Assembly (NCBI RefSeq): GCF_046119375.1
Contig: NW_027362769.1
Span: 360,344,001 to 360,408,000, forward strand
Reading direction: 5' to 3'
Length of the DNA: 64,000 bases
Source of the DNA: Phyllobates terribilis
Lineage: Eukaryota
In this document: piece after piece, positions 1-64,000 of the stretch
How positions within the stretch are numbered: position 1 is the first letter of the stretch
Layout: the number at the start of each line of letters is the position of its first letter
Notes under the pieces: model-generated
Told to the model about the DNA's origin: nothing
The model's database searches: none
Seen by the model: only the letters and a program-made list of their open reading frames with translations
Made by a program: the position numbers and the translations under genes

Positions 1-1965
1 ATATACCTGACAGGAGCCCATACACTCTGCTGCCTCCAATAATATATACCTGACAGGAGCCCATAAATTCTCCTGCCTCCAATAATTTATACCTGACAGG
101 AGTCCATACATTCTCTTGCCTCCAATAATATATACCTGACAGGAGCCCATACATTCTCCTGCCTCCAATAATATATACCTGACAGGTGTCCATACATTCT
201 GCTGCCTCCAATAATATATACCTGACAGGAGCCCATAAATTCTCCTGCCTCCAATAATTTATACCTGACAGGAGTCCATACATTCTCTTGCCTCCAATAA
301 TATATACCTGACAGGAGCTCATACATTCTCCTGCCTCCAATAATATATACCTGACAGGAGTCCATACATTCTGCTGCCTCCAATAATATATACCTGACAG
401 GAGCCCATACATTCTGCTGCATCCAATAATATATACCTGACAGGAGCCCATAGATTCTGCTGGCTCCAATAATATATACTTGACAGGAGCCCATCGATTC
501 TGCTGCCTCCAATAATATATACCTGACAGGAGCCCATAGATTCTGCTGGCTCCAATAATATATACTTGACAGGAGCCCATCGATTCTGCTGCCTCCAATA
601 ATATATACCTGACAGGAGCCCATAAATTCTCCTGCCTCCAATAATTTATACCTGACAGGAGTCCATACATTCTCTTGCCTCCAATAATATATACCTGACA
701 GGAGCTCATACATTCTCCTGCCTCCAATAATATATACCTGACAGGAGTCCATACATTCTGCTGCCTCCAATAATATATACCTGACAGGAGCCCATACATT
801 CTGCTGCCTGCAATAATATATACCTGACGGGAGACCATACATTCTGCTGCCTCCAATAATATATACCTGACAGGAGCCCATAGATTCTGCTGCCTCCAAT
901 AATATATACCTGACAGGACCCATACATTCTGCTGCCTCCAATAATATATACCTGACAGGACCCATACATTCTGCTGCCTCCAATAATATATATCTGACAG
1001 GATCCCATACATTCTACTGCCTCCAATAATATATACCTGACAAGTCTCATACATTCTTCTGCCTCCAATAATATATACGTGAGAGGATCCCATACATTCT
1101 GCTGCCTCCAATAATATATACCTGACAGGATCCCATACATTCTCTTGCCTCCAATAATATATACCTGAGAGAATCCAATACATTCTGCTGCCTCCAATAA
1201 TATATATCTGACAGGATCCCATACATTCTACTGCCTCCAATAATATATACCTGACAGGAGCCCATAGAGTCTGCTGCCTCCAATAATATATACCTGACAG
1301 GAGCCCATAGATTCTGCTGCCTCCAATAATATATACCTGACAGGAGCCCATAGATTCTGCTGCCTCCAATAATATATACCTGACAGGAGCCCATACATTC
1401 TGCTGCCTCCAATAATATATACCTGACAGGAGCCCATACATTCTACTGCCTCCAATAATATATACCTGACAGGACCCATACATTTTGCTGCCTCCAATAA
1501 TATTTACCTGACAGAAGCCCATAGATTCTTCTGCCTTCAATAATATATACCTGACAGGAGCCCATACATTCCCCTGCCTCCAATAATATATACCTGACAG
1601 GAGCCCATAGATTCTGCTGCCTCCAATAATATATGCCTGACAGGAGCCCATAGATTCTGCTGCCTCCAATAATATATACTTGATAGGAGCCCATAGATTC
1701 TGCTGGCTCCAATAATATATACCTGACAGGAGCCCATAAATTCTGCTGCCTCCAATAATATATACCTGACAGAAGCCCATAGATTCTACTGCCTTCAATA
1801 ATATATACCTGACAGGAGCCCATACATTCCCCTGCCTCCAATAATATATACCTGACAGGAGCCCATAGATTCTGATGTCTCCAATAATATATACCTGGTA
1901 GGAGCCCATACATTCTCCTGCCTCCAATAATATATTCCTGGTAGGAGCCCATAGATTCTGCTGCC
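1..1965. repeat. 43-bp tandem minisatellite (about 45 copies; runs off the left edge of the window)
   Basis: Unit ATATACCTGACAGGAGCCCATACATTCTGCTGCCTCCAATAAT recurs at 1, 44, 87..., with occasional 42-bp variants. The minus-strand ORFs repeat every 43 aa (3 units). Confidence 0.97.
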
Positions 1966-2299
1966 GCTGCTTCGGGCAACGCCGCGTCCGACCTCCACAG
2001 TGCGCACAGGAAGCAGTCCTAGGGAGATAACGTCATCGCCCTGAGACTGACCTCCTGCGCACGGACCGGCAGTGTTGCACTGCGCATAGGAGGCAGAGGG
2101 TCACTGCCGTAGCAGGCAGAGGAGGGAGATCGCTCTCCCTGCTTTGACCTTGCAGAGGGCCCATCACTAATCATATCGGCAGTGCTGCCGATATGATTAG
2201 CAAACCAGGGGGGCAGGGTGTGGGGCTTGGGGGCGTCGCCATCGGGACTCGGGGCCCACCCGGGGTTTTCCCGATCCTCCGGTGGGCCAGTCCACCCTG
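1966..2299. mobile_element. Putative end of a non-autonomous DNA transposon (hAT/MITE-like) that may carry the 43-bp array
   Basis: Subterminal hairpin GGCCCACCGG...CCGGTGGGCC ending GGCCAGTCCACCCTG (reverse complement CAGGGTGGACTGGCC), followed by an abrupt switch into mid-ORF2 LINE sequence at 2300. The other end and the TSD are outside the window. Confidence 0.4.
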
Positions 2300-4560
2300 C
2301 CTACAGCCTCTCCCCACATCTACTCAATCATCCTCCTCCATAACCACGTTCTCTACCATTACGGAAGATCAACTTTCCTATTTACTTTCCAAATCACACC
2401 TCACCACCTGTGAACTTGACCCAATCTCGTCCCACCTCATCCCAAACCTTACCACTATCTTCATCCCAACCTTAGCCCACCTTTTCAACTTGTCATCAAC
2501 AACTGGCGTCTTTCCCTCATACTTCAAACATGCCTCGATCACACCCAACCTCAAAAAGCCCTCCCTTGACCTATCCTCTCTGACTAGCTATCGACCCATA
2601 TCACTTGTCCCCTATGCCTCAAAACTACTGGAACAACACGTTCATTCTGAACTGTCCTCCCACCTCTCCTCCTGCTCCCTCTTCGACCACCTACAATCTG
2701 GTTTCCAATCGCACAATTTTACTGAAACTGCACTGACTAAGGTCACCAATGTTGTGGTGACCCTTCTTTGTTATTAGGGAGAACTTTGGAATAGACAGCA
2801 AAGGGTCTTCACATTGCCAGTGAGATTCAAATTAAAATACTTCATCGATGAAGGGAGAGAGACAAAATCCATGCGATATGCATTGTCAGCAGGTAGAGTC
2901 TTCTGTGTGGCAGCTAAGACTCACCACCTTTATTAGCTAGACAAAACGGAACTACAATTGTTACATACAACTGAACAGGAAACCAAAATAGACAATCAGT
3001 GATAACACACTTACCTTGGCCCAACGTAAACCTTCTTGTCAGGGAATTCACAGGAAACCAGTATCTTAGTCAGAGATTCCATGATGCAAGTTTTAAGCAG
3101 AGGCTTCAGACTTAGCAAAAATATAAATTGTTTTCCTAAATAAATAATGAAGCTAGATATAAAATATTAACCATAACACCAATGGCCTACTAACAGACAA
3201 TCCAAGCTACACTACTCTGTCCTCCTCCTCCTGGACCTGTCATCTGCCTTTGACACAGTGGACCATTCCCTCTTACTCCAGACTCTCTCATCTCTCGGCA
3301 TCACAGACTTGGCCCTATCCTGGATCTCCTCATACCTAACAGACCGGACATTCAGTGTCTCCCACTCACACGCCACTTCCTCATCTCACCCTTTATCTGT
3401 CGGTGTCCCTCAAGGTTCAGTTCTAGGACCCTTACTCTTCTCCATCTACACCTTAGGCCTGGGACAGCTCATATAGTCTCACGGCTTTCAGTATCACCTC
3501 TATGCCGACGACACAGAAATCTACCTCTCTGGACCCGATATCTCCTCCATACTAACCAAAATCCCACAATGTCTGTCCGCTATTTCATCCTTATTCTCTG
3601 CTAGATTTCTAAAACTTAACATGGACAAAACAGAATTCATCATCTTTCCCCATCTCAACCCCCACCAACTGAACTATCTATCAATGTCAATGGCTGTTCA
3701 CTCTCCCCAGTCCCTCAAGCTCACTGCCTTGGGGTAACCCTGGACTCTAATCTCTCCTTCAAACCACATATCCAAGTCAGTTACACTTCCTGCCGACTCC
3801 AACTTAAAAATATCTCTCAGATCCGCACATTCCTCAACCATGAATCTGCGAACACACTAGTGCATGCCCTCATCTCCTGCCTCGACTACTGCAACCTCCT
3901 GCTCTGTGGCCTCCCTTCCAACACTCTCGCACCCCTCCAATCTATCCTAAGCTCTGCTCCCCGACTAATCTACCTGTCCCCCTGCTATTCCACAGGCTCT
4001 CCTCTCTGTCAATCTCTTTACTGGCTCTCCATTGCTCAGAGACTCCAGTTCAAAACCCTAACCATGGCATACAAAGCCATCCACAGTCTGTCTCCTCCAT
4101 ATATCTCTGACCTAGTCTCCCGGTACATACCTGCACGCAACCTCCGATCCTCACAACATCTCCTTCTCTACTCCTCTCTTATCTCCTCCTGTCTCAATCG
4201 CATACAAGATTTCTCCTGTGCATCCAACCTACTCTGGAACTGTCTACCCCAACATATCAGACTCTCGCCTACCATGGAAACCTTCAAAAGGAACCTGAAC
4301 CCACCTCTTCCGACAAGCCTACAACCTGCAGTAACCCTCGCTCCACCATACCACTCCACTACCAGCCCTACCCTCAACTACTGTATCCTCGCCAATCCCT
4401 TTTAGATTGTGAGCCCTCGTGGGCAGGGTCCTTGCTCCTCCTGTACCAGTCGCTGTCACGTTTTGTTCAAGATTATTGTAATTGTTTTTGCTATTTATTC
4501 CCCTTTTTTCACATGTAATGCGCCATGGAATAAATGGCGCTATAATAAATAATAATATTA
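2300..4560 (+). mobile_element. Degenerate L2/CR1-clade LINE (3' part of ORF2 RT plus 3' tail), interrupted by a solo LTR
   Basis: ORF fragments contain YRPISL, SGF...[38 protein letters not shown] and YADDT (about 3500). Multiple stops and frameshifts. Tail CCATGGAATAAATGGCGCTATAATAAATAATAAT at about 4523-4556. Confidence 0.92.
2750..3178. mobile_element. Solo LTR (429 bp) with 4-bp TSD CCAA
   Basis: Termini TGTTGTGGT...ACCATAACA (TG..CA, 8/9 inverted match). CCAA at 2746-2749 and 3179-3182. Removing it rejoins the LINE ORF2 motif TKVTN-LLT seen intact in the second LINE. Confidence 0.85.
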
Positions 4561-4820
4561 ATTTTAAAATAAATAAAAAAATAAATACATACTTACCGCT
4601 CCTCATTCTCCGCTGCTTCCGTCTCTGCAGCACGTCTCTCTCATCACTTCAGCCGCTGCCAGCTCCACTCTCTGACACAGCGTGGTGCGTCATCATGCCG
4701 CTGCGTCAGACTAGGGAGGAGGAATGATCGGAGAGGGAGTGTCACATGACGCAGAGAAAAATAGTTTTACAGCACAGGACCCAGCCTGCCTCTTCATCCT
4801 TCATATATGCAGACATGCCT

Positions 4821-5095
4821 GCACACACACAGTACGCAGATATGCACACACACACACAGTACGCAGACATGCACACACACACACTCACAGTACGCAGACA
4901 TGCACATACACACACAGTACGCAGTTATGCAAGCACACGGTAAGCATACATACACACACGTGCACATGGTACACAGATATGTACACATATAATAAGCAGA
5001 CACGTGCATACAGGCATACGTACATATTTGAACACATTCTTTAAAACACATAAAACAGACATAAATATGTATACACAGTCATACACACACACACG
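4821..5095. repeat. Interrupted (CA)n microsatellite/minisatellite
   Basis: CACACACA runs alternating with GTACGCAGA(C/T)ATG at 4821-4925, degenerating to about 5095. Confidence 0.8.
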
Positions 5096-5279
5096 TTAAA
5101 ATTATTTTTATCATGGGGTTTGGGGAAGCCGGCAACAAACCTCACTCACCTGCCTCGGTCTGTGTCCTGTCCAGCAACTCCTCAGGCATGAGTCAGTGCA
5201 GTGCTGCTGGCGTGTCACAGATATGACCCTGGACCATCAGAGGTCCAACTCGCCATCAGGCCCGGACCGCTTCCACGGC

Positions 5280-5521
5280 ATCTGTGTAGGACTACTGGCG
5301 CTGCTTGATTGCCGTCACTTCCTCTGACATGGCCATGCACAGTGCACTGTGCGGCTGTGTCGGGTAGTAATGCTGTGGTGGGGCGATACACAAGCACAAT
5401 TATAGGCGCAGTGTCGCCCCTGCCTTGTCATTACTAGCAGACACAGCCGCACAGTGCACTGCGCATAGCCTTGTCAGGTGAAGTGCCGGTAATCAAGCAG
5501 CGCCAGAGGTCCTGCACAGAT
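5280..5521. repeat. Inverted repeat with arms of about 110 bp (hairpin/MITE-like)
   Basis: Left arm ATCTGTGTAGGACTACTGGCGCTGCTTGATTGCCG...GGGGCGATACAC matches the reverse complement of the right arm GTGTCGCCCC...AATCAAGCAGCGCCAGAGGTCCTGCACAGAT. Spacer about 18 nt. Confidence 0.8.
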
Positions 5522-5672
5522 TAAATGAGTCCTCTGCAGCAAATCATACAGTGGAGCAAGGATCGTGTACACAGATAGATCTATATACCGTCTGGTACAC
5601 AGGTGTCAGCAGACCCTAGTGTGGACCATCGCCTGCTATCTGCGGTGCGGGCTCTTATGAGGAGGATGTGGT

Positions 5673-5688
5673 GGCTCTTAGAAGAGCC
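5673..5688 (-). terminator. Histone 3' stem-loop of the H2A pseudogene
   Basis: Minus strand AAAGGCTCTTCTAAGAGCCACCAC, 35 nt after the stop codon; HDE-like ATAAGAG further downstream. Confidence 0.9.
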
Positions 5689-5722
5689 TTTAGTTGTTAT
5701 GACAGATGTAGACGAGCGGCGC

Positions 5723-7030
5723 TCACTTGCTCGCCTTGCTGCTCTCGGTCTTCTTGGGCAGCAGCACGGCCTGGATCTTTGGAAGGACACCTCCCTGGGC
5801 AATGGTCACCCCACCCAGCAGCCTGTTGAGCTCCTCGTTATTGCACACCGCCAGCTGCAGGTGACAGGGGATGATGCGGGTCTTCTTGTTGTCCCGGGCA
5901 TCATTGCCGGCCAATTCCAGGATCTCAGCAGTCAGATACTCCAGCACAGCTGCCAGATAGACCGTGTAACGGGTCTGGGAGGTGGAACCTCTGAGCTACT
6001 ATACAAAGGTGCAGTCCTTGTAAGGAAGCGGGTGGCTCCCAGGGAAGGCGGGCAGGTAGTCACGGCAAGTGACAGGAACAGTCTCTGGGTAGAAGGGCAG
6101 GAGGTCACGGCAAGTGACGGGAACAGTTTCTTGACAGACGGGTGGTCACGGTAAGTGACAGCAGCGTAAGAGTCTCTAGACAGGCAGATGGTCACGGCAA
6201 GTGACAGCAAGGTAAGAGTCTCTAGACAGGCAGGTGGTCACGGCAAGTGACGGCAGAGCCTCCAGGTAGGCTAGCAGGAGCTTAGCAGGTGAGCGCTCCC
6301 AGGTGAGTGGGTAAGAGTCTCTCGGCTGGCTGGCAGGTGGTCACGGCAAGTGACGGCAGCACCTCCAGGTAGGCTAGCTGGCGGGTAGCAGGTGAGCGCT
6401 CCCAGGTGAGCGGGTAAGAGTCTCTCGGCTGGCTGTCAGGTGGTCTCAGGCAGGTATCAGGCAGGTGCTTCCTGATCCACCGGCGGACTGGTCCATAGAC
6501 AGACTGGCGGATGCAGGTAGACAGACTGTTGGACCGCAGAAATGCTAGCAGGTAGACAGAGCTGGAAAGCAGACTGGCAATGGGACCTGAAGGCTGAAGC
6601 AGAGATGAAAGGCTTTGCAACAACTTTGCTCGGGCACCTCCATTTTGGAGGAGGTGCCTTATATATGGGAGCTCCACCGGCAATTGGCCGGGGATTCCTT
6701 AGGACGGCGCGCACGGCCCCTGTAAGAGAGAGGGAGCGCGCGCGCGCGCGCGCCCTAAGCACAGTGCCCGGGAAGCGACGAGCGCTGGCAGCAGCGCGGG
6801 AAGAGGACGCCGAGGACTGAGCAGGGAGGTGAGAGGAACGGCGTCTCTGCCTAGCAGGAGGCAGGGACGCCGACGATACAGACCGGAGCGCCGGCTCCGA
6901 CTCTCTCGGCATAATGGCCCTTGCGGAGAAGCCTGTGCACACGGCCGACTGGGAACTGGAGTCCTGCCCGGGATGAGCGGGTCTTTGCCTTAGCACAGAT
7001 TTTGCCTCCTTGTTTGCCGCGTCCAGACAA
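5723..7030 (-). pseudogene. H2A: Histone H2A pseudogene split by a solo LTR
   Basis: 5' part 7030-6881 reads (L)[15 protein letters not shown]...GAGAPV with the start codon mutated to TTG. 3' part 5964-5723 reads [35 protein letters not shown]...SSKASK*. Several Arg>Cys CpG-type changes and a 916-bp insertion. Confidence 0.95.
5965..6880. mobile_element. Solo LTR (916 bp) with 5-bp TSD GACCG, inserted in the H2A coding sequence
   Basis: Termini TGTAACG...CGATACA (TG..CA, 6/7 inverted match). GACCG at 5960-5964 and 6881-6885. Contains internal GGTCACGGCAAGTGAC repeats, a TATATAAG on the minus strand near 6659-6666, and a (GC)9 run at 6736-6753. Confidence 0.88.
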
Positions 7031-7362
7031 CGCTGTAATAGTCTCCAAAAAGTCAAAATTAGAGGAAGAATTGAACTCTCCAATAATGCCGTTTCTGTCT
7101 CCTCAGTCGCTTTTTATCCGCTGCTGCCCCGACCTCCTGCCTTATCATTGGATGGATCTGAAGCCGCCAAAGGAGAGCAGACTTGTAGAAACACCAATAA
7201 GACGTAGCGGGCTCAGCTTACGAAGGTCACATGACTTTCTTACCCAGTAGAAGAGGAGCAAACAGCATTGCTCATTTGCATGTGTGGCTATAAATACCGC
7301 TGCGCTGGAGGAGCAGGAACATTGTTCTCTCTTCTCCGAGTTGTGATCTCTGTATACTCACC
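7031..7362. promoter_or_regulatory. Divergent H2A/H2B promoter (copy 1)
   Basis: Octamer ATTTGCAT at 7274-7281 next to TATAAATA at 7289-7296 (the classic H2B Oct-1/TATA arrangement), plus CCAAT boxes. Same 332-bp intergenic length as copy 2. Confidence 0.88.
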
Positions 7363-7744
7363 ATGCCTGATCCCGCCAAGTCTGCGCCAGCGCCCAAGAA
7401 GGGCTCCAAGAAAGCCGTCACTAAGACTCAGAAGAAGGACGGCAAGAAACTTAGGAAGAGCAGGAAGGAGAGCTACGCCATCTACGTGTACAAGGTGCTG
7501 AAGCAGGTCCACCCTGACACCGGCATCTCCTCCAAGGCCATGGGCATCATGAACTACTCTGTCAACGACATCTTCGGGCTCATCGCATGGGGAATCCTCC
7601 CGCCTGGCTCACTACAACAAGCGCTTCACCATCACGTCCCGAGAGATCCAGACCGCCGTGCACCTGCTGCTGCCCGGAAAGCTGGCCAAGCACGCCGTGT
7701 ACGAGGGCACCAAGGCCGTCACCAAATACATCAGCGCCAAGTGA
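7363..7744 (+). pseudogene. H2B: Histone H2B pseudogene (+1 frameshift)
   Basis: [17 protein letters not shown]... is canonical up to about codon 75. An extra T at 7588 (GCA T GGG GAA) shifts the frame; the shifted frame continues ...LAKHAV...TKY.SAK to TGA at 7742-7744 (382 bp = 381+1). Also missense changes such as SF>YS and ER>GL. Confidence 0.95.
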
Positions 7745-7778
7745 TCTGCTTCGTCTGCTGCTCCGCCATCACCCCAAA

Positions 7779-7822
7779 GGCTCTTCTGAGAGCCACCACC
7801 GCGTCTACATCAGAGCTGTGGC
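7779..7822 (+). terminator. Histone stem-loop plus a single HDE of the H2B pseudogene
   Basis: GGCTCTTCTGAGAGCC at 7779-7794; AGAGCTGTGGC at 7812-7822. Confidence 0.9.
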
Positions 7823-8183
7823 TGCTTCTGTGTTCTCTCCCGTCTCCCCGAGTTGTCTGGCCACATAGCCCGGGTCTCTGTCTAGTGACAGGGTAAATAG
7901 CAGGTGGCCCAAGTAGAAATGAAGGCTAAGGGCTAACGAAGAAGATGGCGAAAAAACTGGGGCTGCTTTTGGGTTCTCCTTCACAGCTCAGCACTTTCAC
8001 CAATGCCCTTGTGATTTCAGATGGAAGTTCAGTAACTTATTTAAGCCCTTGCTCCTCAGATCTGACTCCTTTTGGTCTCATTCCTATTTTAGGAATTGAT
8101 TCGGTTTAGTTTCTCTAAATAATGAAATTACTTCACTATTTTATGAAAGGTGATTACATGAGATTGTGGTCGGTGGAGTTTAT

Positions 8184-8502
8184 TAGTGATGAGCAGCATG
8201 CTCACCACTATTCGTTACGAGCTCGAGATGCTCGTTGCTGGCGAGTATTTTTTGAATGTTCGGGAGCTTGAATCGCCGCCCCGCATGTTTGGCGCATATT
8301 ATACAGCCAATTACCATGCAGGGGTTGCGTGACAGTCAATGTCATGTCATAGCCAATTTGGTTGTGGCATTACAGTGACTGGCTGGTCGCACAGCGTCAT
8401 CAGGTCTATATCAGAGGTCTATATCAGACCTGGCGCCTCCATGCTTGTCACAGTCACTCCGGAATCAGACAGTGTAGGGAGAACTGCTGCTGAGCTAGGG
8501 AG
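8184..8502. mobile_element. Orphan terminal fragment of a hAT-type element
   Basis: Begins TAGTGATGAGC, the same terminus as the element at 8503, at the point where homology to the H2B copy-2 flank stops. No partner end found. Confidence 0.55.
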
Positions 8503-9249
8503 TAGTGATGAGCGAGCACTAAAATGCTCGAGTGCTCGTTGTTCAGGTCGAGCAAATTGGAATACTCGGGTGCTTTACCCGAGCAATGAGCCCAATGTAA
8601 TTCTATGGAAAACTCAAACATTTTTCACGTGGCTCCCCCCGGTGGTTTGCAGAGGGCCTAAAAATTGGCCAAATCGAACAGTGCTCAAATGACATGGGAA
8701 CAGCATGGGGAAGACCCCTGGAAGCATTTCTGACTCCCAGGTCACTGCTGTCAACAACGTTGTCAGAGTATTACTCCACTTTTACGGATTCACAATAGAA
8801 CATACAAAAACAAAATTAAAATGCATTTTCCTGGGAAATATATTAAGGAACATCCTTTCCAGGGTAATGACTTGTATATAAGGCAAAATAAATAACCAAA
8901 ACCAAAAATACTCCTCCACACCTTGGGCTATATTCAAAAGTAACATTTTTTATGCGTTTTTGCACTTTTGCATTGCTTTCAACAAAGACAAATGCATTCA
9001 CTGGGAAATGTCATTTTAACATTTTACAATCTTATCTGGCCATGTGGTGTGTGACACATCATCAGACACATGCATACAGTGCTGAAAAGACATGGGAACA
9101 GCATGGGGAAGACCTCTGGAACCATTTCTGACTCCCAGGTCACTGCCTAAAAGTGTGCCCATCATTAGTGATAAGATGCCTCCCGCCATGCGCCTGTCGT
9201 TGCAGACTTGCAACAATCACCGTCCATGTCCTTGTCCCAGTGCAGCGTT

Positions 9250-9940
9250 CAGTTGTCCCTACCCCATTCCTTGGAATGCAAGCACAAGTATGCAGCCAGC
9301 CACCCACCCACCTACAGGCTGCAATACTATACTGCCAAATTTTTGACAGCTGCTTGCACTTGAAATGTGGCCTTTTAGGGTCGTGGAGGCGGATGCTTTT
9401 CATAACCTCATGCCGGCGTCAGCTGGGTGCTCATGCTTGGTCCCCAGCCACCACTATTTCTCCCGGTATCGTCTCCGCCTTCCACAAGCACGGGTCCCAC
9501 AACATTACCCGTGCCCTCCCCAGTGCACTTACTGGTAAAGACTGCCTACCCACAAACACGTGGACAGGTGAATGTGGCCAGGGACGGTACGGAGCCAGTC
9601 CACAGCTTTTTTTGCTGAGAGTTGTATTTAGCTCGGTGAAAGTACTGGCATAGAGGGAAACCGTATCTACCCCGGCTGTCATTTCTCCGCCACCAGGTTC
9701 CGCCCATTGTCACACACGACCATGCCTGGTTGTATTTTCAGCGGTGAGAGCCACAGATCAGGCTGCTGTGTTACAGCTTTCAACAACTCTGCAGCGCTGG
9801 GCGGTTTGTCAATTAAGCATTAAGCATGTTATCTTCAGCACAGCCTGTTGCCACTTGGCCAGGGCAGTGCTGCAGTGCTGTCAGCTTGTGACTGATGTAG
9901 TCATTTCGGAGATGGAGGAGGAGGTGCAGGAGCTGAGCAA
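9250..9940. pseudogene. Additional decayed hAT transposase fragments (about 9250-9600 on +, about 9690-9940 on -)
   Basis: The + fragment resembles KHKYAASHP...FHKHGSHNITRAL...TNTWTGECGQGRY, paralleling 12988-13266. The - fragment parallels 12650-12870. Confidence 0.65.
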
Positions 9941-10299
9941 TGTGATTACATTGAGGTTAAATTAGTGACGCTGTTATTTATACTAAAGAAAGATCCTATT
10001 GTTTGGTTTTTTTACGTTATTTTTTAAGATAAATGCATTCACTGGGAAATGTCATTTTAACATTTTACAACATTATCTGGCAATGTGGTGTGTGACACAT
10101 CATCAGAAACCTATTGTTTTATTTATGAAGGAGGGACTCTGAAAGTCATAAAGCCTATTTTTATCGGGACATCAGACGGCCCTTACTATTCTTAAAAGGC
10201 CAGCAGTTGGCCCTCGCTATTGTTAGAGAGCCATCAGGCGGCTATGCGTTCTTGTTCCCATTATTAACAAGTGGGTCTCCTATACTGTTATTGCGTATC

Positions 10300-10935
10300 C
10301 AGTGACTGCAAGGGCTGCCAAAAATTTGGACGCAATCCAATACCCCTTTGAAGAGACATAGAGGAGGGTCTCAGTAAAAAAATGTTTCCATTATAAAGGA
10401 GCGGGTCTCCTATAGTGGTAATGCCCATGCTGTGACTGCAAGAGCTGCCAAAATTTGTGAAAAACCCCTCTAAGAATTTAAAGACACGTAGAACAGGGCC
10501 ACAGTAATGACACATTCCATTTAGAAAGGAGAGAGTCTGCTATACAGTTATAGGTTATCTAGTGAGTCCAATGGCTGACCAATTTTAGGAAAAACCCCAC
10601 TAAGAATTTAAAGACACATAGAGCAGGGCCACAGTAACAAGGTACGACATGTACCCATTAGGAAGGAGAGGGTCTGCTATACAGTTATAGGGTATGCAGT
10701 GAGTCCAACGGCTGACCAATTTTAGGAAAAAACCCACTAAGAATTTAAAGACACATAGAGCAGGGCCACAGTAACGACAAATTCCCATTAGAAAGGAGAA
10801 AGTCTCCCATAGTGTTGGCCTATGCAGTGAATGCAAGGGCTGCCAAAAATTTGGAGGCACTTCAATACCCCTTGGAAGAGACATGGAGGATGGCCTCATA
10901 AAAAAATGTTCCCATTAAAAGGAGTGGGCCTCCTT
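10300..10935. repeat. Degenerate subterminal repeats of about 130 bp inside the hAT element
   Basis: TAAGAATTTAAAGACAC recurs at about 10471, 10601 and 10738. A related block appears at about 10312-10410 and 10838-10932. Confidence 0.7.
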
Positions 10936-11164
10936 TTATAATTTTTTGTATAATTTTTTTTTTATAGGCATCATAAACACCCTTTAAAAAAATTATGTGG
11001 GTGATGCATCATGGACCACGGTCACCCTGGTGATATGGTGGTGGAGGATGAGGATGAGGAGAAGGACAAGAGCAAATAGCCAAAATCAGGAAGCGTATAC
11101 CAATGTGTGGGTGTGAAAAGGTGCATGGGAATACACCTCCCAAGAAAAGACACTGTATTTGAGT

Positions 11165-13260
11165 TTATGTTACACTGCTATCATTCGGTGGTGTAGAGAA
11201 GTCTTGCCCAATCCATCCCTTGTTTATTTTTATAAGAGTCAACATGTCAGCATTTTCAGTTGACAGGCAGAAGCGCTTATCAGTTATAATTCCACCAGCG
11301 GCACTAAAAACCTGCTCTGATAAAACGCTGGCGGCAAGGCAGGCCAGGACCTCCAAGGCATAGAGAGCCAGTTCATTCCACGTATCCTGCTTGGATACCC
11401 AATAATTATAAGGCACAGCGGAATCACAGAGGACGTTGGTACGGTCGGCAAGGTACTCCCTCAGCATCTTCCCAAACTTTGCACTCCTTGTGAGAGTACC
11501 CCGCACCTCAGGGCCTGTGCGATGGGAGGGTCTGAGAAAACGCTCCGAGAACTTTGACAGTGTTCCTGGCCTCAGCTGGATTGGAGTTGTGTCTCTCTCG
11601 CCTGTACTCCTTGGTTATCCAACGAAGTGTGCCCTCTGCTGCCAGCGTTTTCAGATGGGAATTTTTTTAATAGTTCCGCAACAAGGGCCTTCTGGTACTG
11701 CCCCATTTTTGTAGACCTGTCCGCCTCAGGAATAAGAAATATAAAGTTCTCCTTGTAGCGTGGGTCTAGAAGTATCACCAACCAGTAATGACTGTCACCC
11801 AAAATTTTGAGAACGCGAGGGTCATGGGAAAGGCAGCGTAACATAAACTCAGTCATGCGTGCCAGACTACTAACAGGCAAGACTTCCATGTCCTCACCAA
11901 GAGGATGACTGACCATGCTCTCCTCCTCCTCCTCTCTGTCCTCTGGCCATCCACGCTGAACAGACTGTATGACAGCTGAGCAGGTAGTACCGTCTATAGT
12001 GCATGAAACTAGCTCCTGTCCTTCCTCCTCCTCCTCTTCCTCATTGTCACCCAATCCATGTTGGGATGAGATGAGGCTTGGCTGTGTGTAATCACCCTTT
12101 ATGGTTCCTTGCTCCATCTCTTCGTGCTCCGCCTGCAATGCATCCACTTTGATTGTGAGCAGAGAGAGTTTCAGAAGACAGAGAAACGGGATGGTGACGC
12201 TAATTATGGCGTCATCGCCGCTCACCATCTTGGTGGTGTCCTCAAAGTTTTGGAGAATGGTACATATGTCTGACATCCATGTCCACTCCTGAGGTCTTAT
12301 GTGTGTTGTCTGAACTGAATACCGATGGCCTTGTTGATGCTGGTACTCAACAGCTGCCCTTTTCTGCTCACAAATCCTTCCCAACATCTGCAATATAGAG
12401 TTCCAATGCGTGGGGACATCACACACCAGTCAGTGAGCCGGAAGCTGCAAATGCTGCTGAAGCATGATAAGGGCGGCAGAAGCTGTAGGTGACTTTCTAA
12501 AATGGGAACACAGGCAGCATACTTTGACAAGCAGATCAGGCAGCTCTGGGTAGGATTTGAGAAATCGCTGAACCAGGAGGTTCAGCACATGGGCCAGGCA
12601 TGCTACGTGTGTGAGTTCGCCTCACCTCAGAGCAGCAACCAGGTACCGGCCCATGTCACACACGACCATGCCTGGCTGTAGGTTTAGCGGTGTGAGCCAC
12701 AGAACTGCCTGCTCTTTCAGAGCTGTCCACAACTCTTCAGAATTGTGCGATTTTTCACCTAAACATATTAGCTTCTACACAGCCTGTTACCGCTTGGCCG
12801 AGGCAGTGCTGCAGTGCTTCCAGGTTGTGATTGTGACTGATGTGGTAATTTCGGAGATGGAGGCTGAGGTGCATTAGCTGTAGACTGTGGGGGCAACCCT
12901 GATTAATCTAGGACCCGCGATCCTTGGCGTCGGGAGGACTTGTTCCGTCCCAAGGTCCGACTGGGTCCCGGCTTCCACTATGTAAACTCAGTGTGCTGTC
13001 AGCGAGATGTACCATCCCTGCCCACAAGCACGTGTCCATGTGTCCGTGGTTAGGTGGACTTTCCTGGTAACTGCGTTGTTGAGGGCACGGCTAATGTTTT
13101 GGGATACGTGCTTGTCTAATGCGGGGACGGCACACCAGGAGAAATAGTGGCAGCTGGGGACCGAGTACCGAGGAACGGTCGCCGCCATCAGGTTGAGGAA
13201 TGCTTCCGTCTCAGCGAGCCTAAAAGACAACATTTCTAGCGCAAGCAGTCGCGAAATGTG
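11165..13260 (-). pseudogene. Fragmented hAT transposase (catalytic region through the hATC dimerisation domain)
   Basis: VHLTTDTWT (first catalytic D), CDVPTHWNS, LLDPRYK, and C-terminal WNELALYALEVLAC.AASVLSEQVFSAAGGIITDKR. Broken by stops and frameshifts. Confidence 0.9.
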
Positions 13261-13269
13261 GGACAATAC

Positions 13270-14667
13270 ACAAGCACGTGTCCCAAAACATTAGCCGTGC
13301 CCTAAACAACGTAGTTACCGGAAGAGTCCACATAACCACGGACACGTGGACAAGTGCTTGTGGGCAGGGACGGTACATCTCGCTGACGGCACACTGAGTT
13401 AACATAGTGGAAGTCGGGAGCCAGTCGGACATTCGGACAGAAGACGTCCTCCCAACACCAAGGATTGCGGGCCCTAAGTCAATCAGAGTTGCCTCCACAG
13501 TCTACAGCTCCTGCACCTCATCCTCCTCCTCCATCTTAGAAATGACCACATCAGTCACAAGCTGGAAGCACTGCAGCATTGCCTCGGCCAAGCGGCAACA
13601 GGCTGTGCTAAAGCTAATATGCTTAGGTGACAAACCGCACAATGCTGAAGAGTTGCGGACAGCTCTGAAAGAGCAGGCCGATCAGTGGCTCACACCGTTG
13701 AACCTACAGCCAAGCATGGTCGTGAATGAAAATGGCCGGAACCTAGTGGCGGCTCACACACATATCATGCCTGGCCCATGTGCTTAACCTCGTGATTCAG
13801 CAGTTTCTCAAATCCTACCTGGAGCTGTCGAATCTGCTTGTTAAAATATGCCACCTGTGTATCCATTTTAGAAAGTCACCTACAGCTTCCACCGCCCTTG
13901 CCGTGCTTCAGCAGTGTTTGCAGCTTCTGGTTCCCAGATTGGTGTGTGATGTCCCCACGCATTGGAACTCTACACTGCAGATGTTGGGAAGGATTTGTGA
14001 GTAGAAGAGGGCAGTTGTTGAGTACCAGTATCATCAAGGCCGTCGGTATGAAGTTCAGACTCCACACATAAGACCTCAGGAGTGGACATGGATGTCAGAC
14101 ATATGTACCATCCTCCAAAACTTTGAGGACTCCACCAAGATGGTGAGCGCCGATGATGCCATAATTAATGTCACCATCCCGCTTCTCTGTCTTCTCTCAC
14201 AATCAGAGAGGATGCATTGCAGGCGGAGCACGATGAGATGGATCAAGGAACCATGTAGGGTGATTATACACAGCCCAGCCTCATCTTATCCCAATGTGGA
14301 CTGGGTGACAATAAGGGAGAGGAGGAGGAAGAAGAACAGGAGCTAGTTTTATGAGCTATAGATGGTACTACCAACACAACTGTCATACCGTCTGTTCAGC
14401 GTGGATGGCCTGAGGACAGAGAGGAGGAGGAGGATAGCATGGTCAGTTGTCGTCTTGGAGAGGACACGGAAGTCTTGCCTGTTATCCGTATGGCACACAT
14501 GGCTGAGTTTATGTTACGCTGCCTTTCCCGTGACCCTCAGGTTCTCAAAATTTTAGGTGAAAGTCATTACTGGTTGGTGACACTTCTAGACCCACGCTAC
14601 AAGGAGAACTTTATATCTCTTATTCCTGAGGCGGACAGGTCTACAAAAATGGGGCAGTACCAGAAGA
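13270..14667 (+). pseudogene. Second, inverted hAT transposase fragment (C-terminally truncated)
   Basis: Reverse-complement match to 11690-13115, with CDVPTHWNST, MSDICTILQNFED and LLDPRYKENF. After ...MGQYQK it jumps directly to sequence matching the reverse complement of 10075-10190. Confidence 0.9.
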
Positions 14668-15570
14668 ATAGTAAAGGTCGCCTGATGGCCCTATAAAAAT
14701 AGGCTTTGCGACTTTCAGAGTCCCTCCTTCATAAATTAAACAGGATGTGTCTGATCATGTCTCACACACCACATGGCCACATATGGTTGTAAAATGTTAA
14801 AATGACATTTCCCAATGAATGCATTTGTCATGTTTGAAAGCAATGCAAAAGTGCAATAACGCATGAAAAACGCTACGTGTGATCATAGCCCAAGGTGTGG
14901 AGGAGTATTTTTGGTTTTGGTTATTTATTTTGCCTTATATACAAGTCATTACCCTGGAAAGGATGTTCCTTAACATATTTGACAGGAAAATGCATTTTGG
15001 TTTAGTTTTTGTATGTTTTATTGTGAGTCCGTAAAAGTGGCGTAATACCTCTGACAACGTTGTTGACACCAGTGACCTGGGAGTCCGAAATGCTGTTCCC
15101 ATAACATTTGAACACTGTTTCCATCGATGTGGGCAATTTTTAGGCCCTCTGCAGACTTGCGGGGGGAGCCACCTGAAAAATGCTCGAGTTTCCCATAGAC
15201 TTACATTGTGCTCGTTGCTCGGGTCGAGCACCCAAGTATTCCAATGTGCTCGACCCGAACAACGAGCTGCCGAGCATTTTAGTGCTCGCCCATCACTAGT
15301 GAGCTGTTATTAATAGGCTGGGAAGATTCATGGATAGTGAGCCCTTCCCGGCATAATAACACCAGACCCCAGCTGTCTGCTTTCCCTAAGCTGATTAAGA
15401 AAAATGAGGAGGACACCACGCCATTTTTTCTTTCTTTACTAGTTAAATACATGTACAGTAAGCTACACACGCACTGCGCTAATTATATATCTCACTGATT
15501 TCTTTCTATCTATTCTATGCATATATCTAGTCTATCTATTCTATTCTGACGGGTCACACTGTGCATATAC

Positions 15571-16024
15571 ACTCATGGTCTGTGTGCCGATTTTTTTCTC
15601 GCACCCACTGCTTTGCATTGCTGAGTCTCGTCCGATATATGCGGCCACTCGCAGCATGCTGAGATTTTTTCTCCGTCCAATTCGAGCTGAGAAAAAAATC
15701 ACAGATGAACACAATCATTCAATAACATTAGTCAGAGTGCAATCCAATTTTTTATTGAATTACACTCGTCCGATTTAAATGCAGATGACTATGAGCCCTT
15801 TGGGTTCGCTCACATCTATGTGTAAATCCGGCGATTCCAATGTGAGAAAAAAAAATTGCATTACACTTGCACCAACGTGATTCAATAAGGCAGTGTTCAT
15901 CTGTGAGATTTTTTCGTCAGGGGGAAATGGGTTGAGTAAAAAAATTGCAGCATGCGAACGCCTGAGACTCACCAATGCAAGTCAATGGGTGCGAAAAAAA
16001 AAACGGACGGCACACGGACCATGA
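15571..16024. mobile_element. Hairpin-like MITE
   Basis: Long imperfect terminal inverted repeats CTCATGGTCTGTGTGCCG...CGCACCCA...GAGTCTC and the reverse complement, with further internal inverted segments. No ORF. Confidence 0.65.
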
Positions 16025-16835
16025 GTACTCCGTCCTTTTTTTCTCGCACACATCTCAGTAAAGACAGGAAATGTCATCAGCCAAGTACAATAAATCCACA
16101 GCAAAACCCTTAGAATAGATAGATAGATATCCTGTAGATATTTAATGTCACAAGCCCCCTACATATAATAAAGTAGCACTCTTTAGTGCCCTTCATATGA
16201 TACTAAAGGGTGTCTAGGCTTATTTAACCTATTTAATAAAAAATAGTCTAAAAAAAATGACGTGGGGCCTCCCTATTTTTAATAACCAGCCAAAAGACAG
16301 CAGACAGCTGTTGGTAAGGAGACAATTTCCATGCACCTTTCCAGCCTATTAATATCAGCCCCCAGCTGTCTTCTTTGCCTCTGCTGGTTGTTAAAAATGG
16401 GGTAAACCTAAAAAAATGACGTGGGGACTCCCTATTTTTAATAACCAGCCAAGTGACAGCAGACAGCTGTTGGTAAGGGGACAATTTCCATGCACCTTTC
16501 CAGCCTATTAATATCATGGATATTGTAGTAAAGATCCCTGTGATGGTGACAAGAGCCGGGAATAGGAGGAACGAGCTCCCGCAGCAGTTTTATCTCCCCG
16601 GATACACAGTGATGCGCAGATCGGGAGGACGGGGGTGATGATCCCGGGACCTCCTCTCGGCTCTTTCCCGGCATCTCTGCTGGTGACGGCTACAAACGGT
16701 CAGTGGAGATGATGGAGAAGAGGAAGCGACGGAGAAAGCGCGCTCTGCTGTCCGGTGTTAGCCGGTAAAGGGCTTTTATCCCGGGCAGGGAAGCACAAGG
16801 GGAGAGCGGAGCTTCACTCGGGCTCAGCTGGGAGG

Positions 16836-16926
16836 AGGCGGGGCCTGTGCTCAGTGTCAGCCAATAGATGCTCAGGACGATGCTGCTCATCAGCCAATCA
16901 GTGCGCAGTAAGCCTGTACATATAAC
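16836..16926 (+). promoter_or_regulatory. H1 promoter
   Basis: GC box near 16836, CCAAT at 16861 and 16894, TATAA at 16921-16925 (about 70 nt upstream of the ATG). Confidence 0.75.
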
Positions 16927-16996
16927 AGGCGCCTCCAGCTCCGGCCTCAGTGTTTTCCTATCAGGAGATATTTGTGTTCTAGTTCCGCAGCACACG

Positions 16997-17641
16997 ATGG
17001 CCGAGACCGCACCAGCCGCCGCTCCCCCTCCCGCAGAACCGGCCGCCAAATCCAAGAAGCAGCCGAAGAAGTCCCCCGCCGGGGGCGCCAAGAAAAGCAA
17101 GAAACCCTCCGGTCCCAGCGTCGCCGATCTGATCGTGAAAGCCGTGTCCGCCTCTAAGGAGCGCAGTGGGGTGTCTCTGGCCGCCCTGAAGAAGGCTCTG
17201 TCTGCCGGAGGATACGATGTAGAGAAGAACAACAGCCGCCTGAAGCTGGCCGTCAAGTCTCTGGTCACCAAGGGCGCCCTCCTCCAGGTGAAGGGCAGCG
17301 GCGCCTCCGGGTCCTTCAAGCTGAACAAGAAGCAGCAGGAGACTAAGGACAAAGCGGCCAAGAAGAAGTCAGCAGCTGCGGCCAAGCCCAAGAAACCCGC
17401 TGTAGCCAAGAAAGCCGCCAAGTCTCCGAAAAAACCCAAGAAGGCTCCGACCGCGGCCAAGAAGAGCCCGAAAAAGGCCAAGAAGCCCGCAGCAGCGGCC
17501 AAGAGCCCCAAGAAGCCAAAGGCCGCTCCGAAGCCCAAGAAGGTGATGAAGAGTCCGGCTAAGAAAGCTGCTAAACCCAAAGCTGCCAAGAGTCCTGCTA
17601 AGAAGGCAGCTAAAGCCAAGAAGCCCGCAGCTAAGAAATAA
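16997..17641 (+). CDS. H1: Linker histone H1 (214 aa), replication-dependent somatic type
   Basis: [18 protein letters not shown]..., globular domain [46 protein letters not shown]...[14 protein letters not shown], and a Lys/Ala/Pro tail with SPKK motifs. Intronless, with stem-loop. The in-frame ATG at 16868 lies upstream of the TATA box and is not used here. Confidence 0.97.
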
Positions 17642-17671
17642 GCCAAAACCGCCCTGTTATTACCCCACAAA

Positions 17672-17687
17672 GGCTCTTTTCAGAGCC
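17672..17687 (+). terminator. Histone 3' stem-loop (H1)
   Basis: AAAGGCTCTTTTCAGAGCCACCAC. Confidence 0.97.
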
Positions 17688-18428
17688 ACCACCTTGTCCC
17701 CTTCCGAGTTGTATGATCAGTGCCACCACCTTGTCCCCTGCAGAGCTGTATGATCAGTGCCACCACCTTGTTCCCTGCAGAGCTGTATGATAAGATCCAC
17801 CACCTTGTCCCCTGCAGAGCTGTATGATCAGTGCAACCACCTTGTACCCGGCAGCGCTGTATGATCAGTGCCACCACCTTGTCGCCGGCAGAGCTGTATG
17901 ATCAGTGCCATCACCTTGTCCCCGGCTGAGCTGTATGATCAGTGCCATCATCTTGTCCCCGGCAGACCTGTATTATAAGTGCCACCACCTTGTCCCCGGC
18001 AGAGCTGTATGATCAGTGCCACCACCTTGTCCCCTGCAGAACTGTATGATCAGTGCCATCATCTTGTCCCCGGCAGAGCTGTATGATCAGTGCCACCACC
18101 TTGTCCCCGGCACAGCTGTATGATCAGAGCCACCACCTTGTCCCCGGCATAGCTGTATGATCAGAGACACCACCTTGTCCCCGGCATAGCTGTATGATCA
18201 GAGCCACCACCTTGTCCCCTGCAGAGCTGTATGATCAGAGCCACCACCTTGTCCCCTGCAGAGCTGTATGATCAGTGCCATCACCTTGTCGCCGGCAGAG
18301 CTGTATGATCAGTGCCACCACCTTGTCCCCTGCAGAGCTGTATGATCAGTGCTACCACCTTGTCCCCGGCAGAGCTGTATGATCAGTGCCATCACCTTGT
18401 CCCCGGCTGAGCTGTATGATCAGTGCCC
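17684..18428 (+). repeat. 37-bp minisatellite x20 built from the H1 post-stem-loop/HDE segment
   Basis: Unit TGCCACCACCTTGTCCCCTGCAGAGCTGTATGATCAG; GATCAG-type motif from 17715 to 18418 at a 37-bp period. Confidence 0.96.
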
Positions 18429-18844
18429 GTATATCCTGCCGCTTCTAGATTATAGTGTTTTCATGGAGCGGCTCCAGTGTTATAATGAATAAGCTTTTCC
18501 CCACATCTCCGCATAGAGCTGCGCTGTGTCCCGATCACACCAGTGCAGGTGACCGATCAGTGTAATCAATGGAGGGAAGGGGCCGATGTCCTACAGAAAT
18601 CTACATCATCCTAATCAATCACCACTTGTAACCTGCGTCTTTATTAGTGAAAGGATTAGTGTGCGGTTATTACTTCGATGTGAGAATTGGAGAACCAGTG
18701 ATTTGACTGATGATAGAGTAGACCCTGTACAGCTCAGTGACATCGGCGGCTCCTGCTGTAGAAGCCGCATGTAGACATGGTGTGACCCTGTGCCAGTATC
18801 CGCAGCCAGAAAAGAGAGAACAGAGACCCTGCCCCTCTTTTTGA

Positions 18845-19459
<615 letters not shown>

Positions 19460-19490
19460 ATCCGTCCTACACGTCTGACTATAACACAAA

Positions 19491-19532
19491 GGCTCTTTTC
19501 AGAGCCACCAAATCCTCCATAATAACGAGCTG
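19491..19532 (+). terminator. Histone 3' stem-loop plus a single HDE (H3)
   Basis: GGCTCTTTTCAGAGCC at 19491-19506; ACGAGCTG at about 19524-19531. Confidence 0.93.
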
Positions 19533-20254
19533 ATCCCTCACATCTGCTTCATATTCTGCTGAGTATTCACTTGTGCTCAGTAACATCAGGGGCGCTCAGT
19601 TCTCTTCTCAGTCTGCAGTTGGTATCTGGGGGGATTATTCCCTCCAATGCAGTTATAAGGGTGTGTAGAAATGATCTGATGACTACACGAAGTACATTCT
19701 ACTCATTCAACCACTTAATATTCGTATCCCCACTAGTTTTCGCACCGATCCTGCCGCACATCCAATAATATCAGCTTTATATAATGTATTAGGAGTCTGG
19801 ACTGTGTTTTGAAGGAATAAATGCGCAGATTTCTTGGTGTATATGATGCGATCATTATAGGACGTCCATTATCCAGCGCTATCTCCTGTGAACACTCGCT
19901 GACTCCTATCAGCCGCACGGGTCTGATCCTGGAAACGTATCAGGGTTAAGAGACTAATATCCTCTGCAGCTCTGTAGTAGGTTTATCTAGATAATATTAA
20001 CCTACATTTTATAAAATCCCCGCCTCCTTCTTTCAAAGTTCTCTGTAAACTGCAGTATCTCGTTTCTTTATATTCCCGGCACTCGGAATATTGCTGGTGT
20101 GATGGAGTCACCATTGTTAGAATCAGTTCTGCACTTTGTGTTATAGAAAGCGGATACTTTTCCCTCGATCCTGGAAATGATAGAAATTCCTGTATGGAAC
20201 CAAGAGACCATTGATCGCTCAACACAAGCAAATTTCCTGATATCCGACCGTCCT

Positions 20255-20421
20255 GAAACCACGTGATCCAGAAGGACAAAGAACAGAAAAAGCCATCAGC
20301 CCCTGAGCGGGAACTTCCTATTCGGTAACTATTAACATTAGCTCCTCCCCTTCCTCTGCTGATTGGCTGAACACAGGACGTTAGGGAGTTTGAATTTCCC
20401 GCTCCTTGTAGTTTCCGCAGC
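20255..20421 (-). promoter_or_regulatory. Dispersed copy of an H4-promoter-like module (E2F-like GCGGGAAA, CCAAT, E-box)
   Basis: The reverse complement of 20336-20421 closely matches 21336-21422. The reverse complement of 20255-20421 also matches 29041-29170. Confidence 0.55.
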
Positions 20422-21335
20422 TTCTACATGTAATTGTGTTACTACTTCTGCTGTGAAGAGAAGTGTCCGGTCTATAGATAAACTCCACTGAGCACATTCA
20501 TGTAATCACCTTCCAGATCACAGTGTATTCTCCATTGGATATGGGACCACTGGAATGAGAATCAATCAGCTGCTCAGTGATTATGTTATTTATACGGTTC
20601 CTTTTTTATTTGCCCAATCTGAGCTGTTGTCATTATCTTCTACAGGAAGATAACAAATGTTCTCTAAGTGCAAATCCTCAAATGAAGAAACAAGTGATAT
20701 CTGAGTTTTATGATCTCTGTCAATTACAATACAAGTGTTATTAGGAGAAAGTAAATATTGTCATTTCTGATGAGCGGAAAATCCCAGTGGTGGCAAAATA
20801 TTAAGAGTATCTGAGCAGTGCTGCTGACCGCGGCTTCCTCCCTGCACTGTCCTTAGAAGAGGCAATAATCCTGGCTGCCACAATCCTCCTCTGATCGTGT
20901 CCAGGCATGGTCACATGCTGCTGCTCCTGGCAAATCACCGCACCCCAAGAGCAATTCTATCAGAAGTGACAAGCCCGTTTTGGAAACGTCACAGAGCTCA
21001 GTCAGGATCCTATAGATTAGTCACCGGGAGCAGCCAGAATGTCACATGTATTAATACATGTAGATTGTACAGAATGAAGCCATGGCAAGGGATGATGAGG
21101 GGAGTAGTAAGATGCGGAAATGACCATGGAGATGTGAATAGCATGTTAGGAATATGCTGGTATGATGGAAGTGGGGGTTAATCACTGTCAGTGCCGCTAT
21201 CTGTATATTCAGCAGTGATCTGATGCTTCTACTCAGCTTCATCTCACTTGCAGGAGGTTGGTGTCGTGTCTGCCCTTTTATTTATGGACTGTATCTGACA
21301 CATTTCTCATCACAGGGAAAAGATATATATTAGAC

Positions 21336-21857
<522 letters not shown>

Positions 21858-21889
21858 TTGTATTCTCTGCTCCATCCTGACAACCCAAA

Positions 21890-21905
21890 GGCTCTTTTCA
21901 GAGCC
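21890..21905 (+). terminator. Histone 3' stem-loop (H4)
   Basis: AAAGGCTCTTTTCAGAGCCACCAC. Confidence 0.96.
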
Positions 21906-22171
21906 ACCACATCTTCTAAGTGAGAGGCTACAATCTCCTGTTGCTGTGCCGGGAGCTGATCTCTACTGTGCACTGGTGATCTCTGTATTCTGGCTGGTGG
22001 ATCGCTCAGGTGTCCGGTTCTCATCAGTGTAAGTTTTGTTCTTCCCATATTGTGGAGAACGGCGGACAGTGATTCTATCACTAGTGAGATAACACTGATC
22101 CGCGGTTACTACAGAACATTGGATCCAGGTCCTGCAGTGAGAAGAGTGTGACTACTACATATTTCCACATC

Positions 22172-24950
22172 AGATTATTATTATAGCGCCATTTATTCCA
22201 TGGCACTTTACATGTGAAGAAGGGGTATACATTAAGAGCAATTACAATAATCTTGAACTCCATGTGACTGCGACTGGTACAGGAGGAGCGAGGACCCTGC
22301 CTGCGATGGCTCAGTCTACAAGGGATGGGTGAGGATACAGTAGGTGAGGGTAGAGCTGGTCGTACAGCATTATTTGTGGAGTGGTGGTTACTGCAGGTTG
22401 TAGGCTTGTCGTAAGAGTGGGTCTTCACGCTCTTTTTGAAGGTTTCCACGGTGGACGAGAGCCTGATGTGTTGGGGTAGAGAGTTCCAGAGTAGGGGAGA
22501 CGCACGGGAGAAATCTTGTATGTGATTGTGGGAAGGGGCGATAAGAGGGGAGCAGAGAAGGAGATCTTGTGAGGATCAGAGGTTGCGTGCGGGTATGTTG
22601 CGGTAGAGTAGGCAAGATATATGTGGAGGAGACAGGTTGTGAATGGCTTTGTGTGTCATGGTTAGGGATTTTAACTGGAGTCTCTGGGCAATGGGGAGCC
22701 AGTGAAGAGATTGACAGAGAGGAGAGGCTGGGGGAAAAGTGGATTAGTCAATGGGCAGCCATTGACGTTGATAGGTCAGTTGGGGGGGTTGAATGAGATG
22801 GCGGAAAGATGATGAATTCTGTTTTGTCCATGTTAAGTTTTAGAAATCTAGCAGAGAAGAAGGATGAAATAGCAGACAGACATTGTGGGATTTTGGTTAG
22901 TAAGGAGGTGATATCAGGTCCAGAGAGGCAGATCTGTGTGTCGTCAGCATAGAGGTGATAATGAAAGCCATGAGACTCTATGAGCTGTCCCAGGCCTAAG
23001 GTGTAGATGGAGATGAGCAGGGGTCCTAGAACTGAACCTTTGGGAACACGGACAGATAGGGGGTGAGATGAGGAGATGGTCTGTGAGTGAGAGACACTGA
23101 ATGTCCTGTCTGTTAGATATGAGGAGATCCAGGATAGGGCCCAGTTTGTGATCCCGAGAGATGAGAGTTTTTAGTAAGAGGGAATGGTCCACTGTGTCAA
23201 AGGCAGATGACAGGTCTAAGAGGAGGAGGACAGAATAGTGTCGCTTATATTTGGCGGTTAGTAGGTCGTTGGTAACTTTGGTCAGTGCAGTTTCAGTAGA
23301 ATGGTGCGGTCGGAAACCAGATTGTAGGTGGTCGAAGAGGGAGCAGGAGGAGAGGTGGGAGGACAGCTCAGAATGGACGTGTTGTTCCAGTAGTTTTGAG
23401 CCATAGGGGAGAAGTGATATGGGGCGATAGCTAGACAGAGGATGGGTCAAGGGAGGGCTTTTTGAGGATGGGTGTGATTGAGGCATGTTTGAAGCATGAG
23501 GGTAAGACACCAGTTGTTAGTGACAAGTTGAAGAGGAGGGATAGCGCTGGGATGAAGATAGTGGTAAGGTTTGGGATGAGGTGGGACGGGATTGGGTCAA
23601 GTTTACAGGTGGTGAGGTGTGATTTGGAAAGCAAAGAGGAAAGTTGATCTTCCGTAATGGTGGAGAGTGTGGTTTTGAAGGAGGAAGGTTGAGTAGGTGT
23701 GGGGAGGGGCTGTGGGGGCTTTAGGCAAAAGCTTTGTCTGATGGTGTCAATCTTCTGTTTGAAGAATGAGGCAAAGTCTTCGGCTGAAATAAGAGGAGAG
23801 GAAGGAGGCACTGGGGGACGGAGGAGAGAATTGAAGGTGTTGAATAGTTGTTTGGGGTTATGAGAGATGTGAAGTATGTTTGCTTTGCTGCAGTGAGTGT
23901 GGACTTGAAGGTAGTGAGAGACTGTTTGAATGCGATGAAGTGCTCATTGGAGTGGGACCTTTTCCATCTACGATCAGCAACCCTGGAGGCTCTTCGCAGT
24001 TCTTTAGTTAGGCTGGTGTGCAAGGGTTGTCTGTTTATTGTGCGGACTTTGGTATGTGTGAGGGGGTCGACCGAATCGAGAGCTGCAGCTGTTGTGGTGT
24101 TGTATAAAGTGGCTGCAACATCTGCATCATGTAAGGAACTAATGTCTGTAAGAAGGAGAAGGGATTCAGAGAGTGAGTGTAGGTCAAGGTGTTTGAGATT
24201 TCGGCGAGGGTATGCAAGTTTGTGAAGTGGGGATTGTTGCCCTGGAGAGGAGAGGGTAGAGAATGTAAGTAGGTTGTGGCAGAGAGAGGGAGAGGTGAGT
24301 TAGAGAGGTTAGATGGGGAACAGAGGCTGGAGAAGATAAGGTCCAGCGTGTGGCCGTCTTTGTGGGTGGGTGTGGAAGACCACTGGGTAAGACCAAAGGA
24401 GGAAGTGAGGGATTGAAGCTTAGAGGCGGCTGAGAGGGAAGTGTCAATGGGGATGTTGAAGTCACCCATGAGGATAGTGGGGATGTCAAAGGAGAGGAAA
24501 TGAAGTAGCCAAGTGGTGAAGTGGTCAAATAAAGTGGTGGCTGATCCTGGGGGGTGGTAGATGACAGCCAGTTGGAGGGGGAGTAGATGCGCACGCAGTG
24601 CACTTCAAAAGAGGGGAGAGAAATTGAGGGTGGCAGTGGAATATGGGCGAAGGAGCAGTTATCTAAGAGGAGGAAACCTATTCCTCCACCCTGCTTGCCG
24701 GTGGGGCGAGGGGTATGGGAGAGGTGGAATCCGCCATACGAAAGTGCAGCAGGAGAGGCCGTGTCAGAGGGGGTGAGCCAGGTTTCAGTGATGCCGAGGA
24801 AGGAAAGCTTGTTGGTGATGAAGAGGTCGTGAATGTAGGAAAGTTTGTTGCAGACGGAGCGAGCGTTCCATAGAGCTCCTGTTAGGGGGATTGGGGAAGC
24901 GGGGGCTGGGCGGATGGGTATAAGGTTAGAACGGTTATGAGAGTTTGGGA
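22172..24950 (-). mobile_element. Degenerate L2/CR1-clade LINE (APE endonuclease + RT), same family as 2300-4560
   Basis: Minus strand reads GALWNARSVCNK...GITETWL, MGDFNIP...[54 protein letters not shown]. Shares the 3' tail CCATGGAATAAATGGCGCTATAATAATAAT. Internal deletion near 22750 and several frameshifts. Confidence 0.93.
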
Positions 24951-26439
24951 TAGATCGTCGGTAGGAGGTGGAAGTGACTGTGGGGATGTGGTGAGGATCT
25001 CTAGCTCCAGTGACTCCACATTCTCTAGGTTTCCCGGATTAGGGGAGCAGTATTCACTGATGGAAGACTCGGGGTTCAGCGACGCTCTGGTCACTGGTTG
25101 ATGCATATAGTGTAGTCGCTCTATCCAGATGCTGGGATGTGCCCTGTGTGATCTGGAGACTGGTATCCTTTTCGGCAGATTGCAGCACATTCAGTTTTGT
25201 GGACAAAGATCCTGACCAGGGAAGACTAACCTGCCTTTCCAATTGGATCCCTTTCTTGAATTACGCCCCCACCTCCAATGGGGAGTTCGTTTTTTTTCTC
25301 TGTATAAAAACCTAAGATTCTGCAGTTATTGGGCCCTGATTAGCACCAGGCTCAGTGTATATGCAGTGTACGAGATCCTTTGTGCGGCTGCCTGTAATAT
25401 TGGTAGCTGTTACGGCCTGGGACGTGTCTGTTATACACTCCTGACATGTGCTGGTGTGTCTGCTCCGCAGTCTTTCACTTCTGGAGCTGACACCGCTGAC
25501 TTTGGGTGATGTGATGTGTCTTCTTATGGATCTATAACAAATATTACACACATTGGATGCGGGGGAGTGGTGATACATATAGCTCTGTGCACACAGCTCA
25601 TACCCTGCTGTGATGCGATTATCACAGAACAGAAATCCAAGTCTTGCCATGAGATGAATGTGTTGATTCTGCTACATGATATTTTTTCAGATCAGTGTAG
25701 GATGCAGCGAATATTCACTGCATGAGGCAGCTGGATAGATGGCCGCCCTGTGTACCCGGTATGTAGACTCCAATGTGATGACCGCGGATCTGTTTAGCCA
25801 ATGAGTAGGAACCAGATATAAGGGTTTCCTCCTCCGTTTAACTCCTTAGTGGCCGTGTGTCTGCTGATCACACACATGCTTTACTCAAGCGACTCCTTCC
25901 CCCACTACAGACCCGCAGCGCTCACATCAGGCTCCTGGTAGAACATGAGAGACTTGTCTTAGTCTGTGGTGGGATCGGAACCGACACCACAGGGAATCCG
26001 CAAAGAATAATACGCGGGTGAGTGAGGAGCCTCCTGCACGTGTAGATGGAGCGGAGAAGCATCAGATCACTGCTGAATATACAGATAACGGCACTGATTG
26101 GAATTAACCCCCTCTCCCCCTACATGAGGATTGTGTGGAGCTCAGAAAACCCAGGCAAAATAATCGTCCAATTTATAGGTTTTATGGAATAAAAAACATA
26201 ATGACTGGACTCCATGCTTAATCTTCCCCTACGGAAATATTTACCAGTCATCCCTTGTACACTGCTGAATATACTAGATCACTGCACCATCACCACACCA
26301 GTAACAAGTAGCAGGATCGACCTGTGCATTTAATGCTTCTACTCTATAGTAAACAATGTATCGTGTAGTTCTATCTGACGCTGCAGGGGATGGTTCTCTT
26401 ATCCACCAGCGGTGCCGGCTCTGATGAGGAGGATGTGGT

Positions 26440-26455
26440 GGCTCTTAGAAGAGCC
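26440..26455 (-). terminator. Histone 3' stem-loop (H2A copy 2)
   Basis: Minus strand AAAGGCTCTTCTAAGAGCCACCAC, followed by ATCAGAGCC. Confidence 0.93.
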
Positions 26456-26489
26456 TTTGGTTGTTCGGACAGATGTGGAGGAGCGGCGC

Positions 26490-27577
<1,088 letters not shown>

Positions 27578-27611
27578 NNNNNTCCGTCTGCTGCTCCGTC
27601 ATCACCCCAAA

Positions 27612-27627
27612 GGCTCTTCTAAGAGCC
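27612..27627 (+). terminator. Histone 3' stem-loop (H2B copy 2)
   Basis: AAAGGCTCTTCTAAGAGCCACCAC. Confidence 0.95.
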
Positions 27628-27631
27628 ACCA

Positions 27632-28719
27632 CCCCGTCTACATCAGAGCTGTGGCTGCTCCTGTGTCCTCTCCCGTCTCCATCAGAGCTGTGGCTGCTCT
27701 TGTGTCCTCTCCCGTCTCCATCAGAGCTGTGGCTGCTCTTGTGTCCTCTCCCGTCTCCATCAGAGCTGTGGCTGCTCTTGTGTCCTCTCCCGTCTCCATC
27801 AGAGCTGTGGCTGCTCCTGTGTCCTCCCGTCTCCATCAGAGCTGTGGCTGCTCTTGTGTCCTCTCCCGTCTCCATCAGAGCTGTGGCTGCTCTTGTGTCC
27901 TCTCCCGTCTCCATCAGAGCTGTGGCTGCTCCTGTGTCCTCTCCCGTCTCCATCAGAGCTGTGGCTGCTCCTGTGTCCTCTCCCGTCTCCATCAGAGCTG
28001 TGGCTGCTCCTGTGTCCTCTCCCGTCTCCATCAGAGCTGTGGCTGCTCCTGTGTCCTCTCCCGTCTCCATCAGAGCTGTGGCTGCTCCTGTGTCCTCTCC
28101 CGTCTCCATCAGAGCTGTGGCTGCTCCTGTGTCCTCTCCCGTCTCCATCAGAGCTGTGGCTGCTCCTGTGTCCTCTCCCGTCTCCATCAGAGCGGTGGCT
28201 GCTCCTGTGTCCTCTCCCATCTACATCAGAGCGGTGGCTGCTCCTGTGTCCTCTCCCATCTACATCGGAGCTGTGGCTGCTCCTGTGTCCTCTCCCGTCT
28301 CCATCAGAGCTGTGGCTGCTCCTGTGTCCTCTCCCGTCTACATCAGGGCTGTGGCTGCTCCTGTGTCCTCTCCCGTCTCCATCAGAGCGGTGGCTGCTCC
28401 TGTGTCCTCTCCCATCTACATCAGAGCGGTGGCTGCTCCTGTGTCCTCTCCCATCTACATCGGAGCTGTGGCTGCTCCTGTGTCCTCTCCCGTCTCCATC
28501 AGAGCTGTGGCTGCTCCTGTGTCCTCTCCCGTCTACATCAGGGCTGTGGCTGCTCCTGTGTCCTCTCCCGTCTCCATCAGAGCTGTGGCTGCTCCTGTGT
28601 CCTCTCCCGTCTACATCAGAGCTGTGGCTGCTCCTGTGTCCTCTGCCGTCTACATCAGAGCTGTGGCTGCTCCTGTGTCCTCTCCCGTCTACATCGGAGC
28701 TGTGGCTGCTCCTGTGTTC
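27632..28719 (+). repeat. 39-bp minisatellite x28 built from the H2B HDE segment
   Basis: Unit CTGTGTCCTCTCCCGTCTCCATCAGAGCTGTGGCTGCTC; ATCAGAGC-type motif from 27642 to 28693. One unit has a 2-bp deletion. A 5-unit (195-bp) block is duplicated at 28186 and 28381. Confidence 0.96.
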
Positions 28720-29040
28720 TGTCTATTCACAGGGTAAATGGCAGGGGGCGCTAGTAGAGCTGATTAACCCTTTCTAGACTGATAGTGAAACCTATGAATG
28801 AGTCCTTCACAGCTCTGATCCTTTCAGTAATCTTATGAGCGAGTTGTCCTGTGTTCAGTGGCTTTTTACTCTACCCCTTGCTCCTCAGATCTGATATTCC
28901 GGGGTCTCCTCCATCCGGTATAACATGATTCGTTTAGTTCATGTTTCTCCGAATAACATGAGACATTTGTGTAGATTTTATCTATAATTCCGGACACTTC
29001 TTTTCACAGCGCAAGAAATTACATCATTACATTTAGAAGT

Positions 29041-29170
29041 TGTGGAAACTACAATGAGCGGGAAATTCATAATCCGCAGAGGAAGAGGAGGAGCTAATGT
29101 TACCAATGGGTGAATTCCCGCTCAGTGCTTGATGGATTTTCTGTTCCTTGTCTTCATATAACACGTGGTC
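29041..29170 (+). promoter_or_regulatory. Third copy of the E2F-like/CCAAT/E-box module
   Basis: GGAAACTACAATGAGCGGGAAATTCA...GCAGAGGAAGAGGAGGAGCTAATG...CCAAT...TTCCCGCTCAG...CACGTG. Confidence 0.5.
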
Positions 29171-29551
29171 CTATGTCGGGCCGATATCGGGAACACCTGC
29201 ATGTGTGCAGCGATTATTCCTCGTTTACATCATACAGGAGTCTGTAGAGTTTCGGGATTAGGGCAGCAGATCTTTCTCTTCAGTACATTGCATCACAATC
29301 ACTATTGTGGAGGACTATATACTGATCGGGGATTTATCCTACAAGAGACATTTCTAGAAAGATCAATTCTACTTTCCCATGCAGATCTCATTATGTCTCC
29401 CCGATCATCTCCTCAGCAGTTTTCCAGTAATCCATTTACAGATCAATTCTACAGCTAAAGGCAGGAGGTTTGTGACAGGACACGTACGATTGTGGATTGC
29501 AGATTGCTGAGAGTTCATTGCTCAAAACATTACACTCTGCTGTCAGGAGCC

Positions 29552-29623
29552 TATAGGTCAGGCATGCAGTATAGGTCAGGCATGCAGTATAGGTCAGGCA
29601 TGCAGTATAGGTCAGGCATGCAG
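29552..29623. repeat. 18-bp tandem repeat x4
   Basis: TATAGGTCAGGCATGCAG x4. Confidence 0.92.
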
Positions 29624-30014
29624 TTAGATCCTCAGTCATCACATCCTCCTCAGGAGATTCTTTCCTGCTCAGGTACTGATCGCTCTTCAGCTCTTTCTCT
29701 TGTCCTCTCCCTCTTTATCCACTGACACTGAACTTGGGCCCCGTCTCCTCCCAACAGAGAGAAGCTCCGCATTCCAGTTGTGCTTCCCTGCCGGATACTG
29801 TCTGTCGTACAGAAAGCGGATTGTACGATGTGGAGACGATCTGGAGCTGCTGAGACCCCAGAAGGGTAACACAGGCGATGGCCTCCGCTGACTGCCACCT
29901 CCCTGACCTGTAATATAAGTACACCCCACTATTGTGCAAAAGGTGAACTACTGAGAGAAGACACAAAATGAAGCGTCTACACATAGAGCACAGCTGTATA
30001 TAGTGCACAGACTG

Positions 30015-30017
<3 letters not shown>

Positions 30018-30052
<35 letters not shown>

Positions 30053-30195
30053 CAATGTGTATAGTATATAGAGCAGCCTGTACAGTATATAGAGCTGCCT
30101 GTACAGTATATAGAGCTGTGTGTACAGTATATAGAGCTGCCTGTACAGTATATAGAGCTGCCTGTACAGTATATAGAGCAGTGTGTACAGTATAT
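30018..30195. repeat. (TA)16 microsatellite followed by about 7 units of the 21-bp satellite (detached left end of the large array)
   Basis: TA run at 30018-30049, then CAGTATATAGAGC(A/T)G(CC/TG)TGTA units to 30195. Confidence 0.92.
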
Positions 30196-30378
30196 TACTA
30201 ATTTAAACCCAACTAACCTCCCAAACCCCCCAAATCACCCAATCCAACCCCTGATGACTATTGAAGTCACACAACCTATAGCCACTCCCACCACTTTAAA
30301 TAATAGATTTGACATTCTAGAAACTATTAATGAATCTCCATTCAACGAGGAAGACCAACCAGACATGGCCTCCAATAA

Positions 30379-32393
30379 CACCCCCAAGAGACAAAGTCGC
30401 GATAGTAACCCCAGACACCCACAAGTACGCAAGAAAACCAGCTCCTCAAATTTTTTTCAGAAGGCACAAAAAACAAACGTAAGAGGGGAGGTAGAGGAGG
30501 GCAACTCTCCAAAAAGAAAAAGGCAGATACAGAAGAGATAAACCAAAAAGCCGACACTATCTTCAATCTCAGTAAACATACCCTAAAACCAAACGAAATC
30601 AACCTCCTAACTAAAGGTCTTAAATATGCCCCCTCCACAGGATTCAATAAATTTCAAGCTTTCATTGGAGTCAAACAGTTTATGCGAAAACTAGCACTCA
30701 AAAAATACTACCTGAAACATCAGGACCGTGGGCACATAAATGAACCTAGAAACTCACTCACTTTGAAATATGCCCACACCAACTTAAAAACCAAATCCAA
30801 ATTCCATCCATTAAACGAATACTCATCTGCACTCGAAAGTTTTCAAAACAATGTCATCTCAGATATCCGTAAATTAAGCCACAAAAAATGTAACAAATTC
30901 CAATACAACCTTAACGCCTCTGAGAGGAAAGCAATATATATCTTACAGAAAAATCAGAACATAATTATCCGTACAGCTGATAAAGGAGGTGGTATAGTTA
31001 TACTAGATCTAGAACAATATCAATCAGAAACAAACAGACTACTAAGTGACACAAGAACATACAATACTATGAGGGAGGACCCCACAGATATGTACCTAAA
31101 AGAACTAAAAACACTAACTACCAAAGGACTAGATAAAGGCTTCCTTACGAAACAGGAGTTTGAATACATCACTATCTCCCACCCACGTCTTGCAACATTT
31201 TATTATCTACCAAAAATACATAAGTCACTCTCCCATCCTCCAGGCAGACCTATCATCTCAGGTATCCAAAGCCTAACATCAAATCTATCCAGATTTGTGG
31301 ATAAACACTTACAAGACCTAGTACCCCTTTTGCCGACATATTTAAAAGACAGTCAACATGTACTTCAGCTTTTACAAAAAATCAAATGGCATGACAATTT
31401 CATCCTAGGCACCCTGGACATCTCGTCCTTATACACCGTGATTCAGCATAATGCGGGCTGCGACGCAGCCACACATTTTCTTTTGAAACAAAACAAACTA
31501 CCTAAAGAACAAATAATGTTCATGAAGGAATGTATGAAGTTCATACTGACACATAATTATTTTAAACACGATAAACTTTTCTACACACAACAATGGGGCA
31601 CAGCAATGGGTACTAGATTTGCCCCAAGCTATGCCAATCTATACGTTGGCAAATGGGAGAAGTTAGCTATCCACCCAGGCGGAACACTCAGACCTAACTT
31701 GGTATTTTGGCATAGATTTATTGACGACGTACTTTTTATCTGGTCTGGTGACCAAGAATCCCTAGACTCCTTTATCAGGGAGATCAATATCAATAACTTT
31801 TTCTTGGAATTTACCTCCAACATAAGCCAAAAACAGGTAAACTTCTTAGATCTCAACATATATATCCAAGATCAAAAAATCCATACAAAAACATATATGA
31901 AGCCAACGGACTCAAATAGCTTCATCTCTCTGGACAGCTGTCACCTCCCCAGCTGGCTGTTAAACATCCCACGCAGTCAATACTTGAGATTATATAGAAA
32001 TTGCTCCAACACTGGGGACTTCAACGAAGAAGCCATACAATTAACAAATAAATTTTTAGAAAAAGGTTACAATCCACAATTTTTACAAAAAGTGAAAAAT
32101 CAGATTCAAACTATACCCAGAGATAACCTCCTCAAGAACAGCACCACAAAAATTAATGCCACTGACCCTACAACACAACCAGATATCCCTATCATAACTC
32201 AATACAACTCCAATACATATTTATTAAGAAAAATAATTTCAAAACACTGGCATATCCTTCACGATGACAAAACAATAGGCGACCTTATTCCACCAAAACC
32301 AAGATTCATCTATAGGAAAGCAAAAAACCTAGGGAACCTCATCGCACCAACAGTTCGCAATCCTCAAATCATTAATCAACCCACACTCATTAA
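30379..32393 (+). pseudogene. Penelope-like element RT ORF, 5' part (stop-free up to the insertion)
   Basis: Frame is open from 30379. Contains IFNLS...LLTKGLKYAP, IRTADKGGGIVILD, FYYLPKIHK...PPGRPIISG, LDISSLYT, GTAMGTRFAPSYANL, RFIDD, VNFLDL. The track's C-terminal 88 aa are read-through into the inserted element. Confidence 0.92.
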
Positions 32394-33871
32394 CCCCTTA
32401 ATAACATCTGACGTACTAATACGCGTCTGTGCCCTGGGACTTAAGAGCCAGACCCGTATTAGTACGTCATCGCGATCGCGCGCGCACACAGGCTGTGCGG
32501 GCGCGATCGCCGCCGGGTGTCAGCTGATTGTCACAGCTGACACCCGGTACTATGTGCAGGGAGCGGTCCTGCACCGCTCCCAGCACATTAACCCCCGCGA
32601 TGCTGCGATCGAAGTCGATCGAAGTCGATCTCGGCATTGCGGGGGCAAGGGGAGGTGATTGGCGATACTCACCTCCTCTTCCGGCTTCCAGCGCAGTCTG
32701 CAAAGGCTTCCCGGGTGTTGCCATGACGACCCGATGTCGTCATGACAACATCCGGGTCACCAGAGAGCAGGAAGATTGCTTGGACATGCGCAGTGCATCT
32801 CCAAGCAATCTTCACACTGTGCATTTCTGACAGCCTTCATGGCATAGGAATGGTGCTCCATTCCTGTGCCATGCAGGCGATCAAAAAAAAAAAAGTGAAA
32901 GTCTCAGAGTGGGACAAAGTAATAAAGTGTATAAACTGTGTAAAAGTGGAAAAAAAAAAATGTGCAAAAATATTATAAAAAAATAAAAAAAATAATACAC
33001 CAAAAATAAAAATATAATGTACCCATCAATAAATATTATTATAAAAATTATTATTATAAAAAAAAACCAATAAAAGTACACATATTTGGTATCGCCGCGT
33101 CCGGAAAAACCTGACCTATAAAACTGTCCCACTAGTTAACCCCTTCAGTGAACACGGTAAAAAAAAAAAAAAAACGAAGCAAAAAACAATGCTTTATCAC
33201 CATACCGCCAAACAAAAAGTGGAATAACACGCGATCAAAAAGACGCATATAAATAAAAATGAAACCGCTGAAAACGTCATTTCGTCCCGCAAAAAACAAG
33301 CCTCCATACAGCTCCATCAGCCGAAAAATAAAAAAGTTATAGCTCTCAGAATAAAGCGATACTAAAAAATATTTTTTTCTATAAAATAGCTTTTATTGTG
33401 TATAAGCGCCAAAACATAGAAAAATGATACAAATGTGGTACCGCTGTAAACGTACTGACCCGAAGAATAAATCTACCTCATCAATTTTACCACACGCGGA
33501 ACAGAATAAAAAAAAAAAAAAAAAAAACAATTCCTGAATTGTTGGTTTTTGTTTATTCTGCCTCCCAAAAATCGGAATAGAAAGCGATCAAAAAATGTCA
33601 CGTGCCTGAAAATGGCACCAATAACAACGTCAAGTCATCCCGGAAAAAACGAGCCGTCACATGACTGTCTGCCAAAATCTGGAAAAATTATAGCTCTCAA
33701 AATATGGCGATGCAAAAACTAGATTTTACAAAAAATGCGTCTTTTAGTGTGTGACAGCTGTCAGTCATAAAAACCCCATATGATTCTGGCATTGCTGTAA
33801 TCACACCGACCCGAAGAATAAAGTCTTCTAATCACTTATACCGCACAAGGAACGGCGTCAAAAATAAACTC

Positions 33872-33990
33872 TTGGGTTAGGATTGGGCTAGGGTTAGGAC
33901 TGGGTTTGGGGCTAGGATTGTGCTGGGGCTAGGGTTGTGCTGGGGCTAGGGTTGTGCTGGGGCTAGGGTTGTGCTAGGGTTAGGGCTGGG
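33872..33990 (+). repeat. Degenerate telomere-like G-rich repeat (GGGTTA/GGGCTA)
   Basis: GGGTTAGG...GGGGCTAGGGTTGTGCT x3...TAGGGTTAGGG. Confidence 0.75.
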
Positions 33991-34038
33991 GTTGGTATTT
34001 TTTTCAAAAGTAAGAAAAAAAGATGACGATATGGCGAC

Positions 34039-34338
34039 TAGTGTTGAGAGCAAGTGCTCGCTACTTGAGTTTGCATCGGGGGCTCTGGTATGCATTGAGT
34101 ATCGTGGGTATTTGAGTGACATGCTCGAGTCTCTGCCCCATATGCTTCGCGGCCAAAAAACTTTACGGGGATTGCCTGCCATGCACGAGCGATCCCCGCA
34201 TGTTTTTTTTTGGGTGTCTAATAACCGTGAAACATGCGGAGTAGGGACTCGAGAATGTCACTCGAGCACACGCTGTACATGGTGCATACCTGAGTACCCA
34301 ATGCAAACTCAAGTAGCGAGCACTTGCGCTCAAGAATA
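34039..34338. mobile_element. 300-bp hAT-type MITE nested in the piggyBac-type element
   Basis: About 40-bp imperfect TIRs (TAGTGTTGAGAGCAAGTGCTCGCTACTTGAGTTTGCAT and the reverse complement). Flanking 8-mers ATGGCGAC / ATGACAAC (6/8 match, a decayed TSD). Confidence 0.78.
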
Positions 34339-34439
34339 ATGACAACTTATTCAATATGATGACCTAATGTAAACAAATTCTGTGCCGTACCTCTGGGTTC
34401 AAAATGTTCACTATACACCTTAATAAAATCGTTGAGGGG

Positions 34440-36765
34440 TATAGTTTCCAAAATGGGGACACTTGTGGGGGAGCTCCACTGTTTAGGCACATCACGGGCT
34501 CTCCAAACGCGACATGGTGTCCGCTAACAAATTGAATGGAAAATCGTCTCAAATTGTTAGCGGACGCCATGTTGCGTTTGGAGAGCCCCTGTGTGCCCAA
34601 ACATTGGAGCTCCCCCACAAGTGACCCCATTTTGGAAACTAGACGCCCTAAGGCACCTTTCTAGATGCATAGTGAGCACTTGGAATCCCCAGGTGCTTCA
34701 CAAATTGATTCGTAAAAATGAAAAAGTGAAAAAAAAAACACTTTTTCATTTTTATGAATCAATTTGTGAAGCACCTGGGGTTCCAAGTGCTCACTATGAA
34801 TCTAGATAGGTGCCTTGGGGGGTCTAGTTTCCAAAATGGGGTCACTTGTGGGGGAGCTCCAATGTTTGGGCACGCAGGGACTCTCTAAATGCAACATGGT
34901 ATCCGCTAACAAATTGAATGGAAAATCGGCTCAAATTGTTAGCGGACACCACATTGCGTTTGGAGAGCCCCTCTGTGCCCAAACTTTGGAGCTCCCCCAC
35001 AAGTGACCCCATTTTGGAAACTAGACCCCCCAAGGCACCTTTCTAGATGCATAGTGAGCACTTGGAACCCCCAGGTGCTTCACAAATTGATTCGTAATAA
35101 TGAAAAAGTGAAAAAAAAAACACTTTTTCATTTTTATGAATCAATTTGTGAAGCACCTGGGGTTCCAAGTGCTCACTATGAATCTAGATAGGTGCCTTGG
35201 GGGGTCTAGTTTCCAAAATGGGGTCACTTGTGGGGGAGCTCTAATGTTTGGGCACACAGGGACTCTCCAAATGCAACATGATATCCGCTAACAAATTGTC
35301 GGCTCAAATTGTTAGCGGATATCATGTTGCATTTGGAGAGTCCCTGTGTGCCCAAACATTGAAGCTCCCCCACAAGTGACCCCATTTTGGAAACTAGACC
35401 CTCCAAGGCACCTATCTAGATGCATAGTGAGCACTTGGAACCCCAGGTGCTTCACAAATTGATTCATAAAAATGAAAAAGTGTTTTTTTTTTCACTTTTT
35501 CATTATTACAAATCAATTTGTGAAGCACCTGGGGGTTCCAAGTGCTCACTATGCATCTAAAAAGGTGCCTTGGGGGGTCTAGTTTCCAAAATGGGGTCAC
35601 TTGTGGGGGAGCTCCGAAGTTTGGGCACAGAGGGGCTCTCCAAACGCAATGTGGTGTCCGCTAACAATTTGAGCCGATTTTCCATTCAATTTGTTAGCGG
35701 ATACCATGTTGCATTTAGAGAGTCCCTGTGTACCCAAACATTGGAGCTCACCCACAAGTGACCCCATTTTGGAAACTAGACCCCCCAAGGCACCTATCTA
35801 GATGCATAGTGAGCACTTGGAACCCCTAGGTGCTTCCCCAATTGATTCGTAAAAATGAAAAAGTGTTTTTTTTTTCACTTTTTCATTATTACGAATCAAT
35901 TTGTGAAGCACCTGGGGGTTCCAAGTGCTCACTATGCATATAGAAAGGTGCCTTAGGGGGTCTAGTTTCCAAAATGAGGTCAATTGTGGGGGAGCTCCAA
36001 AGTTTGGGCACAGAGGGGCTCTCCAAACGCAATGTGGTGTCCGCTAACAATTTGAGCCGATTTTCCATTCAATTTGTTAGCGGATACCATGTTGCATTTA
36101 GAGAGTCCCTGTGTGCCCAAACATTGGAGCTCCCCCATAAGTGACCCCATTTTGGAAATTAGACCCCCCAAGGCACCTATCTAGATGCATAGTGAGCAAT
36201 TGGAACCCCTAGGTGCTTCACAAATTGATTCGTAAAAATGAAAAAGTGTTTTTTTTTTCGCTTTTTCATTATTACGAATCAATTTGTGAAGCACCTGGGG
36301 GTTCCAAGTGCTCACTATGCATCTAGAAAGGTGCCTTGGGGGGTCTAGTTTCCAAAATGGGGTCACTTGTGGGGGAGCTCCAAAGTTTGGGCACAGAGGG
36401 GCTCTCCAAACGCAATGTGATGTCCGCTAACAATTTGAGCCGATTTTCCATTCAATTTGTTAGCGGATACCATGTTGCATTTAGAGAGTCCCTGTGTGCC
36501 CAAACATTGGAGCTCCCCCACAAGTGACCCCATTTTGGAAACTAGACCCCCCAAGGCACCTAACTAGATGCATAGTGAGCAGTTGGAACCCCCAGGTGCT
36601 TCACAAATTGATTCGTAACAATGAAAAAGTGTTTTTTTTTTCACTTTTTCATTTTTACAAATCAATTTGTGAAGCACCTGGGGGTTGCAACTGCTCACTA
36701 TGCATCTAGATAGGTGCCTTGGGGGGTCTAGTTTCCAAAATGGGGTCACTTGTGGGGGAGCTCCA
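34440..36765. repeat. About 382-bp tandem array of alternating hairpin modules with an internal orientation switch
   Basis: CTAGTTTCCAAAATGGGGTCACTTGTGGGGGAGCTC at about 34824, 35206, 35580, 35963, 36346 and 36727, with its reverse complement between each pair. Confidence 0.88.
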
Positions 36766-37642
36766 ATGTTTGGGCATACAGGGGCTCTCTAAACGCAACA
36801 TGGTGTCCGCTAATTATTCAAGCAAATTTTACAATCAAAAAGTCAAATGGCGCTCCTTCCCTTCCGAGCCCTACAGTGCGCCCAAACAGTGTTTTTTCCC
36901 CAAATATTGGGTATCTGCGTGCCCAGGGGAAATTGCACAACAAATATTGCGGACCATTTTTTCTTGTTACCCCTGTGAAAATTAAAAAAATTGGGTCTAA
37001 AGTAACATTTTTGTGAAAAAAGTTAAATGTTCATTTTTTTCTTCCACATTCAAAAAATTCCTATGAAGCACCTGAAGGGTTAATAAAGTTCTTGAATGTG
37101 GTTTTGAGCACCTTGAGGGGTGCAGTTTTTAGAATGGTGTCACTTTTGGGTATTTTCTGTCATAAAGACCTCTCAAAGTGACTTCAAATGTGATGTGGTC
37201 CCTAAAAAAATGGTTTTGTAAATTTTGTTGGAAAAATGAGAAATCGCTGGTCAACTTTTAACCCTTATAGCTCTCTAACAAAAAAAAATTTTGGTTCCAA
37301 AATTGTGCTGATGTAAAGTAGACATGTGGGAAATGTTATTTATTAACTCTTTTGTGTGACATATCGCTCTGATTTCAGGGCTTAAAAATTCAAATTTTGA
37401 AAATTGCAAAATTTTCAAAATTTTCGCCAAATTTCCATTTTTTTCACAAATAAACGCAAGTGATATCGAAGACATTTTTCCACAATCATGAAGTACAATA
37501 TGTCACGAAAAAACAATCTCAGAATCAGGGGGATCCGTTGAAGCGTTCCAGAGTAATTAACTCATAAAGTGACAGTGGTCAGAATTGTAAAAATTGGCCC
37601 GGTCATTAACGTGCAAACCACCCGCGGGGCTTAAGGGGTTAA

Positions 37643-38100
37643 AGAAACTGTTGGTTTTTATCCCTGTAATAAATGTGCAGCATGCAAGAAGCTGCACACT
37701 TAAAAACAAAAAATAATCACAAAAAAAAACCACCTACAAAATCTCAGACTTCATTACTTGCAACACCGAAGGCGTCATCTACAGCCTCCGATGTCCATGC
37801 AACAAACTTTATATAGGTAGAACCAAACGCCCCCTACAAGTGCTCATAAATGAACATCTGCGCAATATTTCCAAAAAATTTGACGGACACCCTCTATCTA
37901 TACATTACTCCGAAAAACATGGAGGTTCCATTAAGGGCACTACCATCACAGGCCTACAGAAGGTCCACAAACAATGGCGCAAAGGGGACTATCTAAAACA
38001 AATGTCCAGGGTTGAAAGCAAGTGGATATTCAACCTGGACACATTAAAACCAAAGGGACTCAATTCTGAGATTGAGTTATTTGCTTTCAATGATGACTAA
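37643..38100 (+). pseudogene. Penelope-like element C-terminus: Cys-rich linker plus GIY-YIG endonuclease
   Basis: Continues in frame across the excised TTAA: ETVGFYPCNKCAACK. After a frameshift/stop near 37701-37735 it reads FITCNTEGVIYSLRCPCNKLYIGRTKRPL...EH...ESKWIFNLDTLKPKGLN. Confidence 0.88.
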
Positions 38101-38196
38101 TGCATCCATCCAAACTAAAGCATATTACCAAGCAGACCCCGCCCCCACTAATTAATTATGCACAAGCGCGCATATATAAGTGACCTACTTACAGCA

Positions 38197-38254
38197 GTAG
38201 ACCATCCCTGAGGAAGAGAACCGTAGTTCTTGAAACGCGTTGGTCTTTTTGGTC
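38197..38254 (+). ncRNA. Minimal type I hammerhead ribozyme motif of the Penelope-like element
   Basis: CTGAGGA (38208-38214), stem II GAGAAC-CGTA-GTTCTT, GAAA (38232-38235), palindromic stem III AACGCGTT, then GG pairing with the CC before the core. The stem I extension is imperfect. Confidence 0.7.
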
Positions 38255-39822
38255 CCTGTAAGCCACTGTACCGGTACGGGTCACATGCGCGCTGTCACGT
38301 GCACTTACGTCACGCAGGTCCTACTGCGTTGATACACGGCGCATACTCCAGGTCCTTCCCGCCCTCCACAGACCGCCGACGGAGGACACGCAGCGCAAGG
38401 GAGAACAGCTGGTCACCGGCCGGGACCCTGTCTCACTCCCTGCGCGACCCATCTCTATGCCCCACTACTCTTCTACCCCCCGCTGCCAGTTGTGACTCTG
38501 AGAGCACAGTGGGATGCCAATGAGTCCCTGTTAGCAGAACCATCCCTGGCAGACTACTAACAGTAAGTACTGAGCTCTGCTCCCACGGTGACATTCAGCA
38601 TCTAAGACTGCACTGCAGTGTGCACATGCTGCACACACACTAGACTGCCCATCTCCCCTGATTGCAACTACCACCACGAATAAGCTCAAGAGGTTTAAGC
38701 AGATCCTCAGTACCCTAACATAGAGCACAGATACTGCTTCCCCACTGCTACTGATACTACCAGTGAGTCCAAGGAACAAGCACACTTTCAGTGCTCTAAC
38801 CCAACAGGTAACATTCTAATCATTTTACCTTCACTATACAGGTCTCCCCCCTCCCCCTACTTAATAGAATCCATAGATATACCTATATTAACATTTATCC
38901 TTCAAAGCTCTTTTGGATACGCATACAGCTGTCCATCACCCAGCCTCAGATAACTGGCTTTAAGACCGTAGTCACCAGCCCAGGCTACCTTGGAACCTAT
39001 ACAGCACCTCGTACAGGTAATACGCATATCTTCTCACCTGTGCCACTCAGACCCGCTGTACTGTACCACAGGTATAACAAAACCCTTCTACTATCCGCCA
39101 ACAGTAGCAAGCAGCTTCAAGCACTGCGATTAACAACAGCTGTCCATCACCCAGAACCGGACAACAATCAAGACCGCAGACACCATCTAGTGCAATCCTG
39201 CTACTTACACAGAACCCCCCTCCTTTACAGGTAAAAAACTGCATCCCCTTATATGTGCCATTCAGACCCTATACCAAGCGTTATTGGCTTAACTAATATT
39301 ACTCTATTTTCATTAGTAGCACTCTCTAATCCCGCTGCCTAAATATCTACAAACGATCATCAGCCCAAGCACAAGCCATCAACACCTGGAAATCTACCTA
39401 GACCGACAACAGGTAAATCACTTCTTACACCGGTGAGAGCAGCCACTCTAAGTATACGGGGAACAATCCGGTCACTAAAACCCCACCCCCCCTTTTTTTC
39501 CCCTTCTATTTCTCCTTTTTACACATAGGAAATATCCAGACTACTATCCTTCTAAAAACTGGCCTAGAAACCCACGAGACTACCACTACCAGGAACCTCC
39601 AAAAAGCCTCCACCCCAAAAGACCCACCAGCTATCTCTATCTAATATTTTATCATTTTTTAACCTTCATTATGATTTAACGTCATTTTTATGCGAGATTT
39701 ACTATTTAAAATAAAAACTCTTTTATCATCCTCTCTTATTGTCCACATTTTTGTCCCCAACAACCTTCCCCCTTCAAGTATACGGCCTAAACCTTACCAG
39801 CGCAGGATATTTTAACTATTTC

Positions 39823-42800
39823 TACAGTATATAGAGCAGCCTGTACAGTATATAGAGCTGCCTGTACAGTATATAGAGCAGTGTGTACAGTATATAGAGC
39901 AGCCTGTACATTATATAGAGCAGTGTGTACAGTATATAGAGCAGTGTGTACAGTATATAGAGCAGCCTGTACAGTTTATAGAGCAGTGTGTACAGTATAT
40001 AGAGCAGCCTGTACATTATATAGAGCAGTGTGTACAGTATATAGAGCAGCCTGTACAGTATATAGAGCAGTGTGTACAGTATATAGAGCTGCCTGTACAG
40101 TATATAGATCAGCCTGTAAAGTATATAGAGCGGTGTGTATAGTATATAGAGCAGCCTGTACAGTATATAGAGCAGTGTGTATAGTATATAGAGCAGCCTG
40201 TACAGTATATAGAGCAGCCTGTACAGTATATAGAGCAGTGTGTACAGTATATAGAGCAGCATGTACAGTATATAGAGCAGCCTGTACAGTATATAGAGCA
40301 GTGTGTACAGTATATAGAGCAGCCTGTACAGTATATAGAGCAGTGTGTACAGTATATAGAGCAGTGTCTATAGTATATAGAGCAGCCTGTACAGTATATA
40401 GAGCAGTGTGTACAGTATATAGAGCAGTGTCTATAGTATATAGAGCAGCCTGTACAGTATATAGAGCAGTGTGTACAGTATATAAAGCAGTGTCTATAGT
40501 ATATAGAGCAGCCTGTACAGTATATAGAGCAGCGTGTGCAGTATATAGAGCAGCCTGTACAGTATATAGAGCAGTGTGTATAGTATATAGAGCAGCCTGT
40601 ACAGTATATAGAGCAGCCTGTACAGTATATAGAGCAGCATGTACAGTATATAGAGCAGCCTGTACAGTATATAGAGCAGTGTGTACAGTATATAGAGCAG
40701 TGACTATAGTATATAGAGCAGCCTGAACAGTATATAGAGCAGTGTGTACAGTATATAGAGCAGTGTCTATAGTATATAGAGCAGCCTGTACAGTATATAG
40801 AGCAGTGTGTACAGTATATAGAGCAGTGTCTATAGTATATAGAGCAGCCTGTACAGTATATAGAGCAGCGTGTGCAGTATATAGAGCAATGTGTACAGTA
40901 TATAGAGCAATGTGTACAGTATATAGAGCTGCCTGTACAGTATATAGAGCAGCGTGTACAGTATATAGAGCAGCCTATACAGTATATAGAGCAGTGTGTA
41001 CAGTATATAGAGCAGCCTGTACAGTATATAGAGCAGCGTGTACAGTATATAGAGCAGCCTGTACAGTATATAGAGAAGTGTGTACAGTATATACAGCAGT
41101 CTGTATAGTATATAGAGCTGTCTGTACAGTATATAGAGCAGCCTGTACAGTATATAGAGCAGGGTGTACAGTATATAGAGCAGAGTGTACAGTATAAAGA
41201 GCAACCTGTACAGTATATAGAGCAACCTGTACAGTATATAGAGCTGCCTGTACAGTATATAGAGCAGTGTGTACAGTATATAGAGCAGCCTGTACAGTAT
41301 ATAGAGCTGCCTGTACAGTATATAGAGCAGTGTGTACAGTATATAGAGCAGTGTGTACAGTATATAGTGCAGCCTGTACAGTATATAGAGCAGTGTTATA
41401 GTATATAGAGCTGCCTGTACAGTATATAGAGCAGTGTGTATAGTATATAGAGCAGTCTGTACAGTATATAGAGCTGCCTGTACAGTATATAGAGCAGTGT
41501 GTACAGTACATAGAGCAGCCTGTACAGTATATAGAGCTGCCTGTACAGTATATAGAGCAGTGTGTACAGTATATAGAGCTGCCTGTACAGTATATAGAGC
41601 AGTGTGTACAGTATATAGAGCTGCCTGTACAGTATATAGAGCAGTGTGTACAGTATATAGAGCTGCCTGTGCAGTATATAGAGCAGGGTGTACAGTATAT
41701 AGAACAGTGTGTACAGTATATAGAGCAGTGTGTACAGTATATTGAGCTGCCTGTACAGTATATAGAGCAAGGTGTACAGTATATAGAGCAGCCTGTACAG
41801 TATATAGAGCAGTGTGTACAGTATATAGAGAAGCCTGTACAGTATATAGAGCAGGGTGTACAGTATATAGACCTGCCTGTACAGTATATAGAGCAGGGTG
41901 TACAGTATATAGAGCACTGTGTACAGTATATAGAGCAGTGTGTACAGTATATAGAGCTGCCTGTACAGTATATAGAGCAGGGTGTACAGTATATAGAGCA
42001 GCCTGTACAGTATATAGAGCAGTGTGTACAGTATATAGAGCAGCCTGTACAGTATATAGAGCAGTGTGTACATTAAATAGAGCAGTGTGTACAGTATATA
42101 GAGCAGCCTGTACAGTATATAGAGCAGTGTGTGTAGTATATAGAGCAGCCTGTACAGTATATAGAGCTGCCTTTACAGTATATAGAGCAGTGTGTACAGT
42201 ATATAGAGCAGTGTGTACAGTATATAGAGCTGCCTGTACAGTATATAGAGCAGTGTGTACAGTATATAGAGCAGCCTGTACAGTATATAGAGCTGTGTGT
42301 ACAGTATATAGAACTGCCTGTACAGTATATAGAGCAGTGTGTACATTATATAGAGCAGCCTGTACAGTATATAGAGTTGCCTGTACAGTATATAGAGCAG
42401 CCTGTACATTATATAGAGCAGTGTGTACAGTATATAGAGCAGTGTGTACAGTATATAGAGCAGCCTGTACAGTATATAGAGCAGTGTGTATAGTATATAG
42501 AGCAGCCTGTACAGTATATAGAGCTGCCTGTACAGTATATAGAGCAATGTGTACAGTATATAGAGCAGCCTGTACAGTATATAGAGCTGCCTGTACAGTA
42601 TATAGAGCAGCCTGTACATTATATAGAGCAGTGTGTACAGTATATAGAGCAGTGTGTACAGTATATAGAGCAGCCTGTACAGTATATAGAGCAGTGTGTG
42701 CAGTATATAGAGCTGCCTGTACAGTATAAAGAGCAGTGTGTACAGTATATAGAGCAGTGTGTACAGTATATAGAGCAGTGTGTACAGTATATAGAGCTGC

Positions 42801-45800
42801 CTGTACATTATATAGAGCAGCCTGTACAGTATATAGAGCTGCCTGTACAGTATATAGAGCTGCCTGTACAGTATATAGAGCAGTGTGTACAGTATATAGA
42901 GCTGCCTGTACAGTATATAGAGCAGTGTGTACAGTATATAGAGCTGCCTGTACAGTATATAGAGCAGTGTGTACAGTGTATAGACCTGCCTGTACAGTAT
43001 ATAGAGCAAGGTGTACAGTATATAGAACAGTGTGTACAGTATATAGAGCAGTGTGTACAGTATATAGAGCTGCCTGTACAGTATATAGAGCAGGGTGTAC
43101 AGTATATAGAGCAGCCTGTACAGTATATAGAGCAGTGTGTACAGTATATAGAGCTGACTGTACAGTATATAGAGCAGTGTGTACAGTATATAGACCTGCC
43201 TGTACAGTATATAGAGCAGTGTGTACAGTATATAGAGCAGCCTGTACAGTATATAGAGCAGTGTGTACAGTATATAGAGCTGCCTGTACAGTATATAGAG
43301 CAGTGTGTACAGTATATAGAGCAGTGTGTACATTATATAGAGCTGCCTGTACAGTATATAGAGCAGTGTGTACAGTATATAGAACAGTGTGTACAGTATA
43401 TAGAGCAGTGTGTACAGTATATAGAGCTGCCTGTACAGTATATAGAGCAGGGTGTACAGTATATAGAGCAGCCTGTACAGTATATAGAGCAGTGTGTACA
43501 GTATATAGAGCTGCCTGTACAGTATATAGAGCAGTGTGTACAGTATATAGACCTGCTTGTACAGTATGTAGAGCAGGGTGTACAGTATATAGAGCAGTGT
43601 GTACAGTATATACAGCAGCCTGTACAGTATATAGAGCAGTGTGTACAGTATATAGAGCTGCCTGTACAGTATATAGAGCAGTGTGTACAGTTTATAGAGC
43701 AGCGTGTACAGTATATAGAGCAGTGTGTACAGTATATAGAGCAGTGTGTATAGTATATAGAGCTGCCTGTTCAGTATATAGAGCAGTGTGTACAGTATAT
43801 AGAGCAGCCTGTACAGTATATAGAGCAGTGTGTACAGTGTATTGAGCAGTGTGTATAGTATATTGAGCTGCCTGTACAGTATATAGAGCAGTGTGTACAG
43901 TATATAGAGCAGTATATACAGTGTATAGAGCAGTGTGTACAGTATATAGAGCAGTGTGTACAGTATAAAGAGCTGCCTGTACAGTATATAGAGCAGCGTG
44001 TACAGTATATAGAGAAGCCTGTACAGTATATAGAGCAGTGTGTACAGTATATAGAGCAGTCTGTACTGTGTATAGAGCAGTGTGTACAGTATATAGAGCA
44101 GCGTGTACAGTATATAGAGCAGTGTGTACAGTATATAGAGCAGTGTGTATAGTATATAGAGCTGCCTGTACAGTATATAGAGCAGTGTGTACAGTATATA
44201 GAGCAGTGTGTACAGTATATAGAGCAGTATATACAGTGTATAGTGCAGTGTGTACAGTATATAGAGCTGCCTGTACAGTATATAGAGCAGTGTGTACAGT
44301 ATATAGAGCAGGGTGTACAGTATATAGAGCAGCCTGTACAGTATATACAGCAGCGTGTACAGTATATAGAGCTGCCTGTACAGTATATAGAGCAGTGTGT
44401 ATAGTATATAGAGCTGCCTGTACAGTATATAGAGCAGCCTGTAGAGTATATAGAGCAGGGTGTACAGTATATAGAGCAGTGTGTACAGTATATAGAGCAG
44501 CCTATACACTATATAGAGCAGTGTGTACAGTATATAGAGTAGTGTGTACAGTATATAGAGCAGCCTGTACAGTATATAGAGCAGGGTGTACAGTATATAG
44601 AGCAGCCTGTACAGTATATAGAGCAGTGTGTACAGTATATAGAACAGTGTGTATAGTATATAGAGCTGCCTGTACAGTATATAGAGCAGTGTGTACAGTA
44701 AATAGAGCAGTGTGTACAGTATATTGAGCTGCCTGTACAGTATATAGAGCAGTGTGTACAGTATATAGAGCAGTATACACAGTGTATAGAGCACTGTGTA
44801 CAGTATATAGAGCAGTGTGTACAGTATAAAGAGCTGCCTGTACAGTATATAGAGCAGTGTGTATAGTATATAGAGCAGCCTGTACAGTATATAGAGCAGC
44901 CTGTACAGGATATAGAGCAGTGTGTACAGTATATAGAGCAGCCTGTACAGTATACGGAGCAGTCTGTACTGTATATAGAGCAGTGTGTACAGTATATAGA
45001 GCAGCGTGTACAGTATATAGAGCCGTGTGTACAGTATATAGAGCAGTGTGTATAGTATATAGAGCTGCCTGTACAGTATATAGAGCAGTGTGTACAGTAT
45101 ATAGAGCAGTATATACAGTGTATAATGCAGTGTGTACAGTATATAGAGCTGCCTGTACAGTATATAGAGCAGTGTGTACAGTATATAGAGCAGCCTGTAC
45201 AGTATATAGAGCAGCTTGTACAGTATATAGAGCAGCCTGTACAGTATATACAGCAGTGTGTACAGTATATAGAGCTGCCTGTACAGTATATAGAGCAGTG
45301 TGTATAGTATATAGAGCTGCCTGTACAGTATATAGAGCAGCCTGTACAGTATATAAAGCAGAGTGTACAGTATATAGAGCAGCCTGTACAGTATATAGAG
45401 CAGTGTGTACAGTATATAGAGCAGCCTGTACAGTATATAGAGCAGTGTGTACAGTATATAGAACAGTGTGTATAGTATATAGAGCTGCCTGTACAGTATA
45501 TAGAGCAGTGTGTACAGTATATAGAGCAGCCTGTACAGTTTATAGAGCAGTGTGTACAGTATATAGAGCAGACTGTACAGTATATAAAGCAGGGTGTACA
45601 GTATATAGAGCAGTGTGTACAGTATATAGAGCAGCCTGTACAGTTTATAGAGCAGCGTGTACAGTATATAGAGCAGTGTATACAGTATATAGAGCAGTGT
45701 GTACAGTATATAGAGCAGCCTGTACAGTATACAGAGCAGTGTACAGTATATAGAGCAGCCTGTACAGTATATAGAGCAGTGTGTACAGTATATAGAGCAG

Positions 45801-48800
45801 CGTGTACAGTATATAGAGCAGTGTGTATAGTATATAGAGCAGCCTGTACAGTATATAGAAGAGTGTGTACAGTATATAGAGCAGTGTGTATATTATATAG
45901 AGCTGCCTGTACAGTATATAGAGCAGTCTGTACAGTATATAGAGCAGTGTGTACAGTATATAGAGCAGCCTGTACAGTATATAGAGCAGTGTGTACAGTA
46001 TATAGAGATGCCTGTACAGTACATAGGGCAGTGTGTGCAGTATATAGAGCAGCCTGTACAGTATATAGAGCAGCCTGTACAGTATATAGAGCAGTGTGTT
46101 TAGTATATAGAGCTGCCTCTACAGTATATAGAGCAGTGTGTACAGTATATAGAGCAGGGTGTACAGTATATAGAGCTGCCTGTACAGTATACAGAACAGT
46201 GTACAGCATATAGAGCAGCCTGTACAGTATATAGAGCAGTGTGTACAGTATATAGAGCAGCGTGTACAGTATATAGAGCAGTGTGTATAGTATATAGAGC
46301 AGCCTGTACAGTATATAGAGCAGTGTTTTTTAGTATAGAGAGCAGCGTGTGCAGTATATAGAGCAGGGTGTACAGTATATAGAGCAGCGTGTACAGTATA
46401 TAGAGCAGTGTGTACAGTATATCGAGCAGTGTGTATAGTATATAGAGCTGCCTGTACAGTATATAGAGCTGCCTGTACAGTATATAGAGCAGTGTGTACA
46501 GTATATAGAGCAGCCTGTACAGTATATAGAGCTGCCTGTACAGTATATAGAGCAGTGTGTACAGTGTATAGAGCAGCGTGTACAGTATACAGAGCTGCCT
46601 GTACAGTATATAGAGCAGTGTGTACAGTATATAGAGCAGTATATACAGTGTATAGAGCAGTGTGTACAGTATATAGAGCAGCGTGTACAGTATATAGAGC
46701 AGCCTGTACAGTATATAGATCAGCATGTACAGTATATAGAGCAGCCTGTACAGTATATAGAGCAGTGTGTACAGTATATAGAGCAGTGACTATAGTATAT
46801 AGAGCAGCCTGTACAGTATATAGAGCAGTGTGTACAGTATATAGAGCAGCGTCTATAGTATATAGAGCAGCCTGTACAGTATATAGAGCAGTGTGTACAG
46901 TATATAGAGCAGTGTCTATAGTATATAGAGCAGCCTGTACAGTATATAGAGCAGCGTGTGCAGTATATAGAGCAATGTGTACAGTATATAGAGCAATGTG
47001 TACAGTATATAGAGCTGCCTGTACAGTATATAGAGCAGCGTGTACAGTATATAGAGCAGCCTATACAGTATATAGAGCAGTGTGTACAGTATATAGAGCA
47101 GCCTGTACAGTATATAGAGCAGCGTGTACAGTATATAGAGCAGCCTGTACAGTATATAGAGAAGTGTGTACAGTATATACAGCAGTCTGTATAGTATATA
47201 GATCTGTCTGTACAGTATATAGAGCAGCCTGTACAGTATATAGAGCAGGGTGTACAGTATATAGAGCAGAGTGTACAGTATAAAGAGCAACCTGTACAGT
47301 ATATAGAGCAACCTGTACAGTATATAGAGCAGCCTGTACAGTATATAGAGCAGGGTGTACAGTATATAGAGCAGAGTGTACAGTATAAAGAGCAACCTGT
47401 ACAGTATATAGAGCAACCTGTACAGTATATAGAGCAGCCTGTACAGTATATAGAGCTGCCTGTACAGTATATAGAGCAGCCTGTACATTTTATAGAGCAG
47501 TGTGTACAGTATATAGAGCAGTGTGTACAGTATATAGAGCAGTGTTATAGTATATAGAGCTGCCTGTACAGTATATAGAGCAGTGTGTATAGTATATAGA
47601 GCAGCCTGTACAGTTTATAGAGCTGCCTGTACAGTATATAGAGCAGTGTGTACAGTACATAGAGCAGCCTGTACAGTATATAGAGCTGCCTGTACAGTAT
47701 ATAGAGCAGTGTGTACAGTATATAGAGCTGCCTGTACAGTATATAGAGCAGTGTGTACAGTATATAGAGCTGCCTGTACAGTATATAGAGCAGTGTGTAC
47801 AGTATATAGAGCTGCCTGTGCAGTATATAGAGCAGGGTGTACAGTATATAGAACAGTGTGTACAGTATATAGAGCAGTGTGTACAGTATATAGAGCTGCC
47901 TGTACAGTATATAGAGCAAGGTGTGCAGTATATAGAGCAGCCTGTACAGTATATAGAGCAGTGTGTACAGTATATAGAGAAGCCTGTACAGTATATAGAG
48001 CAGGGTGTACAGTATATAGACCTGCCTGTACAGTATATAGAGCAGTGTGTACAGTATATAGAGCACTGTGTAAAGTATATAGAGCAGTGTGTACAGTATA
48101 TAGAGCTGCCTGTACAGTATATAGAGCAGGGTGTACAGTATATAGAGCAGCCTGTACAGTATATAGAGCAGTGTGTACAGTATATAGAGCAGCCTGTACA
48201 GTATATAGAGCTGCCTGTACAGTATATAGAGCAGTGTGTACAGTATATAGACCTGCCTGTACAGTATATAGAGCAGGGTGTACAGTATATAGAGCAGTGT
48301 GTACAGTATATAGAGCAGACTGTACAGTATATAGAGCAGTGTGTATAGTATATAGAGCAGCCTGTACAGTATATAGAGCAGTGTGTACAGTATAAAGAGC
48401 AGCCTGTACAGTATATAGAGCTGCCTGTACAGTATATAGAGCAGTGTTTACAGTATATAGAGCAGCCTGTACAGTATATAGAGCTGCCTGTACAGTATAT
48501 AGAGCAGCCAGTACAGTATATAGAGCAGTGTGTACATTAAATAGAGCAGTGTGTACAGTATATAGAGCAGCCTGTACAGTATATAGAGCAGTGTGTATAG
48601 TATATAGAGCAGCCTGTACAGTATATAGAGCTGCCTTTACAATATATAGAGCAGTGTGTACAGTATATAGAGCTGCCTGTACAGTATATAGAGCAGTGTA
48701 TACAGTATATAGAGCAGCCTGTACAGTATATAGAGCTGTGTGTACAGTATATAGAGCTGCCTGTACAGTATATAGAGCAGTGTGTACAGTATATAGAGCA

Positions 48801-51800
48801 GCCTGTACAGTATATAGAGTTGCCTGTACAGTATATAGAGCAGCCTGTACATTATATAGAGCAGTGTGTACAGTATATAGAGCAGTGTGTACAGTATATA
48901 GAGCAGCCTGTACAGTATATAGAGCAGTGTGTATAGTATATAGAGCAGCCTGTACAGTATATAGAGCTGCCTGTACAGTATATAGAGCAATGTGTACAGT
49001 ATATAGAGCAGCCTGTACAGTATATAGAGCTGCCTGTACAGTATATAGAGCAGCCTGTACATTATATAGAGCAGTGTGTACAGTATATAGAGCAGTGTGT
49101 ACAGTATATAGAGCAGCCTGTACAGTATATAGAGCAGTGTGTATAGTATATAGAGCTGCCTGTACAGTATAAAGAGCAGTGTGTACAGTATATAGAGCAG
49201 TGTGTACAGTATATAGAGCTGCCTGTACAGTATATAGAGCAGTGTGTACAGTATATAGAGCAGCCTGTACAGTATATAGAGCTGCCTGTACAGTATATAG
49301 AGCAGTGTGTACAGTATATAGAGCTGCCTGTACAGTATATAGAGCAGTGTGTACAGTGTATAGACCTGCCTGTACAGTATATAGAGCAGTGTGTACAGTA
49401 TATAGACCTGCCTGTACAGTATATAGAGCAGGTGTACAGTATATAGAACAGTGTGTACAGTATATAGAGCAGTGTGTACAGTATATAGAGCTGCCTGTAC
49501 AGTATATAGAGCAGGGTGTACAGTATATAGAGCAGCCTGTACAGTATATAGAGCAGTGTGTACAGTATATAGAGCTGCCTGTACAGTATATAGAGCAGTG
49601 TGTACAGTATATAGACCTGCCTGTACAGTATATAGAGCAGTGTGTACAGTATATAGAGCAGCCTGTACAGTATATAGAGCAGTGTGTACAGTATATAGAG
49701 CTGCCTGTACAGTATATAGAGCAGTGTGTACAGTATATAGAGCAGTGTGTACATTATATAGAGCTGCCTGTACAGTATATAGAGCAGTGTGTACAGTATA
49801 TAGACCTGCCTGTACAGTATATAGAGCAAGGTGTACAGTATATAGAACAGTGTGTACAGTATATAGAGCAGTGTGTACAGTATATAGAGCTGCCTGTACA
49901 GTATATAGAGCAGGGTGTACAGTATATAGAGCAGCCTGTACAGTATATAGAGCAGTGTGTACAGTATATAGAGCTGCCTGTACAGTATATAGAGCAGTGT
50001 GTACAGTATATAGACCTGCTTGTACAGTATATAGAGCAGGGTGTACAGTATATAGAGCAGTGTGTACAGTATATACAGCAGCCTGCACAGTATATAGAGC
50101 AGTGTGTACAGTATATAGAGCTGCCTGTACAGTATATAGAGCAGTGTGTACAGTTTATAGAGCAGCGTGTGCAGTATATAGAGCAGTGTGTACAGTATAT
50201 AGAGCAGTGTGTGCAGCATATAGAGCAGTGTGTACAGTATATAGAGCAGTGTGTATAGTATATAGAGCTGCCTGTACAGTATATAGAGCAGTGTGTACAG
50301 TATATAGAGCAGCCTGTACAGTATATAGAGCAGTGTGTACAGTGTATTGAGCAGTGTGTATAGTATATTGAGCTGCCTGTACAGTATATAGAGCAGTGTG
50401 TACACTATATAGAGCAGTATATACAGTGTATAGAGCAGTGTGTACAGTATATAGAGCAGTGTGTACAGTATAAAGAGCTGCCTGTACAGTATATAGAGCA
50501 GCGTGTACAGTATGTAGGGAAGCCTGTACAGTATATAGAGCAGTGTGTACAGTATATAGAGCAGTCTGTACTGTGTATAGAGCAGTGTGTACAGTATATA
50601 GAGCAGCGTGTACAGTATATAGAGCAGTGTGTACAGTATATAGAGCAGTGTGTATAGTATATAGAGCTGCCTGTACAGTATATAGAGCAGTGTGTACAGT
50701 ATATAGAGCAGTGTGTACAGTATATAGAGCAGTATATACAGTGTATAGTGCAGTGTGTACAGTATATAGAGCTGCCTGTACAGTATATAGAGCAGTGTGT
50801 ACAGTATATAGAGCAGGGTGTACAGTATATAGAGCAGCCTGTACAGTATATACAGCAGCGTGTACAGTATATTGAGCTGCCTGTACAGTATATAGAGCAG
50901 TGTGTATAGTATATAGAGCTGCCTGTACAGTATATAGAGCAGCCTGTAGAGTATATAGAGCAGGGTGTACAGTATATAGAGCAGTGTGTACAGTATATAG
51001 AGCAGCCTATACAGTATATAGAGCAGTGTGTACAGTATATAGAGTAGTGTGTACAGTATATAGAGCAGCCTGTACAGTATATAGAGCAGGGTGTACAGTA
51101 TATAGAGCAGCCTGTACAGTATATAGAGCAGTGTGTACAGTATATAGAACAGTGTGTATAGTATATAGAGCTGCCTGTACAGTATATAGAGCAGTGTGTA
51201 CAGTATATAGAGCAGTGTGTACAGTATATTGAGCTGCCTGTACAGTATATAGAGCAGTGTGTACAGTATATAGAACAGTATATACAGTGTATAGAGCAGT
51301 GTGTACAGTATATAGAGCTGCCTGTACAGTATATAGAGCAGTGTGTACAGTATAAAGAGCTGCCTGTACAGTATATAGAGCAGTGTGTATAGTATATAGA
51401 GCAGCCTGTACAGTATATAGAGCAGCCTCTACAGGATATAGAGCAGTGTGTACAGTATATAGAGCAGCCTGTACAGTATATAGAGCAGACTGTACTGTAT
51501 ATGGAGCAGTGTGTACAGTATATAGAGCAGCGTGTACAGTATATAGAGCCGTGTGTACAGTATATAGAGCAGTGTGTATAGTATATAGAGCTGCCTGTAC
51601 AGTATATAGAGCAGTGTGTACAGTATATAGAGCAGTATATACAGTGTATAATGCAGTGTGTACAGTATATAGAGCTGCCTGTACAGTATATAGAGCAGTG
51701 TGTACAGTATATAGAGCAGCCTGTACAGTAAATAGAGCAGGGTGTACAGTATATAGAGCAGCCTGTACAGTATATACAGCAGTGTGTACAGTATATAGAG

Positions 51801-54800
51801 CTGCCTGTACAGTATATAGAGCAGTGTGTATAGTATATAGAGCTGCCTGTACAGTATATAGAGCAGCCTGTACAGTATATAGAGCAGAGTGTACAGTATA
51901 TAGAGCAGCCTGTACAGTATATAGAGCATTGTGTACAGTATATAGAGCAGCCTGTACAGTAAATAGAGCAGTGTGTACAGTATATAGAACAGTGTGTATA
52001 GTATATAGAGCTGCCTGTACAGTATATAGAGCAGTGTGTACAGTATATAGAGCAGCCTGTACAGTTTATAGAGCAGTGTGTACAGTATATAGAGCAGTGT
52101 ATACAGTATATAGAGCAGTGTGTACAGTATATAGAGCAGCCTGTACAGTATACAGAGCAGTGTACAGTATATAGAGCAGCCTGTACAGTATATAGAGCAG
52201 TGTGTACAGTATATAGAGCAGGGTGTACAGTATATAGAGCAGACTGTACAGTATATAAAGCAGGGTGTACAGTATGTAGAGCAGTGTGTACAGTATATAG
52301 AGCAGCCTGTACAGTTTATAGAGCAGCGTGTACAGTATATAGAGCAGTGTATACAGTATATAGAGCAGTGTGTACAGTATATAGAGCAGCCTTTACTGTA
52401 TACAGAGCAGTGTACAGTATATAGAGCAGCCTGTACAGTATATAGAGCAGTGTGTACAGTATATAGAGCAGCGTGTACAGTATATAGAGCAGTGTGTATA
52501 GTATATAGAGCAGCCTGTACAGTATATAGAAGAGTGTGTACAGTATATAGAGCAGTGTGTATATTATATAGAGCTGCCTGTACAGTATATAGAGCAGCCT
52601 GTACAGTATATAGAGCAGTGTGTACAGCATATAGAGCAGCGTGTACAGTATATAGAGCAGTGTGTACAGTATATAGAGCAGCCTGTACAGTATATAGAGC
52701 AGTGTGTACAGTATATAGAGATGCCTGTACAGTATATAGGGCAGTGTGTGCAGTATATAGAGCAGCCTGTACAGTATATAGAGCAGTGTGTTTAGTATAT
52801 AGAGCTGCCTCTACAGTATATAGAGCAGTGTGTACAGTATATAGAGCAGGGTGTACAGTATATAGAGCAGTGTGTACAGTATATAGAGCAGCCTGTACAG
52901 TATATAAAGCTGCCTGTACAGTATATAGAGCAGTGTGTACAGTGTATAGAGCAGCGTGTACAGTATACAGAGCTGCCTGTACAGTATATAGAGCAGTGTG
53001 TACAGTATATAGAGCAGTATATACAGTGTATAGAGCAGTTTGTACAGTATATAGAGCAGCGTGTACAGTATATAGAGCAGTGTGTACAGTATATAGGACA
53101 GTGTGTATAGTATATAGAGCTGTCTGTACAGTATATAGAGCAGTGTGTACAGTATATAAAGCAGCCTGTACAGTATATAGAGCAGTGTGTACAGTATATA
53201 GAGCAGCCTGTATAGTATATAGAGCAGTGTGTATAGTATATAGAGCAGCCTGTACAGTATATAGAGCAGTGTGTACAGTATATAGAGCTGCCTGTACAGT
53301 GTATAGAGCAGTGTGTAGAGTATATAGAGCAGCGTGTACAGTATATAGAGCTGTGTGTACAGTATATAGAGCAGTGTGTACAGTATATAGAGCTGCCTGT
53401 ACAGTGTATAGAGCAGTGTGTAGAGTATATAGAGCAGTGTGTACAGTATATAGAGCAGTGTGTACAGTATATAGAGCTGCCTGTACAGTGTATAGAGCAG
53501 TGTGTAGAGTATATAGAGCAGTCTGTACAGTATATAGAGCAGTGTGTACAGTATATAGAGCAGCCTGTACAGTATATAGATCAGTGTGTATAGTATATAG
53601 AGCTGCCTGTACAGTATATAGAGCAGTGTGTACAGTATATAGAGCAGCCTGTACAGTATATAGAGCAGTGTGTAGAGTATATAGAGCAGCGTGTACAGTA
53701 TATAGAGCAGTGTGTACAGTTTATAGAGCTGCCTGTACAGTATATAGAGCAGTGTGTACAGTATATAGAGCAGCCTGTACAGAATATAGAGCAGCCTGTA
53801 CTGTATATAGATCAGTGTGTACAGTATATAGTTCAGTGTGTACAGTATATAGAGCAGCCTGTAGAGTATATAGAGCAGTGTGTACAGTATATAGAGCAGT
53901 ATATACAGTGTATAGAGCAGTGTGTACAGTATATAGAGCAGTGTGTGCAGTATATAGAGCAGCATATACAGTGTACAGAGCAGTGTGTACAGTATATAGA
54001 GCAGTGTGTACAGTATATAGAGCAGAGTGTACAGTATATAGAGCAGCCTGTACAGAATATAGAGCAGCCTGTACAGTATATAGATCAATGTGTACAGTAT
54101 ATAGAGCTGCCTGTACAGTATATAGAGCAGTGTGTACAGTATATAGAGCAGCCTGTACAGAATATAGAGCAGCCTGTACAGTATATAGAGCAGTGTGTAC
54201 AGTATATAGAGCAGTGTGTATAGTATACAGAGCTGCCTGTACAGTATATAGAGCAGTGTGTGCAGTATATAGAGCAGTTTGTACAGTATATTGAGCTGCC
54301 TCTACAGTATATAGAGCAGTGTGTACAGTATATAGAGCAGTATATACAGTGTATAGAGCAGTGTGTACAGTATATAGAGCAGCCTGTACAGTATATAGAG
54401 CTGCATGTACAGTATATAGAGCAGTGTGTACAGTATATAGAGCAGTGTGTATAGTATATAGAGCTGCCTGTACAGTATATAGAGCAGTGTGTACAGTATA
54501 TAGAGCAGTGTGTATAGTATATAGAGCTGCCTGTACAGTATATAGAGCAGTGTGTACAGTATATAGAGCAGTGTTTATAGTATATTGAGCTGCCTGTACA
54601 GTATATAGAGCTGCCTGTACAGTATATAGAGCAGTGTGTACAGTATATAGAGCAGTGTGTATAGTATATAGAGCTGCCTGTACAGTATATAGAGCAGTGT
54701 GTACAGTATATAGAGCAGTGTGTATAGTATATTGAGCTGCCTGTACAGTATATAGAGCAGTGTTTACAGTATATAGAGCAGTATATACAGTGTATAGAGC

Positions 54801-57800
54801 AGTGTGTACAGTATATAGAGCAGCCTGTACAGTATATAGAGCTGCATGTACAGTATATAGAGCAGTGTGTACAGTATATAGAGCAGCCTGTACAGTATAT
54901 AGAGCAGTGTGTACAGTATATAGAGCAGTCTGTACTGTGTATAGAGCAGTGTGTACAGTATATAGAGCAGCCTGTACAGTTTATAGAGCAGCCTGTACAG
55001 TATATAGAGCAGAGTGTACAGTATATAGAGCAGCCTGTACAGTATATAGAGCAGCGTGTACAGTATATAGAGCAGTGTGTACAGTATATAGAGCAGTGTG
55101 TATAGTATATAGAGCTGCCTGTACAGTATATAGAGCAGTGTGTATAGTATATAGAGCAGTGTGTATAGTATATAGAGCTGCCTGTACAGTATATAGAGCA
55201 GTGTGTACAGTATATAGAGCAGTGTGTATAGTATATAGAGCTGCCTGTACAGTATATAGAGCAGTGTGTATAGTATATAGAGCAGTGTGTATAGTATATA
55301 GAGCTGCCTGTACAGTATATAGAGCAGTGTGTACAGTATATAGAGCAGCCTGTACTGTGTATAGAGCAGTGTGTACAGTATATAGAGCAGTGTGCACAGT
55401 ATAAAGAGCTGCCTGTACAATATATAGAGCAGTGTGTACAGTATATAGAGCAGCCTGTACAGTATATGGAGCAGTGTGTACAGTATATAGAGCAGTCTGT
55501 ACTGTGTATAGAGCAGTGTGTACAGTATATAGAGCAGCCTGTACAGTTTATAGAGCAGCCTGTACAGTATATAGAGCAGAGTGTACAGTATATAGAGCAG
55601 CCTGTACAGTATATAGAGCAGCGTGTACAGTATATAGAGCAGTGTGTACAGTATATAGAGCAGTGTGTATAGTATATAGAGCTGCCTGTACAGTATATAG
55701 AGCAGTGTGTATAGTATATAGAGCAGTGTGTATAGTATATAGAGCTGCCTGTACAGTATATAGAGCAGTGTGTACAGTATATAGAGCAGCCTGTACAGTA
55801 TGTAGAGCAGTGTGTACAGTATATAGAGCTGCCTGTACAGTATAAAGAGCAGTGTGTATAGTATATAGAGCTGCCTGTACAGTATATAGAGCAGCCTGTA
55901 CAGTATATAGAGCAGTGTGTACAGTATATAGAGATGCCTGTACAGTATATAGGGCAGTGTGTGCAGTATATAGAGCAGCCTGTACAGTATATAGAGCAGT
56001 GTGTTTAGTATATAGAGCTGCCTCTACAGTATATAGAGCAGTGTGTACAGTATATAGAGCAGGGTGTACAGTATATAGAGCAGTGTGTACAGTATATAGA
56101 GCAGCCTGTACAGTATATAAAGCTGCCTGTACAGTATATAGAGCAGTGTGTACAGTGTATAGAGCAGCGTGTACAGTATACAGAGCTGCCTGTACAGTAT
56201 ATAGAGCAGTGTGTACAGTATATAGAGCAGTATATACAGTGTATAGAGCAGTGTGTACAGTATATAGAGCAGCGTGTACAGTATATAGAGCAGTGTGTAC
56301 AGTATATAGGACAGTGTGTATAGTATATAGAGCTGCCTGTACAGTATATAGAGCAGTGTGTACAGTATATAGAGCAGCCTGTACAGTATATAGAGCTGCC
56401 TGTACAGTATATAGAGCAGTGTGTACAGTATATAGAGCTGCCTGTACAGTGTATAGAGCAGTGTGTAGAGTATATAGAGCAGCGTGTACAGTATATAGAG
56501 CTGTGTGTACAGTATATAGAGCAGTGTGTACAGTATATAGAGCTGCCTGTACAGTGTATAGAGCAGTGTGTAGAGTATATAGAGCAGTGTGTACAGTATA
56601 TAGAGCAGTGTGTACAGTATATAGAGCTGCCTGTACAGTGTATAGAGCAGTGTGTAGAGTATATAGAGCAGTCTGTACAGTATATAGAGCAGTGTGTACA
56701 GTATATAGAGCAGCCTGTACAGTATATAGATCAGTGTGTATAGTATATAGAGCTGCCTGTACAGTATATAGAGCAGTGTGTACAGTATATAGAGCAGCCT
56801 GTACAGTATATAGAGCAGTGTGTAGAGTATATAGAGCAGCGTGTACAGTATATAGAGCAGTGTGTACAGTTTATAGAGCTGCCTGTACAGTATATAGAGC
56901 AGTGTGTACAGTATATAGAGCAGCCTGTACAGAATATAGAGCAGCCTGTACTGTATATAGATCAGTGTGTACAGTATATAGTTCAGTGTGTACAGTATAT
57001 AGAGCAGCCTGTAGAGTATATAGAGCAGTGTGTACAGTATATAGAGCAGTATATACAGTGTATAGAGCAGTGTGTACAGTATATAGAGCAGTGTGTGCAG
57101 TATATAGAGCAGCATATACAGTGTACAGAGCAGTGTGTACAGTATATAGAGCAGTGTGTACAGTATATAGAGCAGCCTGTACAGAATATAGAGCAGCCTG
57201 TACAGTATATAGATCAATGTGTACAGTATATAGAGCTGCCTGTACAGTATATAGAGCAGTGTGTACAGTATATAGAGCAGCCTGTACAGAATATAGAGCA
57301 GCCTGTACAGTATATAGAGCAGTGTGTACAGTATATAGAGCAGTGTGTATAGTATATAGAGCTGCCTGTACAGTATATAGAGCAGTGTGTGCAGTATATA
57401 GAGCAGTTTGTACAGTATATTGAGCTGCCTGTACAGTATATAGAGCAGTGTGTACAGTATATAGAGCAGTATATACAGTGTATAGAGCAGTGTGTACAGT
57501 ATATAGAGCAGCCTGTACAGTATATAGAGCTGCATGTACAGTATATAGAGCAGTGTGTACAGTATATAGAGCAGTGTGTATAGTATATAGAGCTGCCTGT
57601 ACAGTATATAGAGCAGTGTGTACAGTATATAGAGCAGTGTGTATAGTATATAGAGCTGCCTGTACAGTATATAGAGCAGTGTGTACAGTATATAGAGCAG
57701 TGTTTATAGTATATTGAGCTGCCTGTACAGTATATAGAGCTGCCTGTACAGTATATAGAGCAGTGTGTACAGTATATAGAGCAGTGTGTATAGTATATAG

Positions 57801-60800
57801 AGCTGCCTGTACAGTATATAGAGCAGTGTGTACAGTATATAGAGCAGTGTGTATAGTATATTGAGCTGCCTGTACAGTATATAGAGCAGTGTTTACAGTA
57901 TATAGAGCAGTATATACAGTGTATAGAGCAGTGTGTACAGTATATAGAGCAGCCTGTACAGTATATAGAGCTGCATGTACAGTATATAGAGCAGTGTGTA
58001 CAGTATATAGAGCAGCCTGTACAGTATATAGAGCAGTGTGTACAGTATATAGAGCAGCCTTTACAGCATATAGAGCAGTGTGTACAGTATATAGAGCAGT
58101 GTGCACAGTATAAAGAGCTGCCTGTACAGTATATAGAGCAGTGTGTACAGTATATAGAGCAGCCTGTACAGTATATGGAGCAGTGTGTACAGTATATAGA
58201 GCAGTCTGTACTGTGTATAGAGCAGTGTGTACAGTATATAGAGCAGCCTGTACAGTTTATAGAGCAGCCTGTACAGTATATAGAGCAGAGTGTACAGTAT
58301 ATAGAACAGCCTGTACAGTATATAGAGCAGCGTGTACAGTATATAGAGCAGTGTGTACAGTATATAGAGCAGTGTGTACAGTATATAGAGCTGCCTGTAC
58401 AGTATATAGAGCAGTGTGTATAGTATATAGAGCAGTGTGTATAGTATATAGAGCTGCCTGTACAGTATATAGAGCAGTGTGTACAGTATATAGAGCAGCC
58501 TGTACAGTATGTAGAGCAGTGTGTACAGTATATAGAGCTGCCTGTACAGTATATAGAGCAGTGTGTATAGTATATAGAGCTGCCTGTACAGTATATAGAG
58601 CAGCCTGTACAGTATATAGAGCAGGGTGTACAGTATATAGAGCAGCCTGTACAGTATATAGAGCAGGGTGTACAGTATATAGAGCTGCCTGTACAGTATA
58701 TAGAGCAGTGTGTACAGTATATAGAGCAGCCTGTACAGTTTATAGAGCAGTGTGTACAGTATATAGAGCAGACTGTACAGTATATAAAGCAGGGTGTACA
58801 GTATATAGAGCAGTGTGTACAGTATATAGAGCAGCCTGTACAGTTTATAGAGCAGCGTGTACAGTATATAGAGCAGTGTATACAGTATATAGAGCAGTGT
58901 GTACAGTATATAGAGCAGCCTGTACAGTATACAGAGCAGTGTACAGTATATAGAGCAGCCTGTACAGTATATAGAGCAGTGTGTACAGTATATAGAGCAG
59001 CGTGTACAGTATATAGAGCAGTGTGTATAGTATATAGAGCAGCCTGTACAGTATATAGAAGAGTGTGTACAGTATATAGAGCAGTGTGCATATTATATAG
59101 AGCTGCCTGTACAGTATATAGAGCAGCCTGTACAGTATATAGAGCAGTGTGTACAGCATATAGAGCAGCGTGTACAGTATATAGAGCAGTGTGTACAGTA
59201 TATAGAGCAGCCTGTACAGTATATAGAGCAGTGTGTACAGTATATAGAGATGCCTGTACAGTATATAGGGCAGTGTGTGCAGTATATAGAGCAGCCTGTA
59301 CAGTATATAGAGCAGTGTGTTTAGTATATAGAGCTGCCTCTACAGTATATAGAGCAGTGTGTACAGTATATAGAGCAGGGTGTACAGTATATAGAGCAGT
59401 GTGTACAGTATATAGAGCAGCCTGTACAGTATATAAAGCTGCCTGTACAGTATATAGAGCAGTGTGTACAGTGTATAGAGCAGCGTGTACAGTATACAGA
59501 GCTGCCTGTACAGTATATAGAGCAGTGTGTACAGTATATAGAGCAGTATATACAGTGTATAGAGCAGTGTGTACAGTATATAGAGCAGCGTGTACAGTAT
59601 ATAGAGCAGTGTGTACAGTATATAGGACAGTGTGTATAGTATATAGAGCTGCCTGTACAGTATATAGAGCAGTGTGTACAGTATATAGAGCAGCCTGTAC
59701 AGTATATAGAGCTGCCTGTACAGTATATAGAGCAGTGTGTACAGTATATAGAGCTGCCTGTACAGTGTATAGAGCAGTGTGTAGAGTATATAGAGCAGCG
59801 TGTACAGTATATAGAGCTGTGTGTACAGTATGTAGAGCAGTGTGTACAGTATATAGAGCTGCCTGTACAGTGTATAGAGCAGTGTGTAGAGTATATAGAG
59901 CAGTGTGTACAGTATATAGAGCAGTGTGTACAGTATATAGAGCTGCCTGTACAGTGTATAGAGCAGTGTGTAGAGTATATAGAGCAGTCTGTACAGTATA
60001 TAGAGCAGTGTGTACAGTATATAGAGCAGCCTGTACAGTATATAGATCAGTGTGTATAGTATATAGAGCTGCCTGTACAGTATATAGAGCAGTGTGTACA
60101 GTATATAGAGCAGCCTGTACAGTATATAGAGCAGTGTGTAGAGTATATAGAGCAGCGTGTACAGTATATAGAGCAGTGTGTACAGTTTATAGAGCTGCCT
60201 GTACAGTATATAGAGCAGTGTGTACAGTATATAGAGCAGCCTGTACAGAATATAGAGCAGCCTGTACTGTATATAGATCAGTGTGTACAGTATATAGTTC
60301 AGTGTGTACAGTATATAGAGCAGCCTGTAGAGTATATAGAGCAGTGTGTACAGTATATAGAGCAGTATATACAGTGTATAGAGCAGTGTGTACAGTATAT
60401 AGAGCAGTGTGTGCAGTATATAGAGCAGCATATACAGTGTACAGAGCAGTGTGTACAGTATATAGAGCAGTGTGTACAGTATATAGAGCAGTGTGTACAG
60501 TATATAGAGCAGCCTGTACAGAATATACAGCAGCCTGTACAGTATATAGATCAATGTGTACAGTATATAGAGCTGCCTGTACAGTATATAGAGCAGTGTG
60601 TACAGTATATAGAGCAGCCTGTACAGAATATAGAGCAGCCTGTACAGTATATAGAGCAGTGTGTACAGTATATAGAGCAGTGTGTATAGTATATAGAGCT
60701 GCCTGTACAGTATATAGAGCAGTGTGTGCAGTATATAGAGCAGTTTGTACAGTATATTGAGCTGCCTGTACAGTATATAGAGCAGTGTGTACAGTATATA

Positions 60801-63800
60801 GAGCAGTATATACAGTGTATAGAGCAGTGTGTACAGTATATAGAGCAGCCTGTACAGTATATAGAGCTGCATGTACAGTATATAGAGCAGTGTGTACAGT
60901 ATATAGAGCAGTGTGTATAGTATATAGAGCTGCCTGTACAGTATATAGAGCAGTGTGTACAGTATATAGAGCAGTGTGTATAGTATATAGAGCTGCCTGT
61001 ACAGTATATAGAGCAGTGTGTACAGTATATAGAGCAGTGTTTATAGTATATTGAGCTGCCTGTACAGTATATAGAGCTGCCTGTACAGTATATAGAGCAG
61101 TGTGTACAGTATATAGAGCAGTGTGTATAGTATATAGAGCTGCCTGTACAGTATATAGAGCAGTGTGTACAGTATATAGAGCAGTGTGTATAGCATATTG
61201 AGCTGCCTGTACAGTATATAGAGCAGTGTTTACAGTATATAGAGCAGTATATACAGTGTATAGAGCAGTGTGTACAGTATATAGAGCAGCCTGTACAGTA
61301 TATAGAGCTGCATGTACAGTATATAGAGCAGTGTGTACAGTATATAGAGCAGCCTGTACAGTATATAGAGCAGTGTGTACAGTATATAGAGCAACCTTTA
61401 CAGCATATAGAGCAGTGTGTACAGTATATAGAGCAGTGTGCACAGTATAAAGAGCTGCCTGTACAGTATATAGAGCAGTGTGTACAGTATATAGAGCAGC
61501 CTGTACAGTATATGGAGCAGTGTGTACAGTATATAGAGCAGTCTGTACTGTGTATAGAGCAGTGTGTACAGTATATAGAGCAGCCTGTACAGTTTATAGA
61601 GCAGCCTGTACAGTATATAGAGCAGAGTGTACAGTATATAGAGCAGCCTGTACAGTATATAGAGCAGCGTGTACAGTATATAGAGCAGTGTGTATAGTAT
61701 ATAGAGCTGCCTGTACAGTATATAGAGCAGTGTGTATAGTATATAGAGCAGTGTGTATAGTATATAGAGCTGCCTGTACAGTATATAGAGCAGTGTGTAC
61801 AGTATATAGAGCAGCCTGTACAGTATGTAGAGCAGTGTGTACAGTATATAGAGCTGCCTGTACAGTATATAGAGCAGTGTGTATAGTATATAGAGCTGCC
61901 TGTACAGTATATAGAGCAGCCTGTACAGTATATAGAGCAGGGTGTACAGTATATAGAGCAGCCTGTACAGTATATAGAGCAGTGTGTACAGTATATAGAA
62001 CAGTGTGTATAGTATATAGAGCTGCCTGTACAGTATATAGAGCAGTGTGTACAGTATATAGAGCAGCCTGTACAGTATATAAAGCAGGGTGTACAGTATA
62101 TAGAGCAGTGTGTACAGTTTATAGAGCAGCCTGTACAGTTTATAGAGCAGTGTGTACAGTATATAGAGCTGCCTGTACAGTATATAGAGCAGTGTGTACA
62201 GTATATAGAGCAGCCTGTGCAGTATACAGAGCAGTGTACAGTATATAGAGCAGTGTGTATAGTATATAGAGCAGCCTGTACAGTATATAGAAGAGTGTGT
62301 ACAGTATATAGAGAGGTGTGTACAGTATATAGAGCAGCGTGTACAGTATATAGAGCAGTGTGTATAGTATATAGAGCAGCCTGTACAGTATATAGAAGAG
62401 TGTGTACAGTATATAGAGCAGTGTGTATAGTATATAGAGCTGCCTGTACAGTATATAGAGCAGTGTGTACAGTATATAGAGCAGCCTGTACAGTATATAG
62501 AGCAGTGTGTACAGTATATAGAGGTGCCTGTACAGTATATAGGGCAGTGTGTACAGTATATAGAGCAGCCTGTACAGTATATAGAGCAGTGTCTTTAGTA
62601 TATAGAGCTGCCTCTACACTATATAGAGCAGTGTGTACAGTATATAGAGCAGGGTGTACAGTATATAGAGCAGGGTGTACAGTATATAGAGCAGTGTGTA
62701 TAGTATATAGAGCAGTGTGTACAGTATATAGAGCAGCCTGTACAGTATACAGAACATTGTACAGTATATAGAGCAGCCTGTACAGTATATAGAGCAGTGT
62801 GTACAGTATATAGAGCAGCGTGTACAGTATATAGAGCAGTGTGTATAGTATATAGAGCAGCCTGTACAGTATATAGAGCAGCCTGTACAGTATATAGAGC
62901 AGTGTGTATAGTATATAGAGCAGTGTGTACAGTATATAGAGGAGCCTGTACAGTATATAGAGCTACCTGTACAGTATATAGAGCAGTGTGTACGGTATAT
63001 AGAGCAGCCTGTACAGTATATAGAGCAGTGTGTACAGTATATAGAGCTGCCTGTACAGTATATAGAGCAGTGTGTACAGTATGTAGAGCAGTATATACAG
63101 TGTATAGAGCAGTGTGTACAGTATATAGAGCAGTGTGTACAGTATATAGAGCTGCCTGTACAGTATATAGAGCAGTGTGTACAGTATATAGAGCAGCCTG
63201 TACAGTATATAGAGCAGTGTGTACAGTATATAGAACAGCCTGTACAGTATATAGAGCAGTGTGTACAGTATATAGAGCAGTATATACAGTGTATAGAGCA
63301 GTGTGTACAGTATATAGAGCAGTGTGTACAGTATATAGAGCAGCCTGTACAGTATATAGAGCAGTGTGTACAGTATATAGAGCAGTGTGTGCAGTATATA
63401 GAGCAGCATATACAGTGTACAGAGCAGTGTGTACAGTATATAGAGCAGTGTGTACAGTATATAGAGCAGCCTGTACAGAATATAGAGCAGCCTGTACAGT
63501 ATATAGAGCTGCCTGTACAGTATATAGAGCAGTGTGTACAGTATATAGAGCAGCCTGTACAGAATATAGAGCAGCCTGTACAGTATATAGATCAGTGTGT
63601 ACAGTATATAGTTCAGTGTGTACAGTATATAGAGCAGCCTGTACAGTATATAGAGCAGTGTGTACAGTATATAGAGCAGTATATACAGTGTATAGAGCAG
63701 TGTGTAAAGTATATAGAGCAGTGTGTACAGTATATAGAGTAGTGTGTACTGTATATAGAGCAGCCTGTACAGTATATAGAGCAGTGTGTACAGTATATAG

Positions 63801-63838
63801 ATCAGTGTATTCAGTATATAGAGCAGCCTGTACAGTAT
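39823..63838. repeat. 21-bp satellite array, about 24 kb (roughly 1,100-1,150 units) with higher-order duplications
   Basis: Three main variants: CAGTATATAGAGCAGCCTGTA, CAGTATATAGAGCAGTGTGTA, CAGTATATAGAGCTGCCTGTA. Degenerates into unique AT-rich sequence after about 63840. Confidence 0.99.
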
Positions 63839-64000
63839 ATGAAGTTATCTGTACATTGTATACAGTATTGTGTTTAATATATACAGTAGTAAGTACACTG
63901 GATGTAGCAGATTGTACAGCATAGAGAGAATGTGCACCTTATATACATGAGTTTTTACACTATATGCAGCAGTGTATAACAGGGGAGATGTAATAAAGTC

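What the first reader, a model, noticed from the sequence alone, without database searches (positions are those of the whole stretch)
27632..28719. Independent, convergent HDE amplification behind H2B (39 bp x28); the paralogue shows the unexpanded state
Seen: a unit unrelated to the H1 repeat except for the shared CAGAGCTGT core also starts directly after a stem-loop. The pseudogenic H2B copy has the same segment once plus a degenerate partial (7795-7880), and both loci rejoin homologous flank (CAGGGTAAAT at about 7890 and 28730). The expansion is therefore specific to this copy. AGAGCUGUGGC could pair with U7 over 11 nt including two G-U pairs. Unlike the H1 unit, distal units have no adenine in the stretch where cleavage would fall, and cleavage prefers to follow an A. 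Inference: these units would bind U7 but be cut poorly (decoy or scaffold). Two independent expansions at the same functional position in one cluster suggest either selection or a mutational hotspot tied to 3' processing or termination.
Basis: partly seen in the sequence, partly recalled or inferred. Interest (0 to 1): 0.8.

Follow-up and report, generated by a model that had tools for sequence, protein, structure and literature searches.

The report
Repeat array grown from H2B cutting signal
Right behind a frog histone H2B gene, the short signal that docks the U7 RNA-cutting particle has been copied 28 times in a row; this is real, but it belongs to a repeat family found behind many H2B copies and looks like ordinary drifting repeat DNA, not a working device.

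Summary
A 39-bp unit repeated 28 times (27633-28722) starts 5 nt after the H2B stem-loop. Unit 1 is the gene's own spacer plus histone downstream element (HDE). The frameshifted H2B paralogue has one unit plus a degenerate second one. The H1 array shares only the 9-nt core CAGAGCTGT with it.

The claim that the expansion is specific to this copy fails. In two independent DNA runs, unit words are about 16-230 times deeper than the H2B 3'UTR, which is itself multicopy. Several different array junctions exist. Runs under five organism labels hold the words. Earlier scan notes list H2B arrays of 16-62 units elsewhere in this genome, so the scan has found this family before on other DNA.

The unit pairs well with a mammalian-type U7 5' end (-18.8 kcal/mol). 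However, the pairing stretch varies as much as the rest of the unit, 9 of 28 units carry a core change, and a 195-bp block of five units is exactly duplicated.

Best reading: a neutral minisatellite in which only unit 1 works. Two arrays at stem-loops in one window is non-random (P about 8e-4), which hints at a local mutational bias. A decoy or scaffold role is untested. I found no paper describing HDE-derived repeats.

The parts
27108..27297 (+). H2B promoter (octamer ATTTGCAT at 27108, TATA at 27123), 5'UTR and first 34 codons from the ATG at 27197. The rest of the coding sequence (27298-27582) is masked.
   Evidence: The ATG-to-stem-loop distance is 415 nt, against 416 nt in the frameshifted paralogue. 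That is consistent with an open frame but not shown.
27612..27631 (+). Histone 3' stem-loop (27612-27627) plus ACCA, the expected cleavage site
   Evidence: the hairpin is in the predicted fold
27633..27671 (+). Unit 1: the gene's own spacer plus HDE. AGAGCTGTGGC lies at 27645-27655, 13 nt after ACCA.
   Evidence: It is 93% identical to the corresponding segment of the paralogue.
27633..28722 (+). 39-bp minisatellite of 28 units. 19 units have an intact 11-nt U7-pairing stretch.
28177..28566 (+). Two exactly identical 195-bp blocks of five variant units (units 15-19 equal units 20-24): a higher-order duplication
28723..28950 (+). Downstream flank that rejoins the paralogue (CAGGGTAAAT at 28730). 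Homology fades to about 60%.
7363..7898 (+). Paralogous frameshifted H2B (7363-7744), stem-loop 7779-7794, single unit 7801-7839, degenerate second unit about 7840-7880, and rejoin motif at 7889
17672..18427 (+). H1 stem-loop and the independent 37-bp x 20 array. Its unit spans the 3' stem arm, ACCA, the spacer and the HDE.
26490..26864 (-). Divergent partner H2A gene. The reading frame is open but carries an 18-nt in-frame deletion (AGNDAR missing) relative to the other copy.

Best explanation
This is a minisatellite (VNTR) that grew out of the H2B pre-mRNA 3'-processing region.

Origin. The ancestral flank already held two adjacent copies of a roughly 39-bp segment: the spacer after the cleavage site, the U7-pairing HDE, and 16 nt downstream. 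The frameshifted paralogue still shows this state. Unequal exchange or replication slippage then expanded the segment. The 195-bp five-unit duplication is a trace of that process.

Distribution. The array is one member of a family that sits behind many H2B copies of a very large, tandemly repeated histone cluster, with different copy numbers. The family is shared with related species.

Function. Only unit 1, at the right distance from the stem-loop, is expected to act as the gene's HDE. Units 2-28 have no stem-loop and no A at the ruler position, and they drift freely. They are most likely passengers that are at most transcribed briefly by read-through and then degraded.

Recurrence. The same kind of growth behind H1 is best explained by a mutational bias at histone 3' ends in a genome very prone to tandem arrays.

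Shown versus inferred. Shown: the anatomy, the origin from the HDE segment, independence from the H1 array, abundance, and the lack of detectable constraint. Inferred: neutrality, the mechanism of expansion and the hotspot.
For: - Array anatomy and register.
- Unit 1 equals the spacer plus HDE of the gene and is 93% identical to the paralogue's single unit.
- The paralogue's second segment is a degenerate unit colinear with the last unit plus flank.
- Five-unit exact duplication.
- Variation is not depleted in the U7-pairing stretch: 3/11 against 6/28 variable sites, p = 0.69; mean diversity 0.054 against 0.045. Nine of 28 units carry a core change, and T18G weakens the predicted duplex from -18.8 to -14.1 kcal/mol.
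- Unit word depth is 10,500-32,000 against 138-664 for the 3'UTR in two DNA runs. There are several alternative junctions, including arrays not preceded by this stem-loop.
- Five organism labels hold the words. A 69-nt contig from organism B fits a closed 39-bp cycle if the contigs were built with 31-letter words (39 + 30), which I infer.
- Half of the window is tandem arrays, including one inside a dead H2A gene.
- Earlier notes report the same family with 16-62 units.
Against: - With 28 units, many identical by descent, the constraint test has little power.
- Two of the three core variants (A13G, A15G) keep pairing with U7 as G-U pairs (-18.8 and -17.9 kcal/mol).
- The H2B unit is the best U7 partner among all seven HDEs in the window.
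- Arrays start at stem-loops more often than random placement gives (P about 8e-4), which selection could also explain.
- Strong HDE-U7 duplexes can support cleavage without SLBP in extracts (PMC7026596), so distal units are not necessarily inert.
- A run guessed to be RNA holds the unit (depth 124) and the last unit plus flank (depth 62) in a ratio unlike the DNA runs.
Confidence: 0.72

Rival explanations
1. Selected function. The distal units, transcribed by read-through, bind U7 snRNP. They would act as fail-safe cleavage and termination sites, or as a decoy or scaffold that concentrates U7 snRNP at the histone locus.
For: - Predicted duplex of -18.8 kcal/mol with 11 contiguous pairs, the strongest in the window.
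- Substrates with strong duplexes are cleaved without SLBP in extracts (PMC7026596).
- Independent arrays at the same position behind H1 and H2B.
- The family persists across five organism labels.
Against: - No depletion of variation in the pairing stretch, and 9 of 28 units are altered there.
- There is no stem-loop and no A at the ruler position in distal units.
- The unit's HDE core can pair with GCTC(T/C)TGTG of the same unit.
- The partner H2A looks damaged.
- Copy number is reported to vary 16-62 among copies, as expected for drift.
Confidence: 0.1
2. Pure coincidence. The genome makes tandem arrays everywhere, and two of them happen to lie at histone 3' ends. There would be no hotspot and no selection.
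For: 49.6% of the window is tandem arrays, 12 arrays in all, one of them inside a dead H2A gene. The pattern was noticed post hoc.
Against: Random placement of the 12 arrays gives two or more at stem-loops in only 0.08% of trials. Earlier notes describe a further, different 48-bp array behind another H2B.
Confidence: 0.13
3. Assembly artefact next to the N-run.
For: Copy number could not be checked with long reads. Short-read contigs collapse the array.
Against: The N-run is deliberate masking. Independent DNA runs from other samples hold the stem-loop-to-unit and unit-to-flank junctions and the unit cycle at very high depth.
Confidence: 0.02

Closest known systems
Canonical histone pre-mRNA 3'-processing signal (stem-loop, ACCA, spacer, HDE pairing with the U7 snRNA 5' end; molecular-ruler cleavage by CPSF73)
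   Same: Unit 1 has every sequence feature at the right spacing. All units keep a core complementary to the U7 5' end as printed in PMC7026596.
   Different: Units 2-28 have no stem-loop and therefore no SLBP site, and no A where the ruler would place the cut. The element is repeated 28 times, which I found described nowhere.
Minisatellites / VNTRs that expand by slippage and unequal exchange
   Same: Head-to-tail 39-bp units, interspersed variant units, an exact five-unit higher-order duplication, and differing lengths at paralogous loci.
   Different: The seed is a defined RNA-processing element at a fixed position behind a gene. The same kind of growth occurred independently behind H1.
Satellite DNAs derived from parts of tandem multigene families, such as the 5S-rDNA-derived PcP190 satellite of frogs and the promoter-derived 60/81-bp repeats of the Xenopus rDNA spacer (from my own knowledge, not checked here)
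   Same: A piece of a tandemly repeated gene unit is itself amplified in tandem next to the genes.
   Different: Here the source is the histone downstream element. A function, as shown for the rDNA spacer enhancers, is not shown.
Newt histone clusters embedded in satellite DNA, with read-through transcription on lampbrush loops (Diaz et al. 1981 and Gall et al. 1981, seen only in reference lists; abstract of PMC2114352 for satellite 2)
   Same: Amphibian histone genes flanked by long tandem arrays that read-through from gene promoters may transcribe. This window also holds a 24-kb 21-bp satellite.
   Different: As I recall, newt satellite 1 is not derived from the processing signal. Transcription of the present array is not shown.

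Membership tests
Functional histone downstream element (HDE) | Purine-containing core complementary to the 5' end of U7 snRNA | tested here: met
   11 contiguous pairs (two G-U) and -18.8 kcal/mol with the mouse/human U7 5' end from PMC7026596. Only 2% of background 39-mers reach -14. The frog's own U7 was not available.
Functional histone downstream element (HDE) | Lies about 10-15 nt downstream of the cleavage site that follows an SLBP-binding stem-loop | tested here: not met
   Met for unit 1 only (13 nt after ACCA). Units 2-28 have no stem-loop upstream and no A at the ruler position.
Functional histone downstream element (HDE) | U7-dependent cleavage or U7 snRNP binding demonstrated | not testable with these tools
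   Needs a processing assay, CLIP or oocyte injection.
Minisatellite / VNTR | Head-to-tail units of about 10-100 bp with high identity | tested here: met
   39 bp x 27.9, 96% matches; 28 units in register.
Minisatellite / VNTR | Internal variant-unit pattern showing unequal exchange or block duplication | tested here: met
   28177-28371 is identical to 28372-28566.
Minisatellite / VNTR | Copy number differs among loci or individuals | tested here: inconclusive
   In the window, about 2 units against 28 units at the two paralogues. Several junction types appear in reads. The 16-62 units at other loci come only from unchecked earlier notes. No long reads were available.
Genome-wide repeat (satellite-like) family | Abundance far above that of the host gene | tested here: met
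   Summed word depth is 10,500-32,000 for the unit against 138-664 for the 3'UTR in two DNA runs of about 2,000 million letters. This is a rough measure, not a copy number.

The most novel reading that the evidence does not exclude
Histone 3' ends in this frog lineage have repeatedly turned their U7-docking element into arrays. Nascent read-through RNA from hundreds of such arrays would then work as a U7 snRNP sink or seed at the histone locus, or as serial stem-loop-independent cleavage and termination sites. That would make repeat number a tuner of histone mRNA 3'-end formation.
Probability: 0.08. Interest if true: 0.8.

Novelty: new member of a known kind. Interest (0 to 1): 0.35.

Why it matters
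If the arrays are neutral, they are a clean, datable example of how a minisatellite is born from a functional RNA-processing signal and spreads with a tandem gene family. They also matter practically: tens of thousands of perfect U7-complementary sites would confound motif-based annotation of histone 3' ends.

The independent origins behind H1 and H2B point to a testable mutational bias at histone gene 3' ends. If the arrays bind U7 snRNP in vivo, they would be a natural experiment on stem-loop-independent U7 recruitment and on the dosage of a scarce snRNP.

Tried and rejected
- **Laying reads on the whole array.** As the tool suggested, I laid only the 5' junction with seven units.
- **Masked letters.** One loose-end consensus lies in the masked stretch. 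I ignored it and did not use it.
- **RNA evidence.** Run X1 is only guessed to be RNA, and the tool states transcription is not shown. Its zero depth on the UTR means nothing, because human-like contigs are filtered out. I therefore make no claim of read-through.
- **Rfam.** At gathering score it finds only the H3 and H4 stem-loops and no U7 gene in the window. The other five stem-loops were found by pattern.
- **This frog's U7.** Earlier notes gave nothing.
- **Literature.** Five searches for HDE-derived repeats or histone-derived satellites found nothing relevant. Two search calls failed on term syntax.
- **Seeding by the shared AGAGC.** I considered that AGAGC, present in both the stem's 3' arm and the HDE 24 nt apart, seeds slippage. 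I rejected this because the periods are 39 and 37, not 24.
- **R-loop-prone G-rich RNA.** Rejected because the unit is 69% pyrimidine on the sense strand.
- **A nearby poly(A) signal.** The nearest AATAAA is at 30646, nearly 2 kb beyond the array.

Full report
**What is there**

The window holds a histone cluster with seven 3' stem-loops found by pattern (14 strand-wise matches against 0.06 expected):
- H2A (minus strand, 5673) and H2B (7779). Both are dead.
- H1 (17672), H3 (19491) and H4 (21890).
- A second divergent pair, H2A (minus strand, 26440) and H2B (27612).

Rfam at gathering score reports only the H3 and H4 stem-loops and no U7 gene. The only N-run (27298-27582) covers most of the second H2B coding sequence. 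It is masked on purpose, and I did not try to recover it.

**The observation**

Tandem Repeats Finder reports 27633-28717 with period 39, 27.9 copies, 96% matches and no indels. In register there are 28 units from 27633 to 28722; unit 5 lacks 2 nt.

The stem-loop at 27612-27627 is followed by ACCA, then by unit 1. The stretch AGAGCTGTGGC of unit 1 begins 13 nt after ACCA. The mouse H2a substrates printed in PMC7026596 show the same spacing. Unit 1 is therefore the gene's own spacer plus HDE, and the array starts at the cleavage site. A 24-nt probe from the non-HDE half of the unit matches 28 times in the array, once in the paralogue and nowhere else in the window.

**The paralogue**

The two H2A-H2B pairs align from about 6880-8110 to 26714-28950. 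Identity is 93% across the shared promoter and 93% across the 3'UTR, stem-loop and unit 1. It falls to about 60% in the downstream flank.

The first H2B is frameshifted. Behind its stem-loop lies one unit (7801-7839). Next comes a segment that aligns colinearly with the last unit plus flank of the array copy and resembles a unit better than all but 53 of 5000 shuffles. Both loci then share CAGGGTAAAT, at 7889 and 28730. The simplest history is an old two-copy proto-repeat that expanded in one lineage.

**Independence from the H1 array**

The H1 unit (37 bp x 20, 17680-18427) spans the 3' arm of the stem, ACCA, the spacer and the HDE. It shares CAGAGCTGT with the H2B unit. With that 9-mer masked, the rest of the two units aligns no better than shuffles (1053 of 2000 score at least as well). 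These are two separate amplifications.

**Not specific to this copy**

I laid contigs of four public runs on 27583-27905.

| Run | Word depth on 3'UTR | Word depth on unit |
|---|---|---|
| X2 (DNA, about 2,000 million letters) | 138-147 | about 24,700-32,200 |
| X4 (DNA, about 2,000 million letters) | 353-664 | about 10,500-23,900 |

The tool warns that these sums are not copy numbers. Still, a UTR at that depth is itself multicopy, and the unit is about 16-230 times deeper.

Loose ends show other contexts:
- The unit-to-flank junction.
- A 313-nt contig at depth 137.6 that runs from the UTR through one unit into the unexpanded, paralogue-type sequence.
- Two further kinds of array end.
- Arrays preceded by sequence other than this stem-loop.

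Words from 27590-27830 are held by runs under five organism labels. One run of organism B gives a 69-nt contig at depth 29. That length equals 39 + 30, which a closed 39-bp cycle would give if the contigs were assembled from 31-letter words. This is my inference from the 31-letter word index.

Earlier notes of this scan, which I could not check directly, list 39-bp arrays of 16, 22, 28, 29, 49 and 62 units behind other H2B copies. These lie up to 1.1 Mb upstream on the same piece. The notes also list a different 48-bp satellite behind another H2B, many H1 arrays, and the label 'poison frog'. Both the expanded and the unexpanded states are families, not single loci.

**U7 pairing**

I used the U7 5' end printed in PMC7026596; mouse and human differ only at nucleotide 1. 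Predicted duplex energies:

| Sequence | Energy (kcal/mol) |
|---|---|
| H2B unit (11 contiguous pairs, two G-U) | -18.8 |
| Variant A13G | -18.8 |
| Variant A15G | -17.9 |
| Variant T18G | -14.1 |
| H1 unit | -14.0 |
| The window's H1, H3, H4 and two H2A proximal HDE regions | -9.1 to -11.6 |
| Random 39-mers from non-repeat parts | mean -7.8; 2% at or below -14 |

The frog's own U7 is unknown to me.

The second claim also holds. Thirteen nt upstream of the core in distal units lies CCTCT|CCCGT, which has no A.

**Signs of selection**

There are nine variable sites in the 39-bp unit. Three of 11 lie in the pairing stretch and six of 28 lie elsewhere (Fisher p = 0.69). Mean diversity is 0.054 against 0.045. 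Nineteen of 28 units keep the 11-nt stretch.

Units 15-19 and 20-24 are identical 195-bp blocks that carry four core-altered units each. Damaged units are therefore copied along, as unequal exchange predicts. In the H1 array only 11 of 20 units keep AGAGCTGT.

Power is low, and two of the three core variants keep G-U pairing, so mild constraint is not excluded.

The array RNA is also predicted to fold locally, with the HDE core pairing to GCTC(T/C)TGTG of the same unit (z = -2.45).

The array-bearing gene has an intact promoter and N-terminus and the right length. Its partner H2A, however, lacks 18 nt coding AGNDAR.

**Chance or bias**

Half of the window (49.6%) is tandem arrays, 12 in all, one of them inside the dead H2A. 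Even so, random placement of these arrays puts two or more within -10 to +20 nt of a stem-loop end in only 0.08% of 300,000 trials. The mean was 0.042 against 2 observed.

This test is post hoc. With two independent origins it still points to a local bias. Its cause is my inference only. Possibilities include conflicts between heavy S-phase transcription and replication, or recombination at open chromatin of short genes.

**RNA**

A run guessed to be RNA holds a unit-cycle contig (depth 124) and an 865-nt contig of the last unit plus flank (depth 62). That ratio is unlike the one in the DNA runs. The tool states that transcription is not shown, contigs have no strand, and human-like contigs are filtered out. 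I draw no conclusion from this.

**Literature**

Five searches found no description of repeats derived from the HDE or of histone-derived satellites. PMC7026596 supports the background facts used here: the ruler mechanism, SLBP-independent cleavage with strong duplexes, and degradation of the downstream product.

**Verdict**

The array is a real and apparently undescribed kind of minisatellite, grown from the H2B processing signal and independent of the H1 one. It is one ordinary member of an abundant family that this scan has already met many times in this genome. Nothing indicates that the distal units work.

Noticed in passing
window 17688-17720 versus 17720-18427: The H1 gene's own proximal HDE reads CCGAGTTGT and pairs less well with a mammalian-type U7 (-10.8 kcal/mol) than the distal units of its array (GCAGAGCTGT, -14.0). 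The unit next to the gene is the degenerate one.
   Followed up: partly
window 26490-26864 (-): The H2A partner of the array-bearing H2B has an open frame but lacks 18 nt (AGNDAR in the histone fold). It also has V for G at residue 4 of SGRGKQ. It is probably not a working gene.
   Followed up: partly
window 5690-6990 (-): The other H2A is split by an insert of about 0.9 kb that contains 46-bp and 103-bp tandem arrays (6096-6445). Tandem arrays therefore also arise inside dead histone genes.
   Followed up: no
window 39823-63840 and 30044-30195: A 24-kb satellite of 21-bp units (TRF reports periods 42 and 63), plus a small related array. 176 of its units contain AGAGCTG, so a 7-mer HDE screen would flag an unrelated satellite.
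   Followed up: partly
window 1-1965 and 34432-36813: Two further large arrays: 43 bp x 46 (cut by the window start) and 383 bp x 6.2.
   Followed up: no
window 30682-32658 (+), 22944-24603 (-), 11165-12426 (-): Long ORFs that by eye look like retrotransposon reverse-transcriptase and hAT-type transposase remnants lie between the histone genes. They were not checked with any family search.
   Followed up: no
window 27633-28722: Within each unit, the HDE core can pair with GCTC(T/C)TGTG 7 nt downstream. The T-variant units 2-4, 6 and 7 make the better hairpin.
   Followed up: partly
window 28600-29400: Small runs guessed to be RNA hold about half of the words of the flank behind the array, but only 7-20% of the words of the stem-loop plus first units. 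I could not tell whether something in the flank is transcribed.
   Followed up: partly
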